From Rubripirellula sp. (lineage in GTDB: Bacteria; Planctomycetota; Planctomycetia; Pirellulales; Pirellulaceae): 64,000 nucleotides of DNA. The stretch's first letter is position 1, and each line of letters opens with the position of its first letter. Positions 1 through 64,000 of this stretch are shown here, one piece after another. The notes beneath the pieces were generated by a model. It was not told the origin of the DNA. It did not search any database and was given only the letters and a program-made list of their open reading frames with translations. The DNA lies in contig OZ244207.1 of NCBI GenBank assembly GCA_965216875.1, positions 6,560,001 through 6,624,000 on the forward strand, written 5' to 3'. The position numbers and the translations under genes are program-made.

Positions 1-501
<501 letters not shown>

Positions 502-620
502 GTCGCCGACTCAAGATGCGAGCCGAAAAATCATCATTCGGCTCGCACCAAGCCTCGGCCATCCAAAGCCCGGGACGCGACTCGCCTCCCAAACCAACAT
601 CAACCAAATCACTTCATTTC

Positions 621-656
621 GAATGACCTCGACAAACGCCCTGGTCGTTCTTTTTT
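621..656 (+). terminator. Possible weak intrinsic terminator/attenuator between rpoB and rpoC
   Basis: GAATGACC (621-628) can pair with GGTCGTTC (643-650) with one G-U pair and a 14-nt loop, followed by TTTTTT (651-656). Confidence 0.35.
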
Positions 657-729
657 AACACGCCAAATAAAGTCTCAATCTCGGAATTGGTTCCTCAAAG
701 GGACCTGACCGCTTAGGAGCATTCATAAC

Positions 730-5160
<4,431 letters not shown>

Positions 5161-5190
5161 GTCGGAACACCGAACGGTTGATCAAAACAC

Positions 5191-5229
5191 AAAGCGTTAC
5201 CTCGTCCTTCGATGAGGTAACGCTTTTTT
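5191..5229 (+). terminator. Rho-independent terminator, probably bidirectional
   Basis: AAAGCGTTACCTC ... GAGGTAACGCTTT perfect 13-bp stem running into a T tract, between convergent rpoC and ATPase genes. Confidence 0.9.
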
Positions 5230-5269
5230 GTTGTTGCGGTGCGTGCGAGCACGCACCCTACGTTGACTC

Positions 5270-6538
5270 TCAGCCTTTGTCTCGCGTCATTGCGGCGAGG
5301 GCGGCGATGGTTGGGTCGGTGACCGCTCGGCTCGCTTCGTAGGCGGTGGTTTCGCCGCGGTAGACTCGAAGGGCGGCTGCTTCATTCAGTGTCAGCATGC
5401 CATGCTCCACCGCGATGTCTTGGATCTCGCCGGCCGATGCGTGACTCGCGATCGCAATGCTTAGCTCGCGATTCATGGTCATGATCTCAGGCAGACACGT
5501 CAGTGTTGTGAACCCGTCGGAGAAGCAGGTTTCGCACGCGTCGCTTTGGCAAAGCTGAGGCTTCTTGTCCCCCAATCGTTCCTTGATGCGATCGCTTACC
5601 GAAAGCTCTTCGCCAGTATCGATTGGCTTGTGGCATTCGGTGCAGAGATGGCGAATCAAACGTTGGTTGATCACGCCGATCAGCGAGCTAGCCAGGAACT
5701 TGGGATTCGTTCCGTACTGCATCATCGAATCGACTGCCTCGGCAGCCGTCTTTGCGTGCAAGGTCGCGAGCACAAGTTGGCCGCTCGCTCCCGCACGAAC
5801 TGCCGTGGACGCGGTGCGAGCATCGCGAATTTCGCCGATCATGATCACGTCGGGGCTGTGCCGCAGGACGGCCGCCAGCAGGTCGGCAAAGTCGAGGCCT
5901 GCGCGCAGATTGACTTGGGATTGCATGATGCCCGAAAGCGAATGCTCGATGGGGTCCTCAAGCGTGTGGATCTTGCGGGTCCCGTCATTGAGGTGATCGA
6001 TCGCGGCGTAGAGCGTGCTTGATTTACCACTGGCGACCGGTCCGGCGACCAGGATCAAACCGCTCGGCTGATCAAGCAGTTCCATCACCTGGGCGTATTC
6101 GCTTTCGTCCAATCCAAGGTGTGATAGCGAACGGGCACCACGCACCGGGTCAAACAAGCGGATCGCGACGTCTTGCCCATAAAGTGTCGGCATGCAACTC
6201 AGTCTCAGGTCGACAGTGCCTCCGTTAGGCGTCACGACAACACCGCGACCATCTGTAGGCCGAATCGTTTCGCCTGCGTCCGCGCCAGCAAGCACCTTTA
6301 GGTGTCCCTGCAGCTTATGACCGTAGTCGCGTGCGAGACGGCGAACGATTTCGATTTTGCCCAGGCGGCGAACGGAAACAACGACACTTCGTTCGGTGTC
6401 CGACACGAACAGATCGCTTGAATGCCGGTCGACCGCCCATTCAATCAGGTTGGATGCATAAATCTCGGGTGGGGTCAGTTCGATTTCACCTTCAAGACTA
6501 TCCATCTCGGTGAAATCGATTGCTTCGTCTTTGGACAC
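5270..6538 (-). CDS. GspE/PulE/PilB-family secretion or pilus ATPase, lacking the long N-terminal domain
   Basis: Walker A GPVASGKSST, TLEDPIE Asp box, LRHSPDVIMIGEIRD Walker B, GQLVLATLH His box, CTEC...CETC Zn site. GTG at 6538 chosen as start; ATG at 6505 is an alternative. Confidence 0.9.
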   Translation of the reverse strand: MSKDEAIDFTEMDSLEGEIELTPPEIYASNLIEWAVDRHSSDLFVSDTERSVVVSVRRLGKIEIVRRLARDYGHKLQGHLKVLAGADAGETIRPTDGRGVVVTPNGGTVDLRLSCMPTLYGQDVAIRLFDPVRGARSLSHLGLDESEYAQVMELLDQPSGLILVAGPVASGKSSTLYAAIDHLNDGTRKIHTLEDPIEHSLSGIMQSQVNLRAGLDFADLLAAVLRHSPDVIMIGEIRDARTASTAVRAGASGQLVLATLHAKTAAEAVDSMMQYGTNPKFLASSLIGVINQRLIRHLCTECHKPIDTGEELSVSDRIKERLGDKKPQLCQSDACETCFSDGFTTLTCLPEIMTMNRELSIAIASHASAGEIQDIAVEHGMLTLNEAAALRVYRGETTAYEASRAVTDPTIAALAAMTRDKG

Positions 6539-6846
6539 GGATAAGAGGTCCCCGGCAAAAAGTGGACAAGAATGGCGCGATGAATGTGGGATACAAAAAT
6601 GAGATCGCAGCAAGACTATGGACGATCGGCGCCCAGAATGCAAAGAAAACCCCGTTCCTGCGATCAATCGAATGTCTCAAAACGAAGCGCGGGCAGGGAG
6701 TCATCGGTCCCCCTTTGGGCGGAGTGTGGAGGCGCAGAATTGAATGCCCGATTGACGAATCGGCTTGATGTGGGCCAATCTTGGCCATGATCTTTGCGCA
6801 AACGCGCGAAGATGAAGATGAACCACTTCACATTTGTCCACAGCGC

Positions 6847-8301
6847 ATGCTCAGTTCCGACAACAAACTGATACGAACTTGCTCGGCCGACCCCGCCGGT
6901 CTGTTGAAGGAATTTTTTGGCTACGACTCGTTTCGCAAGTCGCAGGCCGATGTGATCGAGCATGTCATGGCGGGGAATCACGCGATGGTCGTGATGCCAA
7001 CGGGGATGGGCAAATCGATCTGTTACCAAATCCCCGCGCTGACTTGCGCTGGCGATGAATTGGTTCTCGTCCTTTCGCCACTCATCGCCTTGATGCAGGA
7101 CCAAGTCGACTCATTAACGCGTCGCGGGATCGATGCAACGTTCATCAATTCATCGCTTGGCCGCCAGCAGCGCGAGCAGCGCTACGCAGGGATCGCAGAA
7201 GGTAAATACAAGCTCGTCTATGTCACCCCCGAGCGTTTTCGCAAACCGGAATTCCTCGAAGTCCTCGCGCAACGCAAGATCTGGTTGTTGGCCGTGGATG
7301 AAGCGCACTGCGTGAGTCAGTGGGGTCACGACTTTAGGCCGGACTATTCGCGGCTTAAAGAAATCCGCGAGCGATTGGGTAATCCGACCACGATCGCGTT
7401 GACCGCAACCGCCACAGCCGAGTGCCGTGAAGACATCTATCATCAGATGGGAATCGCCCGAGATGAGATCAAGCTGTTTCATGAAGGGATCGATCGTCCC
7501 AACTTGTCGCTCGAAGTGACCGATGTGTGGGACGATGACAGCAAGCTCGAGGCGATCTGCAAATCGCTGGACGACGAGGCCTATAAAGAAGGTAGCGTGA
7601 TCGTCTATTTCTCGTTGATCAAGACCCTGCAGCGATTCAGTGATTTGTTGTTGGCCAAAAACTACGATCACGTCTGCTACCACGGCGATCTGCCCCGCAA
7701 TCACAGGCGTCAGATCCAGGACGAGTTCATGAACGGTAATGCCGATGTGGTGCTTGCGACCAACGCGTTTGGCATGGGGGTCGACAAGCAAGACATCCGC
7801 ATCGTGATTCATGCCGAGACGCCAGGTTCGATCGAATCGTACTACCAGGAAATCGGTCGCGCCGGCCGCGATGATCTGCCTAGTCTGTGCCAGTGGTTGT
7901 ACGACCAAAACGACCTGATGACGCAGATGCAGTTCATCGAGTGGTCCAACCCCGAGGCCGATTTCTACTCGCGTCTTTGGACTCGGTTGACCGAAGACAA
8001 CGAGAAATGCCGAGCGTTTGGTTTGGATTGGCTCAACGAGCGGCTGCAGAAAGTCAGCAAGCACGACCATCGATTGTCGACCTCGATCGCGATGCTCGAC
8101 CGCCAGGGTGTGGTCGCGGGACCTCGGCCGCCGGAGTGTTTCGAGGTGATCGGTGAGCTGCCCCCCGAATTCCTGGACGACGAATACCTTGCTGAAAAGA
8201 AACGCCGAGACCAACAGCGGCTCTACGCGATGGTCCAGTTGGCTGGCGAAATGGGAGATCGGAAAGAGTTTCTGAACCGATACTTCCTCGGAGAGGGCTG
8301 A
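6847..8301 (+). CDS. RecQ-family ATP-dependent DNA helicase, short form
   Basis: [60 protein letters not shown] motifs; no HRDC domain. Start uncertain (6781-6847). Confidence 0.93.
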
Positions 8302-8386
8302 AAAGGCCGCAAATGACTGCAAATCGGGGCGTTTCGGCCGTGAACAAGCCTACCCGTTATTGGGTCCTGATGGGTATCCTGTGGCG

Positions 8387-8554
8387 ATGCCATTTCACTC
8401 GAGCGAAACGATTTTCACGACCCAAACCTTGCTTTGGTTGGCAGCCAGCTTGGTCGCGGCGACTTTGTTGTTTGGATCGATCAACCGTCGACGTTCCAAG
8501 CTGACCGATGTGCTGCGTGATTTTGTCAACCGAAACAAGGATGGCAAGGATTAG
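8387..8554 (+). CDS. Small single-pass membrane protein
   Basis: Hydrophobic helix TLLWLAASLVAATLLFGSI followed by basic NRRRSK; fills the gap between recQ and miaB on the same strand. Confidence 0.6.
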   Translation: MPFHSSETIFTTQTLLWLAASLVAATLLFGSINRRRSKLTDVLRDFVNRNKDGKD

Positions 8555-8648
8555 GTGGCTCGAATCCAAGCCACCTGAACTTTTTGATTCAACCTACAAT
8601 CCGCTGTCTTCTCTGCCATAAGCCGGAATCGGACCACACCATACAACG

Positions 8649-10061
8649 ATGAGCAAACGCGTTTACATCAAAACCGTTGGCTGCCAAATGAATGTTTTGG
8701 ACAGCGAGATGGTCATCGCCGACCTCAAACGCCACGGTTATACCGTTGTCGAGACGCCGGCCGAGGCTGATTGCGTTCTTTACAACACTTGCAGTGTGCG
8801 CGAGAACGCCGAAGAAAAGATCTACAGCGCGCTCGGCACGGTGCGTCTTGAAAAGGAACGTCACCCCGAAAAGACCATCGGCGTGATGGGTTGCATGGCG
8901 CAAAAGGACCAGCAGCTGATCTTTGACCGCGCGCCTTATGTCGACATGGTGGTCGGTCCAGGTCAGCTTCACACCATTCCTGACTTGCTTGACAAAGTGC
9001 AGCGTGGTGAGGGACGCCAGATGGCCGTCTCCCTTTCACGCACCAGCGGAAAGCAATCGTTGATCGCTCGCAGCCACGAGACGTTTGATCCGCTGCGTGA
9101 CCCAACGATGCGACCGACTCCGTTCCAGGCTTACTTGCGCATCCAGATCGGTTGCGATAAGTTCTGTACCTACTGCGTTGTGCCCAACACGCGTGGTCCG
9201 GAACAGGGACGCCCTCCACAGCAGATCGTTTCCGAAGCCCGTACGCTTGCCGATCAAGGCTGTCGCGAAATCACACTGCTTGGCCAAACGGTCAACAGTT
9301 ACAAGTTCAAAGACGACGACCACACCACCGATCTCGCCGGATTGCTCGAGCAACTGCATGAGATTGACGGGATCGAGCGAATCAAATTTGTCACCAGTTA
9401 TCCCAAGGATATGACCGAGCGGTTGTTGGTGACGGTGCGAGACCTTCCGAAGTGTTCGCCCTATTTACACGTCCCCGCGCAAAGTGGGTCGGACGAAGTC
9501 CTTAAACGGATGAAACGTGGTTACACCGTCGCGCAGTACATGGAGATGTTCGAACGCATCGAGCGAGTGATGCCCGAGGCGGCAGTCAGCAGCGACTTTA
9601 TCGTTGGTTTCTGTGGCGAAACCGAAGACGATTTTCAAAAGACCGTCAAGTTGGTCGAACGTTGCCGATTCAAGAACAGCTTCATCTTCCAATACAGCGT
9701 TCGGGCAGGCACAAAAGCATCCGAGCGATTGGAAGACGACATTCCGCGCGAGGTCAAAGCGCGACGTAACAATGAGCTTCTTGAGATCCAGAATGCGATT
9801 TCGAAGGAAGATAACTCCAAACTGGTCGGCAGCGACGTCGGAGTGCTCGTTGAAGGACCAAGCAAGAAGGGGCAGAAGGCAGATGGTTCAAGCGAGATCG
9901 TGCAGATGACCGGACGCACCCACTGTGACCGGATTGTCGTCTTCGACGGAAATCGCCGCCAAGCTGGCCAACTGCTTACGATCCATGTTGACGATGCGAG
10001 TAGTCACACTTTGATCGGTCGCGTGAACACTGTGGAAGTTGTCACGATCGGAAATCTCTAG
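8649..10061 (+). CDS. miaB: tRNA-2-methylthio-N6-dimethylallyladenosine synthase
   Basis: N-terminal GCQMNVLDSE, NTCSVRENAE and GCMAQ motifs; radical SAM CDKFCTYC; C-terminal TRAM domain. Confidence 0.95.
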   Translation: MSKRVYIKTVGCQMNVLDSEMVIADLKRHGYTVVETPAEADCVLYNTCSVRENAEEKIYSALGTVRLEKERHPEKTIGVMGCMAQKDQQLIFDRAPYVDMVVGPGQLHTIPDLLDKVQRGEGRQMAVSLSRTSGKQSLIARSHETFDPLRDPTMRPTPFQAYLRIQIGCDKFCTYCVVPNTRGPEQGRPPQQIVSEARTLADQGCREITLLGQTVNSYKFKDDDHTTDLAGLLEQLHEIDGIERIKFVTSYPKDMTERLLVTVRDLPKCSPYLHVPAQSGSDEVLKRMKRGYTVAQYMEMFERIERVMPEAAVSSDFIVGFCGETEDDFQKTVKLVERCRFKNSFIFQYSVRAGTKASERLEDDIPREVKARRNNELLEIQNAISKEDNSKLVGSDVGVLVEGPSKKGQKADGSSEIVQMTGRTHCDRIVVFDGNRRQAGQLLTIHVDDASSHTLIGRVNTVEVVTIGNL

Positions 10062-10224
10062 CAAACTCTCGGCCGAGTGAGTCCAGCGGGCGACTCCATC
10101 GGTTCAGCCTCGTCTGCTAATGCACCGCAACGAATTTGAACCGGCGTCGACGGAGCCGTGTACGCGCTCATCGATTCCTCAACTTTTTGATTCCCAACCA
10201 TTCGTTTGCCCGAGGCGGGCTGCC

Positions 10225-11463
10225 GTGACCAGCGAAATCATCTCTGAAACTTTGGATAACGGACTGACGGTATTGGTACAGCCGATGCCGTGGCAACGCA
10301 CCGCTGCGCTATCACTTTCGATACGAGCGGGTGTCCAGCTTGAAGAGGATAAACGTCGCGGGCTAAGTGGCTTGGTCTGTGAGATGGTTCAGCGCGGCGC
10401 CGGCCAATACAGCAGTCGCGATCTGGTCGCCGTTCAGGATAACTTGGGGATTGATCGCCACTCGGGCGTGTCGACAGCGATGGTTTCCTTTGGTGCGGCG
10501 ATGCCTGCGGAGTCGTTTTCACAAGCACTTGCGCTCTATGCGGAAATTGTTCGTCGGCCGCACCTGCCCGAAGATCAGCTCGACGACGCTCGCATGATGT
10601 CGATGCAGGAGCTGCGAGCGATCGAAGACGAACCGACGCATCGTGTCATGCGACGCCTTCGCGAAATGCAGTATGGTCAACGACTTGGCCGATCGATCTT
10701 CGGAACGACCGACGGATTGGCTCATATTGAACAACAAGATGTTCAGGGCTTTTTCGAGCGGAACTACAACGCGGGCGACGCGATCCTTGCCGTTGCTGGT
10801 AACGTGCAAGCTGCTGATGTGGTCAAGTTGGTGGAGGACGCGTTTGGGGATTGGCACAGCGGACCATCAGCACCGCCAGACGAACCCACCGGCGGGAAGG
10901 CTTATGAGCACATCACGGCGCCATCGAGTCAAACGCATATCGGGGTTTCTTTTGAATCGATTCCGTACGGCCATGAAGACTACTTTCGAATGCGCGCCGG
11001 AATTGGCATCCTTTCCGATGGGATGAGCAGCCGGTTGTTTGACCGCGTGCGAGAGAAGCAGGGTCTGTGTTACACCGTTAGCGCGAGTTGCCATTCACTC
11101 AAGAATGTCGGCGGCGTCTTCTGTTACGCAGGCACGACACCCGAACGAGCTCAACGCACTCTCGACACGACGCTTGGCGAAATCGAGCACTTGATGGATG
11201 ACATGACTGAAAGCGAGCTCGATCGCTGGAAGGTCCGCATCCAAAGCAGTTTGATCATGGAGCAAGAATCGAGCGCCTCGCGCGCGGCGTCACTTGCGTC
11301 CGACCACTATCAACTTGGTCGCACGATGCCAACCGAGGAACTCGAGTCGAAGATCGAGTCGCTAACGCTTGAGTGCATTCGTGACTATTGGTTGTCACAT
11401 CGCCCCTGTGATTACCGCGCCGTCACCTTGGGGCCCGATCCGCTAACCGTCCCGGGTCAATAG
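10225..11463 (+). CDS. M16 (pitrilysin/insulinase) peptidase-like subunit, non-catalytic
   Basis: ETLDNGLTV start and GMSSRLFDRVREKQGLCY; the HxxEH site reads GLVCEM (inactive). GTG start at 10225. Confidence 0.88.
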   Translation: MTSEIISETLDNGLTVLVQPMPWQRTAALSLSIRAGVQLEEDKRRGLSGLVCEMVQRGAGQYSSRDLVAVQDNLGIDRHSGVSTAMVSFGAAMPAESFSQALALYAEIVRRPHLPEDQLDDARMMSMQELRAIEDEPTHRVMRRLREMQYGQRLGRSIFGTTDGLAHIEQQDVQGFFERNYNAGDAILAVAGNVQAADVVKLVEDAFGDWHSGPSAPPDEPTGGKAYEHITAPSSQTHIGVSFESIPYGHEDYFRMRAGIGILSDGMSSRLFDRVREKQGLCYTVSASCHSLKNVGGVFCYAGTTPERAQRTLDTTLGEIEHLMDDMTESELDRWKVRIQSSLIMEQESSASRAASLASDHYQLGRTMPTEELESKIESLTLECIRDYWLSHRPCDYRAVTLGPDPLTVPGQ

Positions 11464-11517
11464 TCCGGAAGCGGAAGCGAAAAACGAACAAACCAACACT
11501 TCAACATACGTTTCATC

Positions 11518-12753
11518 ATGCCCGAATTTCGCGAGACCACCCTACCCAGCGGCCTGCGTGTTGTTGCCGAGATCGACAAGCGTGGGTATTCGGCAGCGTT
11601 TGGTTACTTTGTTCAGGCGGGCTCGCGAAATGAGGTCGACATCGAGTCGGGGCTGAGCCACTTCCTCGAACACATGATGTTCAAAGGAACCGCGCGTCGA
11701 TCGGCCGAGGACGTCAACCGTGAACTCGACGAACTTGGCGGTCAAAGCAACGCTTACACGACTGAGGAACAAACTGTCTATTACGCAACGGTGCTGCCAA
11801 AGTTCCAGGATCGGATCATCGATCTGTTGACGGACATGCTAAGCCCGTCCCTCGAAGATCACGAGTTTGACACCGAACGAAACGTGATTCTTGAAGAGAT
11901 CGCAAAGTACGAAGATCAACCACCGTTCGGTGCATTCGAACGGGCGATGGAGATTCACTTTGGCCCGAGAGGAATCGGACGCCGCGTGCTGGGGACTTCG
12001 GAATCGATCGAGGTGATGACCGCCGACGCAATGCGCGACTACTTCAATCGTCGTTACCGTCCCGAGAACATTGTGCTGGCCGCCAGTGGCAATGTCGACT
12101 TTGACGGACTTTGCGAATCGGTCGAGCAGCAAACCAAGGCGTGGTCATCACGAACGGTTGCTACGCAACTCGATCAAGATGATGCATCGACGCTTCCCGA
12201 TGGCATTCAACTTGATCCAAAGCTGACCGTCGCCGAAGCGAACCAGGCCTACCAAGTCCGCATGCGACCAGGCCCAAGTTTGGCGAGTCACGACCGGTTC
12301 GCGGTTCGCATTCTCGCATCGATCCTTGGCGACGAGGGTGGCAGCCGTTTGTTTTGGGAACTGATTGACACCGGACGCGCCGAAGTCGCAACCGTTTGGC
12401 CGCAAGAGTTCACCGACACCGGGGCGTGGTTCAGCTACATGATTTGCTCGCCAGAAGACGTGGCCGAGAATCAAAGCGTTGTCGATGAAGTGATTCGAAC
12501 TGCAGCAAGTGATGGCATCCAAGCGGAAGAGCTCGAGCAGGCTGTCAACAAAGCGAGCGCGGCATGCATCATGCAATCGGAACGGCCAAGCAATCGGTTG
12601 TTTGGTTTGGGAAGTCGTTGGCTGACTTGCAACGAATACTTCAGCACCGATGACTTGCTTGATCGTTTCAAGAAGCTCGATGTTGACGAAGTGTCGACGG
12701 CTGCAAAGACCTATCTCGGCGCGACAACAACCGACGTGGTCGCCGCACCGTAA
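11518..12753 (+). CDS. M16 zinc peptidase, catalytic subunit
   Basis: GLSHFLEHMMFKGT (HxxEH), NAYT, ERNVILEEI; tandem with the inactive paralog as in heterodimeric M16B enzymes. Confidence 0.92.
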   Translation: MPEFRETTLPSGLRVVAEIDKRGYSAAFGYFVQAGSRNEVDIESGLSHFLEHMMFKGTARRSAEDVNRELDELGGQSNAYTTEEQTVYYATVLPKFQDRIIDLLTDMLSPSLEDHEFDTERNVILEEIAKYEDQPPFGAFERAMEIHFGPRGIGRRVLGTSESIEVMTADAMRDYFNRRYRPENIVLAASGNVDFDGLCESVEQQTKAWSSRTVATQLDQDDASTLPDGIQLDPKLTVAEANQAYQVRMRPGPSLASHDRFAVRILASILGDEGGSRLFWELIDTGRAEVATVWPQEFTDTGAWFSYMICSPEDVAENQSVVDEVIRTAASDGIQAEELEQAVNKASAACIMQSERPSNRLFGLGSRWLTCNEYFSTDDLLDRFKKLDVDEVSTAAKTYLGATTTDVVAAP

Positions 12754-13072
12754 TCGTGACGTCCGGGCTTTTGGCTTCCGCTGTAGGGTGTGTGCTTGCA
12801 CGCACCCGGCAAAACATCAATTCTCACCAACCCTTCAAGCAAAAAAAGAACGCAGACATCAATTGACGTCTGCGTCCGTAAAATAACCCGGGTTGAAAAT
12901 ATGATTCAGGAAGAAGGTGGAGATCGAAAAGATGAGATGGAGTGGGCACACCAGATGAGTGTTTCGACCCGCTTGGCAATCGCCACGGCGGATGGTGTTA
13001 GCGACAACCGTCGCTCTCCTGAATGCGTAAGAATATAGACAGGACCTACCGGTTGTAAAAGGGTGATTCAGC

Positions 13073-15049
13073 ATGACTTTTTCGCAGTCATCCATCCCAC
13101 CGTTACTTCAAATTGGCTCACGGATCGCCGTGTTGCCTGTCATACATGGCAGCGGCCAATTCGCGCTCACCGTGCGGCAATGGATGCTGGAGCACGATTT
13201 TGACTGCGTCGCCGTGCCATTACCTCCTTCGTTTCGTGAGCCGGTTGAGAGTGCGGTAATCGAACTGCCGCGGCCATCCATTGTGATTCAGCCGTCCTCG
13301 CCACGTTTTTCGTCGTTGAATGACGAATCGAGTTGGGGCAAGACGTGGACGGGAGATGACGCGGAAGAGGACGACGAGGCTGAAGTCGCCCCGGCCAGTT
13401 ACGTGCCGGTTGATCCCTGCCAACCTGTCATCATGTCGATACGCGCGGCGATGGGTGAGCATGTTCAACGTGAATACATCGACTTGGAAACGGATCCCTT
13501 TCTCCCCTACTCCGCCGTCATGCCAGACCCATTTGCGGTTCGGCACGTCACCCCCGATAAGTTCGCCGCCGCTGTCTTGCCCGGCATCACTCGGCCTCCC
13601 GACCAACAAACTCAATCGCGAATCCTACACATGGCTTGGCGATTGGCTGAGTTGGAAGATCGCTACCAGCGGATTCTGCTTGTCGCGAGCGTCCTGCATT
13701 GGCCATGGATCCGCGAAGCCTACACGACCCTGTTTGCGTCCAACACGGCGGAGGAAGAACCCGATAGCGAAGCATTGCAGCCGCCAGAGGATGATGAGGT
13801 TCAGCCAGCGACCAGGTATGCGGTCAATCCAAAAACGTTGATGTTCTTGTATGGCGAGTTGCCGTTCATCACGGCACTCTACGAACGGGCTCGATCTGAA
13901 CTTGAAGAGGACGCCGACATTCAAATCGACGGTGTGAAAGAGTTGTTGATTGCAGCTCGAACAGCCTATCGCGAAGAACTTGGCAATCGCGCACGGCGCA
14001 TCACGCCTCTGCTGTTGTCCAAGTGCCTGCAGTACATCCGTAACCTGTCGCTCATTCACCGACGGATGACCCCCGACTTGATCACGATCGTGGTTGCGTG
14101 CAAACAAATCTTGGGCGATCAATTCGCGTTGCACGTCGCCGAACTTGCGAACGAATATGCCTATGCTGACTCGCCTGAAGAGTCAGAGTCGTTGCAGTCG
14201 GTCAAGCTTGGAATTGATCAGGCGACGCTGCCAGACGGCGAAACAATCGAGCTGGTCAATCGTTTGCCCGGACCACCGATCACATGGCGAACCTGTGAAC
14301 TCAAACGTCGACCCGATCAATCCGAAAAGGAACGCTGGCAGTATCGCTGGAACCCGTACAGCCAATGTAGCTATCCGCCGGAAGACGATCGCATCGAAAA
14401 CTTTCGCACGCGCGTTTTTGATCGTGCGAAAGCAATCATCGGAAACGATCTTGCGAGGACCGAGAAGTTCACGACAAGCGTGAAGGATGGCATCGACATT
14501 CGAGACACCCTTCGTCATTGGTACGAGAAACAGATCTATGTCAAAGTCGTCCCGCCAAGTCGCGGGGCGCTCGATGCGTGCGTGATGCTTTTCGATTCGC
14601 CAGCCGATCCGCGCGACTACCCTTGGCGGACGACTTGGTTTGCCGAACACGAAAACGAGTCGACGCTTGCGTTTTACGCGACCAATTTTCAGGAAGAGAT
14701 GGTTGGGCCAGGGATCGGGTTGGGCGTCTACGGTGGAGCGATGTTCTTGTACCCGCCTGTGATGGTCCCCGATGTTTGGCGCGACGGACGCCTCGACTTT
14801 GCCGAGACCCTCGAAGAACGCCTGATTGCTGCGGCTTGCGTGCATTCACGAAGCCCACAAATCGCACTCTTGTCGAGCTTGCCGCCGGGCGCAGGGTGGC
14901 GACGGCTTGCGCGGCGCCACAAGAAACATTTGATTCACGTACCGCTCAGTTCGTTTAGCGACGAACAGGTGCAGCAACTGCGAATGGTGCACGTTCTAAA
15001 CGGCAGCGAAGTGCGCAGCTATGCCGAGGACTTCATTCGCCGCGTCTAG
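13073..15049 (+). CDS. Hypothetical protein (658 aa), function unknown
   Basis: Long ORF with globular composition; N-terminal LPVIHGS...DCVAVPLP segment and internal GIDIRDTLR; 17-bp convergent overlap with the next gene. Confidence 0.8.
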   Translation: MTFSQSSIPPLLQIGSRIAVLPVIHGSGQFALTVRQWMLEHDFDCVAVPLPPSFREPVESAVIELPRPSIVIQPSSPRFSSLNDESSWGKTWTGDDAEEDDEAEVAPASYVPVDPCQPVIMSIRAAMGEHVQREYIDLETDPFLPYSAVMPDPFAVRHVTPDKFAAAVLPGITRPPDQQTQSRILHMAWRLAELEDRYQRILLVASVLHWPWIREAYTTLFASNTAEEEPDSEALQPPEDDEVQPATRYAVNPKTLMFLYGELPFITALYERARSELEEDADIQIDGVKELLIAARTAYREELGNRARRITPLLLSKCLQYIRNLSLIHRRMTPDLITIVVACKQILGDQFALHVAELANEYAYADSPEESESLQSVKLGIDQATLPDGETIELVNRLPGPPITWRTCELKRRPDQSEKERWQYRWNPYSQCSYPPEDDRIENFRTRVFDRAKAIIGNDLARTEKFTTSVKDGIDIRDTLRHWYEKQIYVKVVPPSRGALDACVMLFDSPADPRDYPWRTTWFAEHENESTLAFYATNFQEEMVGPGIGLGVYGGAMFLYPPVMVPDVWRDGRLDFAETLEERLIAAACVHSRSPQIALLSSLPPGAGWRRLARRHKKHLIHVPLSSFSDEQVQQLRMVHVLNGSEVRSYAEDFIRRV

Positions 15050-16109
15050 CGTTGAGGGCGCGCTGTTGAGCTTCCAGCACTGCTTGCTCAAGCGGATCGC
15101 CACTTCCTGGGACAGGTTTCTCTGACGCGAGAATCGGCGCGACGGTAAAGCCATTGCCGCGACTGAGCGCCGTTCGGTAAACGTCGATTGGTCCTGGTTG
15201 CAGCGCGTCGCCCGGCGGAAGAGCAAACCGGCCAATGCCGCGACCGTGATAGTTGGCGTCTTCGATAGGGTTGGGACTTTTCCCCGTACGATCGATGGCA
15301 ACCGACTGTAGCTCTCGCGTGCGGACGACGATCTCGTAAAGCACTTTGGGTGGAATATGGCGCGTCAGGTCGCGCGTGATCGGTTCGCCATAGATGTCAT
15401 AGGTTTGATACGTTTCGATCAACGTCCCGCCAGCGCTTCTGGCAAACTCGGCGTTGACGGATTGGCCGCTCCTCAATCGCAATGAACGATCGTTGGACGG
15501 ATTATTCAGATCAAGGATCTCCATTTGGATTTCGCCCGGCCCGCCGTTATGCAGTTTCACTGGCACGCTCGTTAGCGGTGTGTCAGGTATCAGTTTTGAT
15601 TCGACCAGGACCGATTGCGGGTATCGATAGGGGCTGTAGAGTCGCTCGGACCCTACCGAGTACATGCCTAAGTTTTGGCCGCCGAAACGCTGGGGCGGTC
15701 CATTAAATCGATCGTCGTAAGGTTGGGACTGACGCTGATCCCAAAGTGAAGGCGACTGCGATCGAGGTCGCAAGCTTTCGCGCGTCCGTCGAAACTGCGG
15801 GGACGGATCATTGAGGTCTGCCCGCAAGATTTCTCCTTGGCCGGATGCTGGCAGTCGAAGTACCGAGCCGGAGACTTGGTTGAGGTAGCCAAGGAAGTTG
15901 CCATCACGCGAATCGTAACGTCGCTCGCGCAAGTATTTGTCCGTTCGACCCGTAATCGTGTCGGTCAACCAAATGTCGTTGCGTTCGAACCGAAGGGTTG
16001 CTGTCGTGTTGGCGCGTGAATCGACAATTTCGAACGATTCGGCGTCGGAAGAGGACAAACCTGTTGTCGTCAAAATGAGCAGTGATGCCAGGACGAGTGG
16101 CCAGCGCAT
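15033..16109 (-). CDS. Secreted hypothetical protein
   Basis: N-terminal signal peptide MRWPLVLASLLILTTTGLSSSDA; no recognised domain. Confidence 0.75.
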   Translation of the reverse strand: MRWPLVLASLLILTTTGLSSSDAESFEIVDSRANTTATLRFERNDIWLTDTITGRTDKYLRERRYDSRDGNFLGYLNQVSGSVLRLPASGQGEILRADLNDPSPQFRRTRESLRPRSQSPSLWDQRQSQPYDDRFNGPPQRFGGQNLGMYSVGSERLYSPYRYPQSVLVESKLIPDTPLTSVPVKLHNGGPGEIQMEILDLNNPSNDRSLRLRSGQSVNAEFARSAGGTLIETYQTYDIYGEPITRDLTRHIPPKVLYEIVVRTRELQSVAIDRTGKSPNPIEDANYHGRGIGRFALPPGDALQPGPIDVYRTALSRGNGFTVAPILASEKPVPGSGDPLEQAVLEAQQRALNARRGE

Positions 16110-16297
16110 GAGCTGTACTCACAAACGGATTGCGGGGAGAAATCAATCGGAGGCACCGGCTCGATTATACCCGAGTGAGCGATTCAGAAGAAACGAATCA
16201 GGGGCAAGCTCGCATCACAGGAATAAGCGAGCGTTGGCAAATACCGCGGTTCCAAGAGGGATCCAGCAGCAGCGCGAGAATTCGAGTGCCTGGCGAA

Positions 16298-16951
16298 TTA
16301 CTCGTTCGACACTTTCGCCGCGTCACGGCGTTCGGCGCGTCGCGAGAGCGTGCCAACGCAAGCGGAGCTGCAAATCAGACCGACCAATCCCAAGAAGACG
16401 GTCGCCCCCAAGGCGCCAAGTCGCTCACTCACTTCGAGGTTCTTGAGCGATCCGAGAAACAGGTCGCGCGCCTCTTCGTCGAACTGAAGCTCTGCGGCAT
16501 GTTCGAATTGGGTCAAGCCTTCTTTGGTGACTTTGCCATCGTAGCGTCGCGTGACCAAGTGTTTTTCAATCCACTTGTCCGAGATGGGATGGTAGTCAGA
16601 GCGGCCAAGTGCTCCTGGCAAACCGGCCAAGTAAGTTTCGACGGCGCCGCGAATCTTGATCTTCAATTCTTCGCCACTTTCCTCGGGTGTATCCCAAGGC
16701 ATCGACACAACGACGATCTTGTGAGGCAAGTCGGCAAGTTCCGGCGGTGCGCTGACCCACTCGGGACGATCTTCGGGATAGTCGACGTGATCAAGCAGCG
16801 GAACTGACAGAGACTTAACATCGCCTTCGATTTTGGCGGGCGTCTTTTTCTCGGGCGTGTCCTTGTCTTGTCCAAGCGTTGTGGTTGCTGGGACTAGCAG
16901 AAGCAGTGCCAAGCATGCGCTACTGGTCGTTGCGATTTTCTTCTTGCTCAT
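16298..16951 (-). CDS. Exported protein with C-terminal membrane anchor
   Basis: Signal peptide (KKK then LALLLLVPA), C-terminal TM LGALGATVFLGLVGLICSSACVG; start overlaps the kinase stop (ATGA). Confidence 0.8.
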   Translation of the reverse strand: MSKKKIATTSSACLALLLLVPATTTLGQDKDTPEKKTPAKIEGDVKSLSVPLLDHVDYPEDRPEWVSAPPELADLPHKIVVVSMPWDTPEESGEELKIKIRGAVETYLAGLPGALGRSDYHPISDKWIEKHLVTRRYDGKVTKEGLTQFEHAAELQFDEEARDLFLGSLKNLEVSERLGALGATVFLGLVGLICSSACVGTLSRRAERRDAAKVSNE

Positions 16952-19335
16952 GCCACGCTCCTTGCGTCGACTGCAGTCCCGTCAACGGGTGCGGGGGTGA
17001 GGTTTCTTCGTGACGAAGCTCGTGGGTTGATCCAAGGCGAAGCCATTTGCACGGCGACTGCGATACCGCCAGCCATCAACATGCCAGCTGGTTGTGGAAT
17101 GGGAAGGACTTGGTGAACGCCCCATTCGGCGACCACGGCTACCGCGACTGACCAAAGACTCAATCGAGTTCGGCGAAGCGGATCGACAGGTTTCCACCAA
17201 CGCAGTGCAGCGAACAGCAACGCGAAGTGGGCCATCAATGCTGACGCCATCGGCGACCCGTCCGGACTGTAAAGTGCCTGCGGAAGTGCCGTCGTGGTGA
17301 CATCGCGAGCAACTTGGGTTTCCGAAAGTGGGATCATCAAGAAGTCACCGATGCTGTAGGCCGCCAAGCCAACTCCAGCACCGACGCCGGCGAGCACAAG
17401 GCGACGTGGCAAACCTTCGCCCTCATCACGCTCCCAAAGCTTGCCCATCCCCAGCAGACTGATCGAGGCGACAAGCACGACGATGGCCATCCAGCCGTAA
17501 GGTGCGATGGCAACGGCATCGACTGTGCCGGTTCGCAGTCCGATGACACCTGCCCCAAGCGCCATGCCGAGTGCGGTAAAGGTCGCTGCGATCCACGAGG
17601 TATTCAGTTCGGCGACGCGATGGATCGAACGCTTGGCTCGCAAGCTCGTTCGCATGTTGTCACGCCACTGCTTGCGTGAAATTGGACGTTGCGGCACGCC
17701 GGCCGCAGTGGCGATCCGTTGTGCCTGGGCATACGTCGGTTGCTGGCGCACATGAAGCACCATCTGCCGAACGATGTAGTAGGGAACGTAAAAGAACGCG
17801 ACGAGCGACAAGAGCGGCAACAGCCAATGGGTGTTGACGATCAAAACGAACGCACCAACGATCAAGAGGAACGCTTTCGCACCGGGTGATCGGTCGAGCG
17901 TTGCCCACCAGCGGTTCAAGTCCGAGATGCTGTGTCGAATGGCTCGAGCGAACGGTTCGTCCGCCGTGGGTGATTTGTAATTGGGGCGTTCGTTGTTTCG
18001 GCAGCGACCGTACTTATGGTTTTGACGCGGTCCTGCGACTTCCTCGGCAAGGATTGGCAACTCTTCTTGCGTTGTCGCTTCGGCTGGCTCAGGAACCTGT
18101 TCTGCCAGGACGACAGGTGAGCCGTGGTCGGTTTCGCCCATGCCGATTGAGTTCATCATTTCGGCAACGGTCGAAAATCGTTTGGCAGGGTCTTTTTCCA
18201 AGCATCGCGAGATCGTCGATCGGTATGGTTCTGCAATGCCGGAAAGGTTTGGCGCGGCGGTCAAGTGTTTGACGATGATCTCGTGACAGCTTTCGCCGTC
18301 GAACGGGACTTCACCAGTCAACAACTCGTACAGCATGATGCCGAGTGCGTAGATATCGATCTCGCGTCCGTATTGGCCACGGCCGATTTCAGGCGCCATG
18401 TAGTGGAACGTGCCAACGCTTTCGGTGTGGCCACCACGGTGCGATGCCGAGATAAACTTGCTCAAGCCGTAGTCGCCAACTTTGATGATGCCCAAGTCAT
18501 CAAAGACGTTGCCTGGTTTCAAGTCTCGGTGAACCAAGCCCGCCGAATGCAGATGATTGACGCCGGCTGCGATCGCGCCGAACCAGCGGCGTGCTTCACT
18601 TTCGCCGAGGCCATCGGGTGATCGGTCAAGGACTTCGCGGAGGTTGGGACCCGCGACGTATTCCATCACAACCCAAGATTCGTTGTTGGGGTCGCGACAG
18701 ATGTCGAACAACGAAACCAGGTTAGGGTGTTTTAGGTTCAGGCAGTGCGAAACGCCTCGCAGTTCAACCTCGAGGTTGCGTTGAATTCGTTTGAGGGCGA
18801 CTTCTTTTCCAGCTTCGCTGACGGCAAAGTAAACTTCACCGAAACCACCGATGCCGATCCCGCGTCGAATGGTGTAGCGCGGCAAGGGCTCCGAACCCGG
18901 AGCGAAGGTGAACGCATTTGGCTTTAGGCCAGCGTCACTCGCTTGGGTGTCGTCGAGAGCTTGTTGCCGCGAAGAGTGGTTCATCGGATCGGATGAAGTG
19001 AAAGTGCCTTCATGAGGCTCAGCTTGCGAGTCGGATGGGCTGGCATCGTCACCTTCTCCTGCCGCCGCAACCTGCTGGCCGTTCGGTCTTATTTTATCGA
19101 GAAGAGCGGACATGAAACCGGTTTTCCGGGGAGAATCGTCGTTGCCAGCAGCCACCTGCCGGCCGTTTTGTGCCGCATTTTCCAGCTGCGACGGTTGGTG
19201 GCCCGCCGCGTTGGGCTGGTCACCGGAATCTTTCCATAAAGCCTGGGCACCATCGCTGGCGTTTTCGGGCGCATCGGTTGTCGCCGCCCCGTTGGTCGTG
19301 CCCGTCGTCGCTGCGGGAGTTTTTGGCTGGTTCAT
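16948..19335 (-). CDS. Hanks-type Ser/Thr protein kinase with disordered N-terminus and multi-TM C-terminal domain
   Basis: GIGGFGEVY, VALK, HRDLKPGN, DYG, GTFHYMAPE, DIYALG; several hydrophobic helices in the C-terminal ~300 aa. ATG at 19335 overlaps the upstream stop (ATGA). Confidence 0.93.
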   Translation of the reverse strand: MNQPKTPAATTGTTNGAATTDAPENASDGAQALWKDSGDQPNAAGHQPSQLENAAQNGRQVAAGNDDSPRKTGFMSALLDKIRPNGQQVAAAGEGDDASPSDSQAEPHEGTFTSSDPMNHSSRQQALDDTQASDAGLKPNAFTFAPGSEPLPRYTIRRGIGIGGFGEVYFAVSEAGKEVALKRIQRNLEVELRGVSHCLNLKHPNLVSLFDICRDPNNESWVVMEYVAGPNLREVLDRSPDGLGESEARRWFGAIAAGVNHLHSAGLVHRDLKPGNVFDDLGIIKVGDYGLSKFISASHRGGHTESVGTFHYMAPEIGRGQYGREIDIYALGIMLYELLTGEVPFDGESCHEIIVKHLTAAPNLSGIAEPYRSTISRCLEKDPAKRFSTVAEMMNSIGMGETDHGSPVVLAEQVPEPAEATTQEELPILAEEVAGPRQNHKYGRCRNNERPNYKSPTADEPFARAIRHSISDLNRWWATLDRSPGAKAFLLIVGAFVLIVNTHWLLPLLSLVAFFYVPYYIVRQMVLHVRQQPTYAQAQRIATAAGVPQRPISRKQWRDNMRTSLRAKRSIHRVAELNTSWIAATFTALGMALGAGVIGLRTGTVDAVAIAPYGWMAIVVLVASISLLGMGKLWERDEGEGLPRRLVLAGVGAGVGLAAYSIGDFLMIPLSETQVARDVTTTALPQALYSPDGSPMASALMAHFALLFAALRWWKPVDPLRRTRLSLWSVAVAVVAEWGVHQVLPIPQPAGMLMAGGIAVAVQMASPWINPRASSRRNLTPAPVDGTAVDARSVA

Positions 19336-19943
19336 GCCTTCTCCAACGTCATCGCAAGGGACTGCAGCGTGACCCGGTTGCCCGGAACAAGTTCTTCGAA
19401 ATCGGCGGCCAGTCCTACTTTGCCCATCCACGTGTCGCCGCGGCATGTCAGCACAATGCGGTCGTCCAGTTGGTGGCATCGAATGTGGCAATCAGGTTGC
19501 GGGCCGATCAACAACGTTTGGTCAACCAACACCACTCCATCAACGTGATCAGCGAATCGATGCGGAGCTGTAAGTGTCAAGGTTGCCGAACTACTAAGTG
19601 GACTTGGTGTTTGCAGTGTCACGCAGGCCGATCCAGGAATCGGTAGCGGACGACCGCTCGTTATCAATGCTCTTGGAATGCTGTTCGCAATGGAGTGACC
19701 GTGTTCAACGGGGCTGCCATTGTCGTTGGCTCGCCAAAAATAGTCGCCGCTGTTCCGCTCGATTGTTCCAGCGTTGCGCGGCCAGTCGGCTCGGACACAA
19801 ATGTCGGCCAGTTGTTGGCTGCTCGGTCCCCCTACACTCCAGCGATCGCCAGTCAGCAGTAGGAATCCGCCACATCCGTCAATCCAAAGCCTCCAGCGAA
19901 GCGCTGGAGGCAGGTCGTTCGATGAGGTCGAGTTTGCTGACAC
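19332..19943 (-). CDS. Putative degenerate tandem FHA-like protein
   Basis: Beta-rich; two FHA-like starts (WSVGG...ADICV and LLIGPQPDCHI) without the canonical GR/SRxH residues; coupled to the kinase gene. Confidence 0.6.
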   Translation of the reverse strand: MSANSTSSNDLPPALRWRLWIDGCGGFLLLTGDRWSVGGPSSQQLADICVRADWPRNAGTIERNSGDYFWRANDNGSPVEHGHSIANSIPRALITSGRPLPIPGSACVTLQTPSPLSSSATLTLTAPHRFADHVDGVVLVDQTLLIGPQPDCHIRCHQLDDRIVLTCRGDTWMGKVGLAADFEELVPGNRVTLQSLAMTLEKA

Positions 19944-19990
19944 GAATCAGCCTACGGTGTCAGGGAAAACTTACGGCCAATCCGCTTTGC

Positions 19991-20797
19991 TCAGTCAAGC
20001 TGAACGGATACCAATGCACCTTGAGGAACGTTTGGCTCGCTGAAGTACGTGGTGATCTCGTTCAGCAAGTCCTCATCGCTCGGTTGGTCCAAGTCGATTT
20101 CGCCATAGTAGTCGACATCGACAGCCATGGTTTCCTCTTCAACATCGATACGGGTCGCGATCGTGTCGAGCAGTTCGCGGGTCTGCGACAAGTGACTGTC
20201 GTCCAGGTTCAGCTTGCTGCTGGTCTGTGCGACTCGCAGGGCTGCCACGCGGGCTTGCAGGTTCTCGACTTCGACCTCGAGTTGCCGCTTGCTGCTAAGC
20301 ATCACTTCCATTCGGTCGTGACCAGCTTGCAACGAAGCGCGACGTGCCGAAACCATCTGCTCGAGTTTGTCGGCAGTGGCTTTGCGCGTCTTGAATCGCT
20401 TGAAACGATTCGACAGGTCGTTCTTGACCTGAACCGAAGTGTAAGTTCGGTCACCGTAAGTGTAGTAGTCGTTGTCGCTACGAAGGTCGTCGGTCAATCG
20501 CTCGATGTCCGACTGGGTTTTTGCGAGACGCTCGTCGGTCTCTTTGAGTTGCTCTTCGAGTTTGGCAACTTCGATCTTTTCGCGTGCAATCCGCTTGGCG
20601 TTGATTTCGATCTCAGGCTTCAGATCGGCGATCATCTGGCGAGCTCGCTTGAGCTCCCATTCCAGAGGCATCGAGTCGCTTGCGGAATCTTGCAGGTAGC
20701 TGACGCCACAACGAGCGTAGCTGAACAGGGGGACGCCCAAAGTGACGGACGAAAGCAATGCCAACGCGCCGCCGGCGAGGACTAATTTCTTGACCAT
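19991..20797 (-). CDS. Membrane-anchored or exported coiled-coil protein, PspA/IM30-like
   Basis: N-terminal hydrophobic helix, long heptad coiled coils with a central turn, acidic C-terminal helix; RBS GGGAGAG. The ORF is solid; the PspA similarity is architectural only. Confidence 0.6.
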   Translation of the reverse strand: MVKKLVLAGGALALLSSVTLGVPLFSYARCGVSYLQDSASDSMPLEWELKRARQMIADLKPEIEINAKRIAREKIEVAKLEEQLKETDERLAKTQSDIERLTDDLRSDNDYYTYGDRTYTSVQVKNDLSNRFKRFKTRKATADKLEQMVSARRASLQAGHDRMEVMLSSKRQLEVEVENLQARVAALRVAQTSSKLNLDDSHLSQTRELLDTIATRIDVEEETMAVDVDYYGEIDLDQPSDEDLLNEITTYFSEPNVPQGALVSVQLD

Positions 20798-21250
20798 GGA
20801 TACTCTCCCAACTTGGCTGATTTGGTTGCGGCAACTGCCGCGTCACAACCAAGGATTCGCAGGCCTGCGGCCGATCTTGGGTCCGCAGCGAAAAATTGCC
20901 GGTTTTGCAGGTTTTTTCAATGCTGCGGGGCTGGGAAGAACTCCGTTGCCCAGGTCCGCAGGGGGCCACGAAAAGGTTGCCGCGACCGACAGAATTGGCG
21001 GGTGAGAGCCCCGAATTGGCCATTAAAGGAAATCAGGGCACCTTAAGTTGCCATTTAGTGGCATATGATTACACTAAAGTGGCAGGAATGACCGATGACT
21101 TATCACGGGGCGACTGTCGTGTTGGCAAGATGCGACAGCAGTGTTGCGAGGATGCAACAGATTCTGGAACAGAGCCAATTGGCTTTCTGATCCATAAGTA
21201 AAGCGTCAGTAACGATTTGCGTCGATTTCTGGCGGTCGGCAATGGTGCTT

Positions 21251-21266
21251 CGGCACGTTGCTTGCA
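21251..21266 (+). promoter_or_regulatory. Putative sigma-54 (-24/-12) promoter
   Basis: CGGCACG-TTGC-TTGCA matches TGGCACG-N4-TTGCW except the first base; GG and GC are exactly 10 nt apart; palindromes upstream at 21049-21063 and 21114-21138. Confidence 0.55.
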
Positions 21267-21416
21267 ACTGAACCTCCTTCGCCTGACAAGGCTCCTACTA
21301 GCAACGGACCTGTCAGCAATTGCACCGACGAATTCATTGTCGCGAATCACTCGCATGGTGGATTCGTTTGTTCCACAAAGACGGCAACGGAGTGCTCAGA
21401 ATCGGAGGCCACACCC

Positions 21417-21635
21417 ATGACGACCTCAACCGAAAAACGCCAACCATCACTTTCGACCCATGGCGACCATTGGTTGGAAATGACGGCAACCCTTTCACGC
21501 GAATCGACCGACGAGTTCGGCGATTGGCTAGGCGATGAATTAGCAAAGCTCGAGAAGGAACTCTACACCTTCATCACTCCCCGGTCACTGACCAAGGGGA
21601 GTCAGCGACAGCCCTCGTCCACACCCGTCGCCTAG
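21417..21635 (+). CDS. Small hypothetical protein (72 aa)
   Basis: GGAGG RBS at 21404-21408 before ATG 21417; helical core DEFGDWLGDELAKLEKEL. Confidence 0.7.
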   Translation: MTTSTEKRQPSLSTHGDHWLEMTATLSRESTDEFGDWLGDELAKLEKELYTFITPRSLTKGSQRQPSSTPVA

Positions 21636-21649
21636 GTCGATTCTTGCGA

Positions 21650-21690
21650 GTAGGCCGGATCACGGAGCAACAGCGAGACTGATCCGGCAT
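21650..21690. repeat. GTAG-type REP-like palindrome
   Basis: GTAGGCCGGATCA...TGATCCGGCAT hairpin just after a stop codon; a related copy lies at 43852-43892. Confidence 0.7.
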
Positions 21691-21793
21691 GGCCCTCGAG
21701 AATGCGCTGGGCTGCTCCCGATCTCTATCGCCGTATTCAAGCCGTGTAGAATTGAGGCTTCCTGCCTCAAAACTTCCCACCACGGCTTTCTTG

Positions 21794-23908
21794 ATGCGCT
21801 CGTTCTTTTTAACTGCCGTTTTTGGTCTGCTCTCGATTCTCGTCAGCAATCAGGCAACGCTTGCTCAGGGCGTGATCCAAACGCTCGATCAGACTCCAGA
21901 AACGAATTGGCATCGCGCCGGGTTTTGGGAAACGATCGACGGTCAACCGATTGAAAGTAGTTGGGAGTTCGAGAACGACGAAGTGCGATTGATCAAGCCG
22001 CGCGGTGGTCGCGGCAGTTTGGTCAGCCGACCGTTACCGCCAAACTTTGAGTTGTCGTGGGATTGGAAGATCGACACCAAAACCAACACGGGACTGAAGT
22101 ATCGCGTCCGCAAATTTGGTGGCCGCTACCTGGGTGTCGAGTACCAAATCATTGACGAAACACCTGGCAAAGGAAAAGGCAAGGGTTCGACTGCCTCGAT
22201 CTATGACCTCGTAGCGCCCTTCGACGACAAACCTCTTATGCCAGCGGGTCATTGGAACCATGCCAAGGTTGTTGCGATCGGTCATCGGCTCGAGCACTAC
22301 CTCAATGGAAAACTAGTGGCAACGACTCAGACGGTCGGACCGCATTGGGATCAGCACGTTGCGCTGAGCAAGTTCTATGGTCTCGAGGACTTCGGGCGTC
22401 CACGCGATGGCGACCGCATCATGTTGACCGATCATGGCGGCACGGCGGTGTATCGGAACTTTCAATTTGTGACGCGGCAACCCGAGGAGCAATCAGAGCC
22501 GACGGTTTTAAACGCACCCCAGCTCGGCAACGGGATGCGAAATAGCTGGGCCGATCAAGACTCAATCGTGCTGTGGACGCGCACCACGGCGCGGCCTGAA
22601 ATGATTTCGGATGGCCCAAGATTTCACTCGTTAAGCAAAGCGGATGCCGGGCGTCTGGCAAAGAGCGAATCCGAAAGCGACATTCATCGTCAGCAGATTC
22701 CAAGTGGCTCGGAGCTTTCCGAAATTTTCGGAGCGATGCCGGGTGCGTCAGGCGAAGTGCGGCTTACCTACTTTCCAAAGCTCAATCGCAATTCCACAAA
22801 GTCGACCGATTGGGTGAAGACAACGGCGGCGAACGACTTCACCACTCAGTGGCGGCTCGACGGTTTGCAACCCGGGAAAAACTACGCCGCTGTTATCGAG
22901 TCGCGTGATCCCGAGTCGGGTGAACTGACCTGTGTCTTGCGAGGGCACTTCCAAACCGCACCGCCGGCGAAGAAGCGACAGGACCTTTCGTTCTGTGTGA
23001 CGACCTGCCATGACTTTATCCGTCGTGATGACGGCGCAGCCGGACACAAGATCTACCCTGTGATGTCCTCCATGCAGCCAGATTTCGTCGTCCACGCAGG
23101 TGACATCGAATACTACGACAAGCCGGATCCTTGGGCGATGACCCTCCCGCTAATGCGGTTCAAGTGGGGACGCATCTTTGCACTGCCCAGCAACCGTGCG
23201 TTCTACAACGACACGACAAGTTACTTCCTCAAGGATGACCACGACACACTCAAGAACGATTGTTGGGTCGGTCAACGCTACGGAAGCGTGACGTTTGAAG
23301 AGGGTGTCAAGCTTTTCAACGAGGAGCAGTTTCCTTCACACTCGCCGCGATACAAAACCGTGCGTTGGGGCAAGGACTTGCAGGTTTGGTTTTTGGAAGG
23401 ACGCGACTATCGCAGCCCCAACAACATCGCGGACGGACCGGAGAAAACGATCCTTGGGAAAGAACAGCGAGATTGGTTGTTTGAAACACTTGCGAAATCG
23501 GATGCGAAGTTCAAATTGATCTTTAGCCCAACGCCGATTGTCGGACCCGACCGGGCGAACAAAAAAGACAATCACGCCAATGAGAATTTTGTCCATGAAG
23601 GAAACCTCTTGCGTGATGAGTTCGCCCGACACGACGGAGTGATCGTCTTGTGCGGTGATCGACATTGGCAATACGCCTCGGTCGACGAGGAAACAAACCT
23701 GTGGGAGTTTGGCTGTGGACCAGGCAGCGAGAAGCATCAGCTAGGCTGGAAGCAAGGGGACGAGCGGCCGAAGCACCGATTTTTGCGGGTTGCGGGTGGG
23801 TTCCTTTCGGGCGAACTTCAATACGAACAAGGTGACTCGCAACTCACGTTGCGGCACCACAAAGTGACCGGCGAGCCGGTGAGTGAATTCGTTTTTCCAA
23901 CCGAGTGA
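21794..23908 (+). CDS. Secreted DUF1080 (3-keto-disaccharide hydrolase-like) plus PhoD-like metallophosphatase fusion
   Basis: Signal peptide; NFELSWDWK...NTGLKY...EYQIID...SIYDL...WNH...HYLNG...LTDHG...YRN (DUF1080 pattern); DFVVHAGDIEYYD, DDHD, LCGDRH (PhoD pattern). Confidence 0.85.
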   Translation: MRSFFLTAVFGLLSILVSNQATLAQGVIQTLDQTPETNWHRAGFWETIDGQPIESSWEFENDEVRLIKPRGGRGSLVSRPLPPNFELSWDWKIDTKTNTGLKYRVRKFGGRYLGVEYQIIDETPGKGKGKGSTASIYDLVAPFDDKPLMPAGHWNHAKVVAIGHRLEHYLNGKLVATTQTVGPHWDQHVALSKFYGLEDFGRPRDGDRIMLTDHGGTAVYRNFQFVTRQPEEQSEPTVLNAPQLGNGMRNSWADQDSIVLWTRTTARPEMISDGPRFHSLSKADAGRLAKSESESDIHRQQIPSGSELSEIFGAMPGASGEVRLTYFPKLNRNSTKSTDWVKTTAANDFTTQWRLDGLQPGKNYAAVIESRDPESGELTCVLRGHFQTAPPAKKRQDLSFCVTTCHDFIRRDDGAAGHKIYPVMSSMQPDFVVHAGDIEYYDKPDPWAMTLPLMRFKWGRIFALPSNRAFYNDTTSYFLKDDHDTLKNDCWVGQRYGSVTFEEGVKLFNEEQFPSHSPRYKTVRWGKDLQVWFLEGRDYRSPNNIADGPEKTILGKEQRDWLFETLAKSDAKFKLIFSPTPIVGPDRANKKDNHANENFVHEGNLLRDEFARHDGVIVLCGDRHWQYASVDEETNLWEFGCGPGSEKHQLGWKQGDERPKHRFLRVAGGFLSGELQYEQGDSQLTLRHHKVTGEPVSEFVFPTE

Positions 23909-23989
23909 CCGTTTTTCGGCTAATGGACCAACCGTTGAATCGTAATCGTGGTGGTGGAGCTGTTGAATGCGAGGACAGGGGTTAGGAAG

Positions 23990-25366
23990 TTGAGCGATTT
24001 TTACAAAACGATCGCGAGTGTTTCATTCTTGCTGGCGATGGCTGGATCGGTCGTTAGCCAAGAGCCGGATCTGACCAAGACCGAGTTTGTGGTTGCCGCG
24101 CGCGTCGTAGATGATGCAACGGGAGAGCCCATACCGCTGTTTCGCACCATACCCGGAACAGCCCATCGATCTTGGCGCAGCGATGACGAAGAACTCGCGA
24201 TTTGGCAGCCGCATCTTGTTCGCGAAATGGAAGGCGGTGTCCTGTCGTGGCCAAGAAAGCGTGGGTATGACAAGTTTCGACTGCGAATCGAAGCCGAAGG
24301 CTATGAACCGACCTTTACCGAGTGGACCGGGCGAAAACTGAAGCAGATCACTCCCGAGATTCGGATGCGCCGCGCGAATCTGTTGCGCGGCAAGGTCGTG
24401 AATGCGGAGGGTGACCCAGCGGCTGGAGCTGCAATTTCGGTCTCTCTTCCCAATGCAACCGTTCGCCTTGACGGTTGCAAGTTTCAAAGGGGCGACAAGA
24501 CGCCAGAAAAGTTGAGCGATTGGTGGCGGTTGCCAAGGATGTTCAAGTGTGACGAGAACGGCGAGTTTGAAGTGCCTGCGGAGCCAGACGTTTCAGCAGT
24601 CGTCTGTATTGTTCACCCGGACGGCTATTTCGACCAGCTCGCAACCGATTTTGCCATGCATGTGCGAGACAAGGAAGAGCAACCGATTCAATTAAAGCGG
24701 TGGGCTCGCGTTGAAGGCCAAGTGAAATGGCTGGACATGATCGGTGATGGCGAACGTATTTCGCTGACGCTGCACAAAGATTTCAAATACCCCGGCATGA
24801 TTGCAGCCTATCCCAACGTTGTTTCCGATGCGAAGGGGCGGTTTGTGTTTGAACACGTTCCGCCCGAAAGTGTCACGACAAACCTTGTGGTGAAGCTACC
24901 AGAGGGGACGAAGCTTAGTCAGATGCAAGTGCGTTTTGACTACCCAACCTTCCGGGAACGGCTTGAGCCAGGAGAAACCTGGGAAGTCGATTTCGGTGGT
25001 CGTGGCGCTGTGGTCACGGGGCAGCTCGATGGCCTTGATACGTATGAAGGGGTGACGCTCAGCATTCGGCCACCCGCCCCCGAGACCTTTAGCTGGTTCA
25101 AAATGGGAATGCCTGCGGGTGGCGACGACTTGATGAAGGGATATCAGGCGCTGTCGAAATCACGCTACGCGAAGTACTACTTTCGCGATGGCTTGCCAGT
25201 TAACTCTGACGGCTCGTTTCGCATCGAAGAGGTGATGACGGGCAAGTATCAATTGATTGTCTCTGGAAATGCTGCTGGCATGAGCCAGTTCGATGTCCTT
25301 CCACAAGGTGATGGTGACTCGCCGGTCAACCTTGGAACGATCAAGGTTCGAGGCAGCAAACCCTAA
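23990..25366 (+). CDS. Secreted protein with carboxypeptidase-regulatory-like (transthyretin-fold) repeats
   Basis: Repeated RVVDDATGEPI / GKVVNAEGDPAAGA / SDAKGRFVFEHVP / SDGSFRIEEVMTGKY motifs; signal peptide after TTG 23990 (start uncertain). Confidence 0.75.
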   Translation: MSDFYKTIASVSFLLAMAGSVVSQEPDLTKTEFVVAARVVDDATGEPIPLFRTIPGTAHRSWRSDDEELAIWQPHLVREMEGGVLSWPRKRGYDKFRLRIEAEGYEPTFTEWTGRKLKQITPEIRMRRANLLRGKVVNAEGDPAAGAAISVSLPNATVRLDGCKFQRGDKTPEKLSDWWRLPRMFKCDENGEFEVPAEPDVSAVVCIVHPDGYFDQLATDFAMHVRDKEEQPIQLKRWARVEGQVKWLDMIGDGERISLTLHKDFKYPGMIAAYPNVVSDAKGRFVFEHVPPESVTTNLVVKLPEGTKLSQMQVRFDYPTFRERLEPGETWEVDFGGRGAVVTGQLDGLDTYEGVTLSIRPPAPETFSWFKMGMPAGGDDLMKGYQALSKSRYAKYYFRDGLPVNSDGSFRIEEVMTGKYQLIVSGNAAGMSQFDVLPQGDGDSPVNLGTIKVRGSKP

Positions 25367-25390
25367 GTCGCAGCGAAAGACTGCCGGTCG

Positions 25391-26845
25391 TTAAGCGATG
25401 ACGGGATGCATCAACTCGCCGTGGATGTCGGTCAACCTGAAGTCACGACCTTGGTACTTGTAGGTAAGTCGTTCGTGATCGATTCCCATCAGGTGCAGGA
25501 TTGTCGCGTTGAGGTCATGCACGTGATAGGGATCGGAAACGATGTTGTAGCAATAGTCGTCGGTTTCGCCGATGGTTTGACCACCTTTGACACCAGCGCC
25601 GGCCATCAGCATCGTGAAGCAACGCGGATGGTGATCGCGACCGTAGTTTGTTTCTGTCAGCGATCCTTGTGAATAGATCGTGCGTCCAAACTCACCGCCC
25701 CAAACGATAAGCGTGTCTTCGAGAAGCCCGCGTTGTTTGAGGTCTTTGAGGAGTGCTGCGGTTGCTTGGTCGGTGTCGTTGCACTGGCCCTTGAGCGCCT
25801 TGGGCAGTCCGGCATGGTGGTCCCAGCCCATGTGGAAAAGTTGCACGAAGCGGACATCGCGTTCGGCGAGTCGTCGGGCAAGCAAGCAGTTCGACGCATA
25901 ACTGCCAGTTCGCGTCACGTCGGGACCGTAAGCATCGAGCACATGTTGTGGCTCGTCCGAAACATCAAGCAAGTCAGGAACGCTCGACTGCATTCGGAAG
26001 GCCATTTCGTATTGGGCGATTCGAGCTTGGATTTCGGGGTCGCCGACTTCTTGCATTCGTTGATTGTTCAGCGCCGCAAGTCGATCGAGTGTGCTGCGAC
26101 GAAGTTCTGACGAGATGCCGGCTGGATTCGAAAGATAAAGAACGGCATCGCCCGTGTTTCGAAACTTCACACCTTGGTGTTTGGAAGGGACGAAACCGGA
26201 TCCCCACAGTCGGTCATAAAGCGGTTGGTCATTGGGACGGCCACTGCCAAACGATGTCAGCACGATGTAGGCAGGAAGGTCTTGATTCTCGCTGCCCAAT
26301 CCGTAGCTGACCCATGATCCTATGCTGGGGCGACCTGCGAGTTGGGAACCGGTTTGGAAGAAGGTGATCGCCGGGTCATGGTTGATCGCTTCGGTGTGCA
26401 GCGAACGGATCATGCACCATTCATCCGCAGTCGATGCAATGTTGGGAAGGAGTTCGCTGAACCACATTCCCGATTCGCCATGTTGATCAAAATTGAAGAT
26501 CGATGGAGCGACCGGAAACGATTTCTGCCCCGACGTCATCGTCGTTAGACGCTGACCTTGGCGAATCGAATCGGGAAGGTTCTCGCCGTGGCGATCCTTC
26601 ATCATCGGTTTGGGGTCAAACAAATCCATCTGCGACGGCGCACCCGATTGGAACAGATAGATGATGCGTTTGGCCTTAGGCGCATGATGTGGCAAGCCCG
26701 CCAGGACGTTCGATTCCGTGGCACCCGCGCTCTCGCCTCCGATCAAGGAGGCAAGTGCCGCAGCGCCGATGGCAGACGTGCCGCGTCGCATGAACAGACG
26801 ACGGTTGATGGCGTCTTGAAGAGCCAGTGTTTGGTTGGGATTCAT
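25391..26845 (-). CDS. DUF1501 family protein with Tat signal
   Basis: NRRLFM Tat motif, [58 protein letters not shown]. Confidence 0.93.
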
Positions 26846-26858
26846 TTTCTGGTTTCAA

Positions 26859-29800
26859 TCAATCTCGAGTCACAAACTCATCAAGGTTTAGCAATACGTT
26901 TGCCGTCACGGTGTACGCGGCCCACTCAGTCGGATCGAGTTTTTCGCTTGGCTGCCACTTTCCGATTTCGAGCAGCGTTTTCGCAGCGTCTGGGTTGGCC
27001 GTGAAGTGTTTTTGGTCGTCTTTGAGTCCGTGCTCGAGAAGCAACAGTTCATCGGCAGTAGGGTTTCGCGCGAGTACGGTTTGGAATGCAAACTTCAGTC
27101 GGTCGGTTGGCGTGTTGCCACCGTCGGTGAGCATTTTGGCGGCCAATCCACGTGCGGCTTCGACAAAGGTGATCTCATTAAGAAGTGACAGCGCCTGCAG
27201 CGGTGTGTTGGTTCGCGATCGCTTTACCGTACAAACCTCGCGGTTGGGGGCGTCAAACAGCAGCATCGTTGGTGGCGCCGCAGTTCGTTTCCAGATCGTG
27301 TACATGGTGCGGCGATAAAGTCCGTCGCCGGTATCCGCTTTGTAGTTTCGCAGGTTGCCGTAGACGCTGGTTTCATCCCAGACACCTTCGGGCATGTAGG
27401 GACGAACGCTCGGACCGCCAATTCTGTCGATCAAGAGTCCACTGGCAGCCAACGCCGAATCGCGAATCATTTCGCCAGATAATCGGAAGCGTGAGCCACG
27501 AGCGTGCAGCCGGTTGGCCGGATCTTTCTCGAGCAATTGTGGGGTGACGCTGGACGCTTGTTGGTATGTCGCACTCATCACCATCATTTTGTGCATCGCT
27601 TTCATGTCCCAGGCGGTTGCCGGTTTGCCTGCGACATCGGGCAGCGTGCTCGGCTCCATGAACTCAACGGCGAGCCAATCAAGAAGTTCGGGATGGCTGG
27701 GGAATTCCGCTTGCGATCCAAAGTTCTCGGAGGTCTTGACGATGCCAACGCCAAAGAAGTGTTCCCAGGCACGGTTGACCCAAACACGCGCGGTCAGCGG
27801 GTTGGACGGATCCACAATCCATCGCGCCAAGCCAAGTCGGTTCATCGGTTGCCCTTCGGGCATCGGTGGCAAGACTTGAGGGAGGGCGCGTCCGACCTTA
27901 TCGGCAGGCTTGTCGTATTCACCACGGGTTAGGACAAAGGCATCGCGAACCTTGCCCTCTTTCATCACCATGGTTGTGACGATGGTTTTGTCGATGTCAC
28001 TGATTTGTTTTTCGAGCTTCTCGACCGCAGCGCCTGCTTCGCGCAAAGGCTTGTCGACATTCTCACGATAGTAGCTGGCGAGTTGTTTGGTCTCTTCGTC
28101 GCTTCGCTCGGACGAGGGTTTGGCCAGGACCTGTTCGATGTCCCCGGGGAAACGCTTGCCGTCAAGATGGAGCGCGTCGGGTTCGGCGCCGCTGACCGCA
28201 AGACGAAAACGACCGATGTTGTGTCCCGAATAAGGTGATCGGTGCTTCATCGTGATCTGAATGGAAGCACCGCTGGGAAGCTCCATCGGTTCTTTGCATT
28301 TGAGCATCAACCGCCGAGGCGTCCGTTTGTCTTTGATATGGCCATCGATGGCCCAGCCCTGACGTTTCTGGTTGGATGGCTTTCCGGTGCGGAGTGATTC
28401 GGCTGTCCAGCCAGCTTGTTCGTAGTTGGCTTGAGCCGCGATGAAGTCGACTTGTTTTGATGCGTCGCCATCGGTGCCACGAATTTCAGCAGTGAGGCTC
28501 GTCAACACAACGTTGCCGTTTCCCGCTCGGCCGTAGCCTTTGTTTGCAAGGCGATCGTCGGGCAACAATTCAAGCATCACGCCGCTCAAGGTGCTCATGC
28601 CAAGCGGCGCGGTGACGGTGTAGTCATCGAACGCAGGATTCTTGCCTTTGACAAGTAGCGATCCGTCGTCGAGGACTTGAAAATCCGCGCCGCCGGTCGA
28701 CTTGGCAACGACTTTGCTCAGGTCTTGCCACGGCGTTGATTTCGATGGCGAGTCGGCAAGCACCTTCTTTTCCCAAGCAGCGAGTCGCTCAGGCAAATCA
28801 CTCGCCGTTTTCTTTTTGTCGTTCTTGGCGACCTTCAACAGGTCGCGAAGCTTGGTGAGCTTTTCGGTTTGCTCGAGCGTTGGCAGGTCGAGGACCGGTG
28901 GCGTGTTCTGCCCGTTCTTGCCATTGGGCGCGAGCACACCCGATTCTTCGACCGAGTTGAAAAAGGCAAAGAGTTGGTAGAACTCCTTTTGACTAATCGG
29001 GTCGTACTTGTGATCGTGACAGCGACAGCAGTTCAGCGTGAGACCGAGCCAAGTCAATCCCGTCGTTTCCACACGGTCGATCACCGTCTCGACAAACCAC
29101 TCATCGACAATCCGCCCCCCTTCTCCGTTGAGTCGATGATTGCGATTGAACCCGGTAGCAATGAGTTGATCCTGCGATGGGTTGTCGAGCATATCGCCGG
29201 CCAGTTGTTCAATGGTGAATTGATCAAAAGGGACGTTGCGATTGAGTGCTTCGATCAACCATTGCCGCCAAGCCCAAAGTTCTCGGCTGCCATCGCTTTG
29301 GAAGCCATTGCTGTCGGCGTACCTGGCCAGGTCGAGCCAGCGGTGCGCCATCTGTTCGCCGTACCGTGGGGACATCAGCAAACGATCGACCAGTTTTTCG
29401 TAGGCGTCTTCGGACGTGTCGTCCAAGAACTGTTGCACTTCATCGGGCGTTGGAGGAACACCGGTCAAGTCGAGCGTGACGCGGCGGATCAACGTTTGAC
29501 GATCTGCTTTGCCGGATGGTCTGAGTCCTTCGCGTTTGAGTCGGTCGTGAATGAAACGATCGATCGCACGATCGGACCAATGGGTTTCTTCAGGAAGGTT
29601 GGGACGAACCGGAGCGGCGAAAGCCCAGTGGCCATCGTAGGGTGCACCTTCAGCGATCCAACGTTTGAGCAACTCGATCTGCGCTTTCGTCAGTTGTTTT
29701 CCTGAGTCTTGCGGTGGCATCCGCTCAAACTCGTCGTCGGTGATCACACGAGCGATCAGCAGGCTGGCTTCGACATCGCCCGGGACGATCGCCGGTTCGC

Positions 29801-30014
29801 CCGAATCGGCTTCGGCAATCGCACGATCGCGCTCGTCCAGGCGCAAGCCTCCCTCTCGGTGCTCTTCATCGGGACCGTGACAGACGAAACAATTCTCTGA
29901 AAGGATCGGACGAATGTCGCGATTGAACGAAACGGGATCGTCGGCAGAGGCAATCGAGGCCAGCATCGCGACGGCAAGGCTTGCGCAAACCGAAGGAAAA
30001 CGTCGGTGTGACAT
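26859..30014 (-). CDS. Planctomycete cytochrome c / DUF1549 / DUF1553 (PSD1) protein
   Basis: VSFNRDIRPILSENCFVCHGPD (CxxCH), LIRRVTLDLTG, WLDLARYADSNG, CCRCHDHKYDP, NPLTARVWVNR, HPELLDWLA, TPLQAL, NLDEFVTR; upstream of DUF1501. Confidence 0.93.
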   Translation of the reverse strand: MSHRRFPSVCASLAVAMLASIASADDPVSFNRDIRPILSENCFVCHGPDEEHREGGLRLDERDRAIAEADSGEPAIVPGDVEASLLIARVITDDEFERMPPQDSGKQLTKAQIELLKRWIAEGAPYDGHWAFAAPVRPNLPEETHWSDRAIDRFIHDRLKREGLRPSGKADRQTLIRRVTLDLTGVPPTPDEVQQFLDDTSEDAYEKLVDRLLMSPRYGEQMAHRWLDLARYADSNGFQSDGSRELWAWRQWLIEALNRNVPFDQFTIEQLAGDMLDNPSQDQLIATGFNRNHRLNGEGGRIVDEWFVETVIDRVETTGLTWLGLTLNCCRCHDHKYDPISQKEFYQLFAFFNSVEESGVLAPNGKNGQNTPPVLDLPTLEQTEKLTKLRDLLKVAKNDKKKTASDLPERLAAWEKKVLADSPSKSTPWQDLSKVVAKSTGGADFQVLDDGSLLVKGKNPAFDDYTVTAPLGMSTLSGVMLELLPDDRLANKGYGRAGNGNVVLTSLTAEIRGTDGDASKQVDFIAAQANYEQAGWTAESLRTGKPSNQKRQGWAIDGHIKDKRTPRRLMLKCKEPMELPSGASIQITMKHRSPYSGHNIGRFRLAVSGAEPDALHLDGKRFPGDIEQVLAKPSSERSDEETKQLASYYRENVDKPLREAGAAVEKLEKQISDIDKTIVTTMVMKEGKVRDAFVLTRGEYDKPADKVGRALPQVLPPMPEGQPMNRLGLARWIVDPSNPLTARVWVNRAWEHFFGVGIVKTSENFGSQAEFPSHPELLDWLAVEFMEPSTLPDVAGKPATAWDMKAMHKMMVMSATYQQASSVTPQLLEKDPANRLHARGSRFRLSGEMIRDSALAASGLLIDRIGGPSVRPYMPEGVWDETSVYGNLRNYKADTGDGLYRRTMYTIWKRTAAPPTMLLFDAPNREVCTVKRSRTNTPLQALSLLNEITFVEAARGLAAKMLTDGGNTPTDRLKFAFQTVLARNPTADELLLLEHGLKDDQKHFTANPDAAKTLLEIGKWQPSEKLDPTEWAAYTVTANVLLNLDEFVTRD

Positions 30015-30344
30015 TTGCGAGGCAATCAGGAGGAAGGGAGGGGAGGCGAGTTTCGCAGCACGCTCGCGGAGTGGAAAGGATTGATTCCGGCTCAAGCGGG
30101 TGCTGCAGACGTGTACAGACCGGAACCGCATTTTAGTCGCTTCCGCCGATCCTGCCTGCCCTGGTTTGCTTGCACCCGGGGAGGATCGCTGCGTTCGATT
30201 CAATCGTCACAGCCGGAGGCATTCGGAGCGGATTGGCCCCCACTCACATAGGCCATTTCTCGGTGCGCGCGTTCGACCCGGGATTCATGAGCTAAACAAA
30301 AAGTAGGAAGTCTTTTCTACAAATATCTGAATCCAGATTCATTC

Positions 30345-31187
30345 ATGATGCACCGACGCTACGCGCTTTCTGCGTTCGCTGTGGGCTTGGTAACGGTATG
30401 CGGTTGCAATCCGGCGAACCAACCCCAACCCAATCACTTTGCGGCAACACCGGTTGTTCATTCCTCTCGTGATGCCGAGCGATCAACCGACCCGGCCACC
30501 TTGGGGCAACCGTCGATCGAGCGGGAACTGCGCCCGAACCGGTCCCTTGGCCCATCCGGCCGGTACAAGCCGGAGCCTACCTTGCAGTCCGATTCGCTGC
30601 GGCAGAAGTGCATCGATGAACTCCGCCAACAGCGCTCCTATCGTTTCGACTTTGGGGTTCAGACGATCGATGGAAAGAGAATCTCGAAACGCGACTTCAA
30701 CGGTCGGCTCTTGATCGTCGATCTATGGGCGACTTGGTGCGGGCCTTGCAAACGCGAGATACCCCACTTCATCGCCCTACAACGAAAGTACAAAGATGCC
30801 GGGCTGTCGATTGTCGGATTCAACTTCGAACGCGAGTCGGGCTATTTGGCCAACGTTCGCAAAGTGCAATCGTTTGCCGATTCGGCAAGGATCAATTACC
30901 CGTTGGTCATTGGATCCGAAAAGATCTCAAAGCAAGTGCCGGACTTTCGCGCTTATCCCACGACGCTTTTTATCGATGGTAACGGCAAGGTGCGGCTAAC
31001 GATTGTTGGCGCTCGATCGAGGGCCGAGCTCGAAACGTTCGTGCAAATCCTTTTGCAAGATCCGTCCATCGACCCCGATGGCGTGACGTTGCCAACGCCG
31101 ATGGCGGATTCTGCGGGTGCGCAACCGGAGGGTCCGCCCCCCGTGAGGCTCAACCCATTCTTAACGGGCGACAAAGAAGTGCCGTAA
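30345..31187 (+). CDS. TlpA-like thiol-disulfide oxidoreductase, probable lipoprotein
   Basis: DLWATWCGPCKREIP, YPTTLFID; lipobox-like VTVCGC after a hydrophobic N-terminus. Confidence 0.9.
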   Translation: MMHRRYALSAFAVGLVTVCGCNPANQPQPNHFAATPVVHSSRDAERSTDPATLGQPSIERELRPNRSLGPSGRYKPEPTLQSDSLRQKCIDELRQQRSYRFDFGVQTIDGKRISKRDFNGRLLIVDLWATWCGPCKREIPHFIALQRKYKDAGLSIVGFNFERESGYLANVRKVQSFADSARINYPLVIGSEKISKQVPDFRAYPTTLFIDGNGKVRLTIVGARSRAELETFVQILLQDPSIDPDGVTLPTPMADSAGAQPEGPPPVRLNPFLTGDKEVP

Positions 31188-31353
31188 CAATCGGAACTTT
31201 CTGAATATCTAGCCCTTGTTAACTTGACTCCGCAAAGTCGTGACACATGTTTCCGTTGGATACATCTAGCCCATCCGGGGCAAGTTGCGTCCATCGGTCG
31301 ACCAATTCAATCCTCAAGCTGACCTGATTGTCAGCGGGACTCTGAACGGGTTA

Positions 31354-31428
31354 TCCGAAAAAGGCAAACCGATCGCGAGGTCGGGACGCAAAGTCACGGG
31401 TCTCTCCGAGACGGCCGGACTGCCGAAG
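31354..31428 (+). ncRNA. Cyclic di-GMP-I (GEMM) riboswitch aptamer
   Basis: GGCAAACC-GATC-GCGA-GGTC-GGGACGCAAAG P2 with GNRA loop; P3 TCACGGGTCTCTCCGAGACGGCCGGAC; TGCCGA 3' end. Equivalents of G20 (31363), A47 and C92 (31423) are present. Lies in the 5' leader of a signalling cluster. Confidence 0.92.
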
Positions 31429-31495
31429 CAAAACCCGCCCCAACACCAAAATGCGATTCGCCCGTTTTGCGGCAGGCGATTCGTGGGAGAGTCCC

Positions 31496-31885
31496 ATGCA
31501 ACAAGCCAAGATTCTAGTCGCCGACGACAGTCGGACGATTCGAGCGCTGGTCTGCCGCACTCTGACCCAAGCAGGCTTTGACGTCATGTTGGCTGCTGAT
31601 GGCTTGGAAGCTGTCCAGCTTGCTCGACGCGATCATCCCGATTTGGTGATTCTGGATATCCAAATGCCAGAGATGGACGGCTACACCGCGTGTGAGCAAA
31701 TCTTGGCGTTGGAAGATCGTCAATCTGAATTGCCCATCGTGTTTCTGACCAAAGACTCAGCCAAACACCTCAACGCGCTGGGCGCCCAACTGGGGGCCTA
31801 CCTGCCAAAGCCAGTTGAAGAAGAAACGCTGCTGTCGACCGTTCGCACGTTGCTCCATAAACGAGCAACCTCACAACTCTGCTAA
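31496..31885 (+). CDS. Single-domain response regulator (CheY/PilH-like)
   Basis: ILVADDS, VILDIQMPEMDG, VFLT, LPKP; RBS GGGAGAG before ATG 31496. Confidence 0.93.
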   Translation: MQQAKILVADDSRTIRALVCRTLTQAGFDVMLAADGLEAVQLARRDHPDLVILDIQMPEMDGYTACEQILALEDRQSELPIVFLTKDSAKHLNALGAQLGAYLPKPVEEETLLSTVRTLLHKRATSQLC

Positions 31886-31898
31886 CGGGATTTGGCAC

Positions 31899-32594
31899 AT
31901 GCTGATTAATGAAACACGACCAACACCCGAACAACTCGACGCAAAGAAGTTGCGCAGCGAGCTCGATGAATTCGTTGCACAAATCCAATCTCGTTTGGAT
32001 CAACTGTCACAATCGATCGCGCAATGTGAGTTAGGCGCCGACGCGCCTGCCGACGAGTTTTCAGCCGAGCCCAATGAGGAAGCTCTGGGTGCGTTGGAAT
32101 CGATCGGTGCGAGCGACCACCACGAAGCTCCAGCACCAAGCCCACTGCAAACGTTGCCGACGCCGCAACAAGAACTGCCGCCGCAGCAACCCGACTCCCA
32201 ACCACAACCCGTTTTGCAACCTGAGTCTCAGGTCGCAGAACCCGTTGCCGCTCCGGTGCAGCCCCCCGCTGCTGAAGTCCAACCCGCTGCTGAAGTCCAA
32301 CCGGTTGCTCAGGTCCAACCCGCCGCGCCAACACGCTCAGTTGCTTCGGCGCCTCCAGTTGCTTCGGCGCCTCCAGTTGCTTCGGCGCAGCCCGTTGCTC
32401 CAGCTCCAACAGAGCAGTTGCAAGTCACACCGGCCGAGCCAACCGCTCATTCCACTTCGCCAGCTTTGCCCGCTGCCGATCCCTTGCCAACTCCACCTGC
32501 GTCGAGCCAACCGGCAGCGTCCGAAACCGAGGACCCGTTCGATCGCTTGGCTGCGATCAAGCAAAGATTGGCCAAGCAAATCGAGAACGCATAA
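31899..32594 (+). CDS. Hypothetical helix - acidic Pro/Ala/Gln-rich linker - helix protein
   Basis: N-terminal helix LRSELDEFVAQIQSRLDQL, low-complexity middle, C-terminal DPFDRLAAIKQRLAKQIENA; 13-16 bp gaps to neighbouring genes. Confidence 0.75.
   Translation: MLINETRPTPEQLDAKKLRSELDEFVAQIQSRLDQLSQSIAQCELGADAPADEFSAEPNEEALGALESIGASDHHEAPAPSPLQTLPTPQQELPPQQPDSQPQPVLQPESQVAEPVAAPVQPPAAEVQPAAEVQPVAQVQPAAPTRSVASAPPVASAPPVASAQPVAPAPTEQLQVTPAEPTAHSTSPALPAADPLPTPPASSQPAASETEDPFDRLAAIKQRLAKQIENA
32265..32388 (+). repeat. In-frame 18-bp tandem repeats in a linker-coding region
   Basis: CCCGCTGCTGAAGTCCAA x2 (32265-32300) and CAGTTGCTTCGGCGCCTC x~3 (32338-32388), encoding PAAEVQ and VASAPP units. 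Confidence 0.85.
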
Positions 32595-32610
32595 CGCCTG
32601 AACAATAAGA

Positions 32611-33126
32611 ATGCCCATGGTTACTGCAACAGCTGAATCTTCGTCGCACTTGGCCGCGCAAGCGGACAAACACTGCGTCTTTCGATGCGGACAGTCTTGG
32701 TTTTCTGTACCGGCCATCGCCGTGCGTGAAATCTCGATTGCACCCTCATTGGTACGCGTGCCCGATTGCCACCACGCACTGGCTGGCCTCTGCCATTTGC
32801 GGAGCGAGTTTGTGCCGGTGATCGCTCTCGATGCATTGCTTGATGTTGACCAGCCAGAACCGAAGACGCATGACCGCTTGCTCGTGATCAACGGGACGTC
32901 GGTTTGGTCGCTGCTGATCGCGGAAGCCGCCGCACTCGAATCGCTCGAAACCATTGTCTCGCCCGAAGTTCGCGTTGATGAAACCAACCTTTCGGCCGTG
33001 ATGGGAACGGCGATGTTCCGCGAGAACATCGTTCGCGTCCTGAACCCAAACAGCTTGTTCCGACTTGCACAACATGCCCTGGAAGATGCCTGGGGCCGTC
33101 CGCCGCAACTCATTCACAACCCATAG
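32611..33126 (+). CDS. cheW: CheW-family coupling protein
   Basis: [52 protein letters not shown]; directly upstream of an MCP. Confidence 0.88.
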
Positions 33127-33145
33127 TGACGTAGGGAGCCTCCCC

Positions 33146-34501
33146 TTGAAACTCCAAGCCCTATTTATGTTGACCCAAGGTGCGACCGCTCTGATCGCAG
33201 CTGGGGCGTTTGTGGCCGCCTTCCAATCTGGCAATCCCGTCATGATTGGCGGCGCTGCCGTGGTCGCGCTGCTTGCAATCGCAGGCACGGCGTGGTGGCT
33301 CAGTCTTCGTGTCCAAGCCGGACTCGATGGCATCGAGCTTGTCGTTGCCGACCACGAGAAAGCCAATCTAATCCGCACCGGCGTTGCAGAGTTCGATGAA
33401 GCTGCGAAACGCGTTGGCCAATGTGCGAGCCAATGGGAATCGGTTGCAGCGAACACTCGAGTGCAAGCACGCGAGTTCCAAGAAATGATGTCGCTGCTAA
33501 GCCGACGCGGTTCGGACCGACCCTCAAGCGAGCAACTTCGCGACGTGTTGTCGGGTCTCGGTAACACGCTTCACACCCACCTGGCTCAAATCGAACGCGG
33601 TGCTACCGAGATCGAACAGTACGCCAAGTCGATCACGGAAGGGGCCGAACACCAAGGCCACGCGGTGATCAAGACGACCGCTTACGTTGAACAGCTTTCA
33701 TCGACGATCGATACCGTCTCGACAAACGCCCAATCGGCTCATTCGGCGATGCAACGCACGAGCGATTCGGCGAGCACAGCGCTCGGTTTGCTCAGCGAAC
33801 TCAGTAGCGGCATGAATCGTGTTCGCAATGAGTCGCAAAACTGTGAAAAGAAGCTTCGCGGACTTTGCGATCCGGCTCGCCAAATCAGCGCGATCGTCGG
33901 AACGATCAGTGACATCGCAGCTCGAACCGACCTGTTGGCATTGAACGCTTCGATCGAATCGATTCGTGCAGGCGAGCACGGCCGCGGATTCGCGATCGTC
34001 GCCGACGAGGTTCGGAAACTGGCCGAGCAAGCGACCGACGCGACACGCGAAATCAGCAGTCTGCTCGATTCGATGCAACTGGTCACGCAAGAGTCGATCC
34101 GAGGGATCGAACGTGAGCGTGAACAAGTTGACGCCGAAGTCGAACGTGCCACGGCAGCGGAGAATGCCCTGCAACGAATCTGTAGTGGTAGCGAATCAGA
34201 CTTGCAAGCGATTCGACACATCGCTGAGTCATCGACACAGCAACTGCAACTTGCTCAAGACGTCGTTCTTGCTGTTGAGCAGATCTCGACGATCGCCAAG
34301 GACAATCGCGGTGGTGCCGAGAACGTTTGTTGGACGATGAAGTCGATCGCTCAAACCAACCCGCAATTCTCGGGCGTGATTGACCGACTTCGCGGTTGTG
34401 GTGACGCCACACAAAACGGCTTCGAAATGGAAGAACCCGCAGCGGTGGTTCCACCGGTCGCAGCGGCAACGCCGGCTCCTGAAATGACACCAGCGGGCTA
34501 A
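33146..34501 (+). CDS. Methyl-accepting chemotaxis protein with a TM hairpin and no periplasmic sensor domain
   Basis: Signalling tip [38 protein letters not shown]; two N-terminal hydrophobic helices joined by QSGNP; TTG start after AGGGAG. Confidence 0.9.
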
Positions 34502-34512
34502 GAGGCACTGCC

Positions 34513-37263
34513 ATGAATAGCGAACATAACTCCGAAGCGCTGTCATTGGACGAGTCACGCGATCTGCTGAGCGAAGTCCGATGCGCCGCTGATCCACAGA
34601 CCAACCTGCATGAATTCGCAGGCTTGCTCTGTCAGTTGATCGACCTGTACGACCGTGCGGACGACGACCAAATCGCCCAGTTCGTCGGTAGCGGTCTCGA
34701 TGAAGTCCGCCAAGTGATGGACGCCGACGGATCGACTTCACAGAAAATGGAATCGCTCGGCGACGAAGCGATCAACCGCTGGGGCGAGCAACTTTCGTCG
34801 CTCGATGATGGCGACGAGGCTTCAATCGACGCTTGGGAAATGTCTGGCGGCGGCGACGCCGATACGGATTCCGATGCGGCAGACGATGATCTGATCGCAC
34901 CGAGCGCTGATGAAATCGGTTCGTTGTTGGCACAGCTTGGTGGTGGCGCCGCGCCAGCGCCAGAAGCTGCGCCTGCTGCCCAACCTACGGCTCAAGCCTC
35001 GCCCCAACCAACAGCTCAGGCCACACGCCCGACGCCCGTGATCGTCGAAGAGGAAGACGAAGGGCCGGAGATGACGGTCGACAAGCTTGATCCCGAACTT
35101 CGTGAAGCCTTTATGGACGACGCTTCCGGATGTTTGGCATCGATGGAAGATGCGTCGTTGCGATTGGAAGCCAATCCAAGCGACGGCGACTCGCTCAATC
35201 AGATGTGCCGCGAGCTTCACACGCTCAAAGGTGCATCGGCAAGTGTTGGATTGACCTCGCTCGCCGACCAGATGCACAAACTCGAAGATCAATTGAGGGA
35301 CGACCAACAATCGGGTCGAGCACCCGACATCAACGAACTGTTGAAGTGCGTTGATTCGGTGCGTGCTCAAGTGCTGGGCGAAGAGGCGGAGACGGCCGGC
35401 GATGCTCCTGCCCCCGCGCCTTCAGCGGCTCCCTCGCCGGCGCCGACGCAAACAACGGCTCCCGCCCCAGCGGCTTCGAAACCGGCTGCCCCTGCAACGC
35501 CGGCACCCGCCAAGTTGACCGGCTTTTCGGGCGAAGCGGCAAGCGATGACGAATCCGTTCGCGTGAAAGCATCGCAGCTGAATCGTTTGATGGACATGTT
35601 GGCCGAACTGGTCATGCTGCGTAACCGCCGCGAAACCGAGTTGGCGGATCTGCAAGAGATCTATCACGAATTGATCGGCAGCGTTTCCAAGATGCGTCTG
35701 TTGAGCAACGAAGGTCACATCGAATCGACGGCGACCAAGTCGGTTCAACTTTCCGAAGTTGCCAATGATGTTTTGGAAGCGGCTCAGCACCTTCGCAACT
35801 GTGCACGACCCGTTGCCGAAGCAAATACAGCCGTTTCCGGCTTCATCCGTCAGTTTCGTCAAGAACTGGTCGAACTGCGTCGTACTCCCGTATCGGGATT
35901 GTTTCGCCGCTTGCAACGCGTCGTTCGCGATGCCGCTCAAGCCGAAGCGAAACAGGTACGGTTGGAACTTGTTGGCGAAGATGCCGGCATCGAACGCTCG
36001 CTCCAGCAACGACTTTATGAGCCGCTGCTGCACATCGTTCGTAACTGTGTTTGCCACGGTATCGAAGACGCCGAGGGGCGTGCGCGTTCTGGGAAAGACC
36101 CTGTTGGCACGATCACTTTGGAAGCCAACTCGGGCCCCGAACTGTTCACGATCGAAATCCGCGACGATGGCAAAGGCCTCGACTACGACGCGATTCGCCG
36201 ACGCGGTATCGAGTCGGGTTTGATTTCGGCCAACCAAGTGCCGACGCGCGAAGAATTGTCGCAGCTGATTTTCCAACCCGGGTTTTCGACCCGTCAAACC
36301 GCCAACCAGGTTGCGGGCCGCGGCGTTGGAATGGACGTTGTCGCATCGACCCTGCAACGCATGCGAGGCTGGTTGGAAGTCGATTCCGAACCGAATAAGG
36401 GAACGCGAATCCGTTTGAGCTTCCCGCTACCCTCGGTCATTCAACACGCGATGGTCTTCCGGTCGGCCGGGCAATTGTTCGCTTTGCCGATGCAATCGGT
36501 TCAAACCGCTGGCGATACCTCGGAAAAAACTCTCTGTTTGGCATTGTCGAATCTGCTTGGAAGCGACGCGGTGATCGAGCCAGAGAATTGCCAACGCATC
36601 ACCTTGGCCGATGACAACGCCAAGTCGGTCACCTTGCTTGTTGACGAGATTGTCGGACCCGAAGAACTCGTGGTTCGACCACTGCCAACCCTGTTGAAAC
36701 AACATCCGTTCTGTGGCGGTGCGACGTTGTCGGGGATGGGCGAAACCGTCCTGCTTCTAGATGCACACCGAGTGGTCGAGTCGCAGTCACGCCGTATGCG
36801 AAGTTTGGACTTGTCGGCTGCAGCGGCTGGCCCGGCACCACAACGACCTCGCGTGTTGGTTGTCGACGATTCGCTGAGTGCGCGCAAACGCGTCGTTCGC
36901 TCACTGCGGCGATACGCCGTTGACATCGTCGAAGCATCTGACGGCAAAGAAGCACTCGAGATCCTCAAACGTGATGCCTTTGTCGCGATCTTTAGCGATA
37001 TGGAAATGCCACACGTCACGGGGATGGAGTTGCTTGCGGAAGTGAACGCCGAATCGGCAATCGATCCACCGCCGGTTGTGATCATCAGCAGCCGCAACGA
37101 AGACGAATTCACTGGCCGCGCACGCGAGCTCGGCGCGACCGACTACTTGATTAAACCACTTGCCGACGAAGCTCTTGACGGAGCCCTCGCCAGCATTCCG
37201 GCCTTGAGCCACCTGTTAACTGATTATGCGTCAACACTGCAAACGAGCGGAGAGATTCAATGA
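34513..37263 (+). CDS. cheA: Hybrid CheA kinase (Hpt - dimerisation - HATPase - CheW - REC)
   Basis: RELHTLKGAS Hpt, SVRVKASQLNRLMDMLAELV, PLLHIVRNCVCHGIE, IRDDGKG, FQPGFST...GRGVGMDVV, C-terminal REC (VVDDS, FSDMEMP, IKP). Confidence 0.95.
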   Translation: MNSEHNSEALSLDESRDLLSEVRCAADPQTNLHEFAGLLCQLIDLYDRADDDQIAQFVGSGLDEVRQVMDADGSTSQKMESLGDEAINRWGEQLSSLDDGDEASIDAWEMSGGGDADTDSDAADDDLIAPSADEIGSLLAQLGGGAAPAPEAAPAAQPTAQASPQPTAQATRPTPVIVEEEDEGPEMTVDKLDPELREAFMDDASGCLASMEDASLRLEANPSDGDSLNQMCRELHTLKGASASVGLTSLADQMHKLEDQLRDDQQSGRAPDINELLKCVDSVRAQVLGEEAETAGDAPAPAPSAAPSPAPTQTTAPAPAASKPAAPATPAPAKLTGFSGEAASDDESVRVKASQLNRLMDMLAELVMLRNRRETELADLQEIYHELIGSVSKMRLLSNEGHIESTATKSVQLSEVANDVLEAAQHLRNCARPVAEANTAVSGFIRQFRQELVELRRTPVSGLFRRLQRVVRDAAQAEAKQVRLELVGEDAGIERSLQQRLYEPLLHIVRNCVCHGIEDAEGRARSGKDPVGTITLEANSGPELFTIEIRDDGKGLDYDAIRRRGIESGLISANQVPTREELSQLIFQPGFSTRQTANQVAGRGVGMDVVASTLQRMRGWLEVDSEPNKGTRIRLSFPLPSVIQHAMVFRSAGQLFALPMQSVQTAGDTSEKTLCLALSNLLGSDAVIEPENCQRITLADDNAKSVTLLVDEIVGPEELVVRPLPTLLKQHPFCGGATLSGMGETVLLLDAHRVVESQSRRMRSLDLSAAAAGPAPQRPRVLVVDDSLSARKRVVRSLRRYAVDIVEASDGKEALEILKRDAFVAIFSDMEMPHVTGMELLAEVNAESAIDPPPVVIISSRNEDEFTGRARELGATDYLIKPLADEALDGALASIPALSHLLTDYASTLQTSGEIQ

Positions 37264-38879
37264 GCGACAAAACGGTATTGGTGATCGACGACAGCGCGAC
37301 GATACGTAAGCTGGTCGATACACACCTGAGTCCTGTCGGCTACCGCGTCGTGCTTGCACCCAACGCAGAAGATGGTCTTGAGTTGGCAGCGGAGGTCGGA
37401 CCGGACCTGATCCTGTTGGACCACCAGCTTCCCGGCACGACGGGGTACGATGTCGCATCGCAACTGGCAGCGACGCCTGAATTGGCCGCGATCCCAGTGG
37501 TGATCAGCTCGACGCTTCGCAAAAAGGCCTACGCCGAATACATCGACTTGGACAATGTCGTTGACATGTTGCCCAAGCCCTACACCGAAGACCTGTTGCG
37601 CACGACTGTCGCCAACGCTCTTGAAACGGCTGCGATGATTGTCGGATCGCAATCGCAAGGGTCGGCAGTTCCTGAAGTCATCAATCAACTTGATGAAGCT
37701 GCGTTGACGGGCACGCTGGCCTACTTTGGCCTTCGTGAGCTATTGGACTTTTTGAACAACGGTCGCAAAGTTGGTGTCCTTGAAGTCGAAGCGGATCGTA
37801 CTCGAATTCGTTTCCACTTGGACAAGGGTCGGATTCAAGGTGTTTACGCATCGGGCATCGATGGCGCACAGATCGACGAAATGGTCAATCGATTGCCAAA
37901 GTCGTTGGCCAACCTTGCACCGGTCATGAAAATGACCATCGGCGGACGCAGCTGTGCGGAAGTTGACGGCTTCGTCCAGCTCCTCGACCAGAAAGTGCTC
38001 GATCCGCGGTTGATGACAAAGCTGTTGCGTTACCAGGCTGCGATGTTGGTCCGCTATGCCTTTACCCAGCAATTGAAACTGTTCCGATTCGAAGCGGGCC
38101 ACATCGAAAACACGTTGCACAAGAACTTGCCGCTCGACATCTCGCTGCTCGCGTTGCTTGTCGAAGGTTGCATTCACGGCGAAGCCGAAAACCAAGCGGG
38201 CGGTCAGAACGAGACATTCGTGCGCCGAGCCATTCGTGGCCAGAACCTTGACCGCGCAGGGCTTTCAGCTCGTCACATGAAAGTGTTGAACGCCCTTTCG
38301 GATCCGAAGGGTACGGACGAGCTTTCCGCATCGCTTGGCTGGGACGAGGATGAAGTCCGTCAGGTGCTTGCTGGATTTGAAATGGCCGAATTGGTTGAAC
38401 GCCGAGCTCAAGCGGTCGCGGGTCAATTCGTTGTTTATGAACCCGATTCGGTGCAAGCTCAAGCGTTGCGATCATCGCTCGAAGATTCGGACAACCGATA
38501 CTCCGGCAAAGTCGTTCGCGACAAGCTCGCGATGCAATTGGTTCTTAAACGCTCCGTTCCCCACACGCTCATCTTCTCGGTTGATGAGGATGCGTCGTGC
38601 GAGTTGATTCGCCAACTCTTTGCAACGGAAAACCCCAACGCTGCACGCGTCAAGCGAATCGCTATCGCTTCGGGTGACAGTAACGACACCAATTGGGAAG
38701 AGCGGCTTGGCTTCACGCCGGACGACGTGATCTCGCGTCCATGCACCGCCGAGTTGATGTTCCGCTCGATGGATCGTCTGCTCGGTGCGAACCAAAACGA
38801 ACACGACGGGGCCATCGTGGACATCGTTTCAAGTGCCGGCGGAGTCGGTGCGGCTCAAGCCACAGGAGTGGAAGCATGA
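37260..38879 (+). CDS. Response regulator REC - DUF4388/PATAN-like - wHTH - pseudo-REC
   Basis: Intact REC (VIDDS, LLDHQLP, LPKP); ALTGTLAYFGLRELLDFLNNGRKVGVLEV typical of DUF4388; degenerate REC at the end; ATGA overlap with cheA. Confidence 0.82.
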   Translation: MSDKTVLVIDDSATIRKLVDTHLSPVGYRVVLAPNAEDGLELAAEVGPDLILLDHQLPGTTGYDVASQLAATPELAAIPVVISSTLRKKAYAEYIDLDNVVDMLPKPYTEDLLRTTVANALETAAMIVGSQSQGSAVPEVINQLDEAALTGTLAYFGLRELLDFLNNGRKVGVLEVEADRTRIRFHLDKGRIQGVYASGIDGAQIDEMVNRLPKSLANLAPVMKMTIGGRSCAEVDGFVQLLDQKVLDPRLMTKLLRYQAAMLVRYAFTQQLKLFRFEAGHIENTLHKNLPLDISLLALLVEGCIHGEAENQAGGQNETFVRRAIRGQNLDRAGLSARHMKVLNALSDPKGTDELSASLGWDEDEVRQVLAGFEMAELVERRAQAVAGQFVVYEPDSVQAQALRSSLEDSDNRYSGKVVRDKLAMQLVLKRSVPHTLIFSVDEDASCELIRQLFATENPNAARVKRIAIASGDSNDTNWEERLGFTPDDVISRPCTAELMFRSMDRLLGANQNEHDGAIVDIVSSAGGVGAAQATGVEA

Positions 38880-40291
38880 TTTCACAAGACACTCAATCAA
38901 CCGTCACGTTGACCGCACGTCATCGCGGCGGCGCCATCAAGAAACACGACCTTTGCAAAGACCAGGGCGTCTTTGTGGGGACATCGTCCAACTGCGGTCT
39001 GCAACTTGACGGCGAAGGTCTGTCAGAAATCCACTGCCGTCTCGAGTTCAATGAAGGCGAGCTGTGGGTTCAGGACTGGATGTCGGCCAACGGAACCTCG
39101 GTCAACGGAAACGCGATCGACGGAAACCACAAGGTTGGTTCGGGCGATGTGATCCGAATCGGTGACTACGAAATCACGCTCGGCGAGTTTTCAGCACCGG
39201 CGTCGACCCAAAACGAAGACCTGGGGCAAAACGACTTCGCTCAGGCCAACACGCAGACTTCGCTTGACGAGCCAGCGACGAGCGACGACGCGAGCGCAAG
39301 CTATGCCGACGAACCGGCCGGTTTCGAGGATGGAAGCGATGCTGATTCGACGGAGTCGGCCGATCAAGAGCCTGCTTTCGACGAACCGGCAAACGACAGT
39401 TTTGCCGCCGAAGAGCCCCAAATGGACTTTTCGTCGGACTTCTTCGACATCGAAGAAGAAGAGACCTACGACCGCGAAACGGTCGCGTTGCTGCAAGCCG
39501 AAATCGAAGACCTGCAAGCACAGCTTGCACAACGCGATGCCGAAGCGACGCATACGCCAGCCGCTTCCGAACACGTTGATCGAAATCCAGAAGACTCGGA
39601 TGAAGTCCTGGCGCGAATGCAGGAATTGATCGACGAAGCCAACCGAAGTGACGAACGCGTTGGCATCCTCGAAGAACTGCTTCATGCGGCCGAGGAAGCG
39701 AATCGTTCCGAACAAGAAGAGCGAGGTCAATTGGAAGCCTGGGTCGGTGACATCGAACGACGAATCGGCCAACGCGAAGAAGAGCACGCAGCCGAACTCG
39801 AGGCATTGCGAGCGCGTTTGGAAGAGGCCAACGACGAACAGGATCGTTTGCAACGTCAACTGCGCCAGGTTGCCGCTAGCGGTGGCGGTGGCGGAGCTGC
39901 GCCAAAGCAATACGAAGAAACGCTCGAGAAATTGCAGCAATCCAATCGCGAACTGCAGGAAGAACTTGGTGAGTCGCAAAAGCAGATCCGCCAACTCGAA
40001 CAACGCGCCGAAGAGCAATCGGAATTGAGCGAGTCGGCGCTGCGTGAAGAGCGAGCCAAGCTGGCCAAAGAACAAGCCGAGCTTTCACGGATGCGGTTCG
40101 AGATTTCGAGCAAGATCAAGGACGTCGAAGAGATGCCGAAGTCCGAAAACGCTCAAGATCGTGAAACGGCGGCCCGCATTCAAACCTTGCGACAGCACCT
40201 GCGTGAAATCCACGAACAGGAAAAGCAAGAGGAACGCGAAGCACCTTTGACGTCTCGCTTGAAGAAGCTCTGGAAACGCGTCGAGTACTAG
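38876..40291 (+). CDS. FHA domain plus acidic linker plus long coiled-coil protein
   Basis: FVGTSSNCGLQL...LSEIHCRL...DWMSANGTSVNG...GDVIRIG; about 250 aa of heptads; ATGA overlap with the upstream gene. Confidence 0.88.
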   Translation: MISQDTQSTVTLTARHRGGAIKKHDLCKDQGVFVGTSSNCGLQLDGEGLSEIHCRLEFNEGELWVQDWMSANGTSVNGNAIDGNHKVGSGDVIRIGDYEITLGEFSAPASTQNEDLGQNDFAQANTQTSLDEPATSDDASASYADEPAGFEDGSDADSTESADQEPAFDEPANDSFAAEEPQMDFSSDFFDIEEEETYDRETVALLQAEIEDLQAQLAQRDAEATHTPAASEHVDRNPEDSDEVLARMQELIDEANRSDERVGILEELLHAAEEANRSEQEERGQLEAWVGDIERRIGQREEEHAAELEALRARLEEANDEQDRLQRQLRQVAASGGGGGAAPKQYEETLEKLQQSNRELQEELGESQKQIRQLEQRAEEQSELSESALREERAKLAKEQAELSRMRFEISSKIKDVEEMPKSENAQDRETAARIQTLRQHLREIHEQEKQEEREAPLTSRLKKLWKRVEY

Positions 40292-40373
40292 ACGAAGACG
40301 AACGGCACCTCGGTCAATGTGTTGGCCGAGGCTTGAAAACAGCATCAATGATTGATTGCCCCACCACAAAACC

Positions 40374-41039
40374 ATGAACACGCATCCATCGACGACCGAT
40401 TTGCACAGTCTGGATCTCGCCACGGCGACTCCAGAAGCAATCGTCGCTGCGCTCGAAGAGGTGATCGCAGACGTTAACACGTTTCTGGCTGACTTTTGCG
40501 TGCGTGTCGGGCGGCAATCCGTTCCGGCCGAATCGCAAGACAAGCCGAATGAAGCGAAGTTGCGACGCGCGATCGAGGACCTGAAGGTCGAACGCGACCT
40601 TTGGGAAGCACGAAAGCAAAACGAAGAGGCTCGGATTCAAGAGAAGATCGACCAGCTGTCTGCAGCTTGGTTGCGACTTGAAGAAGAACAACGCGCGTTT
40701 TTGCAGATGACTCAAGGAAACCCGACGGCCGCTCACCGCGCCGCCGCGAATCCACCGACGACGGCTCAGCCTGCACCCACCGTGCAAGCCCCGTCACACC
40801 CAATGGCGGCTCCTTCGACGGCAGCACAACCGGTGCGCAGTCCCAGTGAGCTTATTGACCAGGCGCCTGCCGCTGCGGCAACGCCAAGTCAGCTTGTACG
40901 AACCACCCCGGAAACGCGACCAGTCGCGCCGCCTGTGCCAGAACAAGGTACGGCCAAGCCACGCGAGGACGCGGTTCTTCAATTTCAACGACTTCGACAA
41001 GAGATTGAGTCGAGTCGACCAAAGTCAGGCCAGCACTAA
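40374..41039 (+). CDS. Hypothetical coiled-coil plus Pro/Ala/Thr-rich linker plus C-terminal helix protein
   Basis: Coiled coil LRRAIEDLKVERDLWEARKQNEEARIQEKIDQLSAAWLRLEEEQR; C-terminal REDAVLQFQRLRQEIE; co-oriented within the cluster. Confidence 0.75.
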   Translation: MNTHPSTTDLHSLDLATATPEAIVAALEEVIADVNTFLADFCVRVGRQSVPAESQDKPNEAKLRRAIEDLKVERDLWEARKQNEEARIQEKIDQLSAAWLRLEEEQRAFLQMTQGNPTAAHRAAANPPTTAQPAPTVQAPSHPMAAPSTAAQPVRSPSELIDQAPAAAATPSQLVRTTPETRPVAPPVPEQGTAKPREDAVLQFQRLRQEIESSRPKSGQH

Positions 41040-41082
41040 GCTAGCCAATGTCATTCACGCTTTTTAAGCGGGAGAAACAAGA

Positions 41083-42126
41083 GTGTCACTAACAGCCCTA
41101 TTTGCAGACGCAGTCGGAAAGTGGAAACATCGTCCGGTCGTCCATGTCGACATGGAGGCAGGCTTTCCAGATGTCTCAGAGGCACCCCCGGACAGCCGAC
41201 GTTTGATTCGCGACCGACGATACAGCCGCGTGCTTTCGAGCCAAGGCGATGTGCCGTTTGATGATGTGTCGATCCGATGCGCTTGGAAAGCGCTCTCGCA
41301 CGAAATGGCAATCGTTCCTGGTGGCGAAGTGCGTTTGATGAGCGATACCGCCGTTGACCAAGGCTACGGTTACGAACTTGCGTCGTACGCCGGCGAGATG
41401 GTTGCGGTCGAATCGATCTATCTCGATCGAGACTGCATCACCAACGCCGACTACGCTCGCTTTGTTGATGCCGGTGGCTATGGCGACGTCAACCTGTGGC
41501 CCGAAGAAACGCTACCCAACGTGTTGCAATTCGTCGACCGTAGTGGCCGACCGGGACCATGTTTCTGGAGCGACGGCAAGCCACCAGAGGACCAGCTTGA
41601 TCATCCGGTCACTGGCATCTGTTGGTACGAAGCCAACGCGTTCGCGACTTGGGCGGGCAAGCGATTGCCAACGACCGAAGAATGGCAGCGCGCCGGAACT
41701 TGGCCGAAAGGACATTCGGGTGACACCGCCGAGCAACGGTATCCGTGGGGTAACTCATTCGATCCAGCCAAGGCCAACGTCTGGGCCAGCAACTTGGGCG
41801 GGACCGTTCCCGTGAGCCAAATCAATTCGGGGAACACTCCCAATGGTGTTCGCCAATTGGTTGGCAACGTTTGGGAATGGGTCGACGCTCAGTTCTATCC
41901 CGGTGCCTGTGAAGGCGCGTCAATTGTTCTCGACCAAACGATGGCCGAGATTCGCGGCGGTGCGTTCGACACGTACTTCCCCTCACAGGCGACCTGCCAA
42001 TTCCGCACCGGTCAACCATTGTTGTTCCGAGGTGCGAATGTCGGCTTCCGCTGTTGTGTTTCGGCAAACAGTTTGCCCAACCCACCTGAAAACCAACCTG
42101 CCAATAACGACGAGCCGCAATCATGA
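41083..42126 (+). CDS. FGE-sulfatase (SUMF1) fold protein
   Basis: ITNADYARFV, HPVTGICWYEANAFATWAGKRLPTTEEW, RYPWG, GNVWEW, RGG, NVGFRC; the catalytic Cys pair motif of true FGE is absent. GTG start after GGGAG. Confidence 0.9.
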   Translation: MSLTALFADAVGKWKHRPVVHVDMEAGFPDVSEAPPDSRRLIRDRRYSRVLSSQGDVPFDDVSIRCAWKALSHEMAIVPGGEVRLMSDTAVDQGYGYELASYAGEMVAVESIYLDRDCITNADYARFVDAGGYGDVNLWPEETLPNVLQFVDRSGRPGPCFWSDGKPPEDQLDHPVTGICWYEANAFATWAGKRLPTTEEWQRAGTWPKGHSGDTAEQRYPWGNSFDPAKANVWASNLGGTVPVSQINSGNTPNGVRQLVGNVWEWVDAQFYPGACEGASIVLDQTMAEIRGGAFDTYFPSQATCQFRTGQPLLFRGANVGFRCCVSANSLPNPPENQPANNDEPQS

Positions 42127-43037
42127 TGACCACTCAACTGATTGATGGAATGCCAAGCATGGCAACGGAATGCATCTGCTGTCGCACTCGGCTCGCCGAG
42201 CAAGACGAATACTGTGGCGAATGCCAGACACCGGCATCGCTTTCGCGAACGGTGACGAACCGCGTCGGCGAACAGAACTTCATTTCCGTTCTCGGCGCCA
42301 GTAACGCTGGAAAGACCGTCTACTTGGGATTGCTGTTGGACATCCTTAGCAAGGGTCCCGACGAATTCCGCGGATCGGCGACAAGTGCGTTTTCGGTCGA
42401 CCTGCAAGAACAGGTGGTGACCGCTCTCGAACGCCGCACGTTCCCCGAAAAGACTCCCGCCGAAGCCGACGAATGGAAGTGGCTGCACTGCCAGATTTCG
42501 ATGGCCGGTGCAGGCAAGAAAGGCGCGACCGAAAACGTCGACTTGATTTCACCCGACTTCGCTGGCGAAGCGATCGCGATGGAGATCAACCAAGCTGGAC
42601 TCTATCCCGCGATCAAACATGTCGTCTCCAAATCGAGTGGTGTGCTGATCCTTTGCGACTCGATTCGAGTCCGCGATGAAGGAAGCAGCGAAGACTTGTT
42701 TGCGATGAAGCTCGCTTCATACATCGCCCAGCTTCATGGACTCAACGGCGACTTTTCCAAGAAAGGCTCGGCTGGTCCTTCGGTCGCCATCGTGTTCACC
42801 AAATGCGATGGTTGTCCGGAAGCGGTTGAAGATCCAGCGGCATTTGCGGCGAACAACACGTCGCGACTGTACGAGTTCTGTCGCCGCACGTTCCAACGCC
42901 ACGCCTTCTTTGCGGCAAGTGTTGCTGGAAGCTCGGGGATTTTGGCTGACGAACACGGCGTGCAAATGCGTTTGCCGTTCCACACCCAACCTCAAGGTGT
43001 CGTCGAACCACTGCAATGGATCGTCGGACGCGGTTGA
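42123..43037 (+). CDS. Zn-ribbon plus TRAFAC-class GTPase (double-GTPase 2-like)
   Basis: CICC...CGEC Zn ribbon; G1 GASNAGKT, G2 EKTP, G3 DFAGE, G4 TKCD, G5-like ASVAG, C-terminal PQGVVEPLQWI; ATGA overlap with the FGE gene. Confidence 0.85.
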   Translation: MMTTQLIDGMPSMATECICCRTRLAEQDEYCGECQTPASLSRTVTNRVGEQNFISVLGASNAGKTVYLGLLLDILSKGPDEFRGSATSAFSVDLQEQVVTALERRTFPEKTPAEADEWKWLHCQISMAGAGKKGATENVDLISPDFAGEAIAMEINQAGLYPAIKHVVSKSSGVLILCDSIRVRDEGSSEDLFAMKLASYIAQLHGLNGDFSKKGSAGPSVAIVFTKCDGCPEAVEDPAAFAANNTSRLYEFCRRTFQRHAFFAASVAGSSGILADEHGVQMRLPFHTQPQGVVEPLQWIVGRG

Positions 43038-43049
43038 TCAGGAGAAGTT

Positions 43050-43760
43050 GTGTCGCAACCGATGCAGATTCAACAGGCGATCTTCACGTCGTCTGATCGA
43101 GGAACGATGAAGGGGTACCAGCTGGTCGCAAAATCAGCTGGTGTCGATCGGGCGTGCGCCCAAGAGCTTTGTCGTTGGTCGCCTTCGCAGATGACCAGCG
43201 ATGACCCTTCGCGATGGACGATCAACTACTTTCCCGTTCTCGACGATCACGTCGCAGTGACTCGTACCGTTTTGGGCGGGCCGGAATACAGTGCCCGCGG
43301 TGGCATCCAAGTCGTGACGCTGATCTTGGTGCTCACGAACGATCAATTCGCAAACTACGGATGCAACGCCGTTTCCATTGCTCGGACCGCAATGTTGTAC
43401 GGTTGGCTCCGGTTGCCCCTGGATGTTGGGCGGCAAGCGTTGGAAACGATTCAGTTGCCACACAAGCCATTGGTTGAACCGGTCGTCGTTCCTGATCACG
43501 AAGACGCACTGCTTCAATCGGTGATGTCGATGGTTCGTGAGTCACGACGCGTCGCGATCATTGGCGACCATGACCCGCTGGGAACCATCGAGACTCTGAT
43601 CGCTTGGTTGCCCGTGGAATCGAGAAGGGCATTCAGCTTCACAACCGGATTGGCGCCAGCCGTCCGCCGACCGTTCCAAACCCATTTCTTGGACAACGTC
43701 TCCAACTCGACGCAGCGGACACTCGATTCGCAAAGCATCGCCTGCGTCGCCGCCTGTTAG
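43050..43760 (+). CDS. GTPase-associated protein 1 (GAP1-N2/GAP1-M-like)
   Basis: QAIFTS...GYQLVAKS N-terminal motif and LP...RRAFSFTT motif recalled from GAP1 families; 12 bp downstream of the GTPase, with an AGGAG RBS. Confidence 0.68.
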   Translation: MSQPMQIQQAIFTSSDRGTMKGYQLVAKSAGVDRACAQELCRWSPSQMTSDDPSRWTINYFPVLDDHVAVTRTVLGGPEYSARGGIQVVTLILVLTNDQFANYGCNAVSIARTAMLYGWLRLPLDVGRQALETIQLPHKPLVEPVVVPDHEDALLQSVMSMVRESRRVAIIGDHDPLGTIETLIAWLPVESRRAFSFTTGLAPAVRRPFQTHFLDNVSNSTQRTLDSQSIACVAAC

Positions 43761-43798
43761 GAAGGCCGCGCGATACGTTGGGGGCGTTTGCAGATGCC

Positions 43799-43893
43799 CC
43801 ACGCTCTGGCGAGCGTAGCTAGCTACGGGAAACCCCATGTAGGCCGAATCTGTAGGCCGAATCAAGGAGCGTCAGCGACGCAGATCCGGCATG
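43799..43893. repeat. Cluster of REP-like palindromes
   Basis: CCACGCTCTGGCGAGCGTAGCTAGCTACG hairpin, then TGTAGGCCGAATC duplicated in tandem (43838-43863) and continuing to GATCCGGCATG, similar to 21650-21690. Confidence 0.7.
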
Positions 43894-44061
43894 ATTCCTC
43901 GGGGCCCGACGTTAGGCCGATCGGCTCACGCTCCCGATCACAGCTGCGGTGTCGTGTAACGGACAGGCGTTCATGATTGCAGTCTCGGCGCAGAGCTCTT
44001 AGGCTCAAGGTTGGCGTCGAATGCAGTTCCCATTCGCTCGCTTGTTCGAGAGGTCAGTTAA

Positions 44062-44835
44062 ATGTGCCGATCTGCCGCTTTGTGTCTGTTCACGTTGTCG
44101 ACGTTTTGTATGACGGTCCAGGCCGAGGTCAACGAAACGAAAGAGTATCCGAACGTCTACCACAGCCCTGCTGCCGAAAAGATTGCACCGGTTTTTCACA
44201 GCGTCGTGCAGATGGAGTTGGTTGTCAAAAAAGGGGACGCCGATTCTTCGGTTCAATACGTCAATGGCGTTGTGCTTAACCGCGATGGTTTGATCGCATC
44301 GGTCGTCAACACTCCGGGCGAAGGGGCGCCGGAAACGGGCGGGATCGAGGCAGCAACGATCTTGATGCTGGATGGTTCGGGTGCCAAAGCGGAATTGGTT
44401 CGCTATTCATCCGACCATGGCGTCGCTCTTTTCCAAGCTCCGGGATTGGACGTTCGCCCAATCGCATTGGCCGAGACGCCGCTGGTCGCTGGCCGCCGAG
44501 TCTTGTGGCACACGGTATTCAAAGAGGGACGCAAAACGTACCTCTACACCCGGGCACTCAAAGTCTACAAAGCATCTCATACGGTCGGCTCGGCCGATGA
44601 TCTTTGCTTGATCATCGACCACGAAAGCAGTTCGCTCACAGCCGAGAGATCGGGTTCGGCGCTCGTTGGTCCCGATGGGACGTTGCTTGGTCTGATGGGC
44701 TACCAACCTCACTGGGATGTGACCAAGAATCGATCGCCGCGTACGAAGACAGCTTGGGCCGTCCCTGCGGCCGTGATCGCCGAGTTGATCGCACCCCAGG
44801 ATCCTGCATCGGAACTCGCGTCGACAGAACGTTGA
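44062..44835 (+). CDS. Secreted trypsin-like (S1) fold protein, probably inactive
   Basis: Signal peptide; SVVQM...NGVVLNRDGLIAS...HGVALF...RSGSALVGPDGTLLGL...AWAVP follows the HtrA-like pattern, but the catalytic His and Asp are not evident. Confidence 0.6.
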   Translation: MCRSAALCLFTLSTFCMTVQAEVNETKEYPNVYHSPAAEKIAPVFHSVVQMELVVKKGDADSSVQYVNGVVLNRDGLIASVVNTPGEGAPETGGIEAATILMLDGSGAKAELVRYSSDHGVALFQAPGLDVRPIALAETPLVAGRRVLWHTVFKEGRKTYLYTRALKVYKASHTVGSADDLCLIIDHESSSLTAERSGSALVGPDGTLLGLMGYQPHWDVTKNRSPRTKTAWAVPAAVIAELIAPQDPASELASTER

Positions 44836-44911
44836 ATCGTACATTCCGCTCGCCGAGCGTTACTCGGTCGACTTGTCTGACGACCAGTCGATCGAGTGCG
44901 CGTCGGTGAAC

Positions 44912-45730
44912 TCATTTGCCGATCAACATCGACCCGACCAAGAACGCCAGTAGTCCGATCGGATAAACGATGCCGACGTTGGCCATGTTGGAACTGGTCA
45001 AGTTGTCGAGCGCTTCTTGGGTGTCGTTCAAATCGTGCAGCTTGCCTTCTTTTTTGGCTGCGGCGTAAACCGCAAAGAAGCTGACCATTTCTGGGATGCT
45101 GGTGACGACGCCCAGGATCCAGCCAGCGATCGCGGGGTGGACGCCAAGTTTTTCGACCACGTCGGCCGTTGCGTCGCCCAAAAAGATGCCGGCTACGGCG
45201 ACCGCAACCAGCGCGGTGATGCCCAAGATGATTCCAAATGGCAGGTTGCCGACCGCTTCGTCAGTTTCTTCATCCACCTTGGCGGGACGATTGACGGCGC
45301 GATCGACCAATCGGTAGAGAGCAAAGAAGCCGAGCAGGATGGGGACGAGTGACCAATGCGTGTCGGTGCCGAATCGCATCAGCACGATGGGGACGCCGAT
45401 CGCGAGTCCGGCGAAAAGGACTTCGTCGACAAACCGCTTGTTGAACAGTTCGCCGAATTGACGATAGGAGACCATGGCAAAGAACATCAGTCCGGCGTTG
45501 ATGATGTTCGAGCTCGCGATGTTCCAAAGTCCGGCCTGCCAGACACCGGCGAGTCCGGCGGAGACGAGGCAAACGAATTCGGGAACGCTGGTGGCGTAAC
45601 CGGTGACTTGACCGCGCGTTTTGGCGCTCCAGTTCATCGCACCGGCAACGAGGTGTATCCCGCGCAGAAGTCCGTATTTGACAAAGGCGATGATGGCGAT
45701 CGCCGAGATGATCATGACGATCGCAGACAT
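44912..45730 (-). CDS. Ca2+/cation antiporter (CaCA family) membrane protein
   Basis: Multiple TM helices; two alpha-repeats ATSVPE...ASSNIIN and VTSIPE...TSSNMAN. Confidence 0.82.
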   Translation of the reverse strand: MSAIVMIISAIAIIAFVKYGLLRGIHLVAGAMNWSAKTRGQVTGYATSVPEFVCLVSAGLAGVWQAGLWNIASSNIINAGLMFFAMVSYRQFGELFNKRFVDEVLFAGLAIGVPIVLMRFGTDTHWSLVPILLGFFALYRLVDRAVNRPAKVDEETDEAVGNLPFGIILGITALVAVAVAGIFLGDATADVVEKLGVHPAIAGWILGVVTSIPEMVSFFAVYAAAKKEGKLHDLNDTQEALDNLTSSNMANVGIVYPIGLLAFLVGSMLIGK

Positions 45731-45863
45731 GATGGCAGAGTCCTCGCACCGGCCCCGCGGAAAAGGAGCCCAGGTTAAGGATTGTGGTCACAGCGGGCAA
45801 GAGAGCACGATTCGGCGCGTGTTTGAGGTGAGAAGCCACCGAGTTCACCGTGAGAGGATCAGG

Positions 45864-46001
45864 CACCTCGTTACCACGCTCCCGCGTGGTAACACACGCT
45901 CGGACGCTCCGCGTCCGCTTCGTAGGTCATGCTTCGCATGACAAGCGTTCGCATAGCGGGCTGTTGAGGTGTAAGGCCCGACGCTAGCGCGTTCGGCTCA
46001 C
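45864..46001 (+). repeat. Composite REP-like element, left copy
   Basis: 79-bp module A (45864-45942) and 31-bp module B (45971-46001); reverse complements lie at 61699-61776 and 61648-61678. Confidence 0.88.
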
Positions 46002-46018
46002 GGGCCAATCCACAGTCG

Positions 46019-46082
46019 GTTCGTCGTCCCGCCTTTCGGCGGAAGAGGCTGAAGATTCCGGCTAAAGCTCGGTACTACGAAC
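46019..46082. repeat. Imperfect inverted REP-like doublet
   Basis: GTTCGTCGTCCCGCCTTTCGGCGGAA versus TTCCGGCTAAAGCTCGGTACTACGAAC. Confidence 0.6.
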
Positions 46083-46152
46083 GGGTGGCTCGTCACCAAT
46101 CATCGTTTCGCAGTTTTGGCGACCCGAGTCGTCGTGCAACACTCAATTGCTT

Positions 46153-46467
46153 TTACTCGGGGATGATCGAATGGACCGCTCCCTTCCATCCTTCTTCGTC
46201 GCAATGAGCGGAGCCTTTGAGATGGAAGGTGTCTGTGCCATCGGTCACCCAGATATCTTCGGTGGGTGACAGGTCGCCGAACGAGCGGTTGGTCCGCCAC
46301 CGAACGACTCGCAATTTCGAGCGTTGATCCTCCGTGAACCGGTCATCCTCCAAGACCGAATTCCAAATCGCTCGTTCTGCTTCAGTACACGGATGAATCG
46401 AAGGCATGAACTGGTAACCAACGACCAGAGCCAACACGATCAACACGTTTCGGATTGATTGTCGCAT
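46153..46467 (-). CDS. Small exported or membrane-anchored protein, possible second immunity protein
   Basis: MRQSIRNVLIVLALVVGY N-terminal anchor, two Cys; co-oriented 34 bp downstream of the first putative immunity gene. Confidence 0.55.
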   Translation of the reverse strand: MRQSIRNVLIVLALVVGYQFMPSIHPCTEAERAIWNSVLEDDRFTEDQRSKLRVVRWRTNRSFGDLSPTEDIWVTDGTDTFHLKGSAHCDEEGWKGAVHSIIPE

Positions 46468-46501
46468 CGCTTTCTTCCCGAAGGCAAGGCATGACGATTT
46501 G

Positions 46502-46948
46502 TTAGCTCACGATTGAAAACTTTGTTAGCTTGCCGTCAGAGTCAAACCAAAGTCGCAGAGTGAAAGGACCCTTCAAGGTATGGCCGCGCGAGCCAAGGTC
46601 GTAGCGAGCAATTTCTATTTGGCCACCCACCTTTGACTCTCGGACGGCGAACGGTTTACCCAACAACCGTTCAATTTCACTGAACGACGCATGGTGAAGA
46701 ATCGACGCTTTCGGTATGTCCGTCTTGGAACAAGTGTAGTCAGTCGCGCTCGCATCCGGCCAAGCAAGCAGGGACGCGAGCATTTCTCCTCGGTCCTGTT
46801 TGTCGTCAACTTTCCAGCTGAAGCTGTTGAATTCCTTGGCATTGCTGTTTTGTGAGTGCCAAGTATTAAAAATAAATCCGCTAAGCAAAAAGACTGCGGT
46901 CAATGCAACCGCGATCGTTGAGAACCGAATTGGATCGTTCTTGGTCAT
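46502..46948 (-). CDS. Putative cognate immunity protein, periplasm-facing, BamE/BLIP-like motif
   Basis: Starts 5 bp after the RHS stop; N-terminal TM or signal; SFSEIERLLGKP...YDLG...LRLWFDSDGKLTKF; visibly more AT-rich than core genes. Confidence 0.72.
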   Translation of the reverse strand: MTKNDPIRFSTIAVALTAVFLLSGFIFNTWHSQNSNAKEFNSFSWKVDDKQDRGEMLASLLAWPDASATDYTCSKTDIPKASILHHASFSEIERLLGKPFAVRESKVGGQIEIARYDLGSRGHTLKGPFTLRLWFDSDGKLTKFSIVS

Positions 46949-46953
46949 TGGAT

Positions 46954-49900
46954 CTATTCGAAGTAGAAAATGTAATCAACAGGAATTCCATCAGGGCAGT
47001 TCTCAAGCCTAGTTCCGTTCGGAAGAATCCCCTCGGTGGAGAACAGGTTGTCCTGATCGCGTCGAAGTTCCCAGATTTGATAGTAGAAGTTTTCAAACAT
47101 AAAGGCTGTCAACCAAGAGGTCGCATAAATGATTCCGCCTCCGTTGTCCTTAAATGAATTGCCCCACTGTAGCAAGTCGTAGCCCCAAGCCATGCTGAAG
47201 GCTGTCACGCGGCCTGGCACGCGTTCTTCACTCAAATGACTTAAGAATGGGTGTGATCCAGAGGCTTCGTTGAGTGAGTGGAATACGTTTTCGACCACAG
47301 TTTCATGGTAGCGGTTTATGTGATCATATCGGCCCTCTGTTCCGTGGCTTCCGATTCCGTTGACTGGTTTCGTAGCACCGTCTCCCGGACTTACGAAGGT
47401 ATGGAATGCTGCGGAGTGGGCAATGGCATTTGATAGGTCCGTTTCTTTTGCGCGTACGCTGGTTCCTAGCAATGAAGTGGAGTTGACAATTGTGCCCGTA
47501 TGTTCGAACGCAATAACCGTTGGATTGCCGCCGTTGCTATACCCCGCGACATGAATGGGCTCGGAACTCCCTAGGCGTCGTTTTTCCACAGCTATTGATT
47601 CGATGAGCTTCCCGAGTTCTTCGCCCGCCGCACGATTTAGCTTCGCTTTTGTGCTCAAGATGGCGTTAGATGTTCCAGGCGGTTGCGGGTCAGTTCCGGC
47701 GCTTGAGCGCTCTCCGTATTTGAAGTGAATGATTTTCTGTTTCGGGCCGCTTTTCTGATCCAGTCGTTCGGCAAAAGCTGCGATTTCGCGATTGTTCAGA
47801 TTCTGGATGCCGTGAACGATAATAATCACTCGTCCATCTGGGTCGATGGCGTTGATCGGGTGGTTGGCGGTGTAGCGAGTGAGGTTGGTGTCGCCTGAAG
47901 CGAAGCTAATCGGATCTTCGCTGACCCAGTTGCCTGTCTCTGCGTCGTACCAGCGGTGGTGGTTGTTTTGAAGTTCGGTCGACTCATCGTAGGGACGGCC
48001 GGTGAAACCGAACAGTGAGTCGATCGCCGCGTCGGTCTCGGATACCACATTCCCATAGCTGTCGTATTGGATGTGGTTGATCGGAGAACCGGATGAATCG
48101 ACGAGATCACGGACTGATCCCAGGTGATCCGAAAGTGGATAAACGACTTCGTTGGTGACCGCATCTTCCTCGGCAAGGATCTGGTCAACGACCGCGCCCC
48201 AGGCATAGCGGTCACTCACTCCGGCGTCGGAGCGTGCCAGGACGATATTGCTGCCGTCATAGTCGTAGAAGGTTGTTTCCGCATCGATGGGTCCGTCGCC
48301 ATCGACGTCGACTGACTTGCTGATCCAGCGGTTGAACGGATCGTAGCGGTGATAAACGTGATGGATCGCATCATCGCCGGCGGACGCGCGCTGGATGACT
48401 TCGGTCAATCGATTTCGATGGTCCCACCGATACTCGGTCACATTGCCGGTTTGCGTGTCGGTGCGCAGGATCCGATTGCCTTCGTTGTCATACTCGTATT
48501 GGACGGGTCCGTTCGACATGATGCGGTTGTGATCGCCCGTGGTTTGCCCAACGCCAGCTCGGTTGCCGTTTTCGTCGTAAGTATAAGATTCGTTGGCTTG
48601 GCCGGTATGACTGGCCGAGGTCAATTGGTTGTCATTGTCGTACCCGTAGTTCGACGGTCCATCGACAAGACTATCCACCTGTGTGATGCGACTGGCGATG
48701 TCGTATTCGAATTGATAGCCAGCAATGGAGGTGCCTGTTGAGTTGATGTGCGAGATTGACTGGAGTCGGGCCTGTCCGTCAAAGGCGTAGTCAGACGTTG
48801 CGATGGTTTGAGTTCCAGCAAGATCGGCGTACCGGGCAAGTTGCGTCAGTTGACTTGCACGATTGAATTCGAAATCGAATCGTTTCGGAGAAACCGTAGC
48901 GCCTGGTTGCGACGACTGGGTCAATACTGAAAGACGGTGCAGCGCGTCATACGAATAGGTGTTCTCGAAATCGAGCGATCCATCGATGTTGGCTGCGAGA
49001 CGGGTACGGCGGTTCTGGGCATCAAACTCGTTGTGCAAACCAACCACGACACTTTCATTGGTCGAGTCGATCGTTATCGCGCGGCCGAGACGATCGTAGG
49101 CATAGTCGTATCGGCTCTGGGCGACCGAATCCTCGACCGCGAGGACTTGGTTGGCAACGTCATAGGTCGTGGTGATTGACCGTGTCACGTTTTCGGTGTC
49201 GCCGATCCAATGCTCGGCGATCGGTCGATGAAGATGATCGTAATCGTGACGCGTCACGCGACCATTGCGATCGGTTACCTCGACCAGATTGTTCATTGCG
49301 TCATAGTCGTAGCGTCGAGAAACGGCACTTCCGTCAAGTGAAATCGTCTCGGTCGTGTTGCGGTCGAGTTGATCGTATTGCCAACGCGTCGTGTTGCCGG
49401 AGGGGTCAGTGAGTGAGAGGAGGTTGCCGACTAGGTCATAGGTGTAGCTGGTCGTTGGATGTCCAAGGGGCCCAGTCGCACCGTCGAGATCCTCACGAAC
49501 CTGTGACGTTCGGCGGTACAGATTGTCGTAGGTGTACTGGGTAAGATAGCCGTTAGGGTCAATGGTCGACGTTTGGTTTCCAACTGAATCGAAAGTGAAG
49601 TGGGTGGTCGCCGCCGCAAGCGGACCCGTTCCGTCCGGATCGGGATCGATGACGGTGATCACACGCCCAAGGTCGTCGTAGTGGTTTGTGGACGTTCGCC
49701 CAAGAGGGTCGGTCACGGTGATCGGCTGACTGGCAACGTCATACGTGTAGGTGGTGATGGGAGAAGTTAGTGGTCCAGTCGGTCCGTCAGGATCGGCTTG
49801 GATGGTAGCGGTGTTTCGATAAAGGTTGTCGTATACGAACTGAGTGACGCTTCCCACGGCGTCAGTGCTGGATGTTTGGTTTCCAACCGAATCATAGGTG

Positions 49901-52900
49901 AAGGCAATCTGGGGAGATTGAAGCGGGCCAGCACCATCAGGGTCGGGATAGATCTCGGTGACGACGCGATCAAGATCGTCGTAAATGAATTGAGTGGTTC
50001 GTCCCAGCGGATCCATTGCGGTGATGGCGCGGCTGACCACGTCATATTCAATCTTTGTCACCGGACGCCCTTGTTGACCGGGGCCATCGGGGTCGGCGGC
50101 GATGACGTGAGTGCGACGATAAAGATGATCGAATTGATAGGCCGTTGTGTTTCCCAGTGAATCGGTCATGGCGATTTGGTTGCCAATGGCGTCATACGCA
50201 TAGGTCATCACGGGTGCCTCGAGGGGCCCGGCGTCATCTGGGTCGGGGTAGGTTTCTTGGACGATGCGGCCGAGGTCGTCGTAGAAGTATTGCTGCCGTC
50301 GTCCAAGCGGATCGACTGTCGCGACGGTTTGGTCAGCGGCATCGTATTGGTATTGTGCGATTGGGTTTGCGTCCGGCCCATCGCCATCGGGGTCAGGCAT
50401 GATCACACGGACAAGTCGGTGATGCTGGTCGTATTCAAACCGCGTTGCATTGCCGAGCGGGTCAACGACGGCAATCCGATTTCCGACCGGATCGTAAGCG
50501 TTTGTGACAACCGGATTTGACTCTGGGCCCGCACCATCAGGGTCGGGATAGACCTCGGTCGTTGTTCGTCCAAGGTCGTCGTATTGGTAGGCGATGACGC
50601 GCCCGAGTGGGTCGGTGACGCTGGTGATTTGTCCTTCGTGATCGTATGCGATTGTCGTGATGGGCGATTCAAGTGGGCCCACGCCGTCGGGATCACTGTC
50701 GATGCGCGAAATGAGCCGATAGAGATGGTCGTATTGGTAGTCCGTTCGATTGCCGAGAGCGTCGGTGGTTGAAAGAAGGTTTCCGGCGACGTCGTACTCA
50801 TGCGCCACGATCGGTGCCGACGCGGGCCCCGCTCCGTCGGGATCGGGGTGCGTGGTTCGGATGAGCAAGTTTCGGTCGTCATATTCGTAAGTAGTGACTC
50901 GGCCAAGCGGATCTGTTGTCCGCGAGAGGCGGTTGGCGTCGTCGTATTCGTACACGTAGATCGGTGCAACGTCGGGGCCGCTACCGTCGGGGTCGGGCAG
51001 TGTTTCGACAATCGGTCGGTTGCGCGCGTCGTATTGCGTTTCGACGACATTGCCGAGCGGGTCGATCACGCGAATTTGATTGCTAGCTCTGTCGTACTCG
51101 ATCGATCGGACTGGTGAGGAGAGCGGCCCGGCCAACCCGTCAGGGTCAGCCTCGTGGATTCCCACAAGCCGATAAAGATCGTCGTAGAAGAACTCGGTCT
51201 TACGCTTGAGAGGATCGACCGCCGATTGAATGTTGTTGGCCAAGTCGTACTGCAAGACGGTTTCGTTTCCAAGCGGATCGATCTCGCGTACCACTCGGTT
51301 TCTTGCATCAAATTGGGTGACCCAAACGTATCCATTTTTATCGATTCGTCGAACGGGGTTATTGTCCGCGTCGTAGATGAGCCGCTGGACCGCGCCCAGG
51401 GCATCGATGACGGCGGTCATCCGATTGCGCTCGTCATATTGATAACGCGTCACTCGTCCCAGACGATCGGTTTGACGCACGAGATTGCCGGAGTCGTCGT
51501 ATTCGTACTGCCACGATTGGTCGAGCGCGTCGGTCTTGCGAGTTCGCCGGTGAAGGCCGTCATATTCGTAGGCAACGGTTCCATGAAGCGCGTCGGACAC
51601 TTGAAGCAAGTTGCCGTGGCCGTCGTACTCGTACACTCGCCCTTGCGAAGTCTGGGGACCGGGGCCGTCCGGGTCGGGATCGACGGTATGAATCAGCCGG
51701 TTCAGTTCGTCGAATTCATATTCGGTTCGATGACCTAGTTCGTTGATCACCGCGGTCAGGTTTCCGGCGGCGTCATATTCGAGTTCACTGAATGCTTCAT
51801 CAGCTGTCCCGACGGCGAATGTGGTTCGTGTGAGTCGTCCGGCCGAATCGTATAGGTAGTTGGTGAGTCGTCCGAGCGGATCGGTCATCGAAGCAACTTG
51901 TCCGCTCGGCAAATACGAGTAAGTTGTGACCAAGTCGTCGCTGCCACCGACTTCGCCGATCACCTGAGTGATGGACAAGGCGTTGCCGGTGGCTGGGTCA
52001 CGCTCGATCAAGGTTTGGTTGCCAAGCTCATCGACGGTTCGAGTGAGTTGATTGAACTGATCGTCGTACTCAAACTGCTTGGCAAAACCCTCGCTTGTAT
52101 TGGGATTCGTGTTGCGAACGGTCACAAGCGATGTCATCCCGAAGCCGATCGTATAAATCTGGGGATCACTGGTGCCAAAGGCGTCGAGCAAGGTTGCGCC
52201 GATCGGATTGGGGGCGAGGAAGTAATCTTGGCGATCGATGAACGTGCCATCGCCGAATCCGATCATGACGTTGGCGACCGACGCATCCGCCGACGCGACA
52301 ACCACATCAAGAAGGTTGTCGTTGTTTAGGTCACGCAGCGAGAGGCTGACGGGATTGGGCGAGGTCGGGGTCGATATCGGATCACTAAACGTTCCATCTC
52401 CGCGGTTGACTAACACGCGGATCGTGTCGGTGTTTGGATCGGTGGCAACCAAATCAGGAGCTCCGTCGTTGTTGATGTCAGCCGACTCGACATGGGACAC
52501 TGCAATCGCAGCGGTCAATGGCTCACTGGCGAAGCTATGTCGGGTTGGCGGCGAAAACTCACCATCGTTGGACCCGAGTCGCAGTGTCACAAAGACATCG
52601 GTGGTTGATGTGCCCACCAGCACGACATCAAGTTGTCCATCGCGATCAAAATCATCGACGATTGTTTGTGTTGACGGATCGAGAACCGGGATCGGTGGGA
52701 GCGAGACGAAGTCTTGATTTCCAACCCCTCGCAGAACAACCATTTCGTTGGTTCCCGTGACGACAAGATCGCTGATGCCGTCACCATCAAAATCGCCCGA
52801 TTCGATCGAACCCGGTTGGTCGATCGTGGGAAGCTCGACAAGCACGCCGTCGTCGAATCCAAACCGACTGCCGAAACGAATGGAGACTTCGTTGTCGTTG

Positions 52901-55900
52901 GTCAGGGGCGTCAAGAGATCGGCAAAGCCATCGTCGTTGGCGTCGGATACCGAAACGGGCCCGGCAAATCCACCGAGTGCTACGGTTGTTGGTTGACTGA
53001 GGACGCCGCTTCCGTTGTTCTTGAGGATCGAAACGGTTTGGCTCAGGTACGACTGAGTGACAAGATCGACAAGGCCGTCGTTGTCGACATCGGCTGCGAA
53101 GATTCGATCTTGTGGCGACGGCAGATTCAATCCAACGCCAACGACTTGATTCGGGTCGATGTATGAACCATCTGGGAACGCCAAGTAGGGGCGAATGAAC
53201 CGGCCGAGTTCACTTACTGCCATGACATCTCTGCGGCCGTCGTCGTTGATGTCGGCAACGGCGAGTGAAGGCAGGTTGCCTCCTACAAAAACAGATTCGA
53301 CCGGTTGCAGGTTGCCCGAGCCGTCATTATTGAAGGTGACGAAACCACCACCGAGCACGCCGGCAACAATATCGGCATCTCCATCGCCATCGCTGTCAGA
53401 TACTTCGAGCAGGGATGTGGGCGGGGTGCCAGGAATCGGTGGTAGCGGCACTGCAAAGGGAATCGTATCCGGGGCATCGAATGTGCCGTTGCCTCGACCC
53501 AAAGCGATGGCGATCGCGCTGGATGCGTCGGTGGTGACAACATCAAACGCTCCATCACCGTCAATGTCGGCCATGGCGAGGTCGACAGGAGCAAACGCGG
53601 CAACGGTTTGGCGAATGGGCGATGCATAGGTCCCGAGCCCAGTCGACAACCAAACGCTTAGATTGTCCGCTGCGGTCTGGTTGACGGCGACAAGGTCATC
53701 TTGCCCGTCGGCGTTGACGTCAACGCTCACCAGACGGACAGTTTGAGTTGATGTCGGCAGCAAGTCTGGTGATTGAAACGTCCCGTCGGCGTTGTTGATC
53801 AGCAATTCAATGACACCGGAACTGCGTCCGAGCGTTGCGAGATCGGTCACGCCGTTCTGGTCCACGTCTAGGGCAATCAACGAATCGGTATCGGCGTTGA
53901 TCGCGACGCTCGAGTGTGCCGTGAACTGGCCATTGCCATCGCCCTTCAATAGGGAAAGCAGGCCATTGTCACTTGCCACTGCGATATCGACGGTGCCGTC
54001 CGAATCAAAGTCGCCAGCAACGCTGATCCTTGCTCCCGCCACCGAGACCGCAAAGGGAAGATCGAATCCACCGTTGCCACGTCCCGCGTAGATGGCGACT
54101 TCACCCGTGCCCTGTGTCGCCACGACAGCGTCGAGCAATTGGTCGCCGGTGACATCTTGAAGCATGACATGTGAGGGCTGTTGTCCGGTCAATTGAACCT
54201 GACCCGCGAAGATCGAATCATCGCCACTGCTGCGAGCAACCGCATCAGAAATCGTGACCAGATTACCGCGTTCGTCGTAGGTCAAAACGGTTTCGTTACC
54301 GCGGCCGTCAAGGGTGCGCGTGATGCGATTGTTGAAGCCTCGTTCGAACTCGGGCAGATTTGACAACGGGTCATTTTGAGAGATCGTTTGGCCGGCGCGA
54401 TCAAGACTTGCTGTAAGGACGTTGCCGTTGGCGTCAGCGACCGAGGCGATCGCCTGGCGTCCCAGCGAAACCGCGGGCGGCGCGGTCTGGGCGTTGCTTG
54501 TCAATTCAGGCGGAAGGACCGATCGCGACTGAGCGGGCGAATACTGAATCATCGATCCATCAGTGCGAGTGAACTGCCGAACGCGGCCTGCAAAATCGTA
54601 TTCGATCCGTTCCGAGTTTCCGTTTTTGTCCGTTTCGGAAGTGAGTCGGTGCTCGTCGTCATAGGTGAATTGCCGCTGGCTTGCGTCGGGGTCGACAATC
54701 TGGACGAGGTTACCATCTTCATCGTGTTGAAACGTTGTGCGGCGATCAGCGGGGTCAACGACTCCCGTCAACAGACCATCGCTATATTCCAACCGTGTCT
54801 CGAGTCCAACCGGATCAACGATTCGCAGCAACCGACCGTCGGTGTCGTAGTGGAACGTGGTTTGATTGCCGTTTCGATCGGAAATCGATTCGAGTTGATC
54901 GGATGCGTTGAACAGATAGACCGTTTGATCGGTCAAGACGCGACGAAAGGTTCCGTCACCGTTTTCGAAGATTCTCGAAAAGTCGCCCGGTGATCGAAAG
55001 AAATCTTCGCCAGCGACTCGCTCAAAAACCGACTCACCGCCATCACCATCGATTAGCAGGAGCGAGCCGTCGTAGTTCCGGACGATCTCTTGGAGTCCCG
55101 CGATTCCCCAGCCCGATCCGATCGGGCTATCAATCGAATTGATGTGAACCAGATTCGAATCAAGCTCGGTCGTGAGTCCTGCGTTTGCGAGGTTCTGTGC
55201 GCCACTGATGCGAAGGCGGGCCGTGTAGCCGTAGCGGCCAGACGGGTAGTCGGCGAGTTCGTTGATCTGTCGGCCGTGTCCGGCGGCGTCGAGCCCCGGT
55301 GTGATGGAGCGGTATTGATCCGAGGTTTCAATTGGCGGCAAACCGAGGCCCGCGCTGTTTCCGATATTTCCGATCGCCGTTCCCGGTTCGCGCAAAGGCA
55401 GCTCGGCCGAACCGCCATAGACCGTCATGCCAGCGACCAGGACAGGGGCATCAATGTTACGCCCTGGTTGTTGTACTTCGGAGTGAATGATGGGACGTGG
55501 GTCGGCACGTTCGGAGTCGTAAACCAATTTGACGGCGCGGCCAACACCTTGCGATTGGTACGCAGCAAGCGTGTGCGACTTATGCAGCGCGCCGGCATGT
55601 GTCGAAACGCTGGTCGATTGGCGGTCTTCCGGGGCGGTTAGCGGAGATTCGTGAGTCGACGCGGGGGCGGCACTTTGAGCACTGGGAAAGACCGAGTCAA
55701 CTGTTTGGCTTCCATTGGCGGAGGCGGCGTAATACAGAGAACTGTCGAGATAGTCGCCCGCAGCGGTCGCCACCCCAAACACCTCATCGCGAACGACGCC
55801 ATCGGCGCTGGCTGCCCCACCACTTGACCAAGAAGAAAAACCGTTGGAAGCACCCGGTGAAAGTGTGAAGCGGTTGGGAGGAGACGTTGGCGGTTGATCT

Positions 55901-58900
55901 GGATCTTGCGGTGTCGATGGCGCGTCGGAGTTTGGTGCTAACGAATGGTTGCTTGTCGCATTGAGAATCTCCGACAGGTCAAACGCATCGGGTTCATGGC
56001 GGTTTTCGCAATCGTCGCAATCTTTGTCGGCATTGTTGTTGTCGTTTTCTGGTGGTGTTCCGTTGGGAGGTGTGGTGGAGAAGTCATGCCAGCTACTATT
56101 TCGAATTCCTCCAGAGATCGTTTCGATCACCGAACCATCGTCGCTCACGCGTCCAACGCCGACGTTGTCAAAGTCACCCGTGATCGGGCTGATTGACCAG
56201 AGAATCATTTCTGTTCCGGGCGCATGGCCAGCGCGATTCGGTAGCGTTAGCGGTGCTGGAATTTCGAAGACCATTTCGCCTGGTTGGATCGTGACGACCA
56301 AGTCAGTGAACAGGCCAGCAGGAAGTGCGGCTGGTGTCACGTCGACAGGAACTTCGGTGATGCTAAGCAAGCCTGAGAAATCACCGCCGTTTTGATCTTT
56401 CAGCGAACCAGCTTTTACCAACACCGCGGCACCCGGGATCGCCGCCGTGGTGACGGTGGTGTCGACCGTTGGATCAACCGTTTGGCCGTTGGCGATGTCG
56501 AGTGCGGGAAGGTAGATCGGCCGACCGATTTGATTGTTTGATGCTTGGTAGAGATCTCGGCCGAGTAGCAGCGGGATCTTCTCGGCGATGAACGGATAGA
56601 CTTCCGTGCCAATAAACTCTTCGCCTCGGATGAGCAATGTGTCGGCAGTCGTCTCCGGCGCGACGCTCAGTTCAAACCGCCCTTCCTCATCAGTCGTGGT
56701 GGTGTTGTTGCCGAGTTCAATTGAGATGCCTGGGATCGGCTCGCTATGTGTCGAAAGGACGATTCCCGAGACTCGCGTTGTGCTGTCCGTGTCTTCCGTG
56801 ACTGATAATGAAACTGGAACAACTGTTTCGGCAGAACCATCCGAGACGACCAAATCGAATGAATACTCGCCCTCCTGACCTGGTGCGGGTGTGACAACGA
56901 GTTGGCCATCGGCGGATAAGTTGGCGATTGGCAAACCCATGGCGCTGCGGATGGAATAACGCAATCGATCGCCGTTGGCGTCGATCGCGGGATAGTCGGC
57001 TTCGAAGTAGCCACCGGCAACAACCGAAATCGGTCCCGGATCGGTCACCACTGGAGGTTGGTTTGCCCCCTGAGTAAGAACCGTGGGCCGTAGCGGTAGT
57101 GCGAGCCCGTTAGGGTTGCGAGTGACGATCGGCACAGAACCCGAATCCGATTCCGCGGCGAGCCCACCCGAGGGAGTTGCGTTGGAAAGATTCAAGTAGG
57201 GGCGATTCATCGAGTCGAGCCCGGATGCATTGAGCACCTCGACGCCAGCTGGTAGGTCATCGAAGCGAAACGCAACGCGGCGACCACTCGGCATCGATCC
57301 TGTGCGTATCCTTGCAAGTCCGACCAGGTGCCCGGTTGCCGGATCGATCCTCAAGTCTCGTAGGATGGCCTGCGCATCTGTGTCAACTTGAAAGCCGGCT
57401 AGGTCAATCTCGTCGCCGACGGGATAGACCGGTGGAGCGTTCGAGAAGGGACGCGACAGCAGGCTCGCTGATTCGTCGATCGCGATTCGTGAAATCGTTG
57501 CGATTGAATTCGAATCGGAATCGACGTTGATCCAGGTCGCGACCAATCTCGCGTGTTCCACATTCGACAGCAGACCCAAGTCGACAACCGCGTTGCTTCC
57601 ATCGAATCGTAGGATTGTCGGATCGTAGTCGACGCTATCCCCAGTGAAGCTGAGTAGTGACGGATTTCCATCGGCCCTCGTGACGAGCGGCACGGGAGGA
57701 TCCGAAAGCGACATGAGTTGGATGTTCAGCGTGTCCTCGCTCGCGTGCAATTCACTTGAGCGATCAGTGTTAACGTCAATCGTGAAGGTGAGGCTGTGGC
57801 GTGATTCGGTTGTCGGTACCGGAAGTTCGACCGAGGTGGTTGAGACGAAGGCCGATTCAGCGAAGGTGACGTTGGCTTCGTGGAAGAGGTCGATCGATGC
57901 GGTTGAAGTGTTACCGGCAAGATCGGATGCGACGACTGTGTAGGTTTCTCGCCCGCTTGATAATTGAACATCGAAAAGTTCAAAACTGCCGTCACTCGTG
58001 GTTGAAGAGGTTTGCCCTGAGACATGTATCTCTGCTCCGTGTTCTGCTTCTCCAGCGATCACGACGCTCGAATCACTCGTTCTCTGGTCACCAACGATTC
58101 CGGTATCGCTTTCGCGAGCAAGTTGGAGGTTGCCAATTGCTGGCACTGTCGTGTCGATGATCACTTGAGCTGTATCGGTAGGTGAGGTTTCGCCATGGAT
58201 CGTGGTAGCGACAGCAGAGAGGGTGTACGCACCGTCGTTCCAGGCGTAGGCACTCAAGTCGGCGACCCAATTGCCACTTGAGTCGATGGGCGTTTCAAAC
58301 GTGATTCCTGTGGGAGCAACCGTTAAAGTGACGAGGTCTCCTGCCCGACCGATGCCGTTAACGATGACGCGGTTGTCGGATGTGACAAAGTCCTGGTTGC
58401 TCGATCCCGTGTCATTGTCGAGTCCAATGATGGTCGGTGTGATGACGGAGGGTTGTCCGATCACAACGGTTGCCAGTTCAGAAGTGAGGCTGGCGTTTCC
58501 GGCCAGATCGATCGCATTTGCTGAGAGACGAAGTTCCAAAGGTGCGTCGCCGACGTGTTGTCCGAGATCGAGTGTGGCCTGCCACTGGCCATCGGCGGCG
58601 GTCGGGGTTTGTGCGAGCACGCCCAACGAAACGTCCGAGAGTGAGATTTGTGCAAGTGGCTCGCTGGTTCCTGTGACGACGATGGTTGTGTCGGCAGTGG
58701 ATCCCGCGATTTCGACTCCAAGAGAATCGGTGATCTTCACGATGCTCGGCGGCGCGGGAGCGATGGAGTCGACCACAACTAAGAAGTCGTCTTTGGGGAT
58801 ACTCTCGTTGCCCGCGCGGTCGATGGCGACGGCGGCGGCGGAATACTCCCCATCGTCAAGATTGATCAGACCGCTCTCCCAATTCCCCTGGTCATCCACG

Positions 58901-60672
58901 TCGATGGTATACGTCGAGCCATCGATTGCGATAACGATTCGCGCGTCGCGTTCGGCCGCACCCAAAAGACGAATCTCGCTGTCAGATGTCACCGCGTCAG
59001 AATCTGATAGCCCGGTGTCGTCGGCGATGCGATGGATCGTTGGTTGGCTTGGGGCCGTCACGTCGAGCGTTACGGCAAGGCTTACTTCGCTTTGATTGCC
59101 GGCAGAATCGATGGCAACCAGCGACAACGAAGTTTCACCGTCGCTTCCAATCTCGGGGAACCACTGTTGGACTTGCCCGCTCGTCACATTCCATTGGTTG
59201 GAGTTTCGATCGAGAAAGGGCAGCACATCGATCGACGTTTCCGAGTGAACGAGCGATAGCGTTTCGATTGGAGATTGATCAACCACGGTCGCCACAAGAG
59301 ACAGATCTGCGGTGGTTCGGTCGGAATCCGACCAGCCAGTGTCATTCGCTAATGCGAAGGTGACGCTTGGCGGCGAGGTGTCTGGCCCGTCAGTGGCCGG
59401 CATGCGCGATGCGACGACATCTTCGTTACGGTTTCGTTTGTGAGTCCATGCCGCGAGGTAGCCGCCCTGGTGATCGGACGCAATGGTTGGTGCGTATTGA
59501 TAGGCATCCTGTTGACCGCCTGCGCCTGCAGTGCTCGGCAAAGAAAATTCATCGCCTGAAGGTTGGTCGATCGATTCAAAGTTGCGTCCGCGAACAGTCA
59601 TGTCGTAGCCGCGCCAGCCGCGCCGACTTGCAAACGAGTTCCATAGGATGAGGAATGAACCATCGGTCGCGACTGCGGCAGTTGGTGCAAATAGAAACCC
59701 AGCACGATGTTGATTCACGAGCGTTTCGTCGCGTGCGGGTTGTCCGTTGCTGTGAAAGACGCGTGCGTGAATACCGGACCCGTCCCCCGCCCCGCGTCCA
59801 GACCAAACCACCAGCGTTTCTCCGCTCGGTAAGGCAGCGACGTCGGGAGAGCCTTGGAATCCCGAGGGCGATTGGTGGACGCGGATCGGTTCGTGCGCCG
59901 CCGCACCCGAGTGGTCATAGTGCCTCAGAAAAGCGCCGAAGGGATCGTCGACATCACTGCCGGCGAAGGCGACTGCGAAACCTTCGCTGGTTTTGGTGAT
60001 GGAGGGAGCGGTTTGCAGGCCACGGGCTCTTGAATTGACTCGGTGCTCACCCGCGAGCGGATGGTTCTCGGCGTCAAAGACTCTTGCAAACACCCCCGCT
60101 GCGTCGCCATTTCCGGCACCTGCCCAAGCGACCGCAAACGCTCCGCCATCGAGTGCAGCGACCACCGGTTGCGATTGCACTCCACGCCGCGTTTGGTTGA
60201 TACGAAACTCACTACCAATCGGTTGGCCAGTCGCATCGAGGCGTCTGGCGAAAATTCCGCGGCGATCACTTTCGCCCCCGCTTCCCTCCCCTCGCCCGCT
60301 CCACACGACAATGGATGAACCATCTTCAAATTGATCGATGGCGGCGTATCGCTGCTTGCCCTCGATGGTTTGATTGACAAGCACGGGTTGCGCGATCGGC
60401 AATCCCTCTGCGTCCACACGCCTTGCGTAGATTCCCTTGTTGTCGCCGTCACCTTTGCCGGCATAGACGACGATGCCGCTGCCATCTTGGGCAACCGCGA
60501 CAGCCTGTTGCTGCACGCCAATCGATTGGTGTCCATGGACCGGATCGTTGACAATGAATGGGTCAAGGAACCCACTGCCGTCAAGCAACAGACGCCGGTC
60601 AAGTCGCTCGGCGCGCAAAAGACGACTCTGTTTGCGCAGCAACTGCGCACTACCCCAACTTTTCGAACCCAT
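46954..60672 (-). CDS. Giant RHS/YD-repeat polymorphic toxin (~4570 aa) with Ig-like and FG-GAP domains and an alpha/beta-hydrolase tip
   Basis: RLLRAERLDRRLLL export-type motif, Ig-like repeats (DTGxSxSD, DxAGNxS), dozens of YD repeats, 14 FG-GAP motifs, RHS core FTGRPYD...RWYD...EDPI...RY..NHPINAIDPDG, tip with HG and GYSNG. Start at 60672 (ATG) or 60720. Confidence 0.93.
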   Translation of the reverse strand: MGSKSWGSAQLLRKQSRLLRAERLDRRLLLDGSGFLDPFIVNDPVHGHQSIGVQQQAVAVAQDGSGIVVYAGKGDGDNKGIYARRVDAEGLPIAQPVLVNQTIEGKQRYAAIDQFEDGSSIVVWSGRGEGSGGESDRRGIFARRLDATGQPIGSEFRINQTRRGVQSQPVVAALDGGAFAVAWAGAGNGDAAGVFARVFDAENHPLAGEHRVNSRARGLQTAPSITKTSEGFAVAFAGSDVDDPFGAFLRHYDHSGAAAHEPIRVHQSPSGFQGSPDVAALPSGETLVVWSGRGAGDGSGIHARVFHSNGQPARDETLVNQHRAGFLFAPTAAVATDGSFLILWNSFASRRGWRGYDMTVRGRNFESIDQPSGDEFSLPSTAGAGGQQDAYQYAPTIASDHQGGYLAAWTHKRNRNEDVVASRMPATDGPDTSPPSVTFALANDTGWSDSDRTTADLSLVATVVDQSPIETLSLVHSETSIDVLPFLDRNSNQWNVTSGQVQQWFPEIGSDGETSLSLVAIDSAGNQSEVSLAVTLDVTAPSQPTIHRIADDTGLSDSDAVTSDSEIRLLGAAERDARIVIAIDGSTYTIDVDDQGNWESGLINLDDGEYSAAAVAIDRAGNESIPKDDFLVVVDSIAPAPPSIVKITDSLGVEIAGSTADTTIVVTGTSEPLAQISLSDVSLGVLAQTPTAADGQWQATLDLGQHVGDAPLELRLSANAIDLAGNASLTSELATVVIGQPSVITPTIIGLDNDTGSSNQDFVTSDNRVIVNGIGRAGDLVTLTVAPTGITFETPIDSSGNWVADLSAYAWNDGAYTLSAVATTIHGETSPTDTAQVIIDTTVPAIGNLQLARESDTGIVGDQRTSDSSVVIAGEAEHGAEIHVSGQTSSTTSDGSFELFDVQLSSGRETYTVVASDLAGNTSTASIDLFHEANVTFAESAFVSTTSVELPVPTTESRHSLTFTIDVNTDRSSELHASEDTLNIQLMSLSDPPVPLVTRADGNPSLLSFTGDSVDYDPTILRFDGSNAVVDLGLLSNVEHARLVATWINVDSDSNSIATISRIAIDESASLLSRPFSNAPPVYPVGDEIDLAGFQVDTDAQAILRDLRIDPATGHLVGLARIRTGSMPSGRRVAFRFDDLPAGVEVLNASGLDSMNRPYLNLSNATPSGGLAAESDSGSVPIVTRNPNGLALPLRPTVLTQGANQPPVVTDPGPISVVAGGYFEADYPAIDANGDRLRYSIRSAMGLPIANLSADGQLVVTPAPGQEGEYSFDLVVSDGSAETVVPVSLSVTEDTDSTTRVSGIVLSTHSEPIPGISIELGNNTTTTDEEGRFELSVAPETTADTLLIRGEEFIGTEVYPFIAEKIPLLLGRDLYQASNNQIGRPIYLPALDIANGQTVDPTVDTTVTTAAIPGAAVLVKAGSLKDQNGGDFSGLLSITEVPVDVTPAALPAGLFTDLVVTIQPGEMVFEIPAPLTLPNRAGHAPGTEMILWSISPITGDFDNVGVGRVSDDGSVIETISGGIRNSSWHDFSTTPPNGTPPENDNNNADKDCDDCENRHEPDAFDLSEILNATSNHSLAPNSDAPSTPQDPDQPPTSPPNRFTLSPGASNGFSSWSSGGAASADGVVRDEVFGVATAAGDYLDSSLYYAASANGSQTVDSVFPSAQSAAPASTHESPLTAPEDRQSTSVSTHAGALHKSHTLAAYQSQGVGRAVKLVYDSERADPRPIIHSEVQQPGRNIDAPVLVAGMTVYGGSAELPLREPGTAIGNIGNSAGLGLPPIETSDQYRSITPGLDAAGHGRQINELADYPSGRYGYTARLRISGAQNLANAGLTTELDSNLVHINSIDSPIGSGWGIAGLQEIVRNYDGSLLLIDGDGGESVFERVAGEDFFRSPGDFSRIFENGDGTFRRVLTDQTVYLFNASDQLESISDRNGNQTTFHYDTDGRLLRIVDPVGLETRLEYSDGLLTGVVDPADRRTTFQHDEDGNLVQIVDPDASQRQFTYDDEHRLTSETDKNGNSERIEYDFAGRVRQFTRTDGSMIQYSPAQSRSVLPPELTSNAQTAPPAVSLGRQAIASVADANGNVLTASLDRAGQTISQNDPLSNLPEFERGFNNRITRTLDGRGNETVLTYDERGNLVTISDAVARSSGDDSIFAGQVQLTGQQPSHVMLQDVTGDQLLDAVVATQGTGEVAIYAGRGNGGFDLPFAVSVAGARISVAGDFDSDGTVDIAVASDNGLLSLLKGDGNGQFTAHSSVAINADTDSLIALDVDQNGVTDLATLGRSSGVIELLINNADGTFQSPDLLPTSTQTVRLVSVDVNADGQDDLVAVNQTAADNLSVWLSTGLGTYASPIRQTVAAFAPVDLAMADIDGDGAFDVVTTDASSAIAIALGRGNGTFDAPDTIPFAVPLPPIPGTPPTSLLEVSDSDGDGDADIVAGVLGGGFVTFNNDGSGNLQPVESVFVGGNLPSLAVADINDDGRRDVMAVSELGRFIRPYLAFPDGSYIDPNQVVGVGLNLPSPQDRIFAADVDNDGLVDLVTQSYLSQTVSILKNNGSGVLSQPTTVALGGFAGPVSVSDANDDGFADLLTPLTNDNEVSIRFGSRFGFDDGVLVELPTIDQPGSIESGDFDGDGISDLVVTGTNEMVVLRGVGNQDFVSLPPIPVLDPSTQTIVDDFDRDGQLDVVLVGTSTTDVFVTLRLGSNDGEFSPPTRHSFASEPLTAAIAVSHVESADINNDGAPDLVATDPNTDTIRVLVNRGDGTFSDPISTPTSPNPVSLSLRDLNNDNLLDVVVASADASVANVMIGFGDGTFIDRQDYFLAPNPIGATLLDAFGTSDPQIYTIGFGMTSLVTVRNTNPNTSEGFAKQFEYDDQFNQLTRTVDELGNQTLIERDPATGNALSITQVIGEVGGSDDLVTTYSYLPSGQVASMTDPLGRLTNYLYDSAGRLTRTTFAVGTADEAFSELEYDAAGNLTAVINELGHRTEYEFDELNRLIHTVDPDPDGPGPQTSQGRVYEYDGHGNLLQVSDALHGTVAYEYDGLHRRTRKTDALDQSWQYEYDDSGNLVRQTDRLGRVTRYQYDERNRMTAVIDALGAVQRLIYDADNNPVRRIDKNGYVWVTQFDARNRVVREIDPLGNETVLQYDLANNIQSAVDPLKRKTEFFYDDLYRLVGIHEADPDGLAGPLSSPVRSIEYDRASNQIRVIDPLGNVVETQYDARNRPIVETLPDPDGSGPDVAPIYVYEYDDANRLSRTTDPLGRVTTYEYDDRNLLIRTTHPDPDGAGPASAPIVAHEYDVAGNLLSTTDALGNRTDYQYDHLYRLISRIDSDPDGVGPLESPITTIAYDHEGQITSVTDPLGRVIAYQYDDLGRTTTEVYPDPDGAGPESNPVVTNAYDPVGNRIAVVDPLGNATRFEYDQHHRLVRVIMPDPDGDGPDANPIAQYQYDAADQTVATVDPLGRRQQYFYDDLGRIVQETYPDPDDAGPLEAPVMTYAYDAIGNQIAMTDSLGNTTAYQFDHLYRRTHVIAADPDGPGQQGRPVTKIEYDVVSRAITAMDPLGRTTQFIYDDLDRVVTEIYPDPDGAGPLQSPQIAFTYDSVGNQTSSTDAVGSVTQFVYDNLYRNTATIQADPDGPTGPLTSPITTYTYDVASQPITVTDPLGRTSTNHYDDLGRVITVIDPDPDGTGPLAAATTHFTFDSVGNQTSTIDPNGYLTQYTYDNLYRRTSQVREDLDGATGPLGHPTTSYTYDLVGNLLSLTDPSGNTTRWQYDQLDRNTTETISLDGSAVSRRYDYDAMNNLVEVTDRNGRVTRHDYDHLHRPIAEHWIGDTENVTRSITTTYDVANQVLAVEDSVAQSRYDYAYDRLGRAITIDSTNESVVVGLHNEFDAQNRRTRLAANIDGSLDFENTYSYDALHRLSVLTQSSQPGATVSPKRFDFEFNRASQLTQLARYADLAGTQTIATSDYAFDGQARLQSISHINSTGTSIAGYQFEYDIASRITQVDSLVDGPSNYGYDNDNQLTSASHTGQANESYTYDENGNRAGVGQTTGDHNRIMSNGPVQYEYDNEGNRILRTDTQTGNVTEYRWDHRNRLTEVIQRASAGDDAIHHVYHRYDPFNRWISKSVDVDGDGPIDAETTFYDYDGSNIVLARSDAGVSDRYAWGAVVDQILAEEDAVTNEVVYPLSDHLGSVRDLVDSSGSPINHIQYDSYGNVVSETDAAIDSLFGFTGRPYDESTELQNNHHRWYDAETGNWVSEDPISFASGDTNLTRYTANHPINAIDPDGRVIIIVHGIQNLNNREIAAFAERLDQKSGPKQKIIHFKYGERSSAGTDPQPPGTSNAILSTKAKLNRAAGEELGKLIESIAVEKRRLGSSEPIHVAGYSNGGNPTVIAFEHTGTIVNSTSLLGTSVRAKETDLSNAIAHSAAFHTFVSPGDGATKPVNGIGSHGTEGRYDHINRYHETVVENVFHSLNEASGSHPFLSHLSEERVPGRVTAFSMAWGYDLLQWGNSFKDNGGGIIYATSWLTAFMFENFYYQIWELRRDQDNLFSTEGILPNGTRLENCPDGIPVDYIFYFE

Positions 60673-61121
60673 CGGAATGTGCCCCAAACGGCATCGATCA
60701 GGACGTGCCGCTGCCCCCACAATCCTGCCCCAGGATCATTGTGAACGGCACGCCCGATCGATGCGCCCCAATGTTTTTAAGTGTGAACCAGAATGGTTTT
60801 CGTCACTGAAAAGTTTGTCGGCTGTTCTTCAGCCATAGCAGGCTTCTGCTGGGGGGTAAGTTTAGGGTTGGTATCCAACATTACAATACAAAAAAACAAA
60901 TAAACATAAAAAGATTTAATGACTAAAGGTATTGAGGGTTGACGGCATTTCGTTGTTTGAATGCAAACCGTTGTGAGATTCTCAAGAGAACACAACCACG
61001 AATCTTCCAGATGCCACGAATAGGTTCGTAGGGGCTTGTTTGCAGGAGGCAGTGAACCTGGGGGCAATGCGGTGTGCCGATGGTTGACGACGTTGCAGTC
61101 GAATGACGAGTGTGGGTTGAG

Positions 61122-61598
61122 ATGCGTTACGAATTTCACGAGATCGCGAAGGTTGCTAAGGACCGCTTTAGGTTGAGCCTGAAGGGGACGCATGGGCTTG
61201 CGCACTGGCAGCGCGTTCAAGAGAACGGTTTGAAGCTGGCCAAGCACAACGGTGCCAACAAAGACATCGTTAAGCTCTTTTCTTTCCTACACGACTGTTG
61301 CCGCGAAGATGATGCGTCAGACCCTTATCATGGGCCACGCGCCGCCGAGTTTACCGAAGGACTGCGCAACGACTTGATCGTTGCTGACGATGAAACGTTC
61401 GAAAAGCTGGTCGAAGCAATTCATGACCATACCCTGGTGACACATCATCGTGACGTCGACATCGCTACCTGCTGGGACGCCGATCGATTGGATATTGGCC
61501 GAGTCGGTCGAGCGCCCGATCGACGTCTTTTGAACACGCCAATCGCGAAGGAGAAATGGGTGATCCACTGGGCGTACAAGCGCAGTGTGAGTCATTAG
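61122..61598 (+). CDS. Stand-alone HD-domain phosphohydrolase
   Basis: HGLAHWQRV, FLHDCCR, HGPRAA, IHDH, CWDADRLD. Confidence 0.88.
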   Translation: MRYEFHEIAKVAKDRFRLSLKGTHGLAHWQRVQENGLKLAKHNGANKDIVKLFSFLHDCCREDDASDPYHGPRAAEFTEGLRNDLIVADDETFEKLVEAIHDHTLVTHHRDVDIATCWDADRLDIGRVGRAPDRRLLNTPIAKEKWVIHWAYKRSVSH

Positions 61599-61647
61599 CC
61601 CGCCAGGGGTCGCGGTCCGAGCGATCCCGGAAACGTTGCGCTGTTAT

Positions 61648-61776
61648 GTGAGCCGAACGCGCTACCGTCGGGCCTTACTCTCGATTTACCCTCGATCCGT
61701 CATGCGGAGCATGACCTACGAAGAGGACGCGGAGCGTCCGAGAGTGCGTTACCACGCGGAGCGTGGTAACGAGGTG
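61648..61776 (-). repeat. Composite REP-like element, right copy (inverted relative to 45864-46001)
   Basis: Module B has 1 mismatch in 31 bp; module A has 4 mismatches and 1 indel over 79 bp relative to the reverse complement of the left copy. Confidence 0.88.
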
Positions 61777-61829
61777 AGCGGAGTGCGGGAACGAGGTGAG
61801 TGGCGAGTCGGAGCCCTTTCCGCGTTTTC

Positions 61830-63344
61830 CTATTCAGCTCGTTCGATGGCGAAGACGCAGGCGTGTTTCCCAGCGAAGCCTTGGGGCATGTTGATGCGAA
61901 GATGGTAGGGGTCGTGGCTGTATTTGATCGTCGCGTCGCTGCCGAGGAGTTTGAGTGATTTGATGTCGTCTTGGTTCAAGCGTCCGCGCGTGCCGAGGGC
62001 GCGGATCTTGATTTCGCCTTTGGGCACACCGAGGCAGATCGCGTACAGCGTGTCGTCTTTCTGGGTGAAGCGAAAGTCATTCTCGGTGTAGACGGCATTG
62101 CGATGACGCTCGGAGTAATGTCCGGTCTTTTCAAGGAACGAAGGTCCTTCGCCGTAGACCGTCCAGGGGACTGTGCCGTAGATCGCTGCGCCATTGATGT
62201 CGAGCCAGTCGCCGATCTCAAGCAGTTCGCCAACGATGTCCTCGGAAAACGTTCCGTCGACTTTGGGCGGCACATTGAGAAGTAGGATGCCGTTCTTGGC
62301 AACCACATCCACAAGGATGTCGATCAACGCATTGGCATCCTTGATTCCCATCCCCTCTTTGTAGAACCAACTGACCGGATCGCAAATGTCGATGTCGGTC
62401 ATCCAAACATCGTAGGCGAGTTCGTCGATGAGTCCGTTTTCGATGTTCCGCATTCCGACATTCGGCGGAATGTCGAACTCTTTGTAAACGAGTTCGACTT
62501 CTTTGTTGTGTTGGGCAGCGACGTTAAAGAAGTTGGCGATGTAGGCGCGCTGTGCCCAATCGGGGTAACCCCCGATGTGGTTCTCGCGTTCGGCGATCAG
62601 TTTGCCGTGCACCAGCCGCCCTTGGTTGTGCGCGCGGACAGTGCCGCCAAACGAAGTGTCGAGCCATGAAATGTCGGGTTGGTACTTGTTGACCGCTTCG
62701 TTCATTTTCGCGAGCCACTGTTCAACAAACTCGCGCGTTGGTGGCGATTGCATTTCGTTGTCGTTGCGATAGCGGATCGCCCCTTCGACATCGAGATCGT
62801 GAGGCGGCCCGTAGAGGTCAACGTATTTTGGGTTTCGCCGGCCAGGGTTGTCTTGATCGGTCGCCGCTTTGTACCAATAGCCGGTGTGGAACGACGTGAT
62901 CAGCTTCATGTCTCGGGCAAGGATCTCGGGTTTGAGCTGGCCAATCAGATCGATTCGCGGACCCATGTTGGCTGAGTTGAAGGGCGTCTGATCGCTATCC
63001 CAGTGAAGGAAGCCACTGCCGTGCCAAGCGACCGGGCCCGCGAACTTTGCACCCGCGCGCTCAAAGAGATCTGCCCACTGGCCGGCATCAAATTTGTCGA
63101 GCGTCAGTCCGTCGATTAATTCATGCGTGTGCTTCGATTCGTTGCCTGGCAAGTTCTTGACCGTTTCAAACGAAACATGGCAATAAATTCCGAACTTGGC
63201 ATCCCTTAGCCACTGAGGTGTTTGATGCCGTGAGAGGGAATTCCAATTCGGCTGGTACCGCTCGGCAGATTGTTGTGCCGTGGAGTGGTCGGTCAAAGCG
63301 ATCCAGACACTCAGAGCAAGAAGCGTTGTTGTCAGCGCTCTCAT
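61830..63344 (-). CDS. Secreted GH29 alpha-L-fucosidase-like glycosidase, divergent
   Basis: Signal peptide; YQPNWNSL...PQWLRDAKFGIYCH, FDAGQWADLF..AGAKF, YQPDISWLD nucleophile, LVDVVAKNGILLLNVPP, IGDWLDINGAAIYGT. Confidence 0.88.
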   Translation of the reverse strand: MRALTTTLLALSVWIALTDHSTAQQSAERYQPNWNSLSRHQTPQWLRDAKFGIYCHVSFETVKNLPGNESKHTHELIDGLTLDKFDAGQWADLFERAGAKFAGPVAWHGSGFLHWDSDQTPFNSANMGPRIDLIGQLKPEILARDMKLITSFHTGYWYKAATDQDNPGRRNPKYVDLYGPPHDLDVEGAIRYRNDNEMQSPPTREFVEQWLAKMNEAVNKYQPDISWLDTSFGGTVRAHNQGRLVHGKLIAERENHIGGYPDWAQRAYIANFFNVAAQHNKEVELVYKEFDIPPNVGMRNIENGLIDELAYDVWMTDIDICDPVSWFYKEGMGIKDANALIDILVDVVAKNGILLLNVPPKVDGTFSEDIVGELLEIGDWLDINGAAIYGTVPWTVYGEGPSFLEKTGHYSERHRNAVYTENDFRFTQKDDTLYAICLGVPKGEIKIRALGTRGRLNQDDIKSLKLLGSDATIKYSHDPYHLRINMPQGFAGKHACVFAIERAE

Positions 63345-63533
63345 GATTCTTATGGGTGGTTTGTCGAAAACGGGGCAGCAGCGAGTCGGCCCTCTCGAAT
63401 CTAGTTGAAACGTGAGGCATTGGAATCGAACTGCTGAGCCACTGTCAAACAACGATTCTTAACTAGGCGACAAGAGATCAACCTGACGCCGGCGAGGGCG
63501 AGCGCAAGCGATCACGAGCGCAAAAGGCTGCGT

Positions 63534-64000
63534 CTACGACTTGGCTGGCGCATCGACCAGCGCTCGCGTTGACTCGACAAACAGTTCGTCCGCGTTAAGC
63601 AGTCGCTTGGCCAATCCCTGCTCGTAGAGATAACGACAAGCGGTTTGCATTGCCTTGCGATTCGCCTCGAGACCATATGAATAGAAATTCTCGCCGAGTG
63701 CTTCGATGGTCTCGTCGAGTTCTTGGCCGTACCAGGGCAACGAACTGTAAGCCCACTTGATGCGTTTTGCTTCGATGTCGTCGAGCTGCTTGGAAAGCGA
63801 GTAGGCTTCGAAAACCTTTTGGGGCAGATCGGGTTGTTCGGTTGTCAGTGCACGCCGTATGGCAATGACGTGCATGATCGGAAAGATCTGCGTGCGTCTG
63901 AAATAGTCTTTCTCGACGCTGCGATGATCGTCGAACAATCGTTTGATGTCTGGGTTGCGTTCGACAAACGCTTGCGGTTCGGCTGGATGAAAGATCGCAT
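63534..64000 (-). CDS. 4,5-dihydroxyphthalate decarboxylase-like / solute-binding-fold protein, 3' part (runs off right edge)
   Basis: YFRRTQIFPIMHVIAIRR, LPWY, YGLEANR, YLYEQGL motifs. Confidence 0.72.
   Translation of the reverse strand, partial: AIFHPAEPQAFVERNPDIKRLFDDHRSVEKDYFRRTQIFPIMHVIAIRRALTTEQPDLPQKVFEAYSLSKQLDDIEAKRIKWAYSSLPWYGQELDETIEALGENFYSYGLEANRKAMQTACRYLYEQGLAKRLLNADELFVESTRALVDAPAKS

Follow-up and report, generated by a model that had tools for sequence, protein, structure and literature searches.

An operon joining a chemotaxis-like gene set to a Ras-like GTPase may decide where and when many planctomycetes build attachment pili

GTPases of the DO family that are accompanied by a GAP1-N2 protein were described by Kaur et al. 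(2020, PMC7159879), whose Table 1 gives 904 organisms and who note an FGS-domain partner for planctomycetes. Neither "chemotaxis" nor "cheA" appears in that paper's main text (0 occurrences). An earlier note on the DNA studied here was not aware of a description of its combination of genes; the planctomycete trio of FGE-fold protein, GTPase and GAP1 is already mentioned by Kaur et al. On the chemosensory side, PATAN-REC proteins of Synechocystis bind PilB1, according to the accessible part of PMC9090330, and some MglA GTPases have PATAN genes nearby, as stated in an excerpt of PMC4316618. As for regulators of small GTPases, the DENN core is treated, in the available portion of Zhang et al. (2012), as known only within the eukaryotic DENN module, with longins traced to MglB; in 2025 a survey added Asgard archaea to the range of longin GAP motifs.

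The window (the whole 64-kb stretch of Rubripirellula sp. DNA that was analysed) contains eleven co-oriented genes spanning 31496-43760, in the order of Table 1. They are separated by gaps of 11-82 bp (in order 13, 16, 19 or 40, 11, 82, 43 and 12) or joined by ATGA overlaps at three junctions (CheA/REC-DUF4388, REC-DUF4388/FHA and FGE/GTPase). The aptamer upstream is the only Rfam match within the window; it exceeds the gathering cut-off of 59 bits and covers the full model (positions 1-80). None of the eleven genes is cheR, cheB, cheD, cheZ or a flagellar gene, and the only CheB of the genome lies 2.7 Mb away in a different cluster (CheA/CheB/CheR). HMM annotation found the expected families, with two proteins lacking a Pfam match. 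Gene order, overlaps, upstream aptamer and the genes missing from the cluster are as the earlier note had described them. The GC content of the operon resembles that of the genome.

Table 1. Features of the operon and its leader, with family matches
Feature	Position	Strand	Matches and remarks
c-di-GMP-I-GGC riboswitch aptamer	31354..31428	+	Rfam RF03167, 72.5 bits; 67 nt upstream of first start codon
Single-domain receiver (CheY/PilH-like), 129 aa	31496..31885	+	Response_reg (PF00072)
231-aa protein: two helices flanking a disordered, Pro/Ala-rich linker	31899..32594	+	No family
CheW	32611..33126	+	CheW (PF01584)
Chemoreceptor (MCP), no sensor domain	33146..34501	+	MCPsignal (PF00015); start TTG 33146 or ATG 33167
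Hybrid CheA with one Hpt, kinase and CheW-like domains and a REC at the C terminus	34513..37263	+	Pfam: Hpt + HATPase_c + CheW + REC
REC-PATAN (DUF4388 = PatA_N) response regulator, 539 aa	37260..38879	+	REC + DUF4388 (PF14332)
FHA domain (degenerate), then an acidic linker and a long coiled coil	38876..40291	+	FHA (PF00498)
221-aa protein: coiled coil and, after a disordered linker, a short C-terminal helix	40374..41039	+	No Pfam match
Cytoplasmic FGE-fold (FGS) protein without catalytic cysteine pair	41083..42126	+	FGE-sulfatase (PF03781)
Zn-ribbon TRAFAC (DO-) GTPase	42123..43037	+	DO-GTPase1/2 (PF19975/PF19993); G1-G4 intact
GAP1 (N2 + M), predicted longin + DENN-core/TagF fold	43050..43760	+	GAP1-N2 (PF20013), GAP1-M slightly below cut-off; AF2 pLDDT 91.9

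The linkage of chemosensory, GTPase and GAP1 genes is conserved well beyond this genome. Among 88 loci examined, 50 hold both the REC-PATAN gene and the GTPase, and gene order is collinear in all 50, so the linkage is not due to chance. Joined loci occur in three families, two of them outside the order of the window, and orthologues come from cultured strains (Roseimaritima ulvae, Rubripirellula lacrimiformis and strain K23_9). The operon is single copy and its order fixed; very probably it represents a real selected unit. The 301 genomes of the class divide into 29 with both halves, 6 with the che half only, 39 with the GTPase half only and 227 with neither, the latter including all 70 genomes of family f20. 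In family f107, CheA and GTPase are found in the same 25 of 60 genomes, on one contig in 23; in the other two the operon is split and both halves are kept. The REC-PATAN gene is absent from 57 of the 91 GTPase-bearing family genomes. Natural breaks fall at the junction of the coiled-coil and FGE genes in three loci (G500, G571 and G590), and one locus (G503) has kept GAP1 and lost FGE and GTPase. In a quick tree, a long branch (SH-aLRT 100) parts che-linked from stand-alone GTPases, and two genomes hold one of each. We consider it more likely than not that the two halves act in one pathway. Because they are separable in both directions, the GTPase is not an obligatory output of the che half, contrary to what the earlier note implied.

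In the single-domain receiver the acidic pair, phospho-Asp, Thr and Lys are all conserved; the protein was not detected in most f107 loci. The 231-aa protein, for which neither Pfam nor NCBIfam gave a match, has weak orthologues in the same slot of related loci. The chemoreceptor possesses two neighbouring N-terminal hydrophobic helices (hydropathy peaks at residues 5 and 28), aligns without gaps to a Deinococcus MCP across 241 residues of the signalling domain and matches CtpM at equal length (263 vs 263 positions). Pfam finds a single Hpt stretch in CheA, whose His236 is kept in 54/54 and Asp829 in 51/54 sequences, and Asp54 of the REC-PATAN protein, product of the only PF14332 gene of the genome, is kept in 53/53. 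In a FastTree phylogeny of CheA (78 rows, few named references) the planctomycete clade (99) adjoins two Deinococcus CheAs (98). Judged from sequence, the nearest named kin of the che half is the PATAN-linked cluster of Deinococcus, which also gave the best plasmid-library matches. The Tfp class, whose definition is reportedly based on Wuichet & Zhulin 2010, shares with our locus a CheA with C-terminal receiver, a gene set that can do without CheR and CheB, the order REC-CheW-MCP-CheA and a PATAN regulator. It differs in a CheA with multiple Hpt domains, as is typical of proteobacterial ChpA, against the one found here. Two further marks of the class, a 40-heptad MCP and a CheA within the Tfp clade, form the background against which the receptor alignments and the CheA tree should be read. 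Systems of the ACF class (Wsp/Frz-like) encode CheR and CheB in the cluster, and both are absent here. In its CheR/CheB-less, PATAN-regulator core the che half thus resembles pilus-type systems at the level of gene content, a likeness already proposed in the earlier note; the label of an alternative-function class, given there as well, fits less well.

The GTPase has one Zn ribbon and carries Glu, not Gln, directly after the G3 glycine (E149 in 65/68 sequences); its AF2 model matches Rag/Arf/Rab G domains with Z about 15. For the GAP1 model the best fold match is TagF (Z 8.5, rmsd 4.6, 197 aligned), and further matches are DENND10 (Z 6.5, rmsd 5.7, 209 aligned), DENND1A (Z 6.2, rmsd 5.3, 188 aligned; DENND1A/B range Z 6.0-6.2) and a GATOR1 subunit (Z 6.1-6.4, rmsd about 3.5, 121 aligned). 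All scores save that of TagF lie below Z 8, roadblock proteins reach only Z about 4, and no solved chain was matched at the level of sequence; the same families head the Foldseek list. TagF is not a GTPase regulator. The alignments to DENN proteins, moderate in score, cover residues 1-236 and place a longin (u-DENN) before an alpha/beta DENN core. They stop at chain residue 257-271, GAP1 ends at 236 and a C-terminal d-DENN is missing. A longin + DENN-core fold is accordingly the one predicted for GAP1 by modelling. Its loop E79-x-S81-x-R83 and the pair G22-Y23 are invariant (65/65 sequences), the latter standing where eukaryotic longin GAPs have GP before strand 2. Arg83 lies in the loop joining model strands 4 and 5 and is kept even where no FHA domain exists; it may be placed like the arginine finger of longin GAPs (FLCN, NPRL2, SMCR8). 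On these models, a GTPase switch with its own regulator, as envisaged earlier, is structurally plausible. GAP1 quite likely regulates the neighbouring GTPase; the chances that it does so as a GAP are evenly balanced, and a GEF role is unlikely.

Phosphothreonine-binding FHA domains carry Gly-Arg at a site where the FHA domain of this operon has Gly-Thr, and no FHA match was obtained in 6/6 f107 orthologues. The 221-aa coiled-coil protein is conserved in position across loci. The FGE-fold protein is 44-74% identical across 11 loci, a conservation equal to that of the GTPase, and has no hydrophobic helix. Formylglycine-generating enzyme possesses a catalytic cysteine-pair motif; a single Cys is found within the motif region in 54/65 sequences, and the pair itself is missing.

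In the genome of the window 4/4 riboswitch matches lie ahead of this operon, of flp pilin genes or of Tad pseudopilin genes, and the same holds for 16/17 matches in five other genera, which gives 20/21 for the six genomes together. This regulon supports the attachment role that had been suggested. The aptamer was found in 10/33 che-bearing loci, all in the family of the window, and is apparently a late addition to the operon; predicted folds of the ten leaders give a mixed picture of SD accessibility. No pilus gene adjoins the operon in the window genome. CpaB was found in 70/70 and PilM in 69/70 genomes, and being nearly universal they cannot tell by co-occurrence which pilus is concerned. 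Co-regulation of operon and pilus by riboswitch does not by itself make the pilus the target. We lean slightly towards pili as the output; the Tad pilus is a possible though doubtful candidate and the type IVa pilus an unlikely one.

A possible model, our best and still tentative reading, is that a chemosensory pathway with a link to c-di-GMP is coupled to a GTPase/GAP switch. The two separable modules would form one signalling unit that governs where or when pili of the type IV family are built, the adhesive Tad/Flp pilus being the likeliest. Its parts can be read from the sequence: a membrane receptor that lacks a sensor domain, CheW and a CheA-REC that has kept every catalytic residue, REC and REC-PATAN as the two phospho-acceptors, coiled-coil or disordered proteins (two or three), an FGE-fold protein that is non-catalytic, and an intact Ras-like GTPase with its longin/DENN-like partner; adaptation enzymes are absent from the operon. 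CheA would phosphorylate REC-PATAN, whose target might then be a pilus motor or the scaffold proteins, much as PilB1 is the target of PATAN-REC proteins in cyanobacteria. The coiled-coil proteins would keep the GTPase module at one site, and GAP1 would turn the GTPase off through Arg83, resulting in a bistable "build here" mark. In the lineage of the window, c-di-GMP would set the amount of the entire kit along with Flp pilins.

The two halves might also be independent modules on one transcript, the che half steering pili through REC-PATAN and the coiled-coil, FGE, GTPase and GAP1 genes forming a separate membrane-stress or conflict switch of the sort suggested for GAP1-N2 systems. Each half does occur alone (6 and 39 of 301 genomes), the natural breaks fall at the coiled-coil/FGE junction, Deinococcus keeps the same che order without any GTPase, and among the systems listed by Kaur et al. 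(PMC7159879) are planctomycete ones that combine GAP1-N2 with FGS effectors. Against this, both halves are present in exactly the same 25 f107 genomes. Hallmarks of a conflict switch are also missing: the genes are single copy, fixed in order and genome-like in GC, FGE is conserved like the GTPase, there is no FNIII protein, and PADLOC gave no match for FGE, GTPase or GAP1. We regard this explanation as rather unlikely. A coupled pathway that produces, instead of a pilus, a general landmark for the pole or bud site (serving cell polarity, a stalk or holdfast, or budding) would fit the analogy of GTPase, regulator and coiled-coil scaffolds with Frz-RomR-MglA/B logic, and a non-flagellar output is in line with flagellin not being found in 7/10 operon genomes. 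However, budding is class-wide in these planctomycetes, and a core role in it, which the earlier note had entertained, is unlikely because 227/301 genomes have neither half; with the regulon pointing to Tad genes, we find a landmark output improbable.

TagR is an FGE-fold protein, and one could imagine that GAP1, FHA and FGE proteins act like TagF, Fha and TagR in a post-translational type VI secretion checkpoint under the control of the che pathway. GAP1 finds its best structural match in TagF, which, as the accessible text of PMC5995506 has it, binds Fha via conserved residues including an Arg. VipB is found in 23/29 operon genomes vs 83/227 with neither half, an enrichment confounded by kinship. 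Yet Arg83 is invariant although FHA is absent from f107 orthologues and stand-alone modules, and no VipB match was obtained in 6/29 operon genomes (one of them assembled in just two contigs) and 18/39 GTPase-only genomes, which makes the checkpoint very improbable. The window genome has flagellins, as an accessory of flagellar chemotaxis would demand, but the lack of a flagellin match in 7/10 operon genomes and the separate CheA/CheB/CheR cluster have already largely refuted such a role, and we give it hardly any credence.

For the way in which planctomycetes without FtsZ mark their poles and pass from swimming to attachment, the operon is a defined candidate, present in cultured strains. A bacterial longin + DENN-core protein beside a Ras-like GTPase, as predicted by modelling, would further provide a candidate mechanism for about 900 uncharacterised GAP1-N2 systems. 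In the boldest form of the coupled pathway, GAP1 would be a bacterial longin-DENN arginine-finger GAP on the Ras-like GTPase, and chemosensory kinase and c-di-GMP would drive a eukaryote-like switch that marks the site of Tad-pilus assembly. This is rather unlikely to hold in full. If true, it would represent a chemosensory pathway controlling a Tad pilus together with a bacterial DENN-GTPase pair, and the entire DO-GTPase/GAP1 family would be recast.

The locus can be compared with several known systems. With the Deinococcus cluster (e.g. NZ_CP086381.1, NZ_OV024759.1) it shares the order REC-CheW-MCP-CheA(REC)-DUF4388/REC and the lack of cheR and cheB. It differs from this cluster and from cyanobacterial tax/Pix systems by a fusion of REC and PATAN in which REC comes first, by an MCP devoid of a sensor domain, and by five additional genes downstream (coiled coils, FGE, GTPase, GAP1). 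As in the GAP1-N2-type systems (Kaur et al. 2020, PMC7159879), a TRAFAC GTPase that has an N-terminal Zn ribbon and a Walker B Glu precedes GAP1-N2; here, however, there is one Zn ribbon, one GTPase, no variable effectors and a joined che set, and no FNIII or GAP1-C match among the eleven proteins, where those systems have FNIII repeats and a GAP1 of three domains (N, M, C). With GAP1, the longin-DENN proteins of eukaryotes (DENND1/DENND10 GEFs; FLCN, NPRL2 and SMCR8 GAPs) would share the succession of longin and DENN-like alpha/beta core, the invariant Gly where strand 2 begins, the invariant Arg in the longin loop and an adjacent small GTPase; they differ by about 5-12% identity only, a d-DENN, GP in place of GY and a second longin subunit, which this operon lacks. 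TagF likewise has an FHA protein in the same operon, whereas GAP1 always lies beside a GTPase gene and not T6SS genes, and its FHA domain is dispensable. The Frz-RomR-MglA/MglB system of Myxococcus likewise receives its input from a chemosensory system and has a response regulator, a Ras-like GTPase and a regulator of longin/roadblock superfold, with pilus output proposed. Here the GTPase is of another family (Pfam DO-GTPase), its regulator is predicted to be longin-DENN instead of roadblock, CheR and CheB are missing, and while mglA is unlinked from frz, the planctomycete genes all stand in one operon.

The cluster is as the earlier note described it: a riboswitch followed by eleven co-oriented genes, whose order and ATGA overlaps were upheld. 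Pfam annotation bore out the proposed domains and gave, from first gene to last, REC, none, CheW, MCP, Hpt-HATPase-CheW-REC, REC-DUF4388 (REC-PATAN below; PF14332 is PatA_N in newer Pfam), FHA, none, FGE, DO-GTPase and GAP1-N2. We refer to the part from REC to REC-PATAN as the che half and to FGE, GTPase and GAP1 with the coiled-coil gene as the GTPase half. A promoter and terminator scan returned 1 and 16 sites versus 3.1 and 17.4 in shuffles, that is, no excess. The 4588-aa protein encoded on the opposite strand has the look of a giant, secreted protein of the RHS type.

Positions of the operon, its regulatory elements and other loci of the same genome (window coordinates, or contig C1 of the window's genome, G000)
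Feature	Location	Strand	Remark
TlpA/AhpC-TSA-like thioredoxin gene	window 30345-31187	+	directly upstream of operon
c-di-GMP-I-GGC riboswitch	window 31354-31428	+	sole Rfam match in window
5' strand of aptamer second stem	window 31398-31405		
Ribosome-binding region	window 31484-31495		
11-gene run	window 31496 to 43760	+	gaps 11-82 bp, three ATGA overlaps
4588-aa protein	window 46954-60720	-	Ig-like, FG-GAP-like, YD/RHS-like repeats, distinct C-terminal tip (read by eye)
TadG/TadE-like operon	G000:C1:3577865-3580283		separate from Tad locus; riboswitch-headed; led by ~215-aa protein kept in relatives
Second che cluster	G000:C1:3867261-3874973		CheA, MCP, CheB, CheR
Tad locus	G000:C1:6477029-6483532		two flp genes, c-di-GMP-I-GGC riboswitch before each
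Type VI secretion-like gene cluster	G000:C1:7111734-7126753		around VipB match
Third che cluster, small	G000:C1:7222126-7226380		CheA-like and MCP-like

Judged by their residues, the operon proteins seem functional if a catalytic role is expected of them and degenerate if binding alone would do. In alignments from fetched loci, CheA His236 is kept in 54/54, the phospho-Asp of REC-PATAN in 53/53 and the G1, G2, G3 and G4 residues of the GTPase in 67-68 of 68; in 65 of 68 the residue following the G3 glycine is Glu149. The MCP has two adjacent hydrophobic helices and lacks a sensor domain. The FHA domain carries Gly-Thr at the site of Gly-Arg, which we take as the reference motif of phosphothreonine binders, and the FGE-fold protein lacks the cysteine pair that is presumably the catalytic motif of the enzyme.

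The best plasmid-library matches of CheA were Deinococcus CheA-REC proteins (~31-33% identity). In a 78-row FastTree with few references, 34 planctomycete CheAs fall on one side of a branch (99) and two Deinococcus CheAs adjoin them (98). Cyanobacterial pilus-controlling operons each contain a PATAN regulator, according to the available part of PMC5812497, and such regulators bind PilB1 (PMC9090330, available part). In its workings the che half resembles a pilus-class system and is a candidate member of that class. The genome's sole CheB belongs to another cluster, together with CheA, MCP and CheR.

The earlier note treated both halves as one system, to be doubted if they were unlinked in relatives. 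The joined form exists and stays linked, with collinear order in all 50 loci that have both regulator and GTPase (88 loci after 4 duplicates were dropped); obligate coupling did not survive, since each half also occurs alone. These counts are given without a statistic because the genomes are kin, not independent. Among 201 genomes of the window's family, 91 gave a match to the GTPase and 37 to the REC-PATAN middle region. In 32 of the 37 the GTPase follows on the same strand at ~4-6 kb downstream, and in two it is near the start of another contig; the remaining three (G018, G500, G503) are without it. The REC-PATAN regulator is missing from 57 of the 91. Across 301 genomes of the class, at least 35 have a CheA orthologue (best five candidates per genome) and 68 have the GTPase; the matches scored give 29 genomes with both, 6 with CheA only, 39 with GTPase only and 227 with neither. 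Both halves share one contig in 27 of the 29; in the other two (G571, G590) the operon breaks between CC and FGE, and neither half is lost. In a second family (f107, probably Isosphaeraceae, going by names) the CheA and GTPase searches give the identical 25 of 60 genomes, and one genus of a third family (f19) has the full operon. A recent fusion inside Pirellulaceae was dropped as an explanation after the class-wide survey and these occurrences.

Stand-alone modules, in the fetched examples, comprise a coiled-coil gene, FGE, GTPase and usually GAP1. No homology was found between the window's CC protein and their upstream coiled-coil gene (hhalign probability 16%), and in a quick, unrooted 54-row tree a long branch sets their GTPases apart. 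In nearly every locus the GAP1 gene comes after the GTPase gene; in two (L049, L050) the GTPase is present and no GAP1 was detected. Locus L188 (G503:C51) is missing the FGE and GTPase genes and keeps GAP1 directly after a short CC gene. In G367 (L074/L186) and G427 (L076/L187) a stand-alone GTPase module exists beside the che-linked one, and some f107 genomes have a second, che-only copy (L170, L171). The CheAs of f19 loci L160 and L161 nest among sequences of the window's family and not with the remaining f19 CheAs. Within f19 the GTPase half is confined to their genomes; a transfer may have taken place. A distant 660-aa GTPase-domain gene with a weak DO-GTPase1 match (L052, G026:C6) sits among unannotated genes, outside this family. 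Among 80 metagenomic CheA loci one belongs to this system, its sequence ending before the GTPase genes; the other 79 gave no GTPase, GAP1, FGE, FHA or CC match.

The AF2 model of the GTPase matched RagD, Arf6 and Rab G domains in a tie at Z ~15, which singles out no subfamily. The GAP1 model (pLDDT 91.9) aligned over its whole length with TagF at Z 8.5 (rmsd 4.6, 197 residues), DENND10 at Z 6.5 (5.7, 209) and DENND1A at Z 6.2 (5.3, 188). Its N-terminal 140 residues matched Loki longin at Z 6.9, and GATOR1, C9orf72-SMCR8, FLCN-FNIP and Lst4 at Z 5.2-6.4. These scores are moderate; 9 of the 10 top rows are TagF, longin or DENN proteins. The same families lead in Foldseek, with just one match at E below 0.001, and a GAP1 profile search against PDB and Pfam sequences gave no DENN, longin or TagF match. 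Eight GAP1 residues are invariant in 65/65; they include G22-Y23, where strand 2 starts, and E79, S81 and R83 in the strand 4-5 loop, the place where the arginine finger of longin GAPs would sit. In eukaryotic longin GAPs this finger belongs to the longin domain, and a GP motif directly precedes strand 2 (available parts of PMC12290439, PMC8213707, PMC9473554 and bioRxiv 2020.04.15.042515).

The sharpest clue to the output is the regulatory link of the riboswitch to Tad genes. Of the genome's other three riboswitch matches, two precede the flp pilin genes in the Tad locus and one the TadG/TadE-like operon. Five further genera, picked for carrying the riboswitch on the operon, gave at least 17 matches (best 150 candidates per genome; 3 matches below cut-off): 5 lie before the operon, 6 before flp, 5 before Tad pseudopilin genes and 1 elsewhere. 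The link does not look general, for just 10 of the 33 che-bearing loci gave a riboswitch match and all of these are in the window's family. In sequence, the ribosome-binding region complements the 5' strand of the aptamer's second stem, a matching double change occurs in locus L059, and free folds of several leaders pair this stem with the ribosome site. With the aptamer fixed, accessibility of the site rose clearly in only 3 of 10 leaders, the window not among these. The complementarity hints at a translational ON switch, with mixed support from folding.

What we observed is gene content, residues, folds, linkage and co-regulation; all interactions and the output we infer, and we tentatively propose a kinase pathway coupled to a GTPase/GAP1 switch that sets the place of pilus assembly. 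The kinase pathway would run without adaptation, REC-PATAN and coiled-coil scaffolds would couple it to the GTPase, and GAP1 would turn the GTPase off. The switch would then determine where pili, most likely Tad, assemble. Nearly all of 70 chosen genomes have CpaB and PilM, so that co-occurrence with them is uninformative on pilus type. It is rather doubtful that the halves are independent modules sharing one transcript.

That the switch serves as a pole or bud landmark is unlikely. A T6SS checkpoint, which the likeness of GAP1 to TagF might recall, is very improbable; of the 29 operon genomes 23 have VipB and 6 do not, and it is also missing from 18 of 39 GTPase-only genomes. A flagellar role we consider hardly credible. 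FliG_C (62 of 70) is confounded by weak, non-flagellar-looking matches. Flagellin, used as the marker instead for this reason, gave no match in 7 of the 10 operon genomes searched. The 18/18 f107 genomes have weak FliG_C matches, yet 5/5 tested were without flagellin; these matches probably represent a non-flagellar FliG-like protein.

As the earlier note suspected, we found no description of the che-GTPase join, nor of GAP1 as a longin/DENN fold, in literature that mostly excludes subscription papers. In the available text of a TagF preprint (bioRxiv 2025.12.08.692957) the words DENN, longin and GTPase never occur. Binding of TagF to Fha requires a conserved Arg (PMC5995506, available part), whereas R83 of GAP1 persists even where the FHA domain is absent. 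Deinococcus clusters (NZ_CP086381.1, NZ_OV024759.1; one covered from the MCPs onward) have the order REC, CheW, MCPs, CheA, DUF4388, REC, without cheR/cheB. GAP1-N2 systems are predicted conflict systems, with planctomycete versions bearing FGS domains mentioned (Kaur et al. 2020, PMC7159879, available part); chemotaxis is absent from the main text. In contrast to those systems, as far as that text describes them, our locus is single-copy and without FNIII component, GAP1-C or variable effectors. Each half belongs to a known kind; what appears new, by the literature available, is their join.
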